64,000 nt of DNA. Source: Cenococcum geophilum (taxonomy: Eukaryota). The stretch's first letter is position 1. Every line of letters begins with the position of its first letter. Positions 1-64,000 of this stretch are shown one piece after another. The notes under the pieces are model-generated. The model ran no database searches and had not been told where the DNA came from. It worked only from the letters and a program-made list of their open reading frames with translations. The translations under genes were made by a program, and so were the position numbers. The stretch is from the NCBI GenBank assembly GCA_050273025.1, contig CP158635.1, forward strand, positions 5,704,001-5,768,000, given 5' to 3'.

Positions 1-3000
1 TTGGTAAATGCAAGCTAGTTAATCTAGTTATCTTATAAATACAACGTGTATATCCGGATATACTGTTCTATTATAGCGTTTATATATTCCGTTTAAATAC
101 CTATTTCCGGTAATATATAGTAAATAGTAGTGCTTTAATATAGAGTTAGGTAGTTAGTTTTTTTCTAAAATATAGAGATAAACTAGCTGCCTTTGTTAGA
201 GAGAATCGTTTTAGGAAGTCTGTGGAGTTTCTATACATAATCTAGAAACAGTTAGGCGATAGTAGGCGTTAATATATTAGGGCAGGCGATTAAGTACCTT
301 ATCTTAGATAGCTAGTCTATAATTACTATAATATTTATATAACCTTTACTTACGGGGAGGTTAACAATAAAGTTAATTAAGATATCCTTCTATCTTTGGT
401 CCGGAATAGGTAGTGGCTTTAGGAGGCCGTTATACGTCTTATATAAAGCTTTAGCTCGTCAGCAGATATAGCAGCTAAAGACGTACCTTTGTGTTATATT
501 ATGCATATTCGGCTAATAGTATTCTTATTAGAGTAATTCTAGGGGTTTTCTTTAGCCTAGGTAGCTGGCTACTAGTAGATTATATATATGCTTAAGGAGC
601 TTAAGCCTAAGTTTGTTATAGTTAGGTATAACTAGGCGGTTCTAGTAATATAAGTGGTTTCTATAGGCTTTATATTTACTTAAAGAAATCTTTTTAAAAC
701 GTCTAATGCTATTGTGTATTAGCTTAAGCGTCTCCTAGATAAACTCGTTATTTAGGTATTTATTAACTATAATCTATTTAATTAATCGGTTAGTTATTTC
801 AAGAACGTATACCGTAAGGTCTTTAGTGGGAGGGTTAAATAGTTTAGGGCGAAGTAGGGTCTGATTTTAGTAAGAGTACGCTTTTTTTAGGGCTAGCGCG
901 TCTTATAAGCGTTAGGTTAGGGCGTTAAGCTTTTAACTTTAAATGCTTAGGCGGTATATAATTAAGAATTGGAAATAAGACAGATATTCTAACTAGCGGG
1001 CCTAATAATAACTTAGCTGTTTTATGGTTGTGAAGTACTATAGGTTCTTATAGTCGCTAAGGACCTTAATTAGAAATTTAGCACCTTCTAGTTTAGGTCG
1101 CTATTATTTAAAACATCTAATAATAGCTAATAATTCTTTATTGTAGATCTCGTAGTTATATTTAGCTAGGCTTAATTATTTTAAGAAGTATGCTATAGGG
1201 TATAATACTTCATTCTTATTATATTGAGACAGAATACCTTTAATAACGTAGTTAGGTAAGTTGGCTTCTATAACACTTATTTAGTTTAGGTTAAAGTGTT
1301 AGAGTATAGGCGCAGTAGTAAATATAACCTTTAGATAGGCGAAGGCTTTCTTATATTCCTTATTAAAAATAAAAACTTTATTCTTTTAGGTTAAAGCTAT
1401 AAGGGGTAAAACTAGGGCGGAGAAGTTATTAATAAACCGTTAGTAGAAATTAGTAAATCCTATAAAGGCTTTTACGTCCTTAACGTTCTTAAGTTCTTGC
1501 TAGTTTATAATTACTTTAACTTTCTTTAGGTCTATTTATATATTATTTATAAAAATAAGGAGTTTAAAGTATAGAACTTCCGTTTTATAAAACTCGCATT
1601 TATCTATATCTAATTATAAACTAGCTCTGTATAGGGCTTATAAAATAAGGTTAACGTATTTCCGATATTTAGTTAGGTTATTACTATATATTAAAATATT
1701 ATTAATATAAGCAGTGCAGAAGATATCTAGGTAGGGGCGTAGGGTATTATTTATATAATGTTAAAACGAGCTTAGAGCGTTTATAAGGCTAAAGGGTATT
1801 ACTAAGTATTTAAATAGTCCATATTGGGTGCGAAATGCAGTAAGCTATTTATCTCCTTTTACAATGCGGAGACGGTTAAATGTAAAAATAATATTGAGCT
1901 TTATGTAGTAATGAGCCTTATTTAGTTAGTTTAGCGTCTCTTATATTAACGGGATTGGATATTAGTTCTTAACGGTAACGGCGTTAAGAGCTTAGTAGTC
2001 TATATAGAAGCGCAGACCGCGGCTAGGTTTCTTAACGAAGATTACTAATACGGCTATAGGCGACGAGCTTGCTCTAATAAATCCTTTACTTAGGTTCTTG
2101 TTTAAATACTTTTATAGTACTTAAAGTTTGTTTTAGGATATCCTATATAGGGGTCTAAATCTAGGCTACTTTCCTTCTTTAAATATAATCTTATGGTTAT
2201 ATAATCGGTATTCCAGTAGCTTATTAGCTTCCTTTTATAAGAATACCTCTAGGCGGTTATAATACTCTACTAGTACCTTTATAGCAGGGTTAGTGTACTT
2301 CTTTAGTACTAAGGCCTTTTTAATATCAGCTATAGTGACAGCAAAGATTGTATATTTAGGTTTCTTAGCAAGTTACGCTAGCGAGGTAGCTCTAATTATG
2401 CGGATATCTAGGGTGCTAAGCTCGCTTAGATTCTCCATAGTTTTTTATTTAGGTTTAAGTTTAGGACTAGGTATAGAGTTAGTATTAGATTTCAGTTTAG
2501 GTTCTTTAAAATTCCTTTTTATAGTAGAATACTAGTCCTTTTAGTATTTTTGTGTATTAAGCTTAAGCTTCTACTTAGCTTAGAGTAGTGTAGTGCTTGG
2601 TAATAACTTATGGAATTTAGTAGAGTCTTTAGATCCTTAGTAGATGTCAATGGAATTCTTATACTAGTGGAATCTAGTGGATTTCCTAGATTTTAATTTA
2701 GGGTTAAGATAGTACGTTATACTAGTAAGGCACTTCTGCTTATAACAGGAGGCGGTAAATAGAAGCTTAAGGTTGTTTTAATTAATGGTTACCTTATATA
2801 GCTTTATCTAGGGTTATTTAAGGATTACTAGGTAACTTAAGGTAGTAACAAAAAGCTTAATTAGTTCTTTGTGGTTTAGGTATTAGAGTCTTAGGTATAC
2901 TACGTAGGTAATTTAGCCTAAGACCGTGCGTTTACTATTAAATCTAAATATATTAATATGCCGGTTAAGAGGGGTTAGGGTAAAACCATTATCTTACACA

Positions 3001-3200
3001 AAGATTTTATTAATAAATCCTATGCTACTAGCTCCTGTATTAATTAGGACTTAAGTATTAGCCTATTAATTATTCTACTAAAGATAATAGTTAACAGTTA
3101 TGCTATAATCCTAAGAGTTAGAGTTTGTAACATCTAAAGCGTTTAACGAAATCTTAAGGTAGAGCCGTCCCGGAGAGCAACTTAACTCTAAATATACCTT
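1..3200 (-). pseudogene. RIP-degraded pol of A1 (protease, RT, RNase H, integrase N-part)
   Basis: De-RIP minus-strand motifs: LIDTGA protease ~3030, LRFCIDY/KNRYPIP ~1950-2020, YIDD ~1700, YEIYDKELLAI ~1130, integrase GH..CxxC ~460-570. Confidence 0.88.
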
Positions 3201-4385
3201 TTAGTAGTAAGTAGGAAGGGGTTCCTATAGAACGTTGATTATAGCTTCGCCCTTATAAATGGTGCTTATTAGGCATAGGGCTAGAACTAGGTAAAGATTA
3301 GGGGCGGTAACCGGAAGATTAATACGGTAAACGGTTACTAGTATTAGCCGTTTATAAATTATTTTAGGGCGTAGGTAAGGGGATAAGATAATATTTTAAG
3401 ATATAGTCCTTACTTCCATACTTAAAGTAAAGGCCTAGCTTAATGCGTCTTTCTTATTTAGGGGACCCTAGTAGGGCGTACTCTAGGGTTCTAGTGTTAA
3501 TATTTATAGCGTTAGGGTGCTTAGGCTAAGACAACTTAGTAGACGTTTATAGGGCTATTATATTATATTATGGAGCGTATTTCGGTATTAGGCGTAGTAT
3601 ATCATTATACCGTTTATTAATAACGTTTACGTAGGCGTTAAGGGCTCCTAGTAGGTCTACGCCTATTAGGGAGGTTTTTAGTTTAGGGCTTAGAGATTTA
3701 ATAAGGCTATTAATTAGTGCGGAGTCGTTCTAGCCTATTTCCCTTACATAACGGTTAAATTCGGAGAAGTATACTAGGAAACCTTTTATTCCTTAAGCTA
3801 TATAGTTTATCTTTCTCTAGGTAGTAGCTTAGCGGTTTAGGTCACTATATAAGGCTTTAAGAAGTATAACTAGGCTTTATACTGGGGTTAGCTAAAGGGG
3901 TTTAATAAGGTTAGCTACTTCTCTTTTTAGTTAACTTAGGGCGTAATAGAGTTAGTTAGCTTCGGTTAGGTAATGGTCAGCGTTACTAGTTAGCTTATTT
4001 TTAAGCTAGCTTAGAAATAATTAGAGTTCTTATTATTTACTAGTAAATACTAGGAGATCTAGTAGTCGTTTAAATTGTTTTAGTATAGTAGTTAGTTTAA
4101 GGTAGATAGCTGCTATAGGTTTAGGGCTTACATTCTGCGTATTTATTTCTAGAGATAGTATTCGGTCTTAAGGCCCTAACGTAGGCATCTTAAGTATGCG
4201 GATTTCTTTTTAAAGGTCCTTAATTAATTGCTAATGTTATACTTCTTATTCGGCTTATCGTTAATTTAAAGTAGCTTAATTTTATATAAGGGCGTTTATA
4301 AAAGACTTCTATATTTTTACTAGTTGTTTTTAGAGTATAAATATAATACTAGCGGCCATTATAGAGGCTTTAGGGTCGTTTTGTA
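3200..4385 (-). pseudogene. RIP-degraded gag of A1 with CCHC knuckle
   Basis: Lies between the LTR and the protease. LCF.CGSKDH....C knuckle relic at ~3380-3435; homologous to A2 gag. Confidence 0.75.
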
Positions 4386-4420
4386 TTTTAGAGGTAGTAT
4401 ATAAAGTTAACGTAATATAG

Positions 4421-4715
4421 TATTATAGAGTAAGTATAAGCGGCGATAATATATAGCAAGGTAGATGTTATTAAGCTATATATATAAATTGTATAAGAAG
4501 TTAAGACGTTATATAGGAAAAGAAGGTAGGAAAAATAGGAAGAAAGAGCATATATTATTAACTTAGTTGCTTAGTTAATATATATATAGGGCAGAATAGG
4601 GTTTAGGTTATAGTCCTAGCAGAACTTAGCAAAATTTAGTGAAACTTAGTAGAATATAGCAGAATGCCATAGATTGCCGTTAGATTGCTATTAGATTGCC
4701 ATTAAATTGCTATTT
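4421..4715 (-). repeat. A1 5' LTR, inner part (remainder at 12670-12745)
   Basis: Joined to 12670-12745 across TSD TATTT, it rebuilds the 371-bp A LTR seen at 28720-29090. Confidence 0.92.
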
Positions 4716-5139
4716 TATTACGGACGCTTTAAGTACAATGTTATAACTACTTGGAGAAGAGACGGAAGAAGCTAGTTGGTTAATTTAAGCACGGTCTAGG
4801 ATAGAGCCGATAGAACTATATAACGAGGAATGGTAACTAAGGTCATATAATACGCTACGTATTAAATAAGAGGAACAAAAGGAACTTACGTACCTTATGT
4901 ATAAGACGTACATCACGTATAAAAAGGGATTTTATAGGAGTACGGTTATATATTTAAGGACCCTCAGTCCCTACTTAGATAGTTCCTTCTTTATAGTAAT
5001 TCTTAGAATATAATTAGAGTTAATCTATTGGGCAACCACTCCACTAATTATTATTACGTTGTTAACCTTATACTTGCATTCCTATATACCTAGCCTAATA
5101 ATAAGCCTATCGTAGTTCTTGCTACAAGGTTCCGTTACA
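4716..5139 (+). repeat. B1 5' LTR
   Basis: T(G>A)TTACGG...CCGTTACA; direct repeat of 12241-12664. Confidence 0.95.
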
Positions 5140-5183
5140 CAATTACTACCTAGTTATAGTATTAATACAAGAAGTCGAACAAT

Positions 5184-8127
5184 ATGCTACCAAAAGCAGC
5201 CACTATAATGCCATTAACGGCAGCAACTACTTTAGGGATAGGAGGTAATACCAGTATGGTAGATACTAACTCACAGCAACCTGTAACGATCGGACAGCTA
5301 TAGGAAATAGTTAACTAGCTAATAGCTAATAATACAGTGTTAGAAGAAAGACTTAACGGGATAGGAGTAGCAAAGATTAAGCTACTATTAATTAAGAGAT
5401 TTACAGGAGAAAGGTTAAAGCTTAAAGGATTCCTTATATAAATGCACTTTAAGGTCTTACAGGAAGGAGTAAAGTTACCTATACCTGTGGATCGGATAGC
5501 CTATACAGGACTATTCTTGTTAGGAAAAGCACTTAAGTGGTTTAAATCTTACCTTACGGAGATATAGGCAAATGGAATGACGACTACTAACTAAGATATG
5601 CAATTTATATTCTTAAGTTGGGAAGGATTTGCAGAACAACTTACGTAGATATTTAGAGACCCGGAAGAAATAACTATAGTAGAAAGAAAACTCCAGAACC
5701 TTGTATAATAAACTTTAGCAATTAAGTATATAATATAGTTCTAGACACTAGCAATATAAGTAAAGTGGAATAATAGGGCGCTTATAGTATAGTATAAATA
5801 GGGACTTAAGGCTAAAGTCTAGGACGTAATTATTCTAATAGAAGATGCGGACACCCTAAGGGAACTAATAGATTAGGCGATTAAGATTAACAATTAGATC
5901 TACTAAAGAAAACAGGCTAAGAGAGGCTAGGATAGAGTTCTATAGTTATATAAGGCGCAAAGTACGCAACGACAAAAGCTAAGTTAGAAACTATGGTATG
6001 GCGTAGAGCTAATGGACCTAAGTGGTACTAAAGAAGCCTATAAGAGATGGAGTAAACTATAAAAACCTAGAGGACAAGGATTAAGCAATTAAAGGTCTAA
6101 GGAGTAAAGGCTAAATCAGGGATCTTAATAGCAGAAGACATTTAGGCGGACTCTATAGTAAGAGAAATAGTTTAAAGAAGGAGCTTATATAAATTATAGA
6201 AAACAGGGTTATTATATTAAAGACTATAAAGGCGGGCAGAGTTACTATATAGTAAAAGGTATAAGATTAGTAGACGATATATACGTATAGAGGGACAATA
6301 ATATACTACAAGGAACAAAAGAGTGTTTAATTAAAAGTTTTGCGTTTTATTATAATAACGCATACCAAATTTATAAGGACGCTAAGTATAGCGCAAGCTA
6401 TTAGCTATAAGAGCTAGCACCTATAGGATATAAAGGAACTAACAAACTAGTTCGCAGATCGGATATTAAGGATAATAAATTCAACCTAAACGAAATATTC
6501 CGTAATAATAAGGTAATAAGGGCCGCTTACTAGAAGCGAGCAGACCTTAGAGATGTTATACTAAAGGTAGAGGATAATTCCACTATAGAATAAGGAACAT
6601 TAGTAGGGATTAAAACCCCACTAGACATAATGTTTATTGCTTTATAAGATATAAGAGAAGTAGGATAGTAAACCACTTTGGCACTTAATAAAGGCAAAAG
6701 GCTAAAAGCTTAAGATTCTTAAGACGAGATAAGAGACAACTAAGATTCTTAAGATGAGATAAGGCGCACCCTAGGACCTATAATAGACAAAAACCGATGG
6801 AGTAGGGCAGTAGCTTAGTTTAAAAATATACAAATAAGCTCGGGATAAAGTTTCCTATAGACACAAGACTTTTAAGACAAGATAAGTAAAATTTAAGACT
6901 CTTAAGACGAGATAAGAACACTATAGACGCCTAGTTAGACTAAGGCAGGAGCTAAGCTTAAGTTAGAAACAAGCTTAGGATTAAAGAATCTAAGGGACTA
7001 AGATTTTGGAGTATAAATAAGGACACCTATAAGCAAAAGGCAAGGAGCTTCTTTATAGATTAGAGAATCTGCAATATAAATAGCAGTTAGACTAGGAGAT
7101 AGACATATAGACCTAGAAGACTTACTAGGGGAATATAGTATTTAGCCTAAAGATTAAAAGTTTAATACTAGGATTAAGAAGTAAGATAACTTTAAGGATT
7201 AGGGCGTAAGGCGTAAACCAAAAAAAACCATAGAAGAATTTAGGCAAAGAATTATCGCATAGCAAGAATAGAAACTAGATAAGAGATCTAGTATATTAGG
7301 ACGTATAAAGGATAGAGCACTAGTATAAAGAATTACTAATAGGCCAAGAGTAGGCACACTAAGAGCTAAGTGGCTTACTAAACTAGAAAATGAAGAGGAT
7401 CTAGGGATTTTAACTAGGTTCGAAGAACGACATATAAAGGGCTATTATAATATAGTAATAAGAAGATACTTCCTTACGGACAGACTATATATACTCTAGT
7501 AGCTATACTAAAAGTGGTATAGGCAAAGGCACAATAATAAGTGGGAAGATTTCTATATATAGTTGGATGAAAAAGTTATCTAGGACCACCCAATTATGGA
7601 GAAGGCTATAACGTATATTAAAGGAGCCTTAATTATAACATTAAAGGATCTAGAGGAATATTTAGAGGACTAGAGAAGCAAGAGACGCATCTTAATACCT
7701 ACAAATAAAGTTATAATGTTTAGATTAGTATAATAAAGGTTTAAACTTAGGGATAAAAACAAGCTAAGAGTTAACCTAAAGCACCTAGCATACTATATGT
7801 TATCATGGATTGCGTACGTGGACGATATATATAAAATGCATAAGAATCCAAAGGAAAAGAATTGGAAATACCCTATAAGAATGTACTAGATAACGGACAA
7901 ATAATAGTACAGGAATGCTAAATATATATATAGATAGTATCTAGCAGAGGTTTAAGAGGAAGGAAGTGTAATACTTTAACCAGGAAGATTTTTTATGGAA
8001 GAATGCTTAGATGGATAATAGTAGTAGGAATGCCTAGAAAACATATATCTATAGTATATTAAAGATAAAAAGCGAACTAGGTATTAGCCAAAGAGCAAGC
8101 TAAGTACACTAGGATTAAGCAGCTAAT
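5184..8127 (+). pseudogene. Extended gag of B1 (capsid, CCHC knuckle, ~650-codon extension with three Cys/His motifs)
   Basis: ATG at 5184, knuckle relic at ~6185-6228, extra motifs at ~6320-6415, ~7790-7875 and ~8000-8090. Confidence 0.8.
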
Positions 8128-8129
8128 AG

Positions 8130-11100
8130 TTAGGAAAAGTAAAGGCCTATAGGACTAGAGGGAGCCAGTAGTAGAGCCTTAGACCCTTAAAGAAATTCAA
8201 GAACGACACCTAAATTTACGAATTAATTAGTAGGATTAGCAGTTCGAAGCGCTAATAGATAGTAAAGTAACGCGAAACCATATCTTACTAGTAGTAGTTA
8301 AGAGAATAGGACTACCTTATAGATAGAAGGAGCAACCTTACCTATTAGTTACAATTTTAGGGGATCTAATAACCTATAGAGGAGGGATTATTAATCTTAA
8401 AACAGGACCTATTTAGATAACTATTAAAGGAAGATAAATCAAGATATCTTTTAATATCCTACCATTGGGACGGGATAAGGCAGTATTAGGCATGCCTTAG
8501 TTATAGAAATATAATCTAAGGATCAATTAGATTACGGGTTAGATTAATATTAGAGATACTTAACGCCATAAGATGCGATAATAAGCCAAGTTAGTATAGT
8601 ACTAAGTAGGAACAACCTACAAAGAAACAGAAAAAGGACTAAGTTATATACTAAAGAGATACTATAAGTATGGCAAAAAACTATAGTTACCAGAAAGTGA
8701 AAAGCTATTAAAATATGCAGTATGGGACTATAAGATAGAATTGGAACTAGGAATAAGTCTAAGGTTCTTTCCAATCTATAAGCTTACTAAAGAAGAAGGT
8801 AGAGCACTAAAAGAGTTTATTTAGGAAAATCTACGGAAGGGATATATTAGACTATTGCAGTTATTAGCGGGTTATCCAGTACTGTTTATACTAAAAAAAA
8901 ATAGTAAACTAAGGTTATATATCGACTATAGATAGTTAAATAGTATTACTAGGAAGGATAGGTATCCTTTACCCTTAATTAGCGAAATTTAAGACAGAAT
9001 AGGTAATGCGCAAATCTTTATAAAGATAAATCTAAGATAGGCGTACTATTAAATTAGGATTAAGGAAGGCAATAAATAAAAGGCAGCCTTTAGGTTAAAG
9101 AAAGGACTATATAAACTATTAGTTATATAATTTAGACTTATAAACGTACTAGCAACGTTTTAAAAACATATTAACAATATATTAGGAGAACACTTAGACG
9201 AATTTGTTATAGTATACCTTAACAATATTATTATCTACTTAATAACTAAGGAAGAATATAGGGAATATGTTAAATGGGTCTTAAAGAGACTATAAGAAGA
9301 ATAGATGCTAGTAGTAATTAAGAAATACGAGTTCTTTATTAGGAAGACCAATTTTATTAGATTTATTATCAAACTAGGCCAACTTAGTATAGATCCAAAG
9401 AAGATTAAGGCTATAGTAAATTGGTAGAAACCAAAGAATATTATATAGTTAAGATCGTTCCTAGGGTTTTATAATTACTGTAGAAGGTTTATAGCGCAGT
9501 AGTTAAAGGACATTAAGCCATTTATACGGTTAATAAAGAAAGAAGAACTATAGGCATAGGGAGAGGAGTAAAGAAAACTCTTTAAAAAAGTTAAAGAGTT
9601 GTTTACCTAGGAGCTAGTTCTTAAAATTTATTAACTAGGACTAGAGACGGTTATAAAGATAGATATATTAGACTATATACTAGGGGCGTACTTTATATAA
9701 AGGCATTAAGATAGATGGCACCTAGTAGCATACTATAGTTAGAAGATAATACTACTAGAGTTAAACTATGATATCTACAATAAGGAGTTATTAGGTATAG
9801 TTACAGTATTAAAAGAATAAAGGGCATTCTTATAAGGTACAGAGAAACTATTTATAGTTAAGACGGATTATAAAAACCTAATAGGATTCCTAATAATAAA
9901 GGAACTTAACTAAAGACAGGTTAGATAGGCAGAGATGCTTACGGAATACTATTTTAAAATTTAGTATACTAAAGGAACAGACAATACGCGGGTAGATGCT
10001 CTAAGCTGTAAAGCTAAACTATAAAATAAGGAAAAGCTATTAGGGGCTTTATTACAAAAGGATATAGACGGATTAATTAGGTATAATTATCCGGAAATTG
10101 CAGCAACTTAAGAAAATAATAAACTAGAGAAAGTCTACAAAATACCGGAAAGCTTTTGGGTATAAAGAATTCTAAAAGCATAGCTAGAAGATCTATAGAC
10201 AGATATATATAAAAATTAAGAAGCAAAATATATCCTAAGAAGTATAGCAGAGTAGTTTATAAAAGACTTCTATAAGGGACTAACTTAAGGACATAATAGG
10301 GCTATAGGCTTAGTATTAAGACTCTAGGAGGAATATATTATTAATGGAATCTAGAGGATAGCTAGAAAAGTTATAAAGGAATATCTAGATTACTAAAGAA
10401 ATAAACTAACGAGGTATAAGCCATATAGAGGGCTATAACCTATTAAAATACTAAAGAGACCATAGGAGGTTATATTATAGGACTTTATTATTAAGTTACT
10501 AAAATTAAAGGACCTAATTACTAGATAAGATTATAACGTAATCTTAGTAATAGTGAATAAGCTTATGAAGTAGGGATACTTTATAGCATACACAGAAGAA
10601 ATCTTAGCGGAAGATATTGCTAGAATCTATATTAAAGAAGTGTTTATAAGATATAGAGCACTAAGCAAAATTATATTGGATAGAGATCTAAGATTCGTAA
10701 TAGTATTCTAGGAAGTGTTTTTAGCGGAGCAAGAAGTTTAAGCAGTAACTTCTACCGTATATTATCTATAAACAGACGGTTAAACGGAAAGATTAAACTA
10801 GATACTAAAATAATATCTAAGGCATTATATTAATTATGTATAGAATAATTAGGTATCGCTATTACTAGTTATATAATTTATATATAATACAACACCTTAA
10901 GAAGGAATAGGCATATTACTATTTAAGGCAAATTATAGATATAAGACAAGAATATTATTATTACTATAGTAAGTAAAGAAAACGAGTAGTATAGCCAAAG
11001 AAAGGATAAAGGATTTAATAAATCTTTATGCAAACCTTATAGAGATAGCTAAGGTAGTACAGCAGAGAATAAAAAAGTACTATAATGCTAAGAGATCTAA

Positions 11101-11547
11101 GGGACTAGATCTTAAGGAGGGAGATAAAGTATAGCTACTATACAAAAATTTTAAGAGTTAATGACTAAGTAAGAAATTAAACTATATTAGACTAGGACCT
11201 TTTAAAATTATATAAAGGATTTCACCGGTTACGTTTAAGTTAAACCTACTAGCTAAAATAAAGATCTACCCTATATAGTACATCGTAATACTAGAGCCAG
11301 CATATAGGAATATTAAGCCACCGGTTTATAAAGTAGACATATATAGAGGATAAAAAGAAGACAAATAGTAAGTTTTAAAGATTGTTAATTATAAGGATAT
11401 TAACGACAAAACATAGTATAAGGTTAAGTGGATAGGCTATACTAAGACTACCTAGAAACTACTAAAGAATTTAAAAAACGCTATAGGAAAGGTACAGGAG
11501 TATCAGAAGAAATTAGGTTAGGCAGCATTAATAAAGAAGGATTGTTA
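8130..11547 (+). pseudogene. pol of B1 (PR-RT-RNase H-integrase-chromodomain)
   Basis: ALIDS ~8250, RKDRYPLP ~8950, YLDD relic ~9215, YDIYDKELL ~9770, QTDGQTER ~10770, chromodomain ~11360-11500. Confidence 0.92.
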
Positions 11548-12132
11548 AAGAATAAGTCACCTAAGGGGGACCTAAGAAGAGCAGTTACCGAACTACTTAA
11601 ATCTATTTCCTTCTCTATTAGAAGAGAATTTATTCTTTTATTACCTAGTTTTTATAAACCTTATTTTATAAGTTTCTACTCCTTAGAACAAACCTTCTTA
11701 TAAACCTTCTTAAGACGAAGTAAATAAGCAAACGCTATAATTCGAGCATCTAGGGCCTTCTATTCCGCGTTATAAAAATATTCTAACTTAGCAAGGGTTT
11801 ATAATAGTTTACTATCTAGCTATATAGCAGTAGATTAAATATAAAACCCTAAGACAAATTAATTAGGGAACTAGACGACTATTAAGAGTAATAGGTTGCG
11901 TATATTTAGCATTAGAAGTAGAGCAAACGTTATAGGATAAGCGAATATTCGCTTTAGTACACTCTAAGTAAGAGGACGGTTGTTATAAAAATAGGTTTGC
12001 CAACGCAACGTAAACTAACCCCTCTTTTAAATAATAAGAACACAGAGATAGTATAATCTCACTAAAAGACAATATTACAGCAATAGTGCGGGCACAACAT
12101 TGGGCGTATAAAGAAGAAATTGCTTTAGGTAT
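11481..12132 (-). pseudogene. Antisense, probably spliced Cys-rich extra ORF of B1
   Basis: Homologous to 24971-26597 in B3. CxxC..C..CxxC..C cluster followed by a coiled-coil-like stretch. The 3' end is uncertain. Confidence 0.65.
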
Positions 12133-12240
12133 AATAAATAATAATAGCAACTAAATTAATTAGACGGATATTATACCTCTAGTAAATGACTTAGAGATAT
12201 TTTAAATCTTTAAGGATAAAGATAAAAAGGAGGGAGATAG

Positions 12241-12664
12241 TGTTATAGACGCTTTAAGTATAATATTATAACTACTTAGAGAAGAGATGAAAGAAGCTAG
12301 TTAGTTAATTTAAGTATGGTTTAGGATAGAGCCGATAGAACTATATAACAAGGAATGGTAACTAAGGTTATATAATACGCTACGTATTAAATAAGAGGAA
12401 TAAAAGGAACTTATATACCTTATATATAAGACATATATTATATACAAAAAGGGATTTTATAGGAGTACGGTTATATATTTAAGGACCCTTAGTCCCTACC
12501 TAGATAGTTCCTTCTTTATAGTAATTCTCAGAATACAATTAGAGTTAATCTGTTAGGCAACCACTCTACCAGTTATTATTACGTTGTTAACCTTGTACTT
12601 GTATTCCTACACACCTAGCCTAATAACGAGCCCATCGTAGTTCTTGCTACAAGGTTCCGTTATA
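12241..12664 (+). repeat. B1 3' LTR
   Basis: Direct repeat of 4716-5139, preceded by the PPT. Confidence 0.95.
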
Positions 12665-12669
12665 TATTT

Positions 12670-12745
12670 CACAGTTAGTCTTTAATTGCTAAGTTAGTAG
12701 AAATAGGTAGACGTGTATAAGGTGTTATAGGGATGTCCCGTAACA
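12670..12745 (-). repeat. A1 5' LTR, outer part
   Basis: Reverse complement of the start of the A LTR (28720 onward). Confidence 0.92.
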
Positions 12746-13582
12746 GTCTATAGATTATATCTTTTTTCGCTAGATAAGATCTATCTAGGTAGTTCTTATA
12801 TCCTTATAGGATTAAAGGTCTTAATTTTTTCTTTTAGAAGCCCAGAGCCTTCTTTTCCTAAAAAAAGGTAGGGTAGGAACCTTATAGGCTATAATTTAAA
12901 CCTATAGTTCTAATTTTTGTTCTCTTTAAAAGGTAAAGCAGTTATACTAGATCTCCTTATATTTAACTAGGAAATCTACATTATACTCTTCTATAGTTAT
13001 ATAAAGAATATTTCATTTTCCTTTAGTTTTAGCTATAGACGCTAGTATTAGCTTTTTTACTTATAGTTTTAATATAAATAGTTAATTGACTTTATTTTAT
13101 ATAGAGAATATATCTAGGAATTAGTCCTTTTTATCTATAATTAAGACTAGCTTCCTTTCCTATAGCTGCTTTTTCTTACTTTTAGTAGAGCTAGAGCTAG
13201 AGCTAGGCGTACTACTAGTTACCCTACTAGAAGAAGGAGGGGTAGACAATAATAAGGAAGATAGGGAGGATAAAGAAGGGAGGTCCTTCTTTAGCCTCTT
13301 TGCGTAAGTTTCTTTAATAGGAGCTACCTCCTTATAGAGAGCTCTTACTTCTTCTACTAGTCCTTTTAGGACATCGTTTGTCTTCTCTTTTTCTTTTTCT
13401 TTTTCTTCTTCTTCTTCTTCTTATATAAAGGGATTTTCTCCTAATAGGATACTTTGTGTATAGTATACTAGCTATTTAACTTATTCTTTTATTTCTTCTC
13501 TTTCTTTTTCTTCTTTTTCTAACCCTTTATAGGCCTAGGTTAGGCCTTCTAAAGCGAAGCTTAGATGTTGTTCTAGAGAAAA

Positions 13583-13778
13583 TATTACAGCACTAACCTA
13601 ACGCGTACTGTTTTATACTGTCTCGTACTATCTTATACTATTTCCTACTATTAGCTAGCCCACCACTAGCGCCTTGGCGGCTGGCCCTACTATTTATATA
13701 TAATACCCCCTTTTACCTTCTTCTCCTCTTTATACCATAACGTAGTTATTTAGTCTACTTTATTACAGCACTATAACA
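13583..13778 (+). repeat. C 5' LTR
   Basis: Direct repeat of 22225-22420. Confidence 0.94.
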
Positions 13779-16700
13779 CTTTATAGTATCCCTAATTGCG
13801 CCTCATTATAACCTTTGTTTTTTCATAGTCTATTATTTTTATTTTCCTAGTATAATTACAACCTGGCGCAACTAATAACACCATACTATAAGTCCTAAAC
13901 AACCCTAACACAGTTATAAATAATCTTAGTACTATAGCTAGCCCTATAGACTTTAATTGCCTTATATAGATCCCTTAAAATAGGCGACTATAATATAGAT
14001 AATACCCCGTTAACAAATACACGTAAAGTACTCGCCTACCTTTTTAATACCTTCTATACCTATATTGCCTGGGCAATTAGGAGTAGCCTAGAGTACCCTA
14101 AAAACCTTAATATAGTAGGAACCTTCTAGCACTTCTTTATATATATAACTTTCCTAACTAGCGTTAAGAGCGGTCTCTAAGCCGTTTATAATAAAGGCTA
14201 AACTATAAAGTCCTAACTTAAAGAAGCCTAGCATAGAATTAACTCCCTTAAGACACTTAAACTATATATATAATAATATAAACAATAAGCCTTTATAAAC
14301 ACTCAGACTATATAAAGTCTAAGCCTTTAGATTACTATACTTACCCAGACTATTACCGACAAGAATACCGCTATTAGCTCTCCTTTTCTAACTAAGCCCT
14401 ATAAAAAAAAGCTAAAGTAAAAGATTTAACCCCATTTAATAGCAAGGGATTACTAACTAAAAAGTAAGAAAACTTTAAAATATGGGAAATAAAGATCTAA
14501 GGCGCTTTTTAAAGGGATATAAAGTGCTTTAAGACCCTAATAGACAAAGTCCTCTATATATTAGACATACTAATAGATAAGGCTTATAACTATGTTAAGT
14601 ATAGCCTTAATATGCTACGCATACACCTAAATAACTTAAGTAAATAGACCTTCTCTAACTAAGAGTCTATATTTATATATATAAGGAAGCACTATAAGAC
14701 TATAGATATAACCTAAGTAGCTAAAAATAAGCTAAATACCTTAAGCTAAGGTAAGTATAACTACTAGTCCTAAAAAGCAGAGCTTAATAAGTTAATAATT
14801 AAAACAAATAAGACTAAGGAACAAAAAGTGGATCTACTTAAGAAGAATATTTCCTCTAAGATAAAGGACTTAGCCTTTACCCTTAGCTGCAAGATCGGTA
14901 ATACTAACTATAAAGGCTAGAGTGAGTAGATAAATATATTCGCTTATAACTTATAGAACTATACCCACTATACTAAGCTAAATACCGCTAAGCTAAGTAC
15001 CGCTAGCAGCTATTAACCTATATTATAGTAGAATAACCTAACAAACCTTAACGCCGTTAAGTTCGGCAGTGGTAGTAATAGTCTCCCTAATAATATTTAA
15101 AGATATTATGTAGATAATAAACTCTATATAGCGTGTAGTTAACCTAGCTACTAGAAAGATACTTATAACCCCTAAAAAAACCTAAATCCCCTTCTAATAC
15201 TACCATGCTAACCCCCTTCTGGCCACGGCAGATTTTTTAATGAAGGGGATAGTAATTAAGGTAGTAACTATAGATAAGGATATAGATTTGGATATAAAAA
15301 CCCACCCCTATAATTTCTTTCCCTAATACAGTCTTAGCTAATAGTCCCGTATATAAACTATAGATAAATACTCTATACTACTACTAATTATAAGACCAGC
15401 TATATTATTAATAAAGTACCCTCTAGCATATATACACCGTTAAAGACTAATATATTAGGATATACCAGCTAAGACCACAGCCACTATCCAAGCCCTATAA
15501 TTTAGTTATTAAAAGGCTAACCCTTAGACTAAGTCGCCTTTAAGGGTTAAAACTATACGGGGAGAAGGATAAAAGGATTAGATTTATACTACTAGATTAG
15601 TTAAACCTTATTTTAAGCTAGCTATTACTTAATCTTAGAATAGTAAATAGCAATAGGAATACCATCCTTATTTAGACCTACCTCTCCTTACTATAGAACC
15701 TACTCCTATAAGGTCTTATTAAAACAGGAAGCCTTATTAACACTAGTAATATAGCACTAGCATTTATAGATAAAGACTAGCTTATAAAAAAGCATAATAT
15801 TATAATAAAAAGACTCCTAGTCCTAAAACTACTCCGCCTTACTAATAGACTCCCATCCAGGTTTATTACCCACTACTTTATAGTAATAATAATAATTAGC
15901 CACTATATAGAATCTATGCTCTTCTACGTTATAAAGTTATTACCCTCTATACTAGTAATTCTTAGAATACCCTAGCTTAAAAAGTATAACCTAAGGATAG
16001 ACTTTCCCGCCCTAGAGCTTAAGTTTAACTCTAATTACTATGCCTATAACTATCTTCTATAGCATATTCCTAACTATAACCGAGTAGCACTACGCAGACG
16101 CATTACACGGCCAACGCTTAAATACCGTCAGCTAATAGTAGAAGAGGTGCCTAATACTAGTAAGCTAATATACGTAGTAAACCAAGCAAACATTTTAGAA
16201 GACTAGATTACTGCTTTATCCCCTAAAAAATAAACACTACTAGAACTATAAGTCCCCTATATATACCCGCTTAACCTAAGTTAGCTAATAAGATACCTAA
16301 CTTTAAGTTATTTACTATACACATATACAACTGCACGTATAATAACTAAGGGCGTTATAGCTAAGACTAAAACTAGAATAATTAAGACCTCCCCCCTATA
16401 ACGCCCAACCTTATACCTGTCCCCCGCGCGTACTATATAGGGCCGCCGCCTTATTTCCGCCCCCCTAGGCCGACTAAGCTATACTAGCCTAGCTATAACA
16501 CTAGAGAACCAAATACGCCCTAACCTAGACAATATTAGATATACTTATGCCGTAAATTTTACCTAGTTCTATAAACAAAAAGATATAAAGGTAATAAGGA
16601 TTTATATATAGCGGAGCTAGTAAAACTAGTTAAGTAAAAAGAGCATTAATAGCTGCTTAAAGAGCTGCCTATAGACCTAATAGAAGTACTAAACCTATTA

Positions 16701-17196
16701 AAAAGGTCTTTCTACTAGCTAGTAAAAGGCAACTATATAATAAATAAAGCCTGTAAAGCGCTACCCCCTTATTTTTATAACTTTCTTAAAACAAACCTAA
16801 AAATAAAGTCTAAGTTTCTACGCCAAAAGATAGTCAATACTAATATTAAGAAATTTTTAAAAGGTAAACTAGAATTAACCTGCGAAGATATTTTATAACG
16901 CTTACTAAAAGAGTTTCGCGAATATATTAAATACTTCCTCCTTAAAAATATAGATAAGCTACCCCCCTACCAACTATAGAACTATAAAGTTAAGATTATA
17001 CCCAGAAAGTAGGCCCTATATTATAAAAATAGACTACTTTTACCCACTAAACTTAGTTATATAAAGAAGTGGATTAATAAGATACTAGGTAAGGGTTTTA
17101 TCCGCAAATTAACCTTACTAACCGCCGTATTACTCCTTCTTACTATAAAACCTAGCGGCGGTATATAAATCTACTATAACTACTAAGGTCTAAATA

Positions 17197-18125
17197 ATAG
17201 ATTTAATTTACCGTCCGACCTAGTCCCCCTAATGGGTCCACACAGACTAATTCCTATGGGAAAAAACCTCCTTATCTAAGAAAAACCCCTTTTTTTTTTA
17301 GGTGTATAAAAAACCTCTAGGGGAAACGTAAGAGGTAATACTTCCAGATAGCATCCGTACTACATTAACGAGAGAAAAAACACCGTTAGGTTACTGCTCT
17401 GAGACTCTATAAAAGTGTCCAAAATGCCTATCTTGCCCCGTCTGCCACTTAAACCATTTTTACTATATCTATATATTGCCTATATAAAGTCGTGTACCTA
17501 TCCCTAGCTCCTTTTCCAAGTCTCCTATAAATATCTCCTAATAATAACGCTTACGCTCCGCCTGGGCCTATATGCTAAGGTCTCTTATCTATTCCTTTAT
17601 TAAAAGGTTTCTATAATAGGGTGTATATAACTTAGTATTGCTTTTGCCCTAGGGCCTAAACCTAGGCCCTTATACCTATTTATAAGGTATAGAAGGACGC
17701 TCTAAATAGGGGGGACCAGTCCCTATAACTAGATACCTAGGTTACTAGGTAATGTTAAAATAGGGGGCCTCTGCTACACTTAGGGCGCGGATTGTTTACG
17801 TATGTGTATAGTTGCTATACGGTATATATAGTATTTATAGGAGGGAGGGGGTACGCTAGAGGGATAATTGCTTGTCAATTCGAATGACCAAATGCGTACG
17901 ATAGACGTGGTAGCTGTGTTTAAACTTTTTGCTAGGGCTTACCCCCTAGTGAAAAAATTTCACACCACTACCACCACGTCGCTGCGTAGGCGCTGCGTAG
18001 CCGTATATACGTCTTTGCGTTTACTTTAGTAGTCTATTAACACGATCTAAATAGAACATTAATAGTAGCTGCTAGGTTCCTGGGCTTTACCGCGTGGAGG
18101 TATAAAGGCCGATTTTATCGAGCCC
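17197..18125 (-). mobile_element. Non-autonomous non-LTR retroposon D, copy D1
   Basis: 12-bp TSD aaggtctaaata (17185-17196 / 18126-18137); colinear with D2 over its whole length. Confidence 0.92.
18013..18125 (-). ncRNA. HDV-like ribozyme fold at the 5' end of D1 (mutated)
   Basis: P1 GGGCTC/(G>A)AGCCC, P3 ACC/GGT, loop TCCACGC, P2 CTTT/AAAG, long P4. The putative catalytic C reads T. Confidence 0.72.
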
Positions 18126-19863
18126 AAGGTCTAAATATAGTTACTATTAAAAATTAGTATCTGTTGCTACTAGTTTACAAGATACTTAACGCACTCTATA
18201 GTACTAAGTACTTTACTAAGCTTAATATAATTACTATATTTAATTAAATCCGGATTACAGAAGGCTATAAATAGCTTATAGCATTTATTACTCAGTTTAG
18301 GCTCTATAAAATATTAGTTACACTATTTAGTCTCTATAACGCACCTGCTATATTTTAAAACTATATTAACTATATTCTACATAACACCCTTAATAACTAC
18401 TGCACTACGTATCTTAATAATATCCTTATCTTCTTAAAAATACGCGCTAAGCATATAAAATATATAAATAAAATTATCCAGAGACTTGGTAATACTGGAC
18501 TCTAAATTAATATTAATAAGTTTAAGTTTTATGCTACTAAAATAAAATACCTTAGCTTAATTATCTTAACTAACGGCATAACTATAAACCCTAAGAAGGT
18601 GCAGGCCTTACAGGAATAGAAGGACCCAACGTTAGTTAAGAAACTATAGCAATTTCTTAGCTTTATAAACTTCTACTAATAATTTATCTAAGGCTACTCT
18701 AAGGTAGTTAAGCCTATAACTAGGCTACTAAAGAAGAGCATTAGCTAGTTATAGGGCCTTAACTAAATATAGGCGTTTCAGACCATAAAAATAGCGTTTA
18801 CTATAGCACTGGTCCTAGTATATTATAACTATATAAAGAAGACTATAGTAGAGACAGACGCCTAAAACTAGGCTTTAGATAGAGTGCTCTATTAAGCTAA
18901 TAAAAGTAATAAGCTTAAGCTAGTTACATTATTCTCTACTAAGCACTTAGCCTTTAAATATAACTATAAAATATACAATAAGGAGCTCCTAGCAATTATT
19001 AAGGCACTAAAAAAATAGCGCCCTAAACTGTAAGGAACTAAGCAGCTATTTAAAATTATTACGGACTATAAAAACCTCTAGACCTTTATAATAATAAAAC
19101 AATTAAACCAGCGCTAAGTCCGCTAGGCTAAGTCCGCTAGGCTAAGTTCCTTTCCCAATTTAACTTTATTATTACCTATAGGCTAGCACTAAAGCTATAA
19201 TCCTAAACGCTCTTAGCCGCCTCCTAGGCATTATACCTACTAATACTAATAATAAATGTCTATAACACCAAGACCGCGTTATCTTACCACTAAAGAAAGT
19301 TAACCCTACTATCTTAAAAGAGCTACTAAGCAAATCCCAAAACTAGAGCATTAAAGACTTTATCGCAGTAATAGACCTAAAGCCTAAGAAAAAAACCCTT
19401 AAGGAGCTTATTAAGAATGCCTATATAAAAAATAAACTCGCTAGGAATATATTAGCTGCGCTATATAAATAGAAAGACTATAAAGTATGCCGTTAGCCTA
19501 AGCAGATTAGGAAGCTACTCCGCTATAACAAATCTAAATATTTAATTATTGACGGCCTAATCTAGTATAAGAATTAAGTATTTATCCCTAATTTACTTAA
19601 ACTCTAACTAGAAGTTATATACCGTATATATAGTTTAGGCCCTATAGGTCACCTAGGCCGCATTAAGACACTAAACCTCCTTAATTAAATATATTAGTAG
19701 CTAGGTATTTTATAGTTTACGGCTACCTTTATAAGAGACTGCGCTCTCTACTTCTATATAAAGACCCTATATTTAGTACCGCCTAGTTTCCTAAAACTAC
19801 TAGAACTACTAGTCCGCCCACAAACTAATATCTCTATTAATTATATTATTAACCTACCTAAGT

Positions 19864-20794
19864 TCTATTGGGTCCCTAGCCACCTAAAAATCTACGGAAA
19901 TAAAATAGCAGATAAACTAGCTAAAAAGGGCCTCTCTAGAAGAAAAATATAATCTTCTTATTCTTCTCTAGCCTACCTAGGGAAATGAGCAAGAGAAAAG
20001 ATACTAGAATAGTAGAAAAACAATTAGCAACAGAATAAAAGCAAAGGAAAACACTATACTAGAATCTATAAAGAAAACTACCCTTTTTCTTTTAAAGCCA
20101 CTAAGGATAAATATCCTAAAAAGCTATAATCAGCTTTCTTTCAACTAAAACTAGGAAAAGGCTTCTTTAAATCCTTCTCTAAAACAATAGGGAAGGATAA
20201 AGAAGGTAGATACTTTAAGGACTATACCGCGGTACAAACCCCTACGCACCTCTTACTAGAATGCAGACTACATTGGGAAGATAGAAAGGAAATACAAAGA
20301 CAAATAGGCTCTTCTCTCTTCTTAGAGAAGCTTTTTTGTACAAAGAAAGGAAGAAGGGCGCTTTTTCTATTCTTAAGTAGGACAAAAATAGCTACTAGGA
20401 AGTGGCTAAGAGCAGAAAGATCTCTAGAAGGAGGCAACTCCTACTAAAGTCCTAGTAGATAGACTATAGAAAGTAAAAGGACAGAAATAAACTATAAAAA
20501 GGACAGGGACAGGCGTTAGGATTATTTATAATTTTATTCCAATTTTCTCTACTATTTTCCTATCGTTTCCTTATTACCTAATAGATATTAGCAACCTAGT
20601 ATTTTACTAGGAAGCTGTAAATCCCTAGTTTAGGGATTTATAAACTACTAGGACATAGCTACTAGTATATATTAAGCTGCCTAGAAAGGATTCATGTATA
20701 TAGAACTATGGCGCCATAGCCTAGAGACTGCATGCGTAGTATTGTACGTAGTATAATACAACGGATATAAAAAATATAAAAAAAATATAAAAAA
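19864..20794 (+). mobile_element. 5'-truncated LINE L2 (RNase H end, CCHC knuckle, 3' UTR, A-rich tail)
   Basis: 14-bp TSD taacctacctaagt (19850-19863 / 20795-20808), YWVPSH..IYGNEIADKLAK motif, C...C....QTPTHLLLEC, tail of three TATA-oligoA units. Confidence 0.92.
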
Positions 20795-22224
20795 TAACCT
20801 ACCTAAGTGCCTTATAACGGCAAAATATACAAATATATCTTTGTTATTGTTAACCGCCTAATAAAGATAAAATACTTTATTCCTATTACTAGCCTAAATA
20901 CTAAGAAGCTCGTTAAAATATTTATCTATACTATTTATAAGTTATATAGCGCTCTAAATACGATTATTTCTAATAGAGGCTCTTTATTTATTTCTAACTT
21001 CTAGCGTTACCTAAACTAGCGCCTAAAAGTAACCCTAAGCCCTAGCTCCGCATAGCACCCTAAAATAAATAATTAAACTAAGATTATTAATACAGTAATA
21101 AATAAGTACCTATACGCCTTTATAAGCTTCACCTAAGCTAACTAGGTAGATTAGCTCCCCCTTATTAAGTTTACTATAAATAACTAGGTTAATAAGACTA
21201 TAAAAATCTTACTATTCTTTACCAACTATAGCTATAACCTACGCCTAGGTATTAAACTAGTAGGCCCCTAGCTATTAGCCCTATCTATATATATAAAGAA
21301 GGAGTACCTATAAGCTAATACTATTGCTAATTACTTTAAGCACATCTTAACCTAACTTAAAGCCCTAGCTTATATCTCCTAGCAACGCTATAAAGATAAT
21401 ACTAATATAAAATAAGATAAAGGTATAATATTTAAAAAGGATAATATAGTTATAGTTAGTTTTAAAAATATAAAGACTAACTAGCCTAAGAGGAAGTGGG
21501 ATAATAATTAGGACGGACCCTAGCCCGTTTTAGCTGCCTATAAAGAAGTAGTTATAGTTAACCTCCTAAACTATATCTATATTAATAAGTCTTTCTATAC
21601 TTTAAAAGTCCGCCTCTAGTTCCCTAAAGAGATCTCTAGTTAAGTATATATTAATAAAGAGGAACGTTATAATATTATAGGTAGGATAGCCAAAAGGGAT
21701 AACAACGGCAATATTACGGATAAGTGAGAATTTAAAAAGATCCTTAATATATATAATAAACAAATAGACAAGCACGGCTTAATATATTATATTAAGTGGA
21801 AGTATTATAATAAGGAAACCTAGGAACCTAAAAAATCCTTAAAAGGGTGCGAGTGCGTACTACTAAAGTTTTATAAATAATACCTTAAGAAGCTAGGACC
21901 TCTAGACTAGGTATAAGATAAGGGAGAGTTACGCTAAAACCGTAGCCAACCACGAAGATAATTTATAGTAGTTAAGATCTTATAAAACTTTAACCGCTGG
22001 TTAAAGTTGTCTAATTAGTTAGTTTTTTGCTAAAAAGCGCTATATAGCGGCGGTATAGAGTTCTGCTAATTTTATCCGTTAAACTAACTAATTAGGATTT
22101 TCTATACCCGGTATAAAAAACCGCTATTAACTTAGTTAAGAGCGGTAAGTAAAAGTAATATCTTTATAGTAAAAACAAGTTACTTATTTAGTTTAGGGAC
22201 TAAACCTTTTAAGAAAGGGAGTAC

Positions 22225-22420
22225 TGTTACGGCACTAACTTAACGCATACTATTTTATACTGTCTCGTACTGTCTTATACTATTTCCTACTATTAGCTAG
22301 CCTACTTCTAGCGCCTTAGCGGCTGGCCCTACTATTTATATACAATACCCCCTTTTACCTTCTTCTCCTCTTTATACCACAACGTAGTTATTTAGTCTAC
22401 TTTATTATAGCACTATAACA
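22225..22420 (+). repeat. C 3' LTR
   Basis: TGTTACGG...TAACA; repeat of 13583-13778. Confidence 0.94.
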
Positions 22421-24354
22421 AAAAAGGAATAGGAGGGTATATAATCCGTACTATCCGTAATAGTTATTAGTTTTGTTATCTTTTTTGCAGGTTTTTAGTT
22501 TTCTTTTTTAGGAGAAGACTAAGGATGTCTTCTTTTTTCTCCTGCCCTAATTGGGCTAGGAGAAAGAGAAGGGGGAGAATAAGTAGATGTAGAACCTTCA
22601 TTACTTATTTCTATAGGAGGTTTTTTTTTAGACCTATTAGGCCTTAGCATTTTGTATCTTATATAGGGGTTCCTAGTTTTTACTATCCTTATACCCTTTC
22701 TCCTAACTAATCCTACTAGAAGATTTCTGAGGAGATTAGGCTAAAAGGTAGTAGAAAATCTAGCCTCTATATTTCGTGGTTTTAGTATTTAGTTTTAGTG
22801 TTTATGTCCGTGCCTCGCTTACAAGCTAGGACCACCCCTAAGAAGAATTTTCTGTTGGGGGAAAGGGGGTAAAACAACAAATAAATCCACCTCTAGCTCG
22901 CTAGGCAGTAGGAATTAAGTCTTAAAAGTTGGAAAATCGATTGTTTTTGATGGTAAGATGGGTATGCGTAAGTTTTGAAGTGTGGTGCTACCTTTTAGTA
23001 AGGTTGCATATGCGGTAAAGGTTCTAGTAGAAGTTTAAAAGTTAGGCAACTTAATACTTTAACTAGAAAGATTCCTTACAGAAGAATACCTAGATAAATA
23101 ATAGTGGTAGGAGTATCTAGAGAATATATATTTATAGTATATAAAGAAAAAGAAATAAACTAAGTATAATTAAGATCTAATAGCTAATAGTTAGTAAAAG
23201 GGGAGGCCTATAGGACTAGAGGGAGCTAGTAGTAGAGCCTTAGACCCTTAAAGGAATTATAGAACAACACCTAAATTTATAAGTTAATTAGTGGGATTAA
23301 AAGTTTAAAGCGCTAGTAGATAGTAGAGCGATAAGAAACTATATATTACTAGTAGCAGTTAAAAGGATAGGGTTACTATATAGGAAAAAAATACCTATAT
23401 CTGTTAATAATAATTTTAGGAGATCTAATAGCCTATAGAGAAGGCATTATTAATTTCAAAATAGGACCTATTTAGATAACTATTAAAGGGAGACAAGTTA
23501 AAATGTCTTTTAATATCCTACTATTAGGGAAGGACAAGACGATACTAAAAATACCTTAGTTATAGAAATACAATCTAAGGATTAATTGGGTTATAGGTTA
23601 GGTTAGTATTAGAAATACTTAATAACGCAAAATATAATAAGCTACTAAGATAGTATAATACTAAGTTAAAGCAATATACAAAGAGACTAAGTAAGGCTTA
23701 AGTTATATACTAAGGAGATACTATAGGTATAGTAAAAAGCTATAGAGCCTAGAAAGTAAAAAGCTGTTAGAATATACAGTATAGAACTATAAAATAGAAT
23801 TAGAACTAGAAATAAGTTTAAGATTCTTTCCAATCTATAAGCTTACTAAAACTAAGTTAGTGGCACTTAAGGAGTTTATTTAGGAAAACTTATAAAAGGG
23901 ATATATTAGACCGTTATAGTTATTAGCGAGATATCTAGTATTATTTATACCTAAGAAAAACGGAAAACTTAGGATGTATATTAACTATAGGCAGTTAAAC
24001 AGTATTACTAGAAAAGATAGGTATCCTTTACCCTTAATTAGTAAAATCTAAGATAGAATTAGCAATACGCAAATCTTTATAAAGATAGATCTAAATAGGC
24101 GTACTATTAGATTACAATTAAGGAAGGCAATAAATAAAAGGCAACCTTTAGGTTAAAGGAAGGACTACACAAGCTATTAGTTATATAATTCAGACTTATA
24201 AATATACTAGTAACGTTTTAAAAGCAAATTAATAGTGTATTAGGAGAACACCTAGATAAATTTATTATAGTATACCTTAACAATATTATTATCTACTCAA
24301 TAAGCGAGGAAGAACACGAGGAATATATTAAATAGGTCTTAAAGAGACTATAAG

Positions 24355-24862
24355 TGTAACGGAACCTTATAGGAGATACTATAGTAGATTTATTAATAGG
24401 CTAGGTGTATAGGTAAATAAGAAGGTAACAACGTAATAATAACTAGTGGAGTGGTTGCCTAATAGATTAACTCTAATTATATTCTAAGATTTACTATAAG
24501 GAGAGAACTATTTATAGTAGGGACTAAGGTCCTTTAAATACACAACCGTACTTCTAAGAAATCCTCCTTATATATAAGGTACATGTGCTTTGTCTACTCT
24601 ATTATAGATTATATAGATTATATTACGTAACTTATTTACTATTTCTTATTATTGTAACGTGGCCCGCCTCCACGTCGCCATACGGCCAAAAAGACTGAGA
24701 GTGCTTGCGAACTTGTCGCAAGCGCGGCGGGACCTAATATATATACTCTTACAATTATATAGTTCTACGGGTTTTATCCTAAACCGTGCCTATATTAACC
24801 AACTAGCTTATTTTAACTCTTCCCTAAGTAGTTATAATATTATACTTAAAGCGTCCGTAATA
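24355..24862 (-). repeat. B3 3' LTR with a 101-bp insertion
   Basis: Matches 38674-39093; the PPT complement ctatctccctcctc follows. Confidence 0.92.
24653..24753. mobile_element. 101-bp solo-LTR-like mini element
   Basis: TGTAA...TTACA ends, TSD ATTAT on both sides, absent from the sister LTR (~38985-38989). Confidence 0.85.
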
Positions 24863-25036
24863 CTATCTCCCTCCTCTTTATCTTTATTCTTAAAGATTTC
24901 TAATATCTCTAAGTTATCTACTAGAGGTATAATGTCCGTCTAATTAATTTAGTTAATATCTTTACTTATTATACCTAAAGCCTCTTCTTCTTCTTCTACT
25001 GCTTAACGTGCTTATACTATAACTACTATAGTATTA

Positions 25037-25976
25037 TAAGATTTAATTTACCGTCCGACCTGGTCCCCCTAATGGGTCCACATAGACTAATTCCTATGGG
25101 AAAAAACCTCCTTATTTATAGAGAAAACCCCCATTTTTTGGGTGAACAAAAAACCTCCAGGGGAGACGTGAGAGGTAATACTTCTAGATAGCATCCGTAC
25201 TATATTAACGGGAGGAAAAACACCGTCAGGTTACTGCTCCGAGACTTTCCCCTTACGCGGGAAAGTGTCTAAAATGCCTGTCTCGCCCCGTCTACCACTT
25301 AAACCAATTTACCACGCTTATATATTGCCTATATAAAGTCGTGTGCCTGTCCCTAGCTCCTTTTCCAAGTCTCCTGTAAATATCTCCTAATAATGACGCT
25401 TGCGCTCCGCCTGGGCCTGCATACTAAGGTCTCTTATCCATTCCTCTATTAAAAGGTTTCTACAACGGGTATATATAACTTGGTATTGCTTAAGCCCTAG
25501 GGCCCAAACCTAGGCCCTTGCACCTATTTGTGAGGTATAGGAGAACGCTCTAGTATTTAATAGGGGGGACTAGTCCCTATAACTAGATACCCAGGTTACC
25601 AGGTAATATTAAAATAGGGGGCCTCTGCTACGCTTAGGGCGCGGATTATTCGCGTATATGTGGGTGCTGCGCGGTGTATATAGTATTCGTAGGAGGGAGG
25701 GGGTACGCCGGAGGGATAATTGCTTGTCGATTCGAATGACCGAACGTATACGATAAACGTAGTAGCTGTGTTCAAACTTTTGCTGGGGCTCACCCCCTAG
25801 TGAAAAATTTTCACACTACCACCACCACGTCGCTGCGCAGGCGCTGCGCAGCCGTACACACGTCTCTGCGTTTGCTCTGGTAGTCTATTAATACGATCTA
25901 AATGGAACATCAATAGTAGCTGCTAGGTTCCTGGGCTCCACCGCGTGAAGGTACAGAGGCCGATTTCGTCGAGCCC
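25037..25976 (-). mobile_element. Non-autonomous non-LTR retroposon D, copy D2
   Basis: 14-bp TSD ctactatagtatta (25023-25036 / 25977-25990); same 5' terminus as D1. Confidence 0.93.
25864..25976 (-). ncRNA. HDV-like ribozyme fold at the 5' end of D2
   Basis: P1 GGGCTC/GAGCCC, P2 CTCTGT/GCAGAG, P3 ACC/GGT, L3 TTCACGC, ~16-bp imperfect P4, J4/2 AG-C-AAA, in nested double-pseudoknot order. Confidence 0.78.
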
Positions 25977-28719
25977 CTACTATAGTATTACTAGGTGAAA
26001 CTATACTATCTCCGTGTTCTCGTTATGCAAAAGAGGGGTTAGTTTATATTGCGTTAGCGAGTCCTTTATCTTAGTAACCCTCTTCCTATTTAAAGTGTAC
26101 TAAAGCGAATATTTAATTATTCTGTAATGTTCGCTCTATTTCTAACGCTAAGTATACGCGTTCTATAACTCTTAATAGTCTCTAAGTTCCCTAAGTAACT
26201 TATTATAGGGTCTTATGTTTAATTAATTACTGCAAAGCTTAATAATAAGCTGTTAGTTACTTTGGCAGAACTTTACCGTTCCTATAACGCGGAGTAAGAG
26301 GCTGCTAAAGCCTAGCAATATGCCCTTAACTCCTGTCTTACTACTTCTGCTTAGTTAATCCGTCTTAAAAAGGGTTGTAAGAAGGTCTATTTTAAGGAGT
26401 AGAAACTTATAAAATAAGGTCTATAGGAACTTAGTAATAAAAAAACGGATTCTCTTCTAATGGAGAGGGAAATAACTCCAAATAGCTTGGTAGCTGCTCC
26501 TCTTGGGTCCCCCTTAGGTAACTCATTCTTTAGTAATTCTTCTTTATTAATACTGCCTAACCTATTTTCCTTTAATACTCCTATACCTTTCTTATAGCGT
26601 TTTTTAGGTTACTTAGTAGTTCCTAGGTAGTCTTACTATAGCTTATCTACTTTACTTTATACTATATTTTATTATCGATATCCTTATAACTAATAATCTT
26701 TAAAACTTACTATTTATCTTCTTCTTATCCTCTATACGTGTCTGCTTTATAGACTAGTGGCTTAATATTTCTATATGCTAGTTCTAGCATTATAATATAC
26801 TATATAGGGTAGATCTTTATCTTAGCTAGTAAATTTAACTTAAATATAACTAATAAAAAATTTTATATAGTAGCTATACTTTATCCCCCTCCTTAAGATC
26901 TGGTCCCTTAGATCTCTTAGCATTATAGTACTTTTTTATTTATTCTTATACTAGTTTAGCTATTTCTCTAAGGTCTATATAAAGATTTATTAAAGTCTCT
27001 ATTCTCTACCTAGCTATACTACTTATTTTCTTTACTTAATATGGTAATAATAATATTCTTAGCTTGTATCCGTAATTCGCCTTAAATGGTAATATACCTA
27101 TTTATTTTTATGGTGTTATATTATATATAAACTATATAACTAGTAATAGTAATACCTAATTATTTTATATATAGTTAATATAGTGCCTTAGATACTGTTT
27201 TAGTGTCTAATTTAATCTTTCTGTTTGTCTATCCATCTGCGGATAATATACTATTAATATTACTGCGTAAACCCCTTGTTTAGCTAAGAATACCTCTTAA
27301 AATACTGCTATAAATCTTAGATCTTTATCCGATATAATTTTATCTAGTACTCTATGTCTTATAAACACTTCCTTAATATATATTCTAGCAATATCCTCTA
27401 CTAATATTTCTTCTGTGTGTGCTATAAAGTAACCCTACTTAGTTAGTTTGTCTACTATTACTAAGATTGTATTATAATCTTATCTTATAATAGGATATCT
27501 TAACTTTAGTAACTTAATAATAAAGTTCTATAATATGACTTCCCATAGTCTTTCTGGTATTTTAATAGGTTATAGCCCTCTATACGGCTTATATTTTGTT
27601 AGTTTATTCCTTTAGCAATCTAAACATTTTTTTATAACTTATCTTACTAGCCCCTAGATTCCTTAAATAATATACTCCTCTTAAAGTCTTAACACTAAGC
27701 CTATAGCTTTATTATATCCTTATATTATTCCCTTATAGAATTCTTTTATAAACTCCTCTGTAATAGACCTTGGCACGTATATTATTTCTTTATTTTTATA
27801 CTACTCTAAGTCTAGATCCTCTACCTATATGTCTTAGATCTTCTATATCTAATTACTCTCTAGTAATTTGTAGATCTAGCTTTTTTATATTGCTGCTATC
27901 TTTAGATAATTATACCTAATTAATCCATCTTTGTCCCTTTGCAATATAGCCCCTAATAATTTCTTATTGTTTTGTAATTCAGCCTTTCTACTTAGAGTGT
28001 TAGCTTATACGTTATCTATACCCTTAGTATACTAAATCTTAAAATGGTATTCTGTAAGTATTTCCGCCTATCTAACCTATCTTTAGTTTAATTCCGTTAT
28101 TATTAGGAATCCTATAAGGTTCTTATAGTCTATTTTAACTATAAATAGTTTCTCTGTGCCTTATAAGAATGCTCTCTATTTTTTTAATACTGTAACTATA
28201 CCTAAGAACTCCTTATTATAGATATTATAGTTTAGTTTTAATAGTGTTATCTTTTAACTATAGTATGCTACTAGATGCTATGCGTCCTGGTGCTTTTATA
28301 GCAAATATGCTCCTAGTGCAAAGTTTAATATATTTGTCTTAATTAACCGTTTCTAGCTTTGGTTAATAGATTTTGAGGATTAATTCCTAGGTAAATAACT
28401 CTTTCAGTTCCTTAAATAGCTTCTTCTGCTTACTACCTTATACCTATAGTTCCTCTTTCTTTATTAATTAAGTAAACGGCTTAATATTCTTTAACTACTA
28501 TGCAATAAACCTCCTATAGTAGTTGTAAAACCCTAGGAATAATCTTAACTATATAATGTTCTTTAGTTCTTACCAACTTACTATAGCTTCTACTTTCTTT
28601 AGGTCTATGCTAATACGTCCTAGTTTAATAATAAATCCAATAAAATTGGTCTTCTGTATAAAAAACTTGCATTTCTTAATTGCTACTAACATCTATTCTT
28701 TTTATAGTCTCTTTAAGAC

Positions 28720-29090
28720 TGTTACAGGACACCCCCGTAATACCTTACACATGTCTACCTGTTTTTACCAACCCAGCAATTAGAGACTAACCGCGAAATA
28801 GCAATTTAACGGCAATCTAATGGCAATCTAACGGCAATATACGGCATTCTGCTATATTTTACCAAGTTTTACTAAATTCTGTTAAGTTCTGCTAGGACTA
28901 TAACCTAAACTCTATTTTGCCCTATATATATATTAACTAAGTAACTAAGTTAACAATATATGCCTTTCCTTCCTATTTTTCTACCTTTTTTCCTTATATA
29001 ACGTCTTAATCTTATCACACAGTTTATATATATAGCTTAATAACATCTACTTTGCTATATATTATCGTCGCTTATACTTACTCCGTAACA
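28720..29090 (+). repeat. A2 5' LTR
   Basis: TGTTACA...GTAACA; repeat of 34347-34717. Confidence 0.95.
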
Positions 29091-32000
29091 CTATATTACG
29101 TTAAACCTATACTCTATACCGCCCTAATTAGTATATAGAATAACCCGGAAGCCCCTATATCTATAAAAGACCTATACGCTATGTTTACTAAATAAATAGA
29201 GACTCTGCAATAAGCTTTTATAGACACCCTTACCCGTTAAGAAGCCCGATATTATAAGTCAATTAAATCTCTAAAAAAGGAAATTAAAGAGATCCGCCGA
29301 AACCCATCGTCTGCCCTACTATTACCCCTACTTACCGCCACCGGTATTAACCTATAAACACTAGGCGGAGAGAATATGTCTAGAACTAGCTCCTTATCCC
29401 CAAATTCGCTAACTAGTACCTTTAGAAAGAAGTTAACCAAATATCTCCCTAACCCTCCTACCTATTTAGGTAAAAGGAGTAAACTACGCTCCTTCCTTAA
29501 CTAACTTAAGAACAAGCTAAATAGTAATATTAATCGCTACCTAACTCCTAATAGCTAGTTGCGTTACGCTATAAGCCGCCTAATAGGAGACGCCGTAGAA
29601 ACTATATACCTATTTTAGCTAAGCACTATAGAAGAACTAGTTACTATACTAGAAGTATCTTATAGCGACCCTAACTAAATTGCTATAGTATAAAGAAAAC
29701 TAAATAAGATGATATAAGGCTCTAAGAGCTTCCTATTATACTTTGCTAAATTCCACTACTATACTAAAGAGACTAGATAGAACGAACCCGCCTTAATTAA
29801 TTACTTAGTGGAGTCTCTAAACCCCGAACTAAAGGCTTTCCTTATAGGAGTTAAACTGCCGGATACCCTTACCGCCTATGCTAATGTTATTAATGGCTTA
29901 TATAATAATATATTACGCCTTACCCTAAAATATACACCTTAATACTTTACCTCTTAGCCGCCTAGGACCCGCAAGGACCTAGACGCTATAAATATTAATA
30001 CTAGAACCCTCTCTTACGCCCTAAAAGGATCCGCTAAATATAAATGACGTATTAAACACGGCCTTTGTTTTAAGCACGGAAGCGACACTTATATCTTAAG
30101 TTACTGCTCTATCCTGCTACCCTAAATATATATACAAATAACTGGTATAGGTGGTGTCCTATTATCTTAAATATATAAATAAACGACTAGTATAAGTAAC
30201 CGATCGCCTTAACTAAGCTCTGTCTACCGATCCTAATTATTATCCGGTTCTAACTTGTCTAATAAACACTACTTATAAGGATAAAGCTATAACCGACATA
30301 CTATAAGAACTCCGCCCTAATCGCCTCTGAAAGGAAGGTCCTAGAGCTAAGTCGCTCTCTAGGACGGCTCCGCCTTAGGATCTCATTAAATACTTTAGAT
30401 ATTATAAACTCTGACTCTTAGGATTATAGCATAAATATTAACTATTGCCTTTAGTAGAATAATTAATAGGTTAATACTTAAGTCCTAATTAATATAGGAG
30501 CTAGTAGTATTGGATTTATTAATAAGATTTTTGCGTAAGATAATGGTTTTACCCTAACCCCCCTTAACCGGCATATTAATATATTTGGATTTAATGGTAA
30601 ACGTACCGTCTTAGGATATATTACCTACGTAGTATTCCTAAGACTCTAATACCTAAACTATAAAGAATTGATTAGACTTTTTGTTACTACCCTAGATTAC
30701 TTAGTAATCCTTAAACAACCCTAGATAAAGCTATATAAGGTAACTATTAATTAGGACAACCTTAAGCTTCTATTTACCGCCTTTTACTATAAGCAGAAGT
30801 GCCTTATAACTTACTGCCTTAACCCTAAACTAAAATCTATTAGCCTAAGATTTCTACTAATATCCACCCTATGCCTAAGGATTTTACCAGATTCTACTAA
30901 CCTAAGGAATCCACTCAATTCTACTAAGCTAAGAATTCCACCAAATTTTATTAATATAAGACTTCTACCGATATCTATTAAGGACCTAAAAATTCCACTA
31001 AACCCTACAAACCGATTCTAACTACTGCACCGCCCTAAGCTAAGCAGAAGCTTAAGCTTAATATACGAAAATACTAGAAGGACTGGTATTCTACTATAAA
31101 AAGGATTCTTAAAAAACCCAAACCCAAATTTAACGCTAACTTTGTACCTAATACCAAACCTAAACCTAAATAAGAAACTATAGGTAATCCAAGCAAGCCT
31201 AGCACCCTAGATATCTATATAATTGGAGCTACTCCGCTAGTATAACTTGCTAAGAAACTAGAATATACGATCTTCGCCGTTATAATAGCCGATATTAAAA
31301 AGGCCTTAGTACTAAAGAAACACACCGACCCTGCTATAAAGGTACTAGTAGAATACCATAGTCGTCTAAAAGCATTCTTATAAAAGAAAGCCGATAAGCT
31401 ACTAGAATACCAACTATTCGACTATAAGATTATACTTAAAGAAGGAAAGTAGCCTAGATTTGGACCTTTATACGGGATGTCCTAAAATAAACTCTAAGTA
31501 CTATAAAAGTATCTAGACGAGAACCTAAGTAAAGGATTAATTTAAGCAAGCTTGTCGCCTATAGCCGTACTAGTAATCTTTATTAGAAACCCGGCGGCAG
31601 TCTATGCTTCTATATAGACTACTAAGCTCTTAACGCCGTTACCGTTAAGAACCGATATCCGATCCCGTTAATATAGAAAACGCTAAACTAACTAAGTAAG
31701 GCTTGCTACTATACAAAGCTTAATATTATCTCTATATTTAACCGCCTCTGTATTACAAAAGAAGATAAATAGCTTACTGCATTTTATACTCAGTATAGAT
31801 TATTTAAATACTTAGTAACGCTATTTAGCCTTATAAATACCCCGAGCTTGTTTTAACATTATATAAATAACACCCTACGTCCCTACCTAGACATCTTCTG
31901 TACTACTTATATTAACGACATCCTAATATACAGTAATAACCCAACTAAATATTAGAAATACGTTAACCTTATTTTATAAGCCCTATATAGAGCTAGTCTA

Positions 32001-34346
32001 TAATTAGATATAGATAAATATAAGTTCTATAAAATAGAAGTTTTATACCTTAAACTCCTTATTTTTATAAATAGCATATAAATAGACCTAAAGAAAGTTA
32101 AAGCAATTATAAACTAGCAAGAACCCGAGAACGTTAAGGATATAAGAGCCTTTATAAGATTTGCCAATTTCTACTAATGGTTTATTAATAACTTCTCCTC
32201 CCTAGTTTTGCCCCTTATAGCTCTAACCTAAAAAAATAAAGCCTTTATCTTTAATAAGAAATATAAGAAAGCCTTTACCTATTTAAAGGTTATGTTTACT
32301 ACTACGCTAATACTTTAACACTTTAACCCAAACTAAATGAGTGTTATAGAAGCCGACTTATCCAACTACGTCAATAAAGGCATCCTATCTTAATATAATA
32401 AGGATGGAGTATTATACCCTATAGCATACTTCTTAAAATAACTAAGCCTAGCTAAATATAACTACGAGATCTACGATAAGGAATTATTAGCTATTATTAG
32501 ATGTTTTAAATAATGGCAACCCAAACTAGAAGGCGCTAGATTCCTAATTAAAGTCCTTAATAACTATAAGAACCTATAGTACTTCACAACTATAAAATAG
32601 CTAAGCTATTATTAGGCCCGCTAGTTAGAATACCTATCCCGTTTTTAATTCTTAATTATATACCACCTAGGCGTTTAAGGCTAAAAGCCTAATGCCCTAA
32701 CCCAATAATCGCAAGATGCACTAGCACTAGAAGAAGCGCACTCTTACTAAAATTAGACCCTACTTCGCCCTAAACTATTTAACCCTCCTACTAAAGACAT
32801 TATGGTACATATCCTTAAAATAACTAACTAATTAATTTAATAGATTATAACCAACAAATACCCAAATAACGAGTTTATCTAAGAGATGCTTAAGCTAATG
32901 CAAAATGGCATTAGACGCTCTAAAAGGATTTCTTTAAGTAAATTCAAAGCCTGTGGGAACCGCTTATACTACTAGAACCGCCTAGTTATACCCAACTATA
33001 ATAAACTTAAGCTTAAGCTCCTTAAACATATACACGACCTACTAGTAGCCGGCCACCAAGGCTAAGAAAAACTCTAGAGCTACTCTAATGGGAGTATTAC
33101 TGGCTAAATATATATAATATAATATAAAGATACGTCTCTAGCTGCTATATCTGCTAATAAGCTAAAGCTTCGCGGAAGGCGTATAACGGCCTATTAAAGC
33201 CACTACCTGTTCCGGACCGAAGATAAAAGGATATCTTAATTAACTTCATTGTTGACCTCCCTATAAGTAAAGGCTGTATAAATATTATAGTAGTTATAGA
33301 CCAACTATCTAAGATAAGGCACTTAATCGCCTATCCTAATATATTAACACCTATTATCGCCTAACTATTCCTGGATCACGTATAAAAACTCCAGACTCCC
33401 TAAAACAATTATCTCCAATAGAGGCAGCTATTTTATCTCTATATTTTTAAAAGAACTAACTACTTAACTCCGTATTAAAGTACTACTATTTACTTACTAT
33501 ATATTACCTAAAAACGGACGGTTAAATAAAATATGTAAACGCTATAATAGAATAGTATATCCAGATATACATATTATACTTATAAGATAACTAGATTAAC
33601 TGGCTTATATTTACTAAGTTTACTATAAATAATTCCGTCTTAGAAACTATAAAGGTCTCCCTGTTCCTAGCTAACTACGGCTAGTATCTATAAATAGGTT
33701 TTAAACCCTTTAGTAGCGTCCCTTACCCCACTTATTATACCTTATAAATTATAAAAGTAAACAAATTTGCAGATAAAATAGAGGAACTATAATAGTTCCT
33801 TACTAATGAAATAATATGGGCTTAATCTATTTATAAAGCCGCGGCGAATAAAAAACAAACCCTAGCATTAGCTTACTAAATTAGTAACTTTATCTAGCTA
33901 GATATAAGAAATCTAAACACGAAACAACCTATTAAAAAACTTAATTAGAAGAACGCTGGCCCTTACAAAGTTAAGAAGGTCGTCTCCTCTTACTCCTACC
34001 GATTAAAGCTCCCTAATATACTTAAAATCCACCCCGTATTCTATACGTTAGTCCTTTACCCTACTACCCCTATATTAAACGCCCTGCCTAAATAAATATA
34101 GGACCCTCCCCCACTAGTTAAAGTAGATGGTGAGAACGAGTACTTTATTAAAAAAATTAATAATATTAAGTATAATAAACGGAAACGCTAATATATATAT
34201 TTTATAAAATAGAAAGGCTTTACTAAGTCCTTATAGGAATCCGTTAACTCTATAGGACTTATATAAGCCGCAGAAGACTTTTATAAACTCTACCTAGAAC
34301 TACTACAGCCCTATTTCGCAGAAGCTCGAGTTTAAAGGGGGGGTAC

Positions 34347-34717
34347 TGTTATAGGACACCCCCGTAATACCTTGCATATATTTACCTATTTCTACCGACC
34401 TAGTAATTAGAGACTAACTATAAAATAGCAATTTAACGGCAATCTAATGGCAATCTAATGGCAATATACGGCATTCTGCTATATTCTGCTAAGTTTTACT
34501 AAATTCTATTAAGTTTTGCTAGGACTACGACCTAAACCCTATTCTGCCCTATATATATATTAGCTAAGCAACTAAGTTAACGATATATGCCTTTCCTTCC
34601 CGTTTTCCTACCTTCTCTCCTTATATAACGTTTTAATCTTATTATATAGTTTATATATATAGCTTAATAATATTTACTTTGCTATATATTATCGTTACTT
34701 ATACTTACTCTGTAATA
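34347..34717 (+). repeat. A2 3' LTR
   Basis: Repeat of 28720-29090, following the PPT. Confidence 0.95.
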
Positions 34718-37700
34718 AAGACCTATTTAATATATTCCCTATGTTCTTTCTTACTTATTAAATAGATAATAATATTATTAAGGTATGCTATAACAAACTT
34801 ATTAAGGTGTTCTTTTAATACACTATTAATTTGCTTTTAGAACGTTACTAGTGCGTTTATAAGCCTAAATTGTATAACTAATAGTTTATATAGCCCTTCA
34901 TTTGACCTAAAGGCTGCCTTCTATTTATTGCCTTCCTTAATTCTAATTTAATAGTACACCTATCTTAGATCTATCTTTGTAAAGATTTACACATTACTAA
35001 TCCTATCTTAAATTTCGCTAATTAAGGGTAAAAGATACCTATTCTTTCTGGTAATGCTATTTAACTATCTATAGTTAATATATATTCTTAGTTTTCTGTT
35101 TTTCTTTAGGACAAATAATACTAGATAACCTACTAATAACTATAATGGTCTAATATATCCCTTTTATAGGTTCTTTTAGATGAGCTCCTTAAGCGCTGCT
35201 AGCTCTACTTTAGTAAGCTTATAGATTGGAAAGAATCTTAGACTTATTTCTAGTTCTAATTCTATCTTATAGTCCTCTATTGTATACTCTAACAGCCTTT
35301 TACTTTTTAGTAACTATAGCTTTTTACTATACTTGTGGTATCTTTTTGGTATATAACTTAAGCCTCGCTTAGTCTCTTTATATATTGCTCTAACTTAGTA
35401 CTATACTAACTTGGTTTATTATTATATCTTATATTATTAAGTATTTCTAATATTAACCTAATCTATAATCTAGTTAATCTTTAAATTATATTTCTGTAAC
35501 TAAGGTATTCCTAATGGTAAGATATTAAAAGATATTCTGACTAGTCTTCCTTTAATAGTTATCTAAATAAGTCCTGTTTTTAGGTTAATAATACCTCCTC
35601 TATAGGCTATCTAATCTCCTAAAATTATTATAAGTGGATATAGGTATTCCTTTTGTCTGTATAGTAACCCTATCCTTTTTACTACTGCTAGTAATATATG
35701 GTTTCTTATTACTCTACTATCTATTAGTACTTTAAACTGTTAATCTTACTATTTAACTTATAAATTTAGGTGTTGTCCTTAAATTTCTTTAAGGGTCTAA
35801 GGTTCTACTACTAGTTCCCTCTAGTCCTATAGGCCTCCCCTTTTTCTAACTATTAGCTACTAGATCCCATTTATACTTAGTCTAACTTAGGCTAATACTT
35901 AGTTTATTTCTTTTCCTCTATATACTATAGATAAGTATTTTCTAGGCACTTTTACTATTATTATCTATCTAGGCATTCTCCCGTAAGGAATCTTCCTGGT
36001 TAAAGTATTAGGTCTCCTTACCCTTATACTTCTACTAGGTGCCATCTATATATATACTTAACGTCCCTAAACTATTTCTCTTCTAGTGCCTAATATATCC
36101 TTACTAGGTACTTCCGGTTTTTGCCTTTTAGTACTCTATATAGGTTATATATATTATCTATACATATAATCCATAATAATGTATAATGTGCTTAGTAACT
36201 TAGGTTAACTCTTAGCTTGTCTTTACTCTTAAGTTTAAACCTCTACTTTGCCAATCTAACTATTAGTCTTTCTTCTGTGGGTACTAAATTTTACTACTTA
36301 CTTCTTTAGTCCCTAGATCCCTCTTCTAGGTTCTTTAACGTTATAATTAATGCTCCTTTAATGTAACTTATGTGTTTCTCTATAATAGGTTAATCTTAGA
36401 TAACTTTTTTATCTAGCCATATATAAAAATCTTCCTATTTATTACTATGTTATTGCTTATACTATTTTTTATACAACTAGTTTAGTATATATAGTCTATC
36501 TATAAGAAAGTACCTTATTATTGCTATGTTATAATAGCCCTTTATATATCTTTCTTCGAACCTAGTTAGGATTCCTAAATTCTTTTCTTGCTCCAGTTTG
36601 TCTAACTACTTTACTTTAGGCGTCCATGCCTTAAGCCTATTAGTAATTCTTTATATAGGTGCTTGGTCCCTTATATAACTTAGTATACTAGATCTCTAAT
36701 CTAGTTTTTGCTCTTACTATATAATAATTCTTACTCTAAATTTATCCCTAGTTTTCTGTTTTCTGTGTCTTATAGCTAGATCCTTAAGGTCGTCTTATTT
36801 CTTAATTTTGGTATTAACTTTTTAGTCTTTAGGCTAAACACTGCGTTTACCGAGAATTAACGTTCTTATTTGTTCCCCAAACTTGTAGTTCTTAAACTTA
36901 CGTCCTATGCTTATTTATGTATCTCTAAACCAAGCCTCTACTCTTTGCTATTGGTTTTCTTCTGTTATAGGTTCTTAAGCTGTCTTTATTGCGTCTTGTA
37001 AGTCTAAAGCCTTCTATATCTCTTCTTAAGAATCTTAAACCTGTGGCCTTTTGCCTTTAATAAGTGGTAAGCTAGCACTAGTAGTTGTCTGCTTACTTAA
37101 TTATTTTTGGATATTACTCCTTCTATCTTATAAAGTAATGGATGCCGTATCTAATAGTGTTATGTTACCCGTTACTAAACTGCGTTCTATAGTGGTTTTA
37201 GTCTCTACTTTTATTGCGTTATTAAGGTTTAAGTACCCCCAGTTAGCCTCCTTTTCTTCCTTATCGCTATTAATTAATAAGTACTTTAACTCTATTATTA
37301 TTGTTACTATTTATTATCTATATATTACTACAATATCTTAATCTAGCTTATAGAGTTAATCTTATTCTTTGTTTAACTCTTATATACCCTAGAGTTCTCT
37401 TAACTTAGGCTCTTATAGCTAATAGCTTGCGCCGTACTTAGCGTCCTTATAAACTTAATATGCGTTATTATAACAAAACGCAAAGTGTTAGATTAAACAC
37501 TGTTTGGTCCCGCGTAATATACTTATATTTACTTTATTATACTCTAATAACCTAGTGCCTTTTACTACGTAGTTACTCTAACTACCTCTATAATCTCTAG
37601 TAAAATAACTCTGTTTTCCGCAATTTATATAAGCTCTATCTTTAAACCACTAATTTTGCTATAAAGTCTGCCTAAACGTTATCTACTATCAAGATCCCTA

Positions 37701-38673
37701 GTTTAGCCTTTACTCCTTAGTCCTATAATTACTAGATTCTTAACCTCTAGGTTTTTATAGTTTCTTACTCTATCTTCTAAATTCTTTGGTACCGCTTAGG
37801 TCTATTAGCTCTAGTCCGCTATTCTATAATTTTTAACTTTAACTTTATTAATATATACTTTGCGCCTTATATAACTATAGAACTCTTTCTTACCCTTTCT
37901 TGGCTTATTTCCTTTAGTAGATCCTATTATTAATCTTAATTGCTTAATTAATTAGGTCTCTTATTATTTCCGCATCTTCTATTAGGATAATTATATCCTA
38001 GACTTTAGCCTTAAGTCTTTATTTGTACTATACCATAAGCGCCTTATTATTCTATTTAACCTATACTAAAAGTGTCTAAAACTGGGTTGTATACTTAATT
38101 GCTAAGGTTCTTTATACTATATTTTAAAGCTTTCGTTCTGCTATAGTTGTTGCCTTAGGGTCTCTAAATATCTATATAAGTTATTTTGCAAATCCTCCCT
38201 AATTTAAGAATATAAACTTAACTTCTAAGTTAGTGGTCTGGTCTTTATGCTCCTGTATATTAGTAAGATATAGCTTAAACTATTCTAGTACTCTTCCTAA
38301 CAAGAATAGTCTTGCATATACCACTTAATATATAGGTGTAGCAAGCTTTACTCCCTCCTATAATACCTTAAAGCGCATTTATATAAGGAATCCTTTAAGC
38401 TTTAACTTCTCCCCTAAAAATTATTTGACTAATAGTAACTTAACCTTTACTGCTCCAATTTCATTAATGCGGTCTTTAAGTATCCGATTATTATCTATTA
38501 ACTAATTAACCATTTCCTGTAACTAACCTATTGTAACTAGCTGTAAACTTGTATCTGCTATGCTAGTATCTATGCTTATTCTTAAGATCGTTACTACTGT
38601 TAATAGCGTCGTGACTGGTGCTTTAGGTGGCATATTGTTTGACTTTATTAATACTATAACTAGGTAGTAAATG

Positions 38674-39093
38674 TGTAACGGAACCTTATAGGAGATACTA
38701 TAGTAGATTCGTTAATAGGCCAGGTGTATAGGTAAATAAGAAGTTAACAACGTAATAACAACTAGTTAAGTGGTTGCCTAACAGATTAACTCTAATTGTA
38801 TTCTAAGATTCACTATAAGGAGAGAACTATCTACGGTAGGGATTAAGGTCCTTTAAATACACAACCATACTCCTAAGAAATCCTCCTTATATATAAGGTA
38901 CGTGTGCTCTATCTACTCTGTTATGGATTATATAGATTATATAGATTACACAGATCATATTACGTAACTTGCTTACTATTTCTCATTATATAGTTCCACG
39001 GGTTCCATCCTAAACCGTGCCTATATTAACCAACTAGCTTATTCCAACTCTTCCCTAAGTAGTTATAATATTGTACTTAAAGCGTCCGTAACA
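38674..39093 (-). repeat. B3 5' LTR
   Basis: TGTAACGG...CCGTAACA; repeat of 24355-24862. Confidence 0.94.
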
Positions 39094-39300
39094 ATAAGAA
39101 GAAAAGATGCTAGTAGCAATTAAGAAATATAAGTTCTTTACTAAGAAGACCAATTTTATTAGATTTATTATTAAACTAGGGAAAATTAGTATAGACCTAA
39201 AGAAAGTAAAAGCTATAGTAAGTTGGTAAGAACTAGAGAACGTTATATAGTTAAGATCGTTTTTAGGGGTTTGCAACTACTATAAAAGGTATATTACATA

Positions 39301-39715
39301 ACGTAATTGGTAAGTAACCTGGCCATGCAAGTAACCTAGCCACCTCAAAAATTAGAAAATTCATACTTTAATATCTCAACAACCACGTAATAATAAATTT
39401 TAAAAATTTAGATTTAAACTTTTATATACGCTTTGCAGCTTCTATTAAAGTTGCATAGTAATTAGTTAGGTAGTTTTTAAAATATTATAATTTGGGGGCC
39501 AAAATAAAGCCAAATTGCGATATCTTAACAACTACTGAATTAATTACTATGTAACTTTAATAGAAGCTATAAAGTGTATATAAAAGCCCAAACCTAAATT
39601 ATTAAAAATTATTATTGAGTGGCTGTTAAGATATTAATGTATGAATTTTCTAATTTTTGGTGGGGTTTTAAGGTGGCCAGGTTACTTACGTGGCCAGGTT
39701 ACTTACCGAACACGT
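39301..39715. mobile_element. Fot1/pogo-type (Tc1/mariner) foldback MITE
   Basis: ACGT termini, ~45-bp TIRs with an internal gtaacctggcca direct repeat, TA TSD; the interior is also largely palindromic. Confidence 0.92.
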
Positions 39716-40039
39716 TAGTAGTTAAAGAATATTAAGCTATTTATAAGACTTATAAAGAAAGAGAAACCATAGATATAGGGTAGTAGGTAAAAGAAGTTAT
39801 TTTAAAAACTTAAGGAGTTATTTACCTAGGATCTAATCCTTAAGATCTATTAACCAAAGCTAGACATAGTTATAGAAACGGACGCATTAGACTTTACACT
39901 AGGAGTATATTTACTATAGAAGTACTAAAACGCATAGCATCCAGTAGTATACTATAGTTAGAAGATAATACTACTAGAACTAAACTATAACATTTATAAG
40001 GAGTTATTAGGTATAATAACAGCACTTAAGGAATAAAGA

Positions 40040-42849
40040 GTATTTTTATAAGATAGCATTCTATAAGCTTTAGTTCAGAGGCATTTATATAAGCCGTTAC
40101 ATTATACTAAGCTTACCTACCTAAGGGGGACTTTATTCGTTTTAAAGCTCCCTCTTTACCTCGCCTAGGAAGGCCTAGATAATCTCCCACCGCCATTCTA
40201 CGTATTCTTATAAAGAATACACATTAAACACCCCTAGCTATACGTTGTCGACGCGTTAAGTCGCTATTATTAAACTAGGAGCCGGTATTTAAGCAGCTAT
40301 AAGGTCTCCTATAGTTACGATTAAATGCTAACTTTAATAGCTAAGAACACGATAGCTTGCAGCCTACTACTACCCTATTAGATTAAGCGCGGCTCTCTAG
40401 AACCCTCCCCCCTAACCTTTTTAACTAATATGGAGTTATATAAGCTTTAGAGACAACCCTAGTTAAGACTTGGCCTAGTGCTGTAAGGAACGAAATTAGT
40501 AATTCTATTACTAAGCCTAAAACTAATCCTGTAGTATTGGCTAAGATAAGCCGAGATATAACCTACGCTATACTATTAGGCGGTAGGTATATATTATCCG
40601 CGAAGTCCTCTAGTATATATTAGGTTCGGGCCAATAGCTAAAATAAGCTAACTTATAACCTGGGCCGCTATATAGGCGGTAGGTACGCAGGTGCCGCAAG
40701 TCCTCTAGAACGAATCCTATCCGTTCTCTAGCTACTACTACTACAATAACTACCCTAATTAATACTAAGCTATATAAGGAGATATAAAATTGATTAGAAA
40801 GGACCTATCGCTTATATTATACTACTACCCTAAATAAATATAGACTGTGCCGCTACGCCTATAGTATGACCAAATGATAGCGCTAATATGCCTACTATTA
40901 CCTAACGCTTATACTATACTGCTACCCTAAATAGATAACGATTATGCTAATATACCTACGATTTTAATTACCGTTGCGCCGATATACCTATAACCCATTA
41001 ACCGACTAATAGACGAGCTCTACGTTTAACCACTATTGCTACCTAATACTTACACCGTACTGCTACCTAAATAGATAACTACTACGCCGATTTGCCTACG
41101 GACTAATAAGACCTCGTACCGTACTGCTATATAACCCCAAACCTAAACCCGTCGCTAATACCGTACTATAACCTAAATAGACAACTATTGCGCCGATACG
41201 CCTACGACCTATAAGATAAGATACTATACTAATACGCCTACGGAAGGACAACCCTTTTTAACTAAAATTAAGTTATGTATACTATAAGGAACGACCTCGG
41301 CTAAGATTAAAACTAGTGCTGCGATAAGTAAAGTTAATTAGAACAAACTAGATAACGATAGCGCTAATACGCCTATTATTATAATAGAACCTTACTACTT
41401 TATTAGCAGCTAACCAACCCTTACTGCCTTACCTATAGCCAACCAACTTCTACTACCCTGTTTATAGTAATAACTATATATAAGGTAAAGCTTTGCTCCC
41501 TAAAATACGGTCTATTACTAGCATTATACTGCTATAATCCTAATAAGTTACCGCGCTAATACGCCTGCGGCCTGAATATAACTAGGTAAAGCTTTACTCC
41601 CTAGAAAATAACCTATTACTAACACCGTACTACTACCCTAAACCCTAAACCCAATAACCCATTGTGCTAATATGCCTATAATACTATTAACCAGACCACA
41701 GCTGTGCCGATACGCCTATAGTCCCACTAACTAAATAATTGCACTAATACGCCTGCGGTTTAAATGCGGCCTAAACGTAGTTTAAATACAAACCAACTAA
41801 CTAATTGTGCTATTATGCCTAAGGCTCCAACCCACCTGGCCATACAAACCTCTAAAAAGGTAGCAGTGTCTCGCGACTGGGGAGACTGCCGGTTGGAATG
41901 TCTTATAAGCTCTCCAGCCCATACGTGACGTATAGGTAGCGCAAGGCATGACATGTGCCGTTATGCCTACGATCTACTAACTAAATAATTGTGCCAATAC
42001 GCCTGCGATTAATTAAGGAACAATAGCGCTAATACGCCTACTATCTACTATCTAACGCTAGTGCTGTACTGCCACTTAACCTCTACTACCTTACCTGTAG
42101 CAAGCCAATACCTTACTGCCTTACTGCAGCACTATAATCGACCTCTACTACTCTACCTATAGCACTATAACTGACTTTTACTGCTTCGCCTATAGTAACA
42201 ACTATATATATAGTAGAGCTTTGCTCCCTAGAATACGGCCTATTACTAGCACCGTACTACTACCTAAATAACCTGTTACTAATACTATACTACTACTAAA
42301 TAGATAAGAACTCGCGCTAATATACATGCAAGTAACTCCCTAACTCTCCCACCCTTATTAAATCTTAACATTAACTTTTTTAAGAGGGGGGCTAGGGGGG
42401 CTTTTTTTATGGCTCGGGGCGCGCTATAATAAAAGGGGGGATAGTAGAGCTAGGAGGTACCGGAGTTTTAAAGAAGGAACGACGACTAACGGAGGGCTCC
42501 TAGCGATATACCTTTTGCAGCAGCAGGAGCTGCAGGACGGCTGCCTGCCCTACGTTAACTAGCATCGCAATTAAGCGCTAGATGCTAGATTTTTTTTCTT
42601 TTCTCTTTCTTTTCTATAAGGGGATAAAGCCTAAGGGTAGGCTTTTTTGGAAGGAGGGGGTAATATAACGGCGCTGGGGCACTGCCCCTACGACGTCTAC
42701 ATACAGCCTAGTTAGGGGCTCGCTTTGAGACTTGGCTTGTGTATATAGACCTATCCTTTCCTCGACCTTCTTCTGCTCCTTAGCTTAGTATCTTTATAAG
42801 ATAGCATTTTATAAGCTTTGGTTTAGAGGCATTTATATAAGCCATTATA
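40040..42849 (+). mobile_element. Non-autonomous LTR element E (5' LTR truncated at 40040-40101; 3' LTR 42664-42849)
   Basis: The last ~60 bp of the LTR are repeated at 40040-40101; PPT ggaaggaggggg. No gag/pol motifs recognised. The LTR 3' half and pre-PPT sequence are shared with F. Confidence 0.82.
40816..42330 (+). repeat. Interspersed short-motif array inside E
   Basis: About 17 copies of consensus TGCGCCGATACGCCT and about 10 of CACCGTACTGCTACC, with variable spacers. Confidence 0.85.
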
Positions 42850-43510
42850 TCTATAAATTACTAGAAAGTAATTGGATATGGGAGATATAAAAAGCATAGA
42901 ATAAGGATCTAGACTTAAAGCAGTACGAGTACTAAGAGGCTATATATATACTAAAAAATATTATAAAAGAGTTTATTAAGGAATTTCATAAGAGAATAAT
43001 ACAAAGACACAACGAAGCTATAGGCTTAGTATTAAGACTTTAAGAGGAGTATATTATTTAAGGAATTTAGGGGCTAGCAAGACAAGTTATAAAAGAATAT
43101 CTAGATTGCTAGAGAAACAAACTAATAAGGTATAGGTCGTATGGAGGGCTATAACCTATTAAGATACTAGAAAGACTATAGGAGGTTATATTATAGGACT
43201 TTATTATAAAGTTGCTAAAATTAAGAGATCCTATTACCGGACAAAATTATAATATAATCTTAGTAATAGTAGACAAGTTAACCAAATAGGGCTACTTTAT
43301 AGCATACACAGAAGAAATCTCAGTAAAGAATATCGCTAGAATCTATATTAAAGAAGTGTTTATAAGACATAGAGCACTAATAAAGATTATATTAGACAGA
43401 GATTTAAAATTCATAGCAATATTCTAGGAAGTATTCTTAGCAGAATAAAGGGCTTAAGTAGCAACATTAACTATATATTACCTATAGATAGACAGTTAAA
43501 CGGAAAGACT

Positions 43511-44202
43511 AGAGAAGGTAGGACACTCCTTTAAGGTTAAACTACCAGATTTAATGAAGATCCACCCTATTTTCTCTTTAGGCCGATTATAAAAGGCTGC
43601 AAACAACCTATTGCCTGGATAGTATAACGACCCCCCACCGCTAATTTAGACTGTAAAGGATAAGAAATAGGAAGTTGAAGAGATCCTAGCAGTTAAGAAG
43701 GTCCGTAGGGTCTTAAAATGCTCTATAAGCTGGGTTGGCCACGACGAGGACTTAAAATGGTATCCTGTATCTGATTTTAAGTACTCCCCCTATAAACTAC
43801 GGGACTTCTACCTAGCCTACCTAGACCTCCCTAGACCATCAAGCAAATTAGATAACTGGATTAAATGCTAGGAAGAAGGGTTAGATAATTATAATAATCT
43901 AAATAACAATAAGGAACTCGGACAACGCCTAAGGGCAGGCTTTTTTAAAAGGGGGGGGGGGGGGGGGTAATGTGACGGTGCTAGTGCGCGTTACCTGCCA
44001 TGTTTAACTAATTAGGATTTTCTATGCCCGGTATGGAAAATCGCTATTGGCTTGCTTACTACTAGCGCCTTAGCGGCCCTCGCGACATGTCTACCTACTG
44101 CCCCTAAACGATTCTTCTTCTTCTTTTTCTCCTTGGCTTAGTATCTTTACTAAATAGCAATTTACAAGCTTTGGTTTAGAGGTATTTATATAAGCCATTA
44201 TA
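43511..44202 (+). mobile_element. 3' remnant of Gypsy chromovirus family F (integrase end, chromodomain, G17 PPT, LTR 43971-44202)
   Basis: KIHPIFS, then WEVEEILAV..SWVGHDED..WYP chromodomain; LTR starts TGTGACGG. Confidence 0.88.
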
Positions 44203-44812
44203 AGAGTAAAGTTTAGGTCTAAGTTAAAAAGGTATTAAGGAGGGCAAAGGCTTCTAGCTTCTAGTGGCGTAGCTTTAACTAAGCTAAGTAACTAGCATTA
44301 GCCTATAGTTTCGCTAAGGACCTACTTTAGCGTCCAGCTTCGCCTTTATTATAACGCTGTAATATAATACTGCCTAATACGTCCTGTAGCTCGCAGTAGC
44401 TATAACCCGTATAATCTATTACTAGGCGGTTCTTGGCATAGCCTTATAGCCATTTATAGCTGTTCCAATAGGGATTAAGTCGTATATTATAGTTACGCCT
44501 AAGACACTACTAGAGGCGGAGGTAATAAAGCGGATAAACGGAAATGTTATTTTAGTGCACTAATTAGTAAAGGACGTAGACAGGAGGAGAGAAGAGAGGA
44601 GAGAAGAAAGAAGGAATATAGTAGAACTAAAGCATACGTTAATACTAGGAGAGAGTATAAATATATCCTATAGAAAGGGCTAAAGAGTTACAGTGCTAGG
44701 TAATTGTTAGTATAAAATATATAAAGATTAGGGAAGGCGGGTAGAGCACCTATATAGACGCTAAGGGGATAGAAAATGCCTTATGGCTAATAGCTAGAGT
44801 CTAAAGTGGCAT
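44203..44812 (-). pseudogene. Putative three-exon gene relic of unknown product
   Basis: ATG at 44812; intron 44749-44696 (GTGCTC..TACTAAC..TAG) and intron 44637-44560 (GTATGC..CTAAT.TAG). The spliced frame has only RIP-type stops. Confidence 0.5.
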
Positions 44813-44979
44813 AATAGCAGGAAAGAAAAGAGGAGATAAAGTATAAGGGCAAAAGTAGCAAGGGAGAAGGCCTTTTATGGTTAAGGTTAAGGTTGGGTTT
44901 TAGCCAAACTGGGGTAAGAAAGCGAGCGCGTCTTGCCTATAAAGAAACCTTTATTTCCTAATGCGTAGTCTTTATCTTA

Positions 44980-47048
44980 TTTTTTACTATTTAAAGGCTC
45001 CTATTTTAAAGTATATTTTAAATTTTACTTCTATAAGCTAAGGATGTCTAAAAATATAGTTATAGCCTATAAAGTTAGCTGCCTAGAAGGGTTGCGGGCT
45101 AACTACCTTAGTATAGTTATATATCTCGGCCACTAATACTATAAGCTTATAGGCACTATATAGTTTAATCTAATACTTATTTAAGAACCCTATAGTAGGT
45201 TTCCGCTACCTTAGCAACAGGATAAGCTTATACTCTTTTACTAAATTATATTATATAAGATTAATTTCGGCGCCGCTATTATATAGTGCTTAAAACTAAC
45301 ATATCTTACCTATAGAGAGTACTATTTCTAGCTTAATAGCGATATAAAATGTCTCTTCTTCTATATCTTGCCCTAGTTATAGCTAAGAGAAGTCCGTAAC
45401 TAGGGCTTTTCTTTTTTTAGATTATTAGTACGGTTATCGCCCTACTTATTTTTCTAATTAGGTTTACCTCTAGAGAAGTTTTCTTTTAACTTTTTAAAGT
45501 ATTCCCGTAAGGGTACTTAATGGGTATTAGGTTAGCCCTAGGAGTCTTTCCTATTACTTAAGGTCCCTAACTTTAACTATTTTGGATTTCTCTTTAAGAA
45601 CGGCTTCTTTAAAGTTTAGGTCTGCCCTATATTACTACTAAAGTGCCTATACTTTTAGTTACCCCTAACTTCTTGCTAAAAGAGGTCTAGTTTCTTATTA
45701 TATCCTTAGTGTTTAAAACCGCTCGTTTAAAATCTGTATATATGGTAATCCGCGATAGGGCTTTTATGCGCTTTATTTTATTATAAATTACTAACTTAAT
45801 TTTAGCCTAAATAAATCTGATCTCCTCCTTTTTATAAATACTACTATCCTTATTTTTAAAGGGCTTTAGATCTATTAGTTAAGTATAAGTTTCTATAAGG
45901 TTTATAAACTAGCGGAAATTATAATGGTTAAGCTATATCCTATTCTAGAATAGTTATATATTATTATATTATATAATATACAGATCTTAAGTCTACTTTT
46001 TTAAAAAGGTTTATAGCTACGGCTATATAGTAATTTGCTCTTTATTAAGCTAATTTAGTATAATCTAGTTTAGGGATTAATTTTTAATCTTACTAATAAT
46101 CCATTAAGTACGCTGTTTAGTATTATTTTATATTATTAGTATTTTAAAGAAGTTATCTACTTTATAAACCTAATTATCTAACTATTGGGGGTTAGGTTTA
46201 TGGCGGAGTTTTAAACTACTAAAGGCCTTAGCTAGTTAGTCTATATCCTTTTTCTATTTACTATATAAATACCTCTTTAAGTCTTCTATACCTTCTTAAG
46301 TAAATACTAAGTAGCCCCTAAAAAGCCCTTAGCCTTAACTAGGTTATAAAAGATTTTATCTAACCTAGATTAAGCTCTTCTAGATCTAGACTTACCCCTA
46401 AAGGTTTCTAATATATTTATTAGTGGCTCCTTCCTATATAGCTTCTAAAAGCCTTATAGTAGCTTTCTAATATCCTTTTTATAGAAGATTAGTATAAGGC
46501 TTCTAACTTTCTAAACTTAGGCCTAGGGAAGCTCTGGCTATAAAGGTAGCATTAGCACTAGTAGCTAGTATAGGTTTCCTAATAAGGCTCTGGTCTTAAG
46601 TTAGTATTTAAGTTAAATTACCTAAAGGGGTAGTCCCGTTTAGCTAATAAGTAGTTTATATACCGCTACTATACTAATTATGGGCCGATGGTCTTCCGTA
46701 AGGGTTCTGGTTAGGTCCCTAATTAAATGTATTAATATATTCCTTTAGAATTTCTAGCTTAAGGGAAGATCTTAGGGTTACTTTTAGCGCTTAATCTTCT
46801 AATTAGCCTAAGTTAGGCTAAGGGGGTTCCGGCTGCTTTTTTTAGTAGTGTTATAGTTGTTATAGAGGGTGTCTATATTTTCCTTAGCGTTACTAGTAGC
46901 TGTAAGAATGCAAGAGTTTTTAAGCTTTTAGTATATCTAGGGATTAGGGCTTATTTAGCCGTCTTGCCTAAAGGTTTATATTATCGCAATTTCTTGCTAT
47001 TAGAGGGACCTTTCTACCTTAAGGTAACGGCTTTCTTATAAGGGATAT
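44980..47048 (-). mobile_element. Gypsy family G copy G1 (gag and protease only)
   Basis: Reverse complement of G2 ~47385-49775, lacking the solo LTR. Confidence 0.85.
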
Positions 47049-48746
47049 TATTGCGATCACTTTGGGTTGCCCTTAGGACAACCTCCAGACGCCCCTTAGA
47101 TAGTTGCTAGTTACGTGCTAGAGGCATATGTCTATAGTATATAGTCTCTATAATCCTAGAGGTCTTACCTCCTTAAGAATTCGTCTCTCTTACCAATTTA
47201 TCCTATTCCATAATTGTGTCCTTATAGTCCCCTGTCTACAAAGTCCCTATATATTTAAATCCTTTCTACTCTATTTAGAAGGGCAGCTGGCTTAAGGACC
47301 AGATTGTTTATTTACATCTTTTATTTATATCTACTATTCCTTCCTTAAAAAACTTCACGACGACCTAAATAGAAACTCTACGGATACCTTATGGAAAGCC
47401 GTTATATTAAGGTAGGAAGGTCCCTCTAATAGTAAGAGATTATAATAATATAAACCTCTAGGTAAGACGGCCGAATAAGCCCTAATACCTAGATGCACTA
47501 GGAGCTTAAAGACTCTTATATACCTACCTAGGCTAACTAGAAGACTAAGCGCTAGAGGCGACTTTAAGATCTTCTTTAAAGCTAGAAATGCTAGAGGAAT
47601 ATATTAACGCGTCTAACTAGGGACCTAACTGGAACCCTCCCGGAAGACCACTGGCCTATAATTGGTATAGTGGCGGTATATAGACTGCTTATAAGCTAAG
47701 TAGGCCTACCCCTTTAGGTAATCTAACCTAAACACTAACTTAAGACCTAAGGCTTATTAGGAAACCCGTACTAGTTACTAATACTAATACTACCTTTATA
47801 GCTAAAGCTTCCCTAGGCCTAAGTTTAGAAATTTAAAAGCCCTATACCAATCTCCTTTAAAATAGATATTAGAAAGCTATTATAAGGCTCTTAGAAGCTA
47901 TATGGAAGGAAGCTACTAATAAATATATTAAAACCCTTTAAGGGCAAATTTAGATCTAATAGGGTTTAATTTAAGCTAAAAGTTTTTTTTTATAACCTGG
48001 CTAAGGCTAAGGGCTTTTTAGGGGCTACCTAGTACCTACCTAAGGAGGTATAAAAGACTTAGAGAGGCATCTACGCAATAAATAGAAAAAGGATATAGAC
48101 TAACTAGCTAAGGCCTTCGGTAGTCTAGAACTCTATTATAAACCCAACACCCAATATTTAGATAATTAGGTTTATAAAGTGGACAACTTCTTTAAGATGC
48201 TAATAATATAAGATAATACTAAAGAACGTATACGTTAGATTATTAGTAAGATTAAAAACCAATTACTAAACCAGATTACGCTTAATTAACTTAATAAAGA
48301 GCAAATTACTATATAACTATAGCTGCAGACCTTTCTAAAGGATTAGACCTAAGATCCGCATATTATATAATATAATAACGCAGAACAATTTTAGAATGGT
48401 ATATAACTGGACCATTAAGATTTCTACTAGTTTATAAACTTTATAGAAACTTATGCTTAATAGATAAATTTAAAGCCCTTTAAAAATAAAGACGGCAGCG
48501 TCTATAAAAGAAGAAGATTAGATTTATCTAGGCTAGAATTAAGCTAGCAATTTATAATAAAATAAAGCGCGTAGGAGTTCTACCGCAGATTACCGCATAT
48601 ACGGATTTTAAATAAGCGGTTTTAAATGCTAAGAATATAGTAAGGAACTAAACCTCTTCCAGTAAAAAGCTGGGGGGTAGCTAGAAGCGTAGGCACTCTA
48701 GTAGTAATATAGGGCAGACCCAGTCTTTAAAAAAGCCGATCTTAAA

Positions 48747-49169
48747 TGTTATGGACGCTTTAAGTACAATATTACGACTACTTAGAGAAGAGTTGGAAGA
48801 AGCTAGTTGGTTAATATAAGCACGGTCCAGGATGGAGCCGATAGAGCTATGTGACGAGGAATGGTAACCGAGGTCACATAATGTGCTACGTATTAAACGA
48901 GAGGGATAAGAGGAACTTATATACCTTATATATAAGACGTATATTACGTACAAGAAGGATTTTATAGGAGTACGGTTGTATATTTAAGGACCCTCAGTCC
49001 CTACCTAGATAGTTCCTTCCTTATAGTAATTCTCAGAATACAATTAGAGTTAATCTATTGGGCAACCACTCCACCAGTTATTATTACGTTGTTGACTTTA
49101 ATTTGCATCACCTACACACCTAGCCCAATAACGAGCCCACCGTAGTACCTGCTATAAGGTTCCGTTACA
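48747..49169 (+). mobile_element. Solo LTR of family B
   Basis: Matches 4716-5139, TG..CA ends, TSD TTAAA on both sides. Confidence 0.95.
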
Positions 49170-51263
49170 TTAAAAAGAACTTTAGAATAGTTAAAGTTAG
49201 AAGCCTTAAGTAGTGGAAAAGATTTTTATAGCTAACCTAATACCTACTTAACACCCTTATAAGAACACTCTAAGAAGCTAAAAGGAAATGCTTATTAGAA
49301 AAATAAGTAGGGTGGTAAACGCGCTAATAAACTAAAAAAAGAGAAGCCCTAGTTATGGACGTCTCCTAGTTATAACTAGGGCAAAATACGAAAGGGAAGA
49401 CTCTCTGTATTGCTATTAAGCCAGAAATAATACTCCCTATAGGCAAAATGCGTTAGTTCTAAGCACTATATAATAGTAGCGCCGAAATTAATCTTATATA
49501 ATATAATTTGGTAAAAGAGTATAAACTTATCCCGTTACTAAGGTGGCGGAAACCTATTATAGGCTTCCTAGATAAGCATTAGATTAAACTATATAGCGCC
49601 TATAAGCTTATAGTGTTAATAGCCTATATATATAACCGCACTAAAGTAGTTAGCCTGCAACCCTTTTAGGCGGCTAACTTTATAGGTTATAACCCTATTC
49701 TTAAATATCCTTAGCTCGCGGAAGTATATTTTAAGATACGCTTTAAGATAGGAGCCTTTAAATAGTGAAACAATAAAGAATTAGAAGGGCGTATATTACT
49801 AATAAGCTTAAAAAACATTCTAGAAGATATAGCTCTAGGCGAAATAATATATGCTTTATACTCAAAGGAGTATTAGATCTAATCCCTGTTCTATAGCAAG
49901 ATAAATATAAAGCCTAGTATAGGCGATAACCTTTCGTAATAGATACCCTATAGGGAACTACTAGATAGGTCGCGAAGACACTGCAGAGAGGCGGCGATCT
50001 TAAAGATCTTACGAGATACTTCTACCGCTATAGGTTACTCTGGCTTAAGCAATATATAGAGAGTATACTACAGCACCTTAAACGCTACATTAAAGAATTC
50101 TCTACCCTCTACTGGCTACTGTATAAAACTGTTTAATATATAGTAGCAACTATATACAAACAGCTACTATAGCACGCGACAATACCTATAAGCGTCCTAA
50201 GGGAGCTCCGGGATCTACTTAATAATAATATAAAGAACAAGTATAACCCTAATCTATTAAATATTCCATTAGGCCTAAGGAACTTACTTAGGGTATTTTT
50301 AGGTAGGTAAGTAAAAGTCCTTTAACAGAACTTAGAATATAACTATATAATTAATCTAAAAGAAGGCAAACAACCACTAAACTTTTCTATCTATAACCTC
50401 TCTTATAAAGAGCTTAAAATCTTATAGGAGTACCTTAATAACTTACTAAAAAAAGGGATGGATCTAACCTAGTAAGTCGCTAGTAGGCACGCTAATCCTC
50501 TTTATTCTAAAACTAGATAAAACTATAAGGCTATATATAGACTATCGCGGTCTTAATAAAATCATAATTAAGAACCGTTACCTACTCCTACTAGTTAGTA
50601 AAATGCTAGATTAACTATCTAGGGCAAAGATCTTTACGAAGCTGGATCTATAAGACGCCTATTATAAACTCTATATTAAAAGGGGGGATAAGTAGAAGAC
50701 CACTTTTAAGACCTAATATGAACACTTTAAGTATATAGTAATGTCTTTTAGGCTAGCCAATGCGCCTATAATATTTTAACTATATATTTATAGAGCCTTA
50801 GGGGGACTAGTTAACCGCATATATATTATCTATTTAGATAACATTCTAATCTACTTAGAAGATAAGGATTAGTATAAGCAATATATCTATAAAGTGCTAG
50901 AACGCTTAGATAATTAGGGCCTCTACGCTAAGGCGTTAAAGTATATCTTTAATAACAAGTAGGTTAAGTTCCTAGGTTATATTATAACGTCTATAGGCAT
51001 AGTTATAGACCTAATATAGGTATAGATAATCTAAAAGTAGCCAGAGCTAAAGAGCTACTAGGATATTTAGGTGTTCCTAGGCTTTGCTAATTTCTATAGG
51101 CGCTTTATTTATAACTACTTAGACGTTACCTAGTACCTATCTAACTATATTATAGAAGCTTTTTAAGACCTAGTTTGGGAAGTAAAAAGCCTAAAGCTGG
51201 AAAGGAAGAAAACTAAAAAGGGACTAACTAAATAGTATAAACTATAGATATGGCCCAAAAAGG

Positions 51264-52710
51264 CAGTGTGTCCAATAGTCAGCGGACAGCGAGCTTTGAG
51301 GCCGTATAGCTGACTGACTGTAGCCGAGTGGATCGCTCGCTGTCCGCTACGTTAAAATTAGGTACGCTGACTGTTACGCTGTCAGCTCGCTATCCGAATT
51401 AGGCAATTTATATAAAATTTATAGTGTTTTATTACGGATTTTTGGCAGCACCTCTATATATATAAATATTAACGTTGCCTGATTAAAATATAGCTAAAAT
51501 TATCCTCTACGCCCGCTAAGGCTTAAAAAGGTAGATATTAAGGTTGGTAGTAATATTAGCAATAAGAAAGAAAAGCAGTAATAAGGGCTCTAGAGGCTCT
51601 ACTTCTATATTAGATTTAAGTAAATATAAAGCTCTATTAGATATATTTTACCAAGCTAGTTTTTCTACCTTTATAGTTGGCTTATAGCTAGTAAAATTAA
51701 TATTTAAGCTTATTAACTAGGGTATAGTTAAAGCTCTATTAGAGTTAATACGGTTAATCAAACTACTTAATAAAAGGCCTTTAATTAGCTACTACTTCTA
51801 ATATCAATCTGCTTTAATTACGCTTATTAGTAATAATATTTCTAGTTTGGTTAAAGGCTTATTTACATATAAAGCTTATCGCTAGCATAGAGATTATATT
51901 AAGAGCAATCTTAGCAAGTAATAGATAAAGCATTTAACCGATTTTAAGCCACTAGTTAAAAGGATTAGAAATAACTTTATTCTACTTATAGCGTTAGAAC
52001 TAATCTTAATAAACTTAAGGCCTGCATTGTAGTAGCGGTTAAGCTCACTAGTAAGCTTAATACGCTTTTAATTACGCTTTAAAAAAGTAAGGCTCTTATC
52101 TATAACTAAGGACTATATATATCTATTAGTTAAATTATTATTAAATTTATAAGGAACCTTTCTATATTATGGCTTAACTAGTTCCTTATCTTCTTTATCT
52201 ACTTACTTACTAATAGAAGCAGTTAATCTATGAGGTCTTTATGGTACTAAAGAACGCGTAAATAAAGTTAATAAAGAAAAAGCAGAGGAAGAAGTAGAGA
52301 AAAAAGCTCTACTACCTTACCGGGGCATAAAATATAATATACTTTATATTTTGCATAGGTAATAAAAAGGTAAGTTTAAATATAGGGGACTAGGTTTATA
52401 CGTGTAGTGGAGATATTAAGGAAAATGATCTATTTACTATGGCTAAGCGAGAGAGTCCTAAGGGTTTTCTATTGCTTAGCCAACCGGATTTTAGCCAAAG
52501 ATCCAAATTTTGCCAAAAGCTTTAAAACACTACCAAATCTTCCTTTTCTTATCACTAAGGTAGCGAGCTGTTAGCTTGCTGTAGTTTTATTACCGACTAA
52601 CTATTAACTAACTATAATTGCCTTATCGCAGACTAACTGCTAGCTGACTGCTTATATTATCAACTTCTTGGCAGCTACGCTGCCAGCGTTACTAACTATT
52701 AGACACACTG
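51264..52710 (-). mobile_element. Internally deleted hAT DNA transposon
   Basis: TIR CAGTGTGTC.AATAGT.AG, 8-bp TSD caaaaagg/cgaaaagg. Minus-strand hAT dimerisation relic (WW..YP.LAKIAL..PAMS..CE.AF) at ~51850-51965. Confidence 0.9.
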
Positions 52711-54467
52711 CGAAAAGGTTTAAAAAGCCTTTTAGGAACTACACGCAAAGTTTATAGAAGCTCTATTACTATAGCATTTTAACCTAAATTAGCTACTAAT
52801 AATAGTTACTAATGCATTAAATTTTGCCCTTATTAGTATTCTATTATAACCTAATAGGCATCCGGACGCTACTTAGCTCTACTAAAGACTAGTAGCATTT
52901 TATAGTAGAAAATTCTAGGGGCCTAAAGTTAGGTATTATACCCATGATAAGGAACTACTGGCTATAGTTAACTGCTTTAAATAGTAGCGACACTACCTTA
53001 AGTACGCGAGCTATACCACCCATATACTCTCAGATTATTATAATTTACGCTACTTTATAACTACAAAGAAGCTTATACCTTAATAGGCTAGATAGGTAGA
53101 GGAGCTTATATAATGGGACTGGCCTAGTTATAGTAGAAATGTCTTGGTGAAACACTCGACAGGTAAATTCTAAAGCTTTAACCAAATTCTGCCAAATTTT
53201 GCCAGCTTAATTAACTTCTGCCAAGTTCTACCAAATTAATTAAATTCTACTAAAGTCCGTTAAAGACCGCATATGTATATACGCACGCATTAACCATAAG
53301 CCCCTAACTATTTAATTATATAATTCTTTTGTTATTTCTTTCTCTTCTTTATATAACGTCTTATTCTCTATAAAAGCTATATATCCTTAGATTTAGATAG
53401 AATTTATATTATTCCTATAAATCTTCCTTAAAGCCTCTTCACACCCTTATACTACGTTGCGTTAAAATAACTATTATTAAAATAGCAAATAAACCTAAAT
53501 CCCTTTTAATAATTATAAGCATTATATCCCTAGTTAGGGAACAGTTAACTATAATATAATAGTCCTTTATAAATACCTTAGCCTAGCAGCAGGCTGCACT
53601 AGAAGCCTAGTATTAGTAATTAATGGAAGCACTCCGCAAAGAACTCCGTAATGTTAAAGCACTTATATTAAAGACCCTAACACAATCTATAAACAAAATT
53701 AATATAACTATATCTAAGCCTAGCCCCTTAAACGCGAACTTTAAACTAGTAATAGTAACTTAACCTATATCTATAATAAATTTAATACCCGCTATAAAAT
53801 CTAAAAAGCTCTCTAATTCTTTAATGTTTAATAAAAACTAAAATAACCTACGTCCCTTTATAAATAAGCTGTATCTTAAACTTTTAATAAACTATAACTA
53901 ATACCCTATTAAAGCTAGCAAGGTTAGCCATGGAATATCTTATTTAAGTAAAGACGCTATACGTACTATAGATCTATTCTTCCGTAATAGTACCTTTATT
54001 AATTTTAAAACCTTTATCTCTCTGCTAGAATAAATATATAATAACGCTAGCCGTAAATATACAGCTATTATAAAACTTAAAAACCTATAATAACGGAACC
54101 GAGACTTTACTAGCTTCTTTTTGGAATTTTTAGGCCTTATTAGCGAGCTAGATTAAAATAAAGCCGCTAGAGTTGCTACCCTTTAATAAGCTATTTTAGA
54201 CAAGATTAGAGCCTAGTTAGTAGGTAAAAAACTGCGAAAAGACCTATCCGAATTTACTATAATATATTAATAAATAAATGGACATGTCTATGTGGCTAAG
54301 CGAGCACTGTAGCAGCACCCCTGCATCTTAGCAACACTAACATCATCAATATTTACAAAATTGAGCCTTACTTGCTTGCTTTCCATATTAGTCTTATTTA
54401 AGAGCTAATGCCTTATTTACTTAATTTCTAATAATTAATTGTTGCTGTTAATGACTTAACGACCTAT

Positions 54468-55569
54468 ATGCTTATCTAAACCTTCGCGAATTATCTATAA
54501 AAACCTTAAAAACTTAACTAACGACGATACACTTAACGAGCTAAACTCCTCAGAGGTTACCTACCAGTCTCCCTTACCTTCCCCTATACCTTTAGGCGAT
54601 ACGCCGGCATTACAGTCTCTATCCTCTATAATAGCGCCTCTCTCCGCGGCTTAACGCGAGATTTTAGCCGCTAAAAAAGCCGAAGAACGGCTCTAGTAAC
54701 TACACGAGAAGGACCTAAGGATTAGAAGAGCTTAGGTAAAGGAGGTTAAGGACTAGGCAACCGACCGGAAAATAAGACTCTTTTAGGAACAGGAGGACTG
54801 TACTAAAATGCTACGCGTCCAAAAAGAATAGGAAGATTAGGCGACTAAACTCTATATATTAAGCCTCGCTACGGTAATAGCAAGATTAGCTACGGTAGTA
54901 TTATTCTTAACCCTAATTAATAAACTGGGTAAGTTGCTCCTATCTATAGCCAATATCCTAAATACCCTTCTCCTTGGCGTCCCGAATAAAGAGATACTTA
55001 AGGTATTTTAAGGTACTTTCTTACCTAATAACCTCTTTTACCTCCAGATACACTAGCTCTGGTCTAAGCCTTAGAATAATATCCTTATTATTAATAGCGT
55101 CCTTTTTATAAGACCGAAAGAAGGGACAATAAAGGACTACCCGTCCGTTAAAGTATAGGTAGAGGGCTTCCTTAACTATATAATAATTTTAATTATTATA
55201 TATAAGAATCTTTCGGTAGATCTTATTCCCTAAATACTTACCTTCTATAATTAAGTTATTTGGCTATCTACTACCTACTAAATTGCTTCCTTAATGACTA
55301 TAGCCTTAAAGCACCACTCTATGGTTATTTAAAAGAACTAGTTAGAGCTAGCTAACTGGAAGATCTTTAGTAACTTCCTAGATATCTATTACAATCCTAG
55401 TACTTATAAATCCGCATCTATCTTAAAACGCGCGTAAGTAAGTACTAATATCTTAAGGACCTATTATAGCTTTAATAGAGGGAAGTGTGACCTGGGCAAG
55501 GATTGCAAGTTCCCGTATACCTATAGCAAATACGGTGGCTTATATACTACAAGGAATTATAAGTAGTAA
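54468..55569 (+). pseudogene. Ngaro ORF1 (gag-like, C-terminal Cys/His zinc finger)
   Basis: De-RIP CYSFNRGKCDLGKDCKFPHTCSKCGGSH.ARNC at ~55462-55560. Confidence 0.78.
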
Positions 55570-57330
55570 TTACTAAAGGAAAGTGTTAATAAGGAAAAGG
55601 AAGAGAAGGAAGAGGATTTTATTAAGCTATACCTATACTCCACCAAAACTGTGCTCTACCCTTATAGTACAGGTAGGCTAAATACTATACTATTATTTCC
55701 AGTCTTCCTGCCCTCCTCTCCTCTATAGGACTCTCCCTCCCCCTTAATTATTTAAGCGTGGGGGCGTTATCTATCCCTATACCCTAGCAACCTCTAATAT
55801 AACATTATCGGTATCTTAAAGTTTGGATACTAGATTAGGGCAAACCTAGAAATTAAGCTCCTCTCCTAAAAGAACTAAGCCTTAATAGCTATAAATACGG
55901 TCCTAATCTTAGAGAAGATTAGCGCCGATCTAGATATAGGCAGGATTATAATAGTAATGTCTTCCATTATATCCTTACCGCTAGGTTTAGTACCTAAAGC
56001 GGATAAAGGATAGCGCCGTATTTATAACTTATCCTCACTATCTAGCCGATCTGTCAACGACTTAATCCCTATAGCATTCGCCATACTACAATATTTAACA
56101 GTTAATTAGGTTCTCTAATACGTTATATATACAGGCCGTAGTTATATAATTATTAAGAGGGATATTAAGGACGCCTTTTAGAACATCCCACTTTCTATTA
56201 AAGCTTAACGCCTTATAGGGTTCTTCTAGAAGGGTATAGTATATTTTAAACATTACCTCTCATTCGGCCTTCAAACTGCACCCTTTTTATTTAATCTTTT
56301 TGCGGAGGGATTCTATTAGATACTTATCCAATATATCTTAAACGCCGCCTTAGAGCACTATTTAGATAACTTCATCTTTATACTCTCTAACGCTTCTATT
56401 CTCCCTTAATTGCTTAATATATATAACTAATTAAGCAACAAATTAGGCATCCTACGAAACGAATTAAAGAATATTAAAGGCACTACGGCTAAAGTCCTAG
56501 GTTATATTATAGATACTCTAAAGTCTAAGCTGCGTCTTTCTCCTTTAAAACAGGCTACTATAATTAAGGAGATTAATAAAGCGTTAAGTGGTAAATCCCT
56601 AACGCTAGTTTAGAGTTAAAAACTAGCTAGTAGACTTACTTGGAGCGCCTAGGTAATTAGGCTTGGGCGTTTATATAACCGCTCTATCTAGGAGTTCATC
56701 TCCACTTTTATAAAGGCAGGTGGTTATTCTTACTAACGGCTAACAGCTAAACTTTACCAAGACTTATTATGGTAGAGGGATGCTCTTACCCTTTTAAATA
56801 GTATCCTCTTCTTTAATAATACGGATTAAAAATAATTCTATCTCTTCTTAAACGCATCCAGGATTTTTAGTTACAGGGCCTTCTTCTTCCTTAAGGATTC
56901 TTAAGGGACAACATAGCCGCCCTATTTGGTATCTCTACCCTAAGATAATTCTTTAAGCTGCTACCCTAATGCAAAACACCGCCTTACCCTAATTAATAAG
57001 TGGGAGGTCTAAGCGATTACAACCTCGTTCTAGCTCTGGGTAATATAGTAGGAGCATAGCTTAGTCTATATCTATATAGATAACATAGTAGCACTCTTAG
57101 GATTTTAGAATACGGTAGTAAAAGGACCGGGTAATTACCCGCTCCGTAAGATCCTCCAACTAGCCATAGCCTACGATATTACGCTCTATACAGAGTGGGT
57201 TTCCTCTACAGAAAATAGGCTAGCTAATGCTCTATCTCGTTTTAATCGCGATAGGGTATTATTACTATACCCGCATTAGGATACTTCTAATTTACTATTA
57301 CTATACGCTTCTTTATTACATTTAATCTAA
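55570..57330 (+). pseudogene. Ngaro ORF2 (RT and RNase H)
   Basis: SPLGLVPK..WRRIHDLS, DIKDAF, LSFGLQTAP.LF, YLDD relic at 56359-56370, DAS..., EN.LADALSR. Confidence 0.9.
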
Positions 57331-58410
57331 CGCTGAAATAGAAGACTTAGTCCCTCTTAAAGACCCCCTACCTAATTTCTAGATTAAGGTAAAAGCCCCC
57401 TTAAAATACTTCGGCCAACTATTATAGCATAGCCTCTCTAATAGAATAAGAGATTTATACTATCCCGCAATTAAGAGTTAGGAGGGCTACTGCAACCTTT
57501 ACGGAGCGGTAAAGTACCTAGCGCCCCTCTACCACCTAGGAGAATAGATTACCCAACAGATCTTTAGTAATACTAGTCTAGAAATAAGCCGTATTAAGCC
57601 TACTATAGTTAGAGCCTATATCTCCGTAATTTAATCCCACTATATTAACGCTAATTATAACACCTCCGTCTTTAATAATCCTATTATTAAAAGGATCCTA
57701 GATGGTGTAACATCTATAAATCCCTCTACTATAGCTAAAAGATTGCTAATTACTAAAGACATCCTTGCCTAATTAGTTACCCTAAATGCCTAATCCGTTA
57801 AGGATCTTAACTTTAACGCCGCCGTTACTATAGCCTTTACGGGATTCCTTTATCTAGGCAAGATTACCTATACTAAGGCTCAGAAAGATAGCCACGCCTT
57901 CTCTACTATAAAATGTACCAGAAACAATATAACGCTGGCAGAGGACTATATAATATTATATCTAAAGCATAGTAAAACGGACGTTAATTACCAAGGAGTC
58001 TTAATTACGATTGCCGCTTTAGGGTAACCTAAATACGCAGTTTAAGCTATAAAACACCTATTTAAAAATAACCCCCAACCTAGAAACGCCCCTCTCTTTC
58101 GCTTTAAGAGATTGGCCTTTATAAGCTACGCGGTTAGGAATAAGCTAAAGTATAAAGTTGCCGCTCTTAGCCTTTACTCTAAGCTCTATAACGGACACTT
58201 GTTTTAGAAAGGTGCTGCTTAATACACTTAAGACAACGGTTTTACAAACGGCTAAATACAGCAACTAGGCCGGTGGTCCTTATAAGCATTCCAGCTTTAC
58301 TGTTTATTATCCCTAAAAGACCTATTCCGGCTAAGTATAAACTTCTAACATAGAACGCTAATACCGTTCTTATTGTTATTCGCCCTAGATATAATGGGCG
58401 AAGGTATTTA
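57330..58410 (+). pseudogene. Ngaro ORF3 (tyrosine recombinase)
   Basis: AF.GFL.LGE ~57835, SKTD ~57970, GHSFRKGAA relic at 58193-58219, GRWS ~58268, then AFQLY. Confidence 0.9.
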
Positions 58411-59884
58411 GGCATAACGGCGTATAGGAGTGCCTATTTTGGCACTCTAATACATTAACTTAAATCTCTCCTTTCCCCCCCTTTTTTATTTTTTATTTTT
58501 TCTTCCCCCTACTCTACCTTATATAGTACGGGCGCTGCGCTTCTAGGTCTATAGGCATTACATTTAGTTAAGGCAGGGTAATCCCCTATAAATGGCCTTG
58601 CGAATATACCCATTCTTAATTAATGCCTTTAAGCCCGTACCCACCAATTAGATTAATTAATCCTCTTCTCCGCAAGCGTGTAAATAATAGATAGATATGT
58701 CTATATGGCTAAGTAAGCACTATAGCAGCACCCCTACATCTTAGTAACACTAACATTATTAACATTTACAAAATTGAGCCTTGCTTGCTTGCTTTCCCTC
58801 CCACCTATACCTTTTTCTTTAGTTGCATATTTTGGGCTTTATAAATAGATACTGTAGCAATATGCTTGCGCACGGGTCTATAGGTATCACGTTTAGTCAA
58901 GGCAGGGCAATCCCCTGCAAATGGCCTTGCGAATATACCCATTCTCAATTAATGCCTTTAAGCCTATACCCACCAATTAGATTAATTAATCCTCTTCTCC
59001 GCAAGCGTGTGAATAATAGATAAGGACCTTTAATATAATAAGCAGACTTATTCTCTAAAGCTAACTATACCTTATATTTAAAACTCTATAAAACCGGTAT
59101 ATGCTCTAAAACGCGATCCTTTTTTAAGACCTAAAAGCCCTATATATAACCTTATAGACCTTAATGCTACCTAATCCTATATACTCTTAGGAACTAATAA
59201 ATAAAGAACTTAAGCTATAAATAGAGAATGCTTTAGATGCGGTAAAAGAGGATATATTTAAATGAATTGCCAAACTTACCCCTTTAAAAAGGTCCGCCAT
59301 AGTTGCTCCTAATCCTTAAATTATACTCGTTCTATAAACTATACTTAGTCGCCATAAAGTACTTTACCTTTAGTTAACTTAGAAAACAAATTATCTAAGG
59401 GCTAAGTTGCGCCTTAATATAAAAAGTGGAAAAGAATAAGTGTCTAGGCTCTTCTAGCGCTAATATATAATATAACTCCCTTAATATACTCGGCGAAATT
59501 CAAATACTTAGAAAATAGAAGGAAGTATAAATCCTAATAGATAGCGGGGCTACTAGAATAGGCTTTATTAATACAAACTATATAAAAACTTAATGCTTAA
59601 ATTTAAAGAAACTTAATAAGCCCTAAGGCCTATAAGGCTTTAATAATAAACCCTTAATATATAGTAAACTAACGTACTATGCTTAAGTAAATATATAGAT
59701 AGGTAGATACCTTAGATATATTTCTTTATTTATAACATTCTTAAAGTAATATAAAGTTATACTTAGATATAAATGGTTAAAATAATATAACCCCTTAATT
59801 AGCTGGGTTAAAGAAACGCTAAAGTTCCGTATAACTTACTGCTAAAGTTATTACTTAAAATACTATATACCCTACAAATATATA

Positions 59885-61198
59885 TAATAATAATAATTCA
59901 TTGCTTAACGTCCGATTCGGATCCCTATTGGGCCCACGCGGACTACTCCTTATTTACATATGGGGAGAAAACTCAACTTAAGAAAGACTCAACTTGAGAA
60001 AACCCCGTGATCCATTTCCCCGCCTCTTAGGACTCGCCTATAAGGCGCCTGCAAGGCGCCTACGAGTCACCTATAGTGCTCCTACTACCTTACTTTTTAA
60101 CCTCCTTAGGAACCACTGCTGCTATAACTAGCCTACGGACGCGTTAGTATCGCATACTTTACTCTACTACTATAAAGTCATTAGGGGGCGCCTATTGCTT
60201 ACCCCTCCGCCCTTTATTATTATTTCCTTTATGACCTAAAACTAGTTTAGTATATTTTAGCTAATAAGCCACTAGGTAACCGCCTTAAGGCCTTTTTATA
60301 TTAAAAGCAGTGTCTTATAGTTCTCTATGCTAGCTACTAAGAGTATTACTTCTTAGTTAGTGCGTAAGGGGTATAATAGTATTATATATTTTGGTGTCTG
60401 TTTTAGCCAGCCACATTTATATCTTGGGCTACCTACTAGGACACCCACCTAGTAGAGCTAGTCTTTTAGTCCTATTATTCCTGTTCTTAAAAGCGTTGCC
60501 ATTATATTTTCTACCTTCGTTAGGCCTTTTTAGAGCCCTAGGGTGTCTACCCCCTATAGCGTTAACTATGCTACGGCTTAGGTTCCTCTTGCCTTAGTCA
60601 GCCTCTATACCTTTAACTCCTATATACCTCTTTAGCGTTAGTCTAGCCAGTATTGCATTACAGTAGATAGTTTCCCAGCGTTCTTTTATACTCTACTTTG
60701 GCTCCTTTTTCTCTCTTACTATTGTCCTTACTAGCCTCTTGCGCGTTTCCCTTCCTCCTTTATATAGGCCTGGGCCCTAAAGCAGCACCATTCTTCTTCT
60801 GCTTTCTTTACCTATTTCTCTAATATATCTTCCCTACTTTAGGGTTGTTAGTTTGTTCTCCTATAAGGCGCCCTAGGGTCCCTCTATAGTTTATTTAAAC
60901 GTGTCTTGATATACTTTCTAATATTAAAGTTACATTCCTTTTACGCCCTTTATATTACAGCGGCTTCAATATATAGTTATAGGGGGGGAATATTAGCTTC
61001 CTTCTCAAGCAGAGCTGTGGCCGTTCGCTTATATCCGCCTGTTATACTCTAGAGGCAGGCTGTTTAGACCTTTTGGAGTGATTTAAGGAGCGATTTAGGG
61101 GGGCCTTTCTCAGATTCTCTAATGGCCTAGATACTAGACCTATACGTTATAGTTGGCCGGACAACTGCTGTGTATAGTAGGCGTGACCTCTAGAAGCA
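59885..61198 (-). mobile_element. Tad1-like LINE L3, 3' portion (RT C-terminal region, 3' UTR, (TTA)n tail)
   Basis: RSRLLYTAVVRPT.TY...W and ACL.SITGGYKRTATALLEKEANIPPL on the minus strand; taataataataa at 59885-59896. Confidence 0.85.
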
Positions 61199-61891
61199 TA
61201 GCAGGTAGTTATATAGTAGAGTTTAATATGCCTGCTTATTTAGGCCTCTGTTCTAACTGATATCGGTATATATAATGTTTTGGAACATTTCTGCCTTATT
61301 CTGGAACGAGTTGTCCTTGTTCCAGAATGAGTCGTATATCGCTTTAATCGGCTCCATTCTGGATTGCTTGCCTTATTCCAGAAAAGACCTTTAAAGGTTA
61401 GGCTAATTACTAGGTGGTATAGTAGGTAGAGGCTTGCTAACGCCCACACGTATACTATAAGTCGTGAAGTTCTTTAAAATAGATGCATTTTATGCCTTCA
61501 TTTTTCTTTATTTCTAGATTTAATTGGTAAATAGTTATCGCATAGGGTCTAGAATAACCTTAAATTACACTAACTATACCTATATAACGTCGCCAAAAGA
61601 TCCACTTAATAAGTGTACATTTAGTGGTTAAATAATATTTTGCAATTAAGCGTAAGGCATTTTGTAGGGCTCTCGTAAGCTCCTTTATGGTATTAATTTT
61701 GCTTAAAAATCGCCCAATTAGGCTTAGCGCAGGGGCTATTATAAACTTTAAATTTTTTTTATTAATCCTTCCTTACCTACCGCCTCTACGCACGACTTAA
61801 TTAGATCCTTAATAATATACGCACCTTTTCTGTAAGTTCTAAATATATATTTAACTCTACTGCCAGCTTAAATCTAACACTAGTAATAGCA

Positions 61892-64000
61892 ATATCGTCC
61901 TCCGCGTCTACCTCCGCGCCTACCTCCGCGCCCGCACCTAATGCAGCTCCCTTACCTCCTACTAATACTCCTACCGCGAATAAAGACTATAACGCTAGCC
62001 AAGTAGTTATTTCCTTCTTAGTTATAGTAAAGCCTGCCTTTACTAAGTATCTAGAAGAAACCCAGAACGCCTTAATAAAGCGCGTTATATAGAAAAAAAT
62101 ATAATGACATTATTTCCTAGCTCACTAATCTAGGTTATAAAGCTCTCTCGCAGGCTAAACGTAACGCTAAATTAAAGGCTAAGAGCCGCTGGTTTATATA
62201 GGAATAAGGTAAAGAGTATATACGCGGCCTCTGGAGGCGGTTAATTCGCTTACCTAACTATAGCTTAAAGGTTGTTCCTAAGCCAGAAATATATAATACC
62301 ATCGTTTAGTGCTATAAGGAGCTTTACTATATAGGGCAGAAGAAGATATATAGTACGCTTACGGCCAATTAATACGGTATATAGCTAGTGGAAGTTGTTT
62401 AGCTTCTAGAATACTGCTGGGTGTGTATTAAGTAAGTTTAACTTTTTATAAAATTGTTAGTCGTACTAATATTCTTATAGGAGCGCTCCTAACGCTATAT
62501 AGCTACCACTTAATGCAATTATCTCTAGGGCTCCTTTTGATTGTATCTAGGGCGATCTTATTAATATGCGTAATAAGGCTAATAGTGAATATAAATGGAT
62601 CCTATAGATACGCGATTACTTCAGTAAATATTATACCCTCTACCCCCTTAAGTAGAAGACCGCTGAGTAAGTTGCCGCAGCTATGCTCTAATGGATACAT
62701 TATTATATTCACCCGCGTATTTAGTAGAGTAATAACAGCTTAGAATTTAAAGGCGCCCTTCTTATACTGCTTAGGCGTTATAAAATTAAGGTAATTAACA
62801 GCCGGCTATAATACCCCTAGTCGTAAGGCCTTGTAGAGCAAGCCAACGGTTATATAAAGAAGAAGCTTTATACAGTAAAGCGACTCTTAGGAACTTCGCG
62901 ATGGGCGGCGGCTTGCCCAATTATTGCAGCCTTAATTAATCGCACCTACTATAAATTAATTGGCTGCATACCTTTCTACTACCTCTATGGGAGAGATCCT
63001 TAGCCATCTACTTTAGTGGCGCCTAGCCACCGGGCTACTGCAGAGCCTCTGCTAAAAGTTACCGACGCCTCTAAAGCTAAGGAGAAAGAGGATCTTAATA
63101 GTAATAAGGAAGTTCTCGGTCCTCTACTAGATAAGAACGGTAATAGGTAATAGGCAGCTAAGCAAGAGCGCAAGGACAATAAATATTTTAATGAGGAACC
63201 TAACGGTAGCTAGAGCTCGATCGCGGCCAAATATAAAGATGAGGAGAATAAGGATTAATTAGAAGATAAGGAGAATAAGGGTTAATTAGAAGATGAGGAG
63301 AATAAGGGTTAATTAGAAGATAAGGAGAATAAGGGTCTAATTAATCCTTATTCTCCTTATGTTCTAATTAACCCTTATTCTCCTTATCTTCTAATTAAAG
63401 TTAATATATAGAGGCCAAGGACTCCTTTAAACCCTACTTTATCTAACAATAATTAAACCTTTAAAGGCTGCTCACCAATCTTAAGTTGAACTCGCGAGAT
63501 TATAGAGGCTATACAGTTATTAGGATTAAGTGGATTTAGATAGCCTCCGCCTCTACTAAAAGGCTTTTCTATACTAAGCTAAGACGCCCAGATGCAATTA
63601 ATAAGAGAAGAGTTTACTAAATTAAATAGATAGATTATAGCCGACGCTGCTGCTAGAGCTCTATAGTAAGCTAAGTTTAATTGTGATATTAAAAGAAGGT
63701 AGCGATTTATCTATTAGTAGGAGGAGTTATATTTAGATAACTGGATTAAAGATCTGGAGGATCCTTTTTATATACCCGGAGGCTCCTTTATAGATAATCT
63801 TGCCATAAGGGTTAAAGATATACGCGCATAGCTCTACCGCGTAGCTAGTAGAGTAGGCCTACCACCTATAGATTTTAATAAGTACTATAACGTCGCTATA
63901 CCTTCTTACCGGCATAAGTTAATTCGGGTGGCAAAGGACTCTAATTACCCTATTTACTCTATACCACTATGGCGAGAGCTTATACGGCAGGTGCGTAAGA
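61892..64000 (+). pseudogene. RIP-degraded HHCC + DDE integrase/transposase
   Basis: H..GQKKTY..CWVC at ~62315-62426, QGDLIDM ~62548, WILQIRDHFSK ~62596, DNGSEFK ~62730, VEQANG ~62833. Confidence 0.78.
63238..63398. repeat. 27-bp tandem repeats followed by inverted copies
   Basis: gatgaggagaataagg(a/g)ttaattagaa x3.7, then ~2.3 reverse-complement units from 63337. Confidence 0.9.

What the first reader, a model, noticed from the sequence alone, without database searches (positions are those of the whole stretch)
25864..25976. Short retroposon whose 5' end is an HDV-like self-cleaving ribozyme
Seen: the minus strand reads GGGCTC-GACGAAATCGGC-CTCTGT-ACC-TTCACGC-GGT-G-GAGCCC-AGGAAC-[CTAGCAGCTACTATTGATG..TATTAATAGACTACCAG]-AGCAAAC-GCAGAG. 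That is P1, P2, P3, L3, P3', P1', P4, J4/2 with a C-N-A-A motif, then P2'. Copy D1 (18013-18125) has L3 TCCACGC, close to HDV UCCUCGC. Both independently inserted copies start at the first G of P1, flush with their TSDs. Known: HDV-like ribozymes process the 5' ends of R2, RTE and L1Tc retrotransposons and of R2-derived SIDEs. Inference: D is a fungal ribozyme-headed SINE/SIDE-like element with no tRNA head, which cuts itself out of read-through transcripts and so could mobilise from inside other transposons. Caveats: P1 is 6 bp, P1.1 reads AGG in both copies, and the putative catalytic C is T in D1.
Basis: partly seen in the sequence, partly recalled or inferred. Interest (0 to 1): 0.92.

Follow-up and report, generated by a model that had tools for sequence, protein, structure and literature searches.

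The report
Fungal retroposon headed by HDV-like ribozyme
The window holds two mutated copies of an abundant, roughly 0.9-kb non-coding retroposon from a fungus-like genome, and its first 113 bases have the fold and key bases of a hepatitis-delta-type self-cutting RNA, a known way for such elements to trim their own 5' end that my literature searches did not find reported for fungi.

Summary
Both stretches are the first 113 nt of two copies of one element. The copies are 940 and 929 nt long, 86.6% identical, and have different target-site duplications of 14 and 12 bp.

I recovered 124 further copies from metagenome contigs. They show a high-copy non-LTR retroposon family with these features:
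- a 5' end fixed at G1;
- duplications of 10-17 bp;
- short TAC/TAT/TA-type tails;
- no ORF and no tRNA-type head;
- heavy RIP-like C>T and G>A decay.

P2 becomes six Watson-Crick pairs, L3 reads TCCACGC, GG follows P1', and P1 is 7 bp in most subfamilies.

These copies fit a strict HDV-like descriptor. It was met by 0 of 128,000 window positions and by 0 of 20,000 shuffles. The only plausible Rfam matches are drz-agam-1 and HDV_ribozyme, and both fall below the gathering score.

Not shown: cleavage, RNA 5' ends, and an autonomous partner. Both window copies are dead.

Verdict: a new, apparently fungal member of a known kind (R2-SIDE, NARTc, SIDER). Confidence about 0.8, interest about 0.6.

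The parts
25037..25976 (-). Copy D2 of the retroposon, 940 nt, RIP-degraded
   Evidence: Extent taken from the repeat with D1 and from the flanking 14-bp target-site duplication.
25977..25990 (-). Upstream target-site duplication of D2 (TAATACTATAGTAG)
   Evidence: Read. An exact repeat lies at 25023-25036.
25023..25036 (-). Downstream target-site duplication of D2
25864..25976 (-). HDV-like ribozyme head of D2, inactivated. Minus-strand index i = 25977 - position. P1 25976-25971 pairs with 25938-25933. J1/2 is 25970-25959. P2 25958-25953 pairs with 25869-25864. P3 25952-25950 pairs with 25942-25940. L3 is 25949-25943. The P1.1 partner is 25932-25930. P4 is 25926-25877. J4/2 is 25876-25870.
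   Evidence: Sequence. Family majority letters differ from D2 at 25953, 25948 and 25932, and each majority letter restores a pair or a core base. D2 itself fails the descriptor and gives no Rfam match.
25874..25874 (-). Candidate catalytic cytosine (i = 103, in G-C-A-A-A)
   Evidence: It aligns to the catalytic-C position of the Rfam HDV_ribozyme consensus in the sister copy L054. Across the copies it is C in 82, T in 38 and A in 1.
25039..25055 (-). Conserved 3' end motif GACGGTAAATTAAATCT of D2. In other copies it is followed by short TAC/TAT/TA repeats.
17197..18125 (-). Copy D1 of the retroposon, 929 nt, RIP-degraded
18013..18125 (-). HDV-like ribozyme head of D1, inactivated: T at the catalytic position 18023, plus mismatches in P1 and P2
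   Evidence: D1 fails the descriptor.
18126..18137 (-). Upstream target-site duplication of D1 (TATTTAGACCTT)
17185..17196 (-). Downstream target-site duplication of D1

Best explanation
D is a high-copy, non-coding, non-autonomous non-LTR retroposon of 0.8-1.0 kb in a fungus-like genome that undergoes RIP.

Shown:
- Copies have a fixed 5' end, variable target-site duplications, a conserved 3' module ending in short simple repeats, and no ORF.
- The first ~113 nt of intact masters can adopt the HDV-like nested double pseudoknot (P1, P2, P3, P1.1, P4), with a G-C-A-A-A junction holding the candidate catalytic C.

Inferred:
- The element is transcribed by read-through or from an unknown polymerase II promoter.
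- The ribozyme cuts just 5' of G1, so the RNA begins exactly at the element's first base whatever lies upstream.
- A still unidentified LINE recognises the 3' module and copies the RNA into A/T-rich targets by target-primed reverse transcription.
- Full-length cDNA therefore always starts at G1.

The two window copies are old insertions. RIP-type transitions have destroyed their ribozyme: the L3 C, the P1.1 G, P2 pairs and, in D1, the catalytic C.
For: Family and ends:
- 124 extra copies were found. 110 of 123 have the GGGCTY head at the right distance with unrelated flanks.
- 29 of 55 testable copies have duplications of 10-17 bp. Tails are (TAC)n, (TAT)n, (TA)n or (ATA)n after a conserved motif.
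- Word depth inside D is about 3,000-58,000, against 108 in one flank.
- The window has no ORF of 120 aa or more. The least-mutated copy has ORFs of at most 69 aa.

Fold:
- Majority or de-RIP letters make P2 six Watson-Crick pairs, make L3 TCCACGC and put GG after P1'.
- C7-G38 makes P1 7 bp in four of five subfamilies.
- L054 and L066 pass the strict descriptor at base 1. That descriptor has 0 hits in 128,000 window positions and 0 in 20,000 shuffles. The loose descriptor hits 18 of 20,000 shuffles, none at base 1.
- The pseudoknot-free MFE fold recovers P1 and both P4 stems, z = -2.18.
- 87.3% of pair cells are standard, against 27-47% for slid partners.

Rfam, 4227 families:
- L054 gives only drz-agam-1 (16.9 bits, E 0.34) and HDV_ribozyme (14.9 bits, E 5.1), in register with the catalytic C aligned.
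- L076, from the window's own subfamily, gives drz-agam-1 at 21.5 bits, E 0.023.

Expression: stranded RNA reads lie almost only in the orientation that, for usual stranded libraries, means RNA of the element's sense strand, for example 1026 versus 17.6.
Against: - No Rfam match reaches its gathering score (37 and 50 bits). D2 gives none at E<=10. The copy from the largest subfamily scores only 11.3 bits.
- Only 10 of 109 copies pass the loose descriptor and 3 pass the strict one. D1 and D2 fail.
- In the two largest subfamilies position 45 is A in 66 of 67 copies, so the canonical two-pair P1.1 directly after P1' is absent or shifted by one base. These are nevertheless the most amplified lineages.
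- Intact copies have G1-C44 rather than the G.U wobble I recall for HDV. One extra C lies between C-A-A-A and P2'.
- The excess of double changes over shuffles (99 versus 63 +/- 10.5) can come from relatedness and from uneven RIP load.
- Positions 19-61 are conserved by construction of my search pattern.
- No RNA 5' end at G1 was seen. The only listed pile-up of read ends is at 25931.
- No autonomous partner was found in the window or in 120 loci.
Confidence: 0.8

Rival explanations
1. The head only resembles an HDV-like ribozyme by chance. The constant 5' end at G1 is a transcription start set by an internal promoter, and the 113 nt serve as promoter or 5' UTR without catalysis.
For: - All Rfam scores are below gathering.
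- The largest subfamilies lack GG directly after P1'.
- A fixed 5' end is equally expected from a fixed start site.
- Loose HDV descriptors do hit background DNA, 24 times in 128,000 positions.
Against: - The strict descriptor, met at base 1 of natural copies, has 0 hits in 128,000 window positions and 0 in 20,000 shuffles.
- Of 4227 Rfam families, the matches at E<=10 are two HDV-like families plus one weak partial sRNA match lying mostly on flank.
- L3, the P1.1 bases and the G-C-N-A-A junction align base for base with the HDV consensus.
Confidence: 0.1
2. The head is a decayed or exapted descendant of an HDV-like ribozyme. It keeps the fold as a structural module, for example for RNA stability, reverse-transcriptase loading or promoter activity as in the trypanosome Pr77 element, but no longer cleaves in the amplifying lineages.
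For: - The most amplified subfamilies carry A45, and often A46 as well.
- Their P4 lower stem has one or two A.C mismatches.
- A dual promoter and ribozyme function of a 5' module is documented for L1Tc (PMC3185411, passages read).
Against: - Subfamilies with canonical cores exist, and they include the least-mutated copies, which sit beside intact genes.
- A single-pair P1.1 is compatible with activity in L1TcRz (PMC3185411).
- A45 and A46 may themselves be RIP products: one copy of a GGG-type subfamily, L039, also reads AAG.
Confidence: 0.08
3. D is not a retroposon but a DNA transposon (MITE), a solo LTR or a dispersed segmental repeat.
For: It is short, non-coding and of high copy number.
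Against: - No terminal inverted or direct repeats lie at its ends.
- Duplications vary from 10 to 17 bp between copies, and 3' tails are simple repeats of variable length.
- The 5' end is precise and some copies are 5'-truncated.
- RNA is present in the sense orientation.
Confidence: 0.02

Closest known systems
R2 SIDEs (short internally deleted elements of R2, Drosophila), PMC3414825 (abstract seen in the listing)
   Same: Short non-coding derivative of a non-LTR element. It keeps a 5' HDV-like ribozyme that defines the RNA 5' end and a 3' module for the reverse transcriptase.
   Different: R2 and its SIDEs insert at one site in 28S rDNA and are cut out of rRNA co-transcripts. D is dispersed in A/T-rich targets with 10-17 bp duplications, has several hundred copies or more, and its parent LINE is unknown.
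NARTc, RIME and SIDER with the Pr77/L1TcRz ribozyme (trypanosomatids), PMC3185411 and PMC4035085 (passages read)
   Same: Dispersed non-autonomous non-LTR retroposons whose first ~77-126 nt fold as an HDV-like ribozyme. Many genomic copies have decayed ribozymes.
   Different: Different kingdom. Pr77 is shorter and has a 1-bp P1.1. The parent LINEs (L1Tc, ingi) are known. No sequence similarity to Pr77 was tested here.
drz-agam-1 (Rfam RF01787, Anopheles gambiae HDV-like ribozyme)
   Same: It is the best Rfam match, at 21.5 bits for L076 and 16.9 bits for L054. Similarity runs through the A-rich J1/2 (AAAAUC), P3, L3 (CCUCCNCG) and the stretch after P1'.
   Different: Scores are below the gathering value of 37. 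P4 of D is much longer, about 50 nt with two stems. Common descent is not shown.
HDV genomic/antigenomic ribozyme (Rfam RF00094)
   Same: Same order of helices. L3 is UCCNCGC-like, GG(G) follows P1', AAC precedes P4, and the G-C-N-A-A junction aligns.
   Different: 14.9 bits against a gathering score of 50. G1-C rather than G.U at the cleavage-site pair (recalled). J1/2 is 10-13 nt. One extra nucleotide precedes P2'.
Classical fungal SINEs such as Mg-SINE of Magnaporthe (recalled; the one paper opened, PMC3978060, only names it)
   Same: Short, abundant, non-coding fungal retroposons that depend on a LINE. From memory, Mg-SINE also ends in TAC repeats, but I could not verify this.
   Different: Those have tRNA-like polymerase III heads. 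D has no tRNA, 7SL or 5S similarity and holds internal T5-T6 runs.

Membership tests
HDV-like self-cleaving ribozymes | Nested double pseudoknot in the order P1, J1/2, P2, P3, L3, P3', P1', P1.1, P4, J4/2, P2' | tested here: met
   My descriptor was written from recalled features. Natural copies L054 and L066 pass the strict form, and L076 passes the loose form, at base 1. Background hits of the strict form are 0 of 128,000 positions and 0 of 20,000 shuffles. D1 and D2 as they stand fail.
HDV-like self-cleaving ribozymes | Catalytic cytosine at the start of J4/2, followed by N-R-A (PMC10879173, passages: first position of J4/2, and C-to-U inactivates) | tested here: met
   G-C-A-A-A is present in D2 and in all five subfamily heads. 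It aligns to G-C-u-A-A of the HDV model. Across copies the position is C in 82, T in 38 and A in 1. D1 has T.
HDV-like self-cleaving ribozymes | P1.1: two pairs between L3 and the two bases right after P1' | tested here: inconclusive
   GG pairs with CC in subfamilies c1, c7 and c8. Position 45 is A in 66 of 67 copies of c9 and c2, so P1.1 there is shifted or single. Only 45.8% of cells are paired over all copies.
HDV-like self-cleaving ribozymes | Score at or above the curated gathering threshold of an Rfam HDV-like model | tested here: not met
   The best scores are 21.5 bits (drz-agam-1, gathering 37) and 14.9 bits (HDV_ribozyme, gathering 50). D2 gives none. These models are narrow. The family has only about five conserved nucleotides (PMC4870747, passage).
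HDV-like self-cleaving ribozymes | Mg2+-dependent self-scission 5' of G1, giving a 5'-hydroxyl | not testable with these tools
   The one read-laying run showed no pile-up of RNA ends at 25976. Those reads came from diverged copies, and standard libraries do not mark 5'-hydroxyl ends.
Non-autonomous non-LTR retroposon (SIDE/NARTc-like) | Variable-length target-site duplications, no terminal repeats, 3' simple-repeat or A-rich tail | tested here: met
   29 of 55 testable copies have duplications of 10-17 bp, and tails are TAC, TAT, TA or ATA repeats. No terminal inverted or direct repeats were found.
Non-autonomous non-LTR retroposon (SIDE/NARTc-like) | No coding capacity | tested here: met
   ORFs are at most 69 aa in the least-mutated copy. 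The window has none of 120 aa or more.
Non-autonomous non-LTR retroposon (SIDE/NARTc-like) | 5' and/or 3' ends shared with an autonomous LINE | tested here: inconclusive
   No longer element carries the head. No extra tail motif is in the window. None of the 15 ORFs of 180 aa or more in the loci has a reverse-transcriptase domain. No whole genome is held.
Canonical SINE (polymerase III, tRNA/7SL/5S head) | Head derived from tRNA, 7SL or 5S RNA | tested here: not met
   ARAGORN finds 0 genes. Rfam at gathering finds 0 matches in the window.
Canonical SINE (polymerase III, tRNA/7SL/5S head) | Body free of polymerase III terminators | tested here: not met
   T4 to T6 runs lie on the sense strand of L054, D1 and D2.

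The most novel reading that the evidence does not exclude
This would be the first lineage of HDV-like-ribozyme-processed retroposons in fungi, and it would still be active. Supporting signs are near-intact copies beside intact genes, sense-strand RNA, and modular evolution in which a constant ribozyme head and 3' module flank swapped middles. Its ribozyme would share descent with the mosquito drz-Agam-1 type, given the similar J1/2, P3/L3 and post-P1' sequence. That would point to an old LINE clade that carried this ribozyme across kingdoms, or to horizontal transfer.
Probability: 0.25. Interest if true: 0.75.

Novelty: new member of a known kind. Interest (0 to 1): 0.6.

Why it matters
HDV-like ribozymes at the 5' ends of non-LTR elements are documented in insects (R2, RTE, baggins), in trypanosomes (L1Tc, NARTc, SIDER) and in other metazoans. 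Five full-text searches found no paper describing one in a fungal retroposon. Two key papers were not held, so this is not proof of absence.

If cleavage is confirmed, three things follow:
- The host range of this processing strategy extends to fungi.
- It explains how a promoter-less, non-polymerase-III element can reach very high copy number in a RIP-active genome.
- It gives annotators a diagnostic 5' signature for a repeat family that standard SINE or LINE classifiers would leave unclassified.

It also offers a natural series of RIP-mutated ribozyme variants for structure-function work.

Tried and rejected
- Whole genome: none is held for this window, so no genome-wide census was possible.
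- Earlier notes of this scan: nothing by place, sequence or words.
- Rfam on the window at gathering and on D2 at E<=10: no match. Matches appeared only with less-mutated sister copies.
- Mitochondrial origin of the AT-rich window: rejected. There are no tRNAs, no ORF of 120 aa or more, and the differences between copies are RIP-type transitions.
- Six-frame Pfam scan of the window for a LINE partner: the tool refuses translations with stop codons. I then scanned only the 15 uninterrupted ORFs of 180 aa or more from the loci, which are ordinary eukaryotic genes with no reverse transcriptase.
- Heads followed by a long body: all copies with enough sequence are 0.8-1.05 kb or are interrupted.
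- Loose ends at 25966 in DNA contigs at first suggested copies diverging 10 nt inside the head. They are explained by subfamily differences at positions 7-10 (CATG, CG, GACG).
- Pile-up of RNA read ends at 25931: not interpretable, because the reads are under 95% alike and 74% run on into unlike sequence.
- Covariation: the excess over shuffles is confounded by RIP load and subfamily structure, so I give it little weight.
- Recollection that Mg-SINE and its LINE end in TAC repeats: not verified. The one paper opened does not say so.
- Ruminski 2011 and Webb & Luptak 2011 are not held, so my descriptor rests on recalled features plus passages from PMC10879173, PMC4870747 and PMC3185411.

Full report
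**1. What is in the window**

These stretches are the first 113 nt of two copies of one repeat. D2 spans 25976 down to 25037 (940 nt) and D1 spans 18125 down to 17197 (929 nt). They are 86.6% identical over 945 aligned positions, and the window holds no third copy.

Each copy is flanked by its own exact target-site duplication, 14 bp for D2 and 12 bp for D1. Each ends in ...GACGGTAAATTAAATCT plus two or three bases. Neither has terminal inverted or long terminal repeats.

The window as a whole is 29-40% G+C. It has no tRNA gene and no stop-free frame of 120 codons on any strand. It is degraded repeat-rich nuclear DNA, not an organelle.

**2. The family**

No whole genome is held, so I used public data.

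Laying contigs of two DNA runs on D2 gave word depths of about 3,000-58,000 inside the element, against 108 in the left flank. D is therefore a very abundant repeat in those organisms.

I then scanned metagenome contigs with a transition-tolerant pattern of positions 19-61. In the 120 loci I located 124 matches.
- All copies with enough sequence are short, about 0.82-1.05 kb. They share the first ~330 nt and the last ~300 nt but differ in the middle.
- Of 55 copies with both ends on the contig, 29 have duplications of 10-17 bp, 34 if 8-9 bp are counted. The duplications often start TAAT or ATAAT.
- The conserved 3' motif is followed by a variable run of TAC, TAT, TA or ATA units.
- The least-mutated copy, L054 (about 829 nt, 14-bp duplication), has no ORF above 69 aa.
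- Differences from subfamily consensus are 3,940 transitions against 201 transversions. Rates are highest at CpA (0.41) and TpG (0.37), which is the RIP signature. The direction of change is set by my consensus rule, but the dinucleotide context is not.
- Long ORFs on the same contigs are ordinary eukaryotic genes: a Dus3-like enzyme with a CCCH finger, an Ofd1-like oxygenase, a mitochondrial carrier and a DUF3176 protein. None is a reverse transcriptase.

These features define a non-autonomous non-LTR retroposon in a fungus-like genome.

**3. The 5' end**

Of 123 copies with at least 40 nt upstream, 110 show a GGGCTY-type hexamer (allowing transitions) at the expected distance from the core, and the sequence before it is unrelated A/T-rich flank.

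The distance varies only through J1/2 length: 10 nt in 26 copies, 11 in 1, 12 in 77 and 13 in 6.

The 13 exceptions are:
- point-mutated heads;
- small 5' truncations;
- one group of four loci in which the first five bases are replaced by a shared upstream repeat of at least 295 nt.

**4. Does the head fold as an HDV-like ribozyme?**

In D1 and D2 as they stand, no. Both fail even my loose descriptor, and D2 has no Rfam match at E<=10. These are RIP-damaged copies.

The majority letters in genomic contigs differ from D2 at exactly the awkward places:
- Position 24 is C, so P2 becomes six Watson-Crick pairs.
- Position 29 is C, so L3 reads TCCACGC.
- Position 45 is G, so GG directly follows P1'.

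I clustered copies by transversions and indels, which gave five subfamilies of 48, 19, 11, 8 and 4 copies.
- Their de-RIP heads are identical in P2, P3, L3, P1' and in AGCAAAC-GCAGAG.
- They differ in J1/2, in position 6 (C-G versus U.G), in position 45 and in P4.
- In four of the five, C7 can pair with G38, making P1 7 bp. The window's own subfamily has G7 and a 6-bp P1.
- P4 has two stems. The upper stem changes from GG/CC to GA/TC or GA/TT. The lower stem is perfectly complementary in one subfamily.

Descriptor test:
- Natural copies L054 and L066 pass a strict descriptor starting at their first base. It requires P1 of at least 6 bp, P2 of at least 6 bp, a Watson-Crick P3, GG-CC for P1.1, a P4 stem of at least 6 bp and C-N-R-A before P2'. 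L076 passes the loose form.
- In the window, over both strands and 128,000 start positions, the loose form hits 24 times, the form with a 4-bp P4 hits 11 times and the strict form hits 0 times.
- In 20,000 dinucleotide-preserving shuffles of the L054 head, the loose form hits 18, none at base 1. The 4-bp-P4 form hits 1 and the strict form hits 0.

Other structural evidence:
- A pseudoknot-free MFE fold of the L054 head recovers P1 and both P4 stems at -40.5 kcal/mol, against -32.5 +/- 3.7 for shuffles. That is z = -2.18, and 8 of 200 shuffles fold as well.
- On 107 aligned heads, 87.3% of pair cells are standard pairs, against 27-47% when partners are slid by 1-3 columns.
- Double changes exceed shuffles, 99 against 63 +/- 10.5, reached by 1 of 500 shuffles. 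I give this little weight, because the copies are dead, related and unevenly RIP-mutated.

**5. Rfam**

- The 181-nt stretch around the L054 head, scanned against all 4227 families at E<=10, gives two matches, both HDV-like: drz-agam-1 (16.9 bits, E 0.34) and HDV_ribozyme (14.9 bits, E 5.1).
- The HDV alignment starts at the element's first bases. It aligns CCUCCACGC-GG with the L3/P3 consensus, GGG-AAC with GGGCAAC, and AGCAAA with GGCuAA, so the candidate catalytic C falls on the model's catalytic C.
- L076, a less-mutated member of the window's own subfamily, gives drz-agam-1 at 21.5 bits, E 0.023, and one weak partial sRNA match lying mostly on flank.
- L104, from the largest subfamily, gives only a partial 11.3-bit drz-agam-1 match.
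- All scores are below gathering (37 and 50 bits), so membership by curated model is not met.
- The hypothesis was named beforehand, so the per-family chance of the best match is roughly its E-value divided by 4227.
- These models are narrow. The family conserves only about five nucleotides (PMC4870747, passage read).

**6. What speaks against, or is open**

- Position 45 is A in 66 of 67 copies of the two largest subfamilies, and position 46 is often A too. Their P1.1 is shifted by one base or reduced to one pair.
- A one-pair P1.1 is active in L1TcRz (PMC3185411, passages). One copy of a GGG-type subfamily also shows AAG, so part of this pattern may be RIP. It is still a real weakness.
- Intact copies pair G1 with C rather than U. 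From memory HDV has a wobble there.
- One extra C precedes P2'.
- Positions 19-61 are conserved up to transitions by construction of my pattern.
- RNA: a stranded run gave reads almost only in the orientation that normally means RNA of the element's sense strand, and only over the shared head and tail modules. These reads are under 95% alike and show no pile-up of ends at G1.
- No autonomous LINE with the same head or tail was found.

**7. Mechanism and placement**

The sense strand holds T4-T6 runs, and there is no tRNA, 7SL or 5S head. Polymerase III transcription of the whole element is therefore unlikely.

The most economical reading is that D is transcribed by polymerase II or by read-through, trimmed by its own ribozyme to begin at G1, and reverse-transcribed by a LINE that recognises its 3' module. 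This is how R2 SIDEs and the trypanosomatid NARTc, RIME and SIDER elements are understood (PMC3414825, abstract; PMC4035085 and PMC3185411, passages; review PMC6765202, passages).

D is thus a new member of a known kind. Five full-text searches found no report of such an element in fungi. Ruminski 2011 and Webb & Luptak 2011 could not be read, and supplementary files were not consulted.

**8. Verdict**

Catalysis, the source of transcription and the partner element remain to be shown. Both window copies are inactivated relics. Confidence in the ribozyme-headed retroposon reading is about 0.8, interest 0.6.

Noticed in passing
L036:1-295, L098, L109, L050 (upstream of the D head): In four loci the first five bases of D are replaced by a shared upstream repeat of at least 295 nt (74-90% alike). 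It is a composite repeat: either a 5'-truncated D inside another amplified element, or a longer relative of D. This upstream sequence is not in the window.
   Followed up: partly
window 25820-25860 minus strand, and L054 about +114 to +160 of the element: Directly after the ribozyme lies a G+C-rich inverted repeat, GCAGCGC...GCGCTGC in L054 and a GCTGCGCAGCGCCTGCGCAGC type in D2. It is conserved across subfamilies as a hairpin although its sequence varies. It may be an insulating or regulatory stem like the downstream attenuator described for L1Tc.
   Followed up: no
all D copies, about positions 330-640 of the element: The family is modular. Head and tail are shared by all subfamilies, while the middle differs between them. 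Coverage by other copies drops from about 115 to about 18-33.
   Followed up: partly
L056:5900-6533 and L066:6983-7500: The least RIP-mutated copies lie in G+C-normal, gene-bearing contigs, next to an Ofd1-like oxygenase gene in L056. After about 450-500 nt they diverge from all other copies. They may be truncated, or members of a further subfamily.
   Followed up: partly
window 25980-26020 versus 25000-25034: The two flanks of D2 differ about 25-fold in contig word depth in run X1 (about 2,550 versus 108). The sequence upstream of G1 is itself a repeat, while the downstream flank is low-copy or more diverged.
   Followed up: no
window, whole: The 64 kb hold no stop-free frame of 120 codons and have 29-40% G+C with long stretches of one-sided GC skew. 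This is the picture of an AT-rich, RIP-degraded repeat compartment.
   Followed up: no
target sites of D copies: Many target-site duplications begin TAAT, ATAAT or TTAT. This hints at a preferred nick site for the unknown endonuclease. The flanks are A/T-rich throughout, so it was not tested against background.
   Followed up: no

Follow-up and report, generated by a model that had tools for sequence, protein, structure and literature searches.

A putative LINE-dependent, non-coding retroposon with a candidate HDV-like ribozyme head in a repeat-rich region of the Cenococcum geophilum genome

Setting of the window and structure of element D

The window analysed here is a stretch of 64,000 nucleotides from Cenococcum geophilum (contig CP158635.1, positions 5,704,001 to 5,768,000), to which all coordinates without a locus prefix refer. 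It is AT-rich, with a GC content of 0.29–0.40, and repeats make up nearly all of it. The repeat copies differ chiefly by transitions, which in the alignments looks like the signature of fungal repeat-induced point mutation (RIP); in the alignment of D1 with D2, the two copies of the element that we call D, 813 positions match and the differences comprise 101 transitions, 69 of them in a CpA/TpG context, and 17 transversions. A Pfam search of the 129 stop-free frames of at least 50 aa in the window returned just four weak matches below threshold, one of which was RNase H at 19716–19949.

D1 and D2 (Table 1) are 86% identical over 972 nt and, in sense orientation, start with GGGCTCGA... and end with ...GGTCGGACGGTAAATTAAATCT(AT/TA). 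Both are bounded by perfect direct repeats, namely a target-site duplication of 12 bp in D1 (AAGGTCTAAATA, at 17185–17196 and 18126–18137) and of 14 bp in D2 (CTACTATAGTATTA, at 25023–25036 and 25977–25990). The gypsy-type element that hosts D1 carries RVT_1, RT_RNaseH and a weak chromo domain, and the repeat split by D2 has an uninterrupted copy in the same window at ~12051–12131. The longest frames are 53 aa in D1 and 68 aa in D2, and no reading frame is conserved between them.

Across the window, ARAGORN predicted no tRNA gene and Rfam gave no match at gathering score; with the Rfam cut-off relaxed to E 10, no tRNA, 5S or 7SL match fell on D, although RIP-like damage could mask a weak one. 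D has the 3′ part of a classical SINE, a LINE-shared 3′ end (described below) together with its 12- and 14-bp target-site duplications, and a head of the tRNA, 7SL or 5S kind with an internal pol III promoter was not found in it.

Table 1. Positions of D, L3 and their parts in the window
Feature	Position	Strand	Reading and basis
D1	17197..18125	-	Putative retroposon D, copy 1; non-coding, 929 nt; sits in the RT region of a gypsy-type element
D1 5′ head	18008..18125	-	Candidate HDV-like ribozyme starting at element base 1; drz-agam-1 and E-derived covariance model
D1 3′ module	17197..17292	-	GGGGTTTTTC...stem-loop GTCTG..CGGAC...GGTAAATTAAATCTAT; aligned with LINE 3′ ends; 80–81% identical to LINE-B 3′ ends
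D2	25037..25976	-	Putative retroposon D, copy 2; 940 nt; sits in a different repeat
D2 5′ head	25859..25976	-	Candidate HDV-like ribozyme; E-derived covariance model, P1/P3 pairing
D2 3′ module	25037..25133	-	Aligned with LINE 3′ ends; consensus stem-loop predicted; LINE-B match by blastn; profile
L3	59879..61201 (approx.)	-	5′-truncated ~1.3-kb 3′ fragment, with RIP-like mutations, of an endonuclease and RT LINE
L3 tail	59879..59896	-	(TTA)n(TA)n on the sense strand; read directly
L3 3′ module	59897..60010	-	Alignment, shuffle test, stem-loop prediction, profile

The L3 fragment and its LINE family

The third element of concern here, L3, had been put forward in an earlier note on this DNA as a candidate autonomous partner of D, a role for which the window copy is too short. 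By tblastn the window holds only residues ~749–1070 of the 1079 residues of ORF2 (the C-terminal ~320 aa). Pfam recognised no family in the read-through translation of L3; the translation of 60331–61504 matches LINE ORF2 proteins that bear endonuclease and RT domains, among them P0001 with 78% identity over 47% of the query (E 1e-82).

Scanning metagenome contigs from two data sets with P0001 gave 75 loci amounting to 1.02 Mb, in which the copies of this family are 81–91% identical to window L3 across the whole fragment. Matches within the family always begin at query position 50–52, corresponding to window ~61199–61201. Full-length copies measure ~5.55 kb (for example L057:8282–13830), and dozens of them have the common start GGAGCTCTTGCTGC..., while the copy in L001 retains open frames of 349, 240 and 1171 aa. 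Its intact ORF2 (L001:3874–7386) matches RVT_1 (7.8e-33) and Exo_endo_phos_2 (1.4e-15) and gave no match to an RNase H domain. The ORF2 of Tad1-clade LINEs features endonuclease, RT and RNase H domains, and the description of L3 as Tad1-like thus finds no support in the intact family ORF2, in which the first two were detected and RNase H was not. The RNase H family PF00075 is likewise absent from the 50 best relatives of LINE-B, a second LINE family introduced below, and was seen only in matches of 21–33% identity.

The motif that L3 shares with D is terminal in full-length copies of the L3 family, a position that the earlier note had made a test of its proposal: 45 copies with a complete 3′ end stop at a common point, the matches ending at ~1346–1391 of the 1391-nt window-L3 query and mostly at 1358–1374. 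The order at the 3′ end of the family is the motif (last ~110 nt), GTTAAGCAATGAAT, a run of (AAT)n or (TAT)n of varying length, and unrelated flanking DNA. The 5′ ends of these LINEs are less uniform than the starts of D and of its sibling family E (see below). An automatic search at the assumed 5′ start revealed no target-site duplications in 12 L3-family copies and window L3; by eye, L045 and L030 have duplications 16–20 nt farther upstream, indicating that the 5′ ends of the family vary.

A 3′ end common to D and L3

The strings quoted in the earlier note for D1, D2 and L3 are present where it had placed them. On the plus strand, CGTCCGA begins at 17212, 25052 and 59910, and ...GA(G/A)AAAACCCC ends at 17289 in D1, 25131 in D2 and 60010 in L3; the last block reads AAGAAAAACCCC in D1, and the exact GAGAAAACCCC occurs in D2 and L3 only. 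Since D and L3 both lie on the minus strand, the shared region is their 3′ end. Its placement immediately next to the tail was right to within a short spacer, the L3 motif being separated from the (TTA)n(TA)n run by 13 nt (GTTAAGCAATGAA) and the D motif from the element end by 15–16 nt (GGTAAATTAAATCT..).

The 3′ ends of D and L3 are homologous over the last ~100 nt, a result on which shuffled sequences, window tiles and an independent profile agree. The comparison with shuffled controls had been set beforehand, and the D–L3 alignments exceeded them. With plain Smith–Waterman scoring, D1 against L3 reached 35 (dinucleotide shuffles 17.1±2.6, 0 of 1000 as high) and D2 against L3 reached 25 (16.8±2.5, 10 of 1000 as high). 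To allow for the RIP-like C>T/G>A damage of the region, a second scoring penalised transitions lightly; under it the local scores rose to 65.5 for D1 (shuffles 21.5±3.7, maximum 43) and 52.5 for D2 (21.3±3.5, maximum 38.5), with none of 1000 shuffles as high in either case. When the L3 end was compared with 1596 tiles of 160 nt from both strands of the window, its best non-self matches were four tiles of D1 and D2 (57.0, 56.5, 54.5 and 49.5), followed by a tile scoring 34.5. An nhmmer profile free of L3-family sequence, built from two LINE-B and two D ends, found window L3 at 60005–59905 (E 2.5e-5 in 1.08 Mb) and, among the loci, picked up the ends of L3-family copies with E values from 2e-6. 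Default blastn (word 7) missed the D–L3 match, for which Smith–Waterman and profile methods were needed.

RNAalifold applied to 50 of these 3′ ends predicted, in all families, a stem-loop just upstream of the tail, in which an apical CCC/GGG hairpin tops an inner stem of 3 bp and an outer stem of G-C/U-A/C-G. Its covariation amounts to a single compensatory pair, U-A to C-G in LINE-B; in D this outer stem pair is U-A as in L3, not C-G as in LINE-B. Conservation of the predicted stem-loop, with so little covariation, is plausible rather than proven.

A second LINE family with a closer 3′ end

Blastn of the last ~100 nt of D against the loci gave matches of 79–81% identity over 100–102 nt (E 1e-17 to 7e-14 in 1.02 Mb) at L055:4595–4690 and L057:22553–22457. 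The matches take in the tail, and each lies at the 3′ end of a copy of LINE-B, a second LINE family (L055:964–4704 and L057:23078–22443), the ORF2 of which (L055:964–4365) is 44% identical to P0003 and 40% identical to P0001. The two copies are collinear over 686 nt, from the C-terminus of ORF2 into the 3′ module, and ORF2 homology lies just upstream, so that the module can be assigned to LINE-B as its own end.

In columns 23–117 of alignment A1, D and LINE-B are 68–72% identical without gaps (86–91% with transitions counted as matches), compared with 54–55% and six gaps (78–81%) for D and the L3 consensus. Next to the tail, D and LINE-B have the motif GGTAAATT(A/G)AAT and the L3 family has GTTAAGCAATGAAT; ATT repeats near the tail are also common to D and LINE-B. 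The divergence between D and L3 had been read in the earlier note as pointing to a sister family rather than L3 itself, and this reading holds: the LINE-B 3′ end is 79–81% identical to that of D, against 54–55%, measured in alignment columns, for the L3 consensus.

LINE-B is absent from the window, and D was not found among the metagenome loci (1.02 Mb); that the two occur together in one genome is suggested by the shared L3 family. The LINE-B copies at hand, in L055 and L057, are degraded, with a longest frame of 119 aa, and the searched collection held no close intact LINE-B protein, the best being 46% identical. The true partner of D may belong to a third, still closer LINE family beyond those sampled here.

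Family E, a sibling of D

A profile of all 3′ modules recovered matches sharing only the last ~70–110 nt with the L3 family, and through these a family of ~1030-nt elements, E, was found in L025, L030, L035, L040, L058, L072 and, in part, L041. Its similarity to L3-family LINEs is confined to the last ~48–69 nt (79–88% identical) and a 29-nt block of the 3′ UTR, and nothing is shared with the L3-family 5′ UTR and ORFs. E has no conserved ORF; the longest frames in the D and E copies span 40–106 aa, and none is common between copies. The first ~190 nt of E and some internal blocks are homologous to D. Some E copies end with a third type of module, GTTAATCAAAGA followed by (TAC)n-like tails. Target-site duplications of 10–17 bp flank eight of eight D and E copies, and in seven of the eight they directly adjoin the first base of the head. 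Judged by these homologies, E appears to be a ~1-kb parasite of the L3 family, and D and E appear to constitute one superfamily carrying different LINE-type tails.

A candidate HDV-like ribozyme at the head of D and E

The single Rfam match of the D1 head was drz-agam-1, at 17.7 bits (E 1.3, gathering score 37) and starting at 18124, one base inside the element; the D2 head had no HDV-like Rfam match up to E 10. For the E head there were only two Rfam matches, HDV-F-prausnitzii at 14.7 bits (gathering score 44) and drz-agam-1 at 14.5 bits, both from base 1 and far below gathering. A covariance model made from E alone (P1, P3 and P4) and searched against 260 kb found the D2 head at 38.6 bits (E 1.4e-7) from 25976 and the D1 head at 26.2 bits (E 2.2e-4) from 18125, which are base 1 of the respective elements.

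Ribozymes of the HDV-like class are nested double pseudoknots of P1, P1.1, P2, P3 and P4 in which a catalytic C follows P4. The P1 helix of E, GGCCGUC/GACGGCU, forms seven of seven pairs in six of the seven copies, and that of D2, GGGCUC/GAGCCC, forms six of seven pairs with bases that differ from E. Every one of the nine heads forms P3 (ACC/GGU), with a U·G wobble (AUC/GGU) in one E copy that has RIP damage. P2 (GG-CUCUG/CAGAGCC) is conserved without covariation, and a possible P1.1 was noted by eye (CC/GG in D, GU/AC in E, with a one-base offset). Between P4 and the 3′ strand of P2, D is ~24 nt longer than E.

In the structured alignment 95.7% of cells were paired; shuffles gave 83.1±1.9, with none of 500 reaching the observed value, and slid controls gave 25–58%. 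Nine pairs were changed on both sides, compared with 2.8±1.2 in shuffles. These figures are generous, as the alignment had been adapted to the structure and contains one doubtful row (L065) among its ten. P1, P3 and P4 are supported by these statistics on the structure-fitted alignment.

A profile of the head, searched against 1.08 Mb, made nine real matches, each of which was the head of a D or E copy; none lay at a LINE 5′ end. The check proposed earlier, whether full-length L3 relatives begin with the same ribozyme, therefore gave a negative answer, their common start being GGAGCTCTTGCTGC... and not a D-type head. The direct junction of the duplication with base 1 in seven of eight D and E copies would be expected if cleavage sets the RNA's 5′ end. 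On the modelled structure, the heads of D and E are likely to be an HDV-like self-cleaving ribozyme.

RNA matching D

Raw RNA-seq reads of run X23 are strongly strand-biased on D, with 310.7 against 6.25 reads per base at 25803–26100 and 61.3 against 1.37 at 17207–17513, and the adjoining gypsy stretch (18128–19662) has none. Provided that the library was stranded in the usual way, this RNA is the sense strand of D. Only partial fits were obtained for 2204 of 2559 reads, and 2482 fall below 95% likeness, indicating that they come from diverged relatives and not from D1 and D2 themselves. Read-start pile-ups at 17190, 25054, 25931 and 25963 were rejected as evidence of cleavage sites, since reads of diverged copies are clipped where the likeness stops. 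D-like pieces are also present in metatranscriptome contigs X15–X17; being contigs, these can establish neither transcription nor ends.

Discussion

Given a 3′ end homologous to that of LINEs, flanking duplications and the want of any conserved frame, D is probably a non-autonomous, non-coding retroposon of ~930 nt that carries a LINE-derived 3′ module and a ribozyme-like head and is mobilised by a LINE reverse transcriptase. It would consist of three parts: a 5′ head of ~90–120 nt, most likely an HDV-like ribozyme that would trim the transcript to element base 1; a body of ~700 nt; and a 3′ module of ~100 nt with a short TTA-type tail, the source of which may be the 3′ UTR of an endonuclease-type LINE. 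Such a LINE's reverse transcriptase could recognise the 3′ module, including the conserved stem-loop, and copy D to new sites by target-primed reverse transcription, which would leave the 12–14-bp duplications. The L3 copy in the window is dead and truncated, and the partner type that would fit D better is LINE-B or an unsampled LINE yet closer to D. The D/E superfamily could have exchanged its 3′ modules to suit different LINEs, E having an L3-type end.

D could instead be an internally deleted LINE-B, of the kind called a SIDE, in which case its head would be the 5′ end of LINE-B, its tail the 3′ end of LINE-B inherited by simple descent, and LINE-B would be ribozyme-headed as well. R2 SIDEs and NARTc arose in this way according to the accounts in PMC3414825 and PMC3383444, and the LINE-B sequence in L055 and L057 stops short of its 5′ end; even so, we regard this origin as unlikely. 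Nucleotides 1–836 of D match nothing in 4.7 kb of LINE-B sequence, and L3-family LINEs are without the D/E head at their start. The sibling case fails too, for an internal deletion would leave E with the LINE 5′ end, whereas E has pieces of the 3′ UTR and shares nothing with the L3-family 5′ UTR or ORFs. The heads and parts of the bodies of D and E are, moreover, homologous to each other, which argues for a lineage of their own.

Slightly less probable again is mobilisation of D by the L3 family itself, with the shared stem-loop sufficing and the other sequence irrelevant. The window itself contains a copy of this family, which is abundant (75 loci) and includes at least one copy with open ORFs (L001), and D and L3 share the outer stem pair U-A and CGGAC. 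However, E, the parasite proper to the L3 family, matches the last ~48–69 nt of that family at 79–88%, whereas D reaches just 54–55% with six gaps against the L3 consensus and has a loop and tail motif of the LINE-B type. Chance or low-complexity similarity in AT-rich, mutated DNA, which the silence of default blastn and the 10 of 1000 shuffles reaching the plain D2 score might suggest, is refuted as the source of the D–L3 match by the transition-tolerant shuffles (0 of 1000), the ranking of D first among 1596 tiles and the independent profile (E 2.5e-5), and two LINE families as well as two parasite families have this module at their ends, so that we give this explanation practically no weight.

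That non-autonomous retroposons are copied by way of a LINE-type 3′ end is textbook knowledge and long established. In stringent SINE–LINE pairs, of which eel and tortoise provide examples, the LINE reverse transcriptase binds the common 3′ structure; for D, what is seen is the shared sequence and a predicted conserved stem-loop. Such pairs with a common 3′ end are reviewed in PMC3747384, and D resembles them in having the 3′ ~60–100 nt and the tail repeat of its putative partner LINE, a predicted conserved stem-loop by the tail and target-site duplications. Unlike a classical SINE, the pol III head of which derives from tRNA, 7SL or 5S, D was found to have no such head, and it is longer than usual SINEs.

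A closer parallel is offered by the R2 SIDEs of Drosophila, short non-autonomous elements with a 5′ HDV-like ribozyme and a LINE 3′ end recognised by the LINE protein (Eickbush & Eickbush 2012, PMC3414825). The same paper describes an R2/R1 hybrid SIDE, in which an R2 ribozyme is joined to an R1 3′ end and which inserts with R1-type target duplications. D and E likewise pair a ribozyme-like 5′ head with a LINE 3′ end. R2 SIDEs are, in that description, site-specific in rDNA and internal deletions of the LINE, whereas D and E are dispersed in other repeats, ~1 kb long and provided with a body of their own, and the L3 family, the sole partner LINE with a visible 5′ end, is without such a ribozyme. 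In trypanosomatids, L1Tc/NARTc and other Pr77-bearing elements, the LINE and its non-autonomous partner alike, begin with an HDV-like ribozyme, which frees their RNA from co-transcripts (PMC3185411, PMC3383444, PMC4035085). There, as PMC3383444 presents the pair, LINE and parasite share the head; here two parasite families share it and the L3-family LINE is without it. L1Tc/NARTc come, moreover, from kinetoplastids (PMC3185411), and D and E from a fungus.

Sharing a 3′ end with a LINE is therefore ordinary in itself, and ribozyme-headed parasites of LINEs are already known. Less ordinary are two related parasite families with a common ribozyme-like head and different LINE-specific tails, next to a visible LINE 5′ end that is headless. 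We tentatively suggest, as a conjecture that we hold to be rather less probable than its opposite, that a fungal superfamily of ~1-kb retroposons combines a free-standing HDV-type head, not inherited from a LINE, with interchangeable 3′ modules (the L3 type, the LINE-B type and the third, (TAC)n type). With such an arrangement a single parasite lineage could pass from one LINE family to another, and elements of this kind could be the genomic context of many "orphan" fungal HDV-variant ribozymes. If confirmed, D and E would illustrate, in nature, how LINE parasites switch partners by exchanging modules and would give fungal HDV-type ribozymes a role in defining the 5′ end of retroposon RNA. The matched natural pairs, E with the L3 family and D with LINE-B, are suited to testing recognition by fungal LINE reverse transcriptases.

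In a literature search of incomplete coverage, we found no work that connects HDV-type ribozymes of fungi with retroposons dependent on LINEs. Such ribozymes are widespread among fungi, 230 of them having been described from 26 species and cleavage shown for two of the ribozymes (Li & Breaker 2017, PMC5640933), and that paper, the consensus of which has an E-loop in P4, ascribes to the fungal variants "widely variable gene associations" in a main text that does not contain the word retrotransposon. The fungal variants are also described there as having an extra nucleotide between P2 and P3, and in D and E one base, C or U, lies between the proposed P2 strand and P3.

Family E and its 3′ ends

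Family E consists of non-coding elements of ~1030 nt flanked by target-site duplications, with a head (the 5′ region, a candidate HDV-like ribozyme) resembling that of the non-coding retroposon D. The L3-family LINE 3′ end could be found on two family E copies, and four others terminate in GTTAATCAAAGA followed by a (TAC)n/(TTA)n-like tail. This GTTAATCAAAGA-type end is a third type of 3′ module, the ~100-nt 3′ end common to D and LINE families, and no LINE bearing it was found.

A weak match to the covariance model built from the family E head was present at L065:1764-1847 on the minus strand (16.5 bits, E 0.069; without P1), and may represent either a decayed head or chance.

Features of the window and of the metagenome loci (L numbers)
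Feature	Location	Strand	Details
L3-family LINE copy	L001:2145-7608		open frames 349, 240, 1171 aa; GC 0.51
L3-family 5′ junctions	L045:3406-3421; L030:~8262-8281; others
Family E copy	L025:14571-15581	-
Family E copy	L030:3983-4989	-
Family E copy	L035:3655-4700	+
Family E copy	L040:12359-13378	-
Family E copy	L058:7434-8407	+
Family E copy	L072:3254-4277	+
Family E copy	L072:18728-18875	+
Gypsy-type LTR retrotransposon remnant	window 18130-22600	+	RVT_1 9e-12, RT_RNaseH 6e-17, weak chromo domain
Palindromic repeat	window 39299-39717		self-match in reverse complement (78.5% over 433 nt)
Palindromic repeat	window 63255-63398		self-match in reverse complement (86% over 144 nt)

L3-family copies

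The L001 copy, whose contig stops short of its 3′ end, is a possible active master. Directly before GGAGCTC at the 5′ junction, many L3-family copies carry (A/G)ACTTTT. In the L045 and L030 copies, 16-20 nt separate GGAGCTC from the target duplication upstream of it, indicating that the LINE 5′ ends have variable extra bases, whereas D and E start at a fixed first base. A 16-nt internal duplication (TTTTCTCAAGTTGAGTC-like) occurs in the 3′ module of the window's truncated L3, at 59970-60000, and of the L040 copy and is absent from most L3-family copies. A second subfamily is distinguished by a shorter variant of 8 nt.

Other retroelements in the window

The D1 copy of D was inserted at the left edge of the gypsy-type remnant. 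At ~19700-20900 (+), read-through translation contained an RNase H-like motif (weak Pfam match at 19716-19949, E 0.007) followed by a Cys/His motif that resembles the C-terminus of fungal LINE ORF2. This stretch, which neither 3′-module profile matched, possibly represents a second LINE fragment, one with an RNase H. Metatranscriptome-contig depth was very high just downstream, at 20584-20890.

Read-through translation inspected by eye at ~54000-58500 (+) contained a reverse transcriptase with a YLDNFIF motif and then a tyrosine-recombinase-like region, which suggests a DIRS/Ngaro-type retroelement; its terminal repeats may be the pair at 58686-58797 and 54273-54384. Similarly, an integrase-core-like stretch was seen by eye in read-through translation at ~62900-63300 (+), so that another retroelement appears to bound L3 on its 5′ side.
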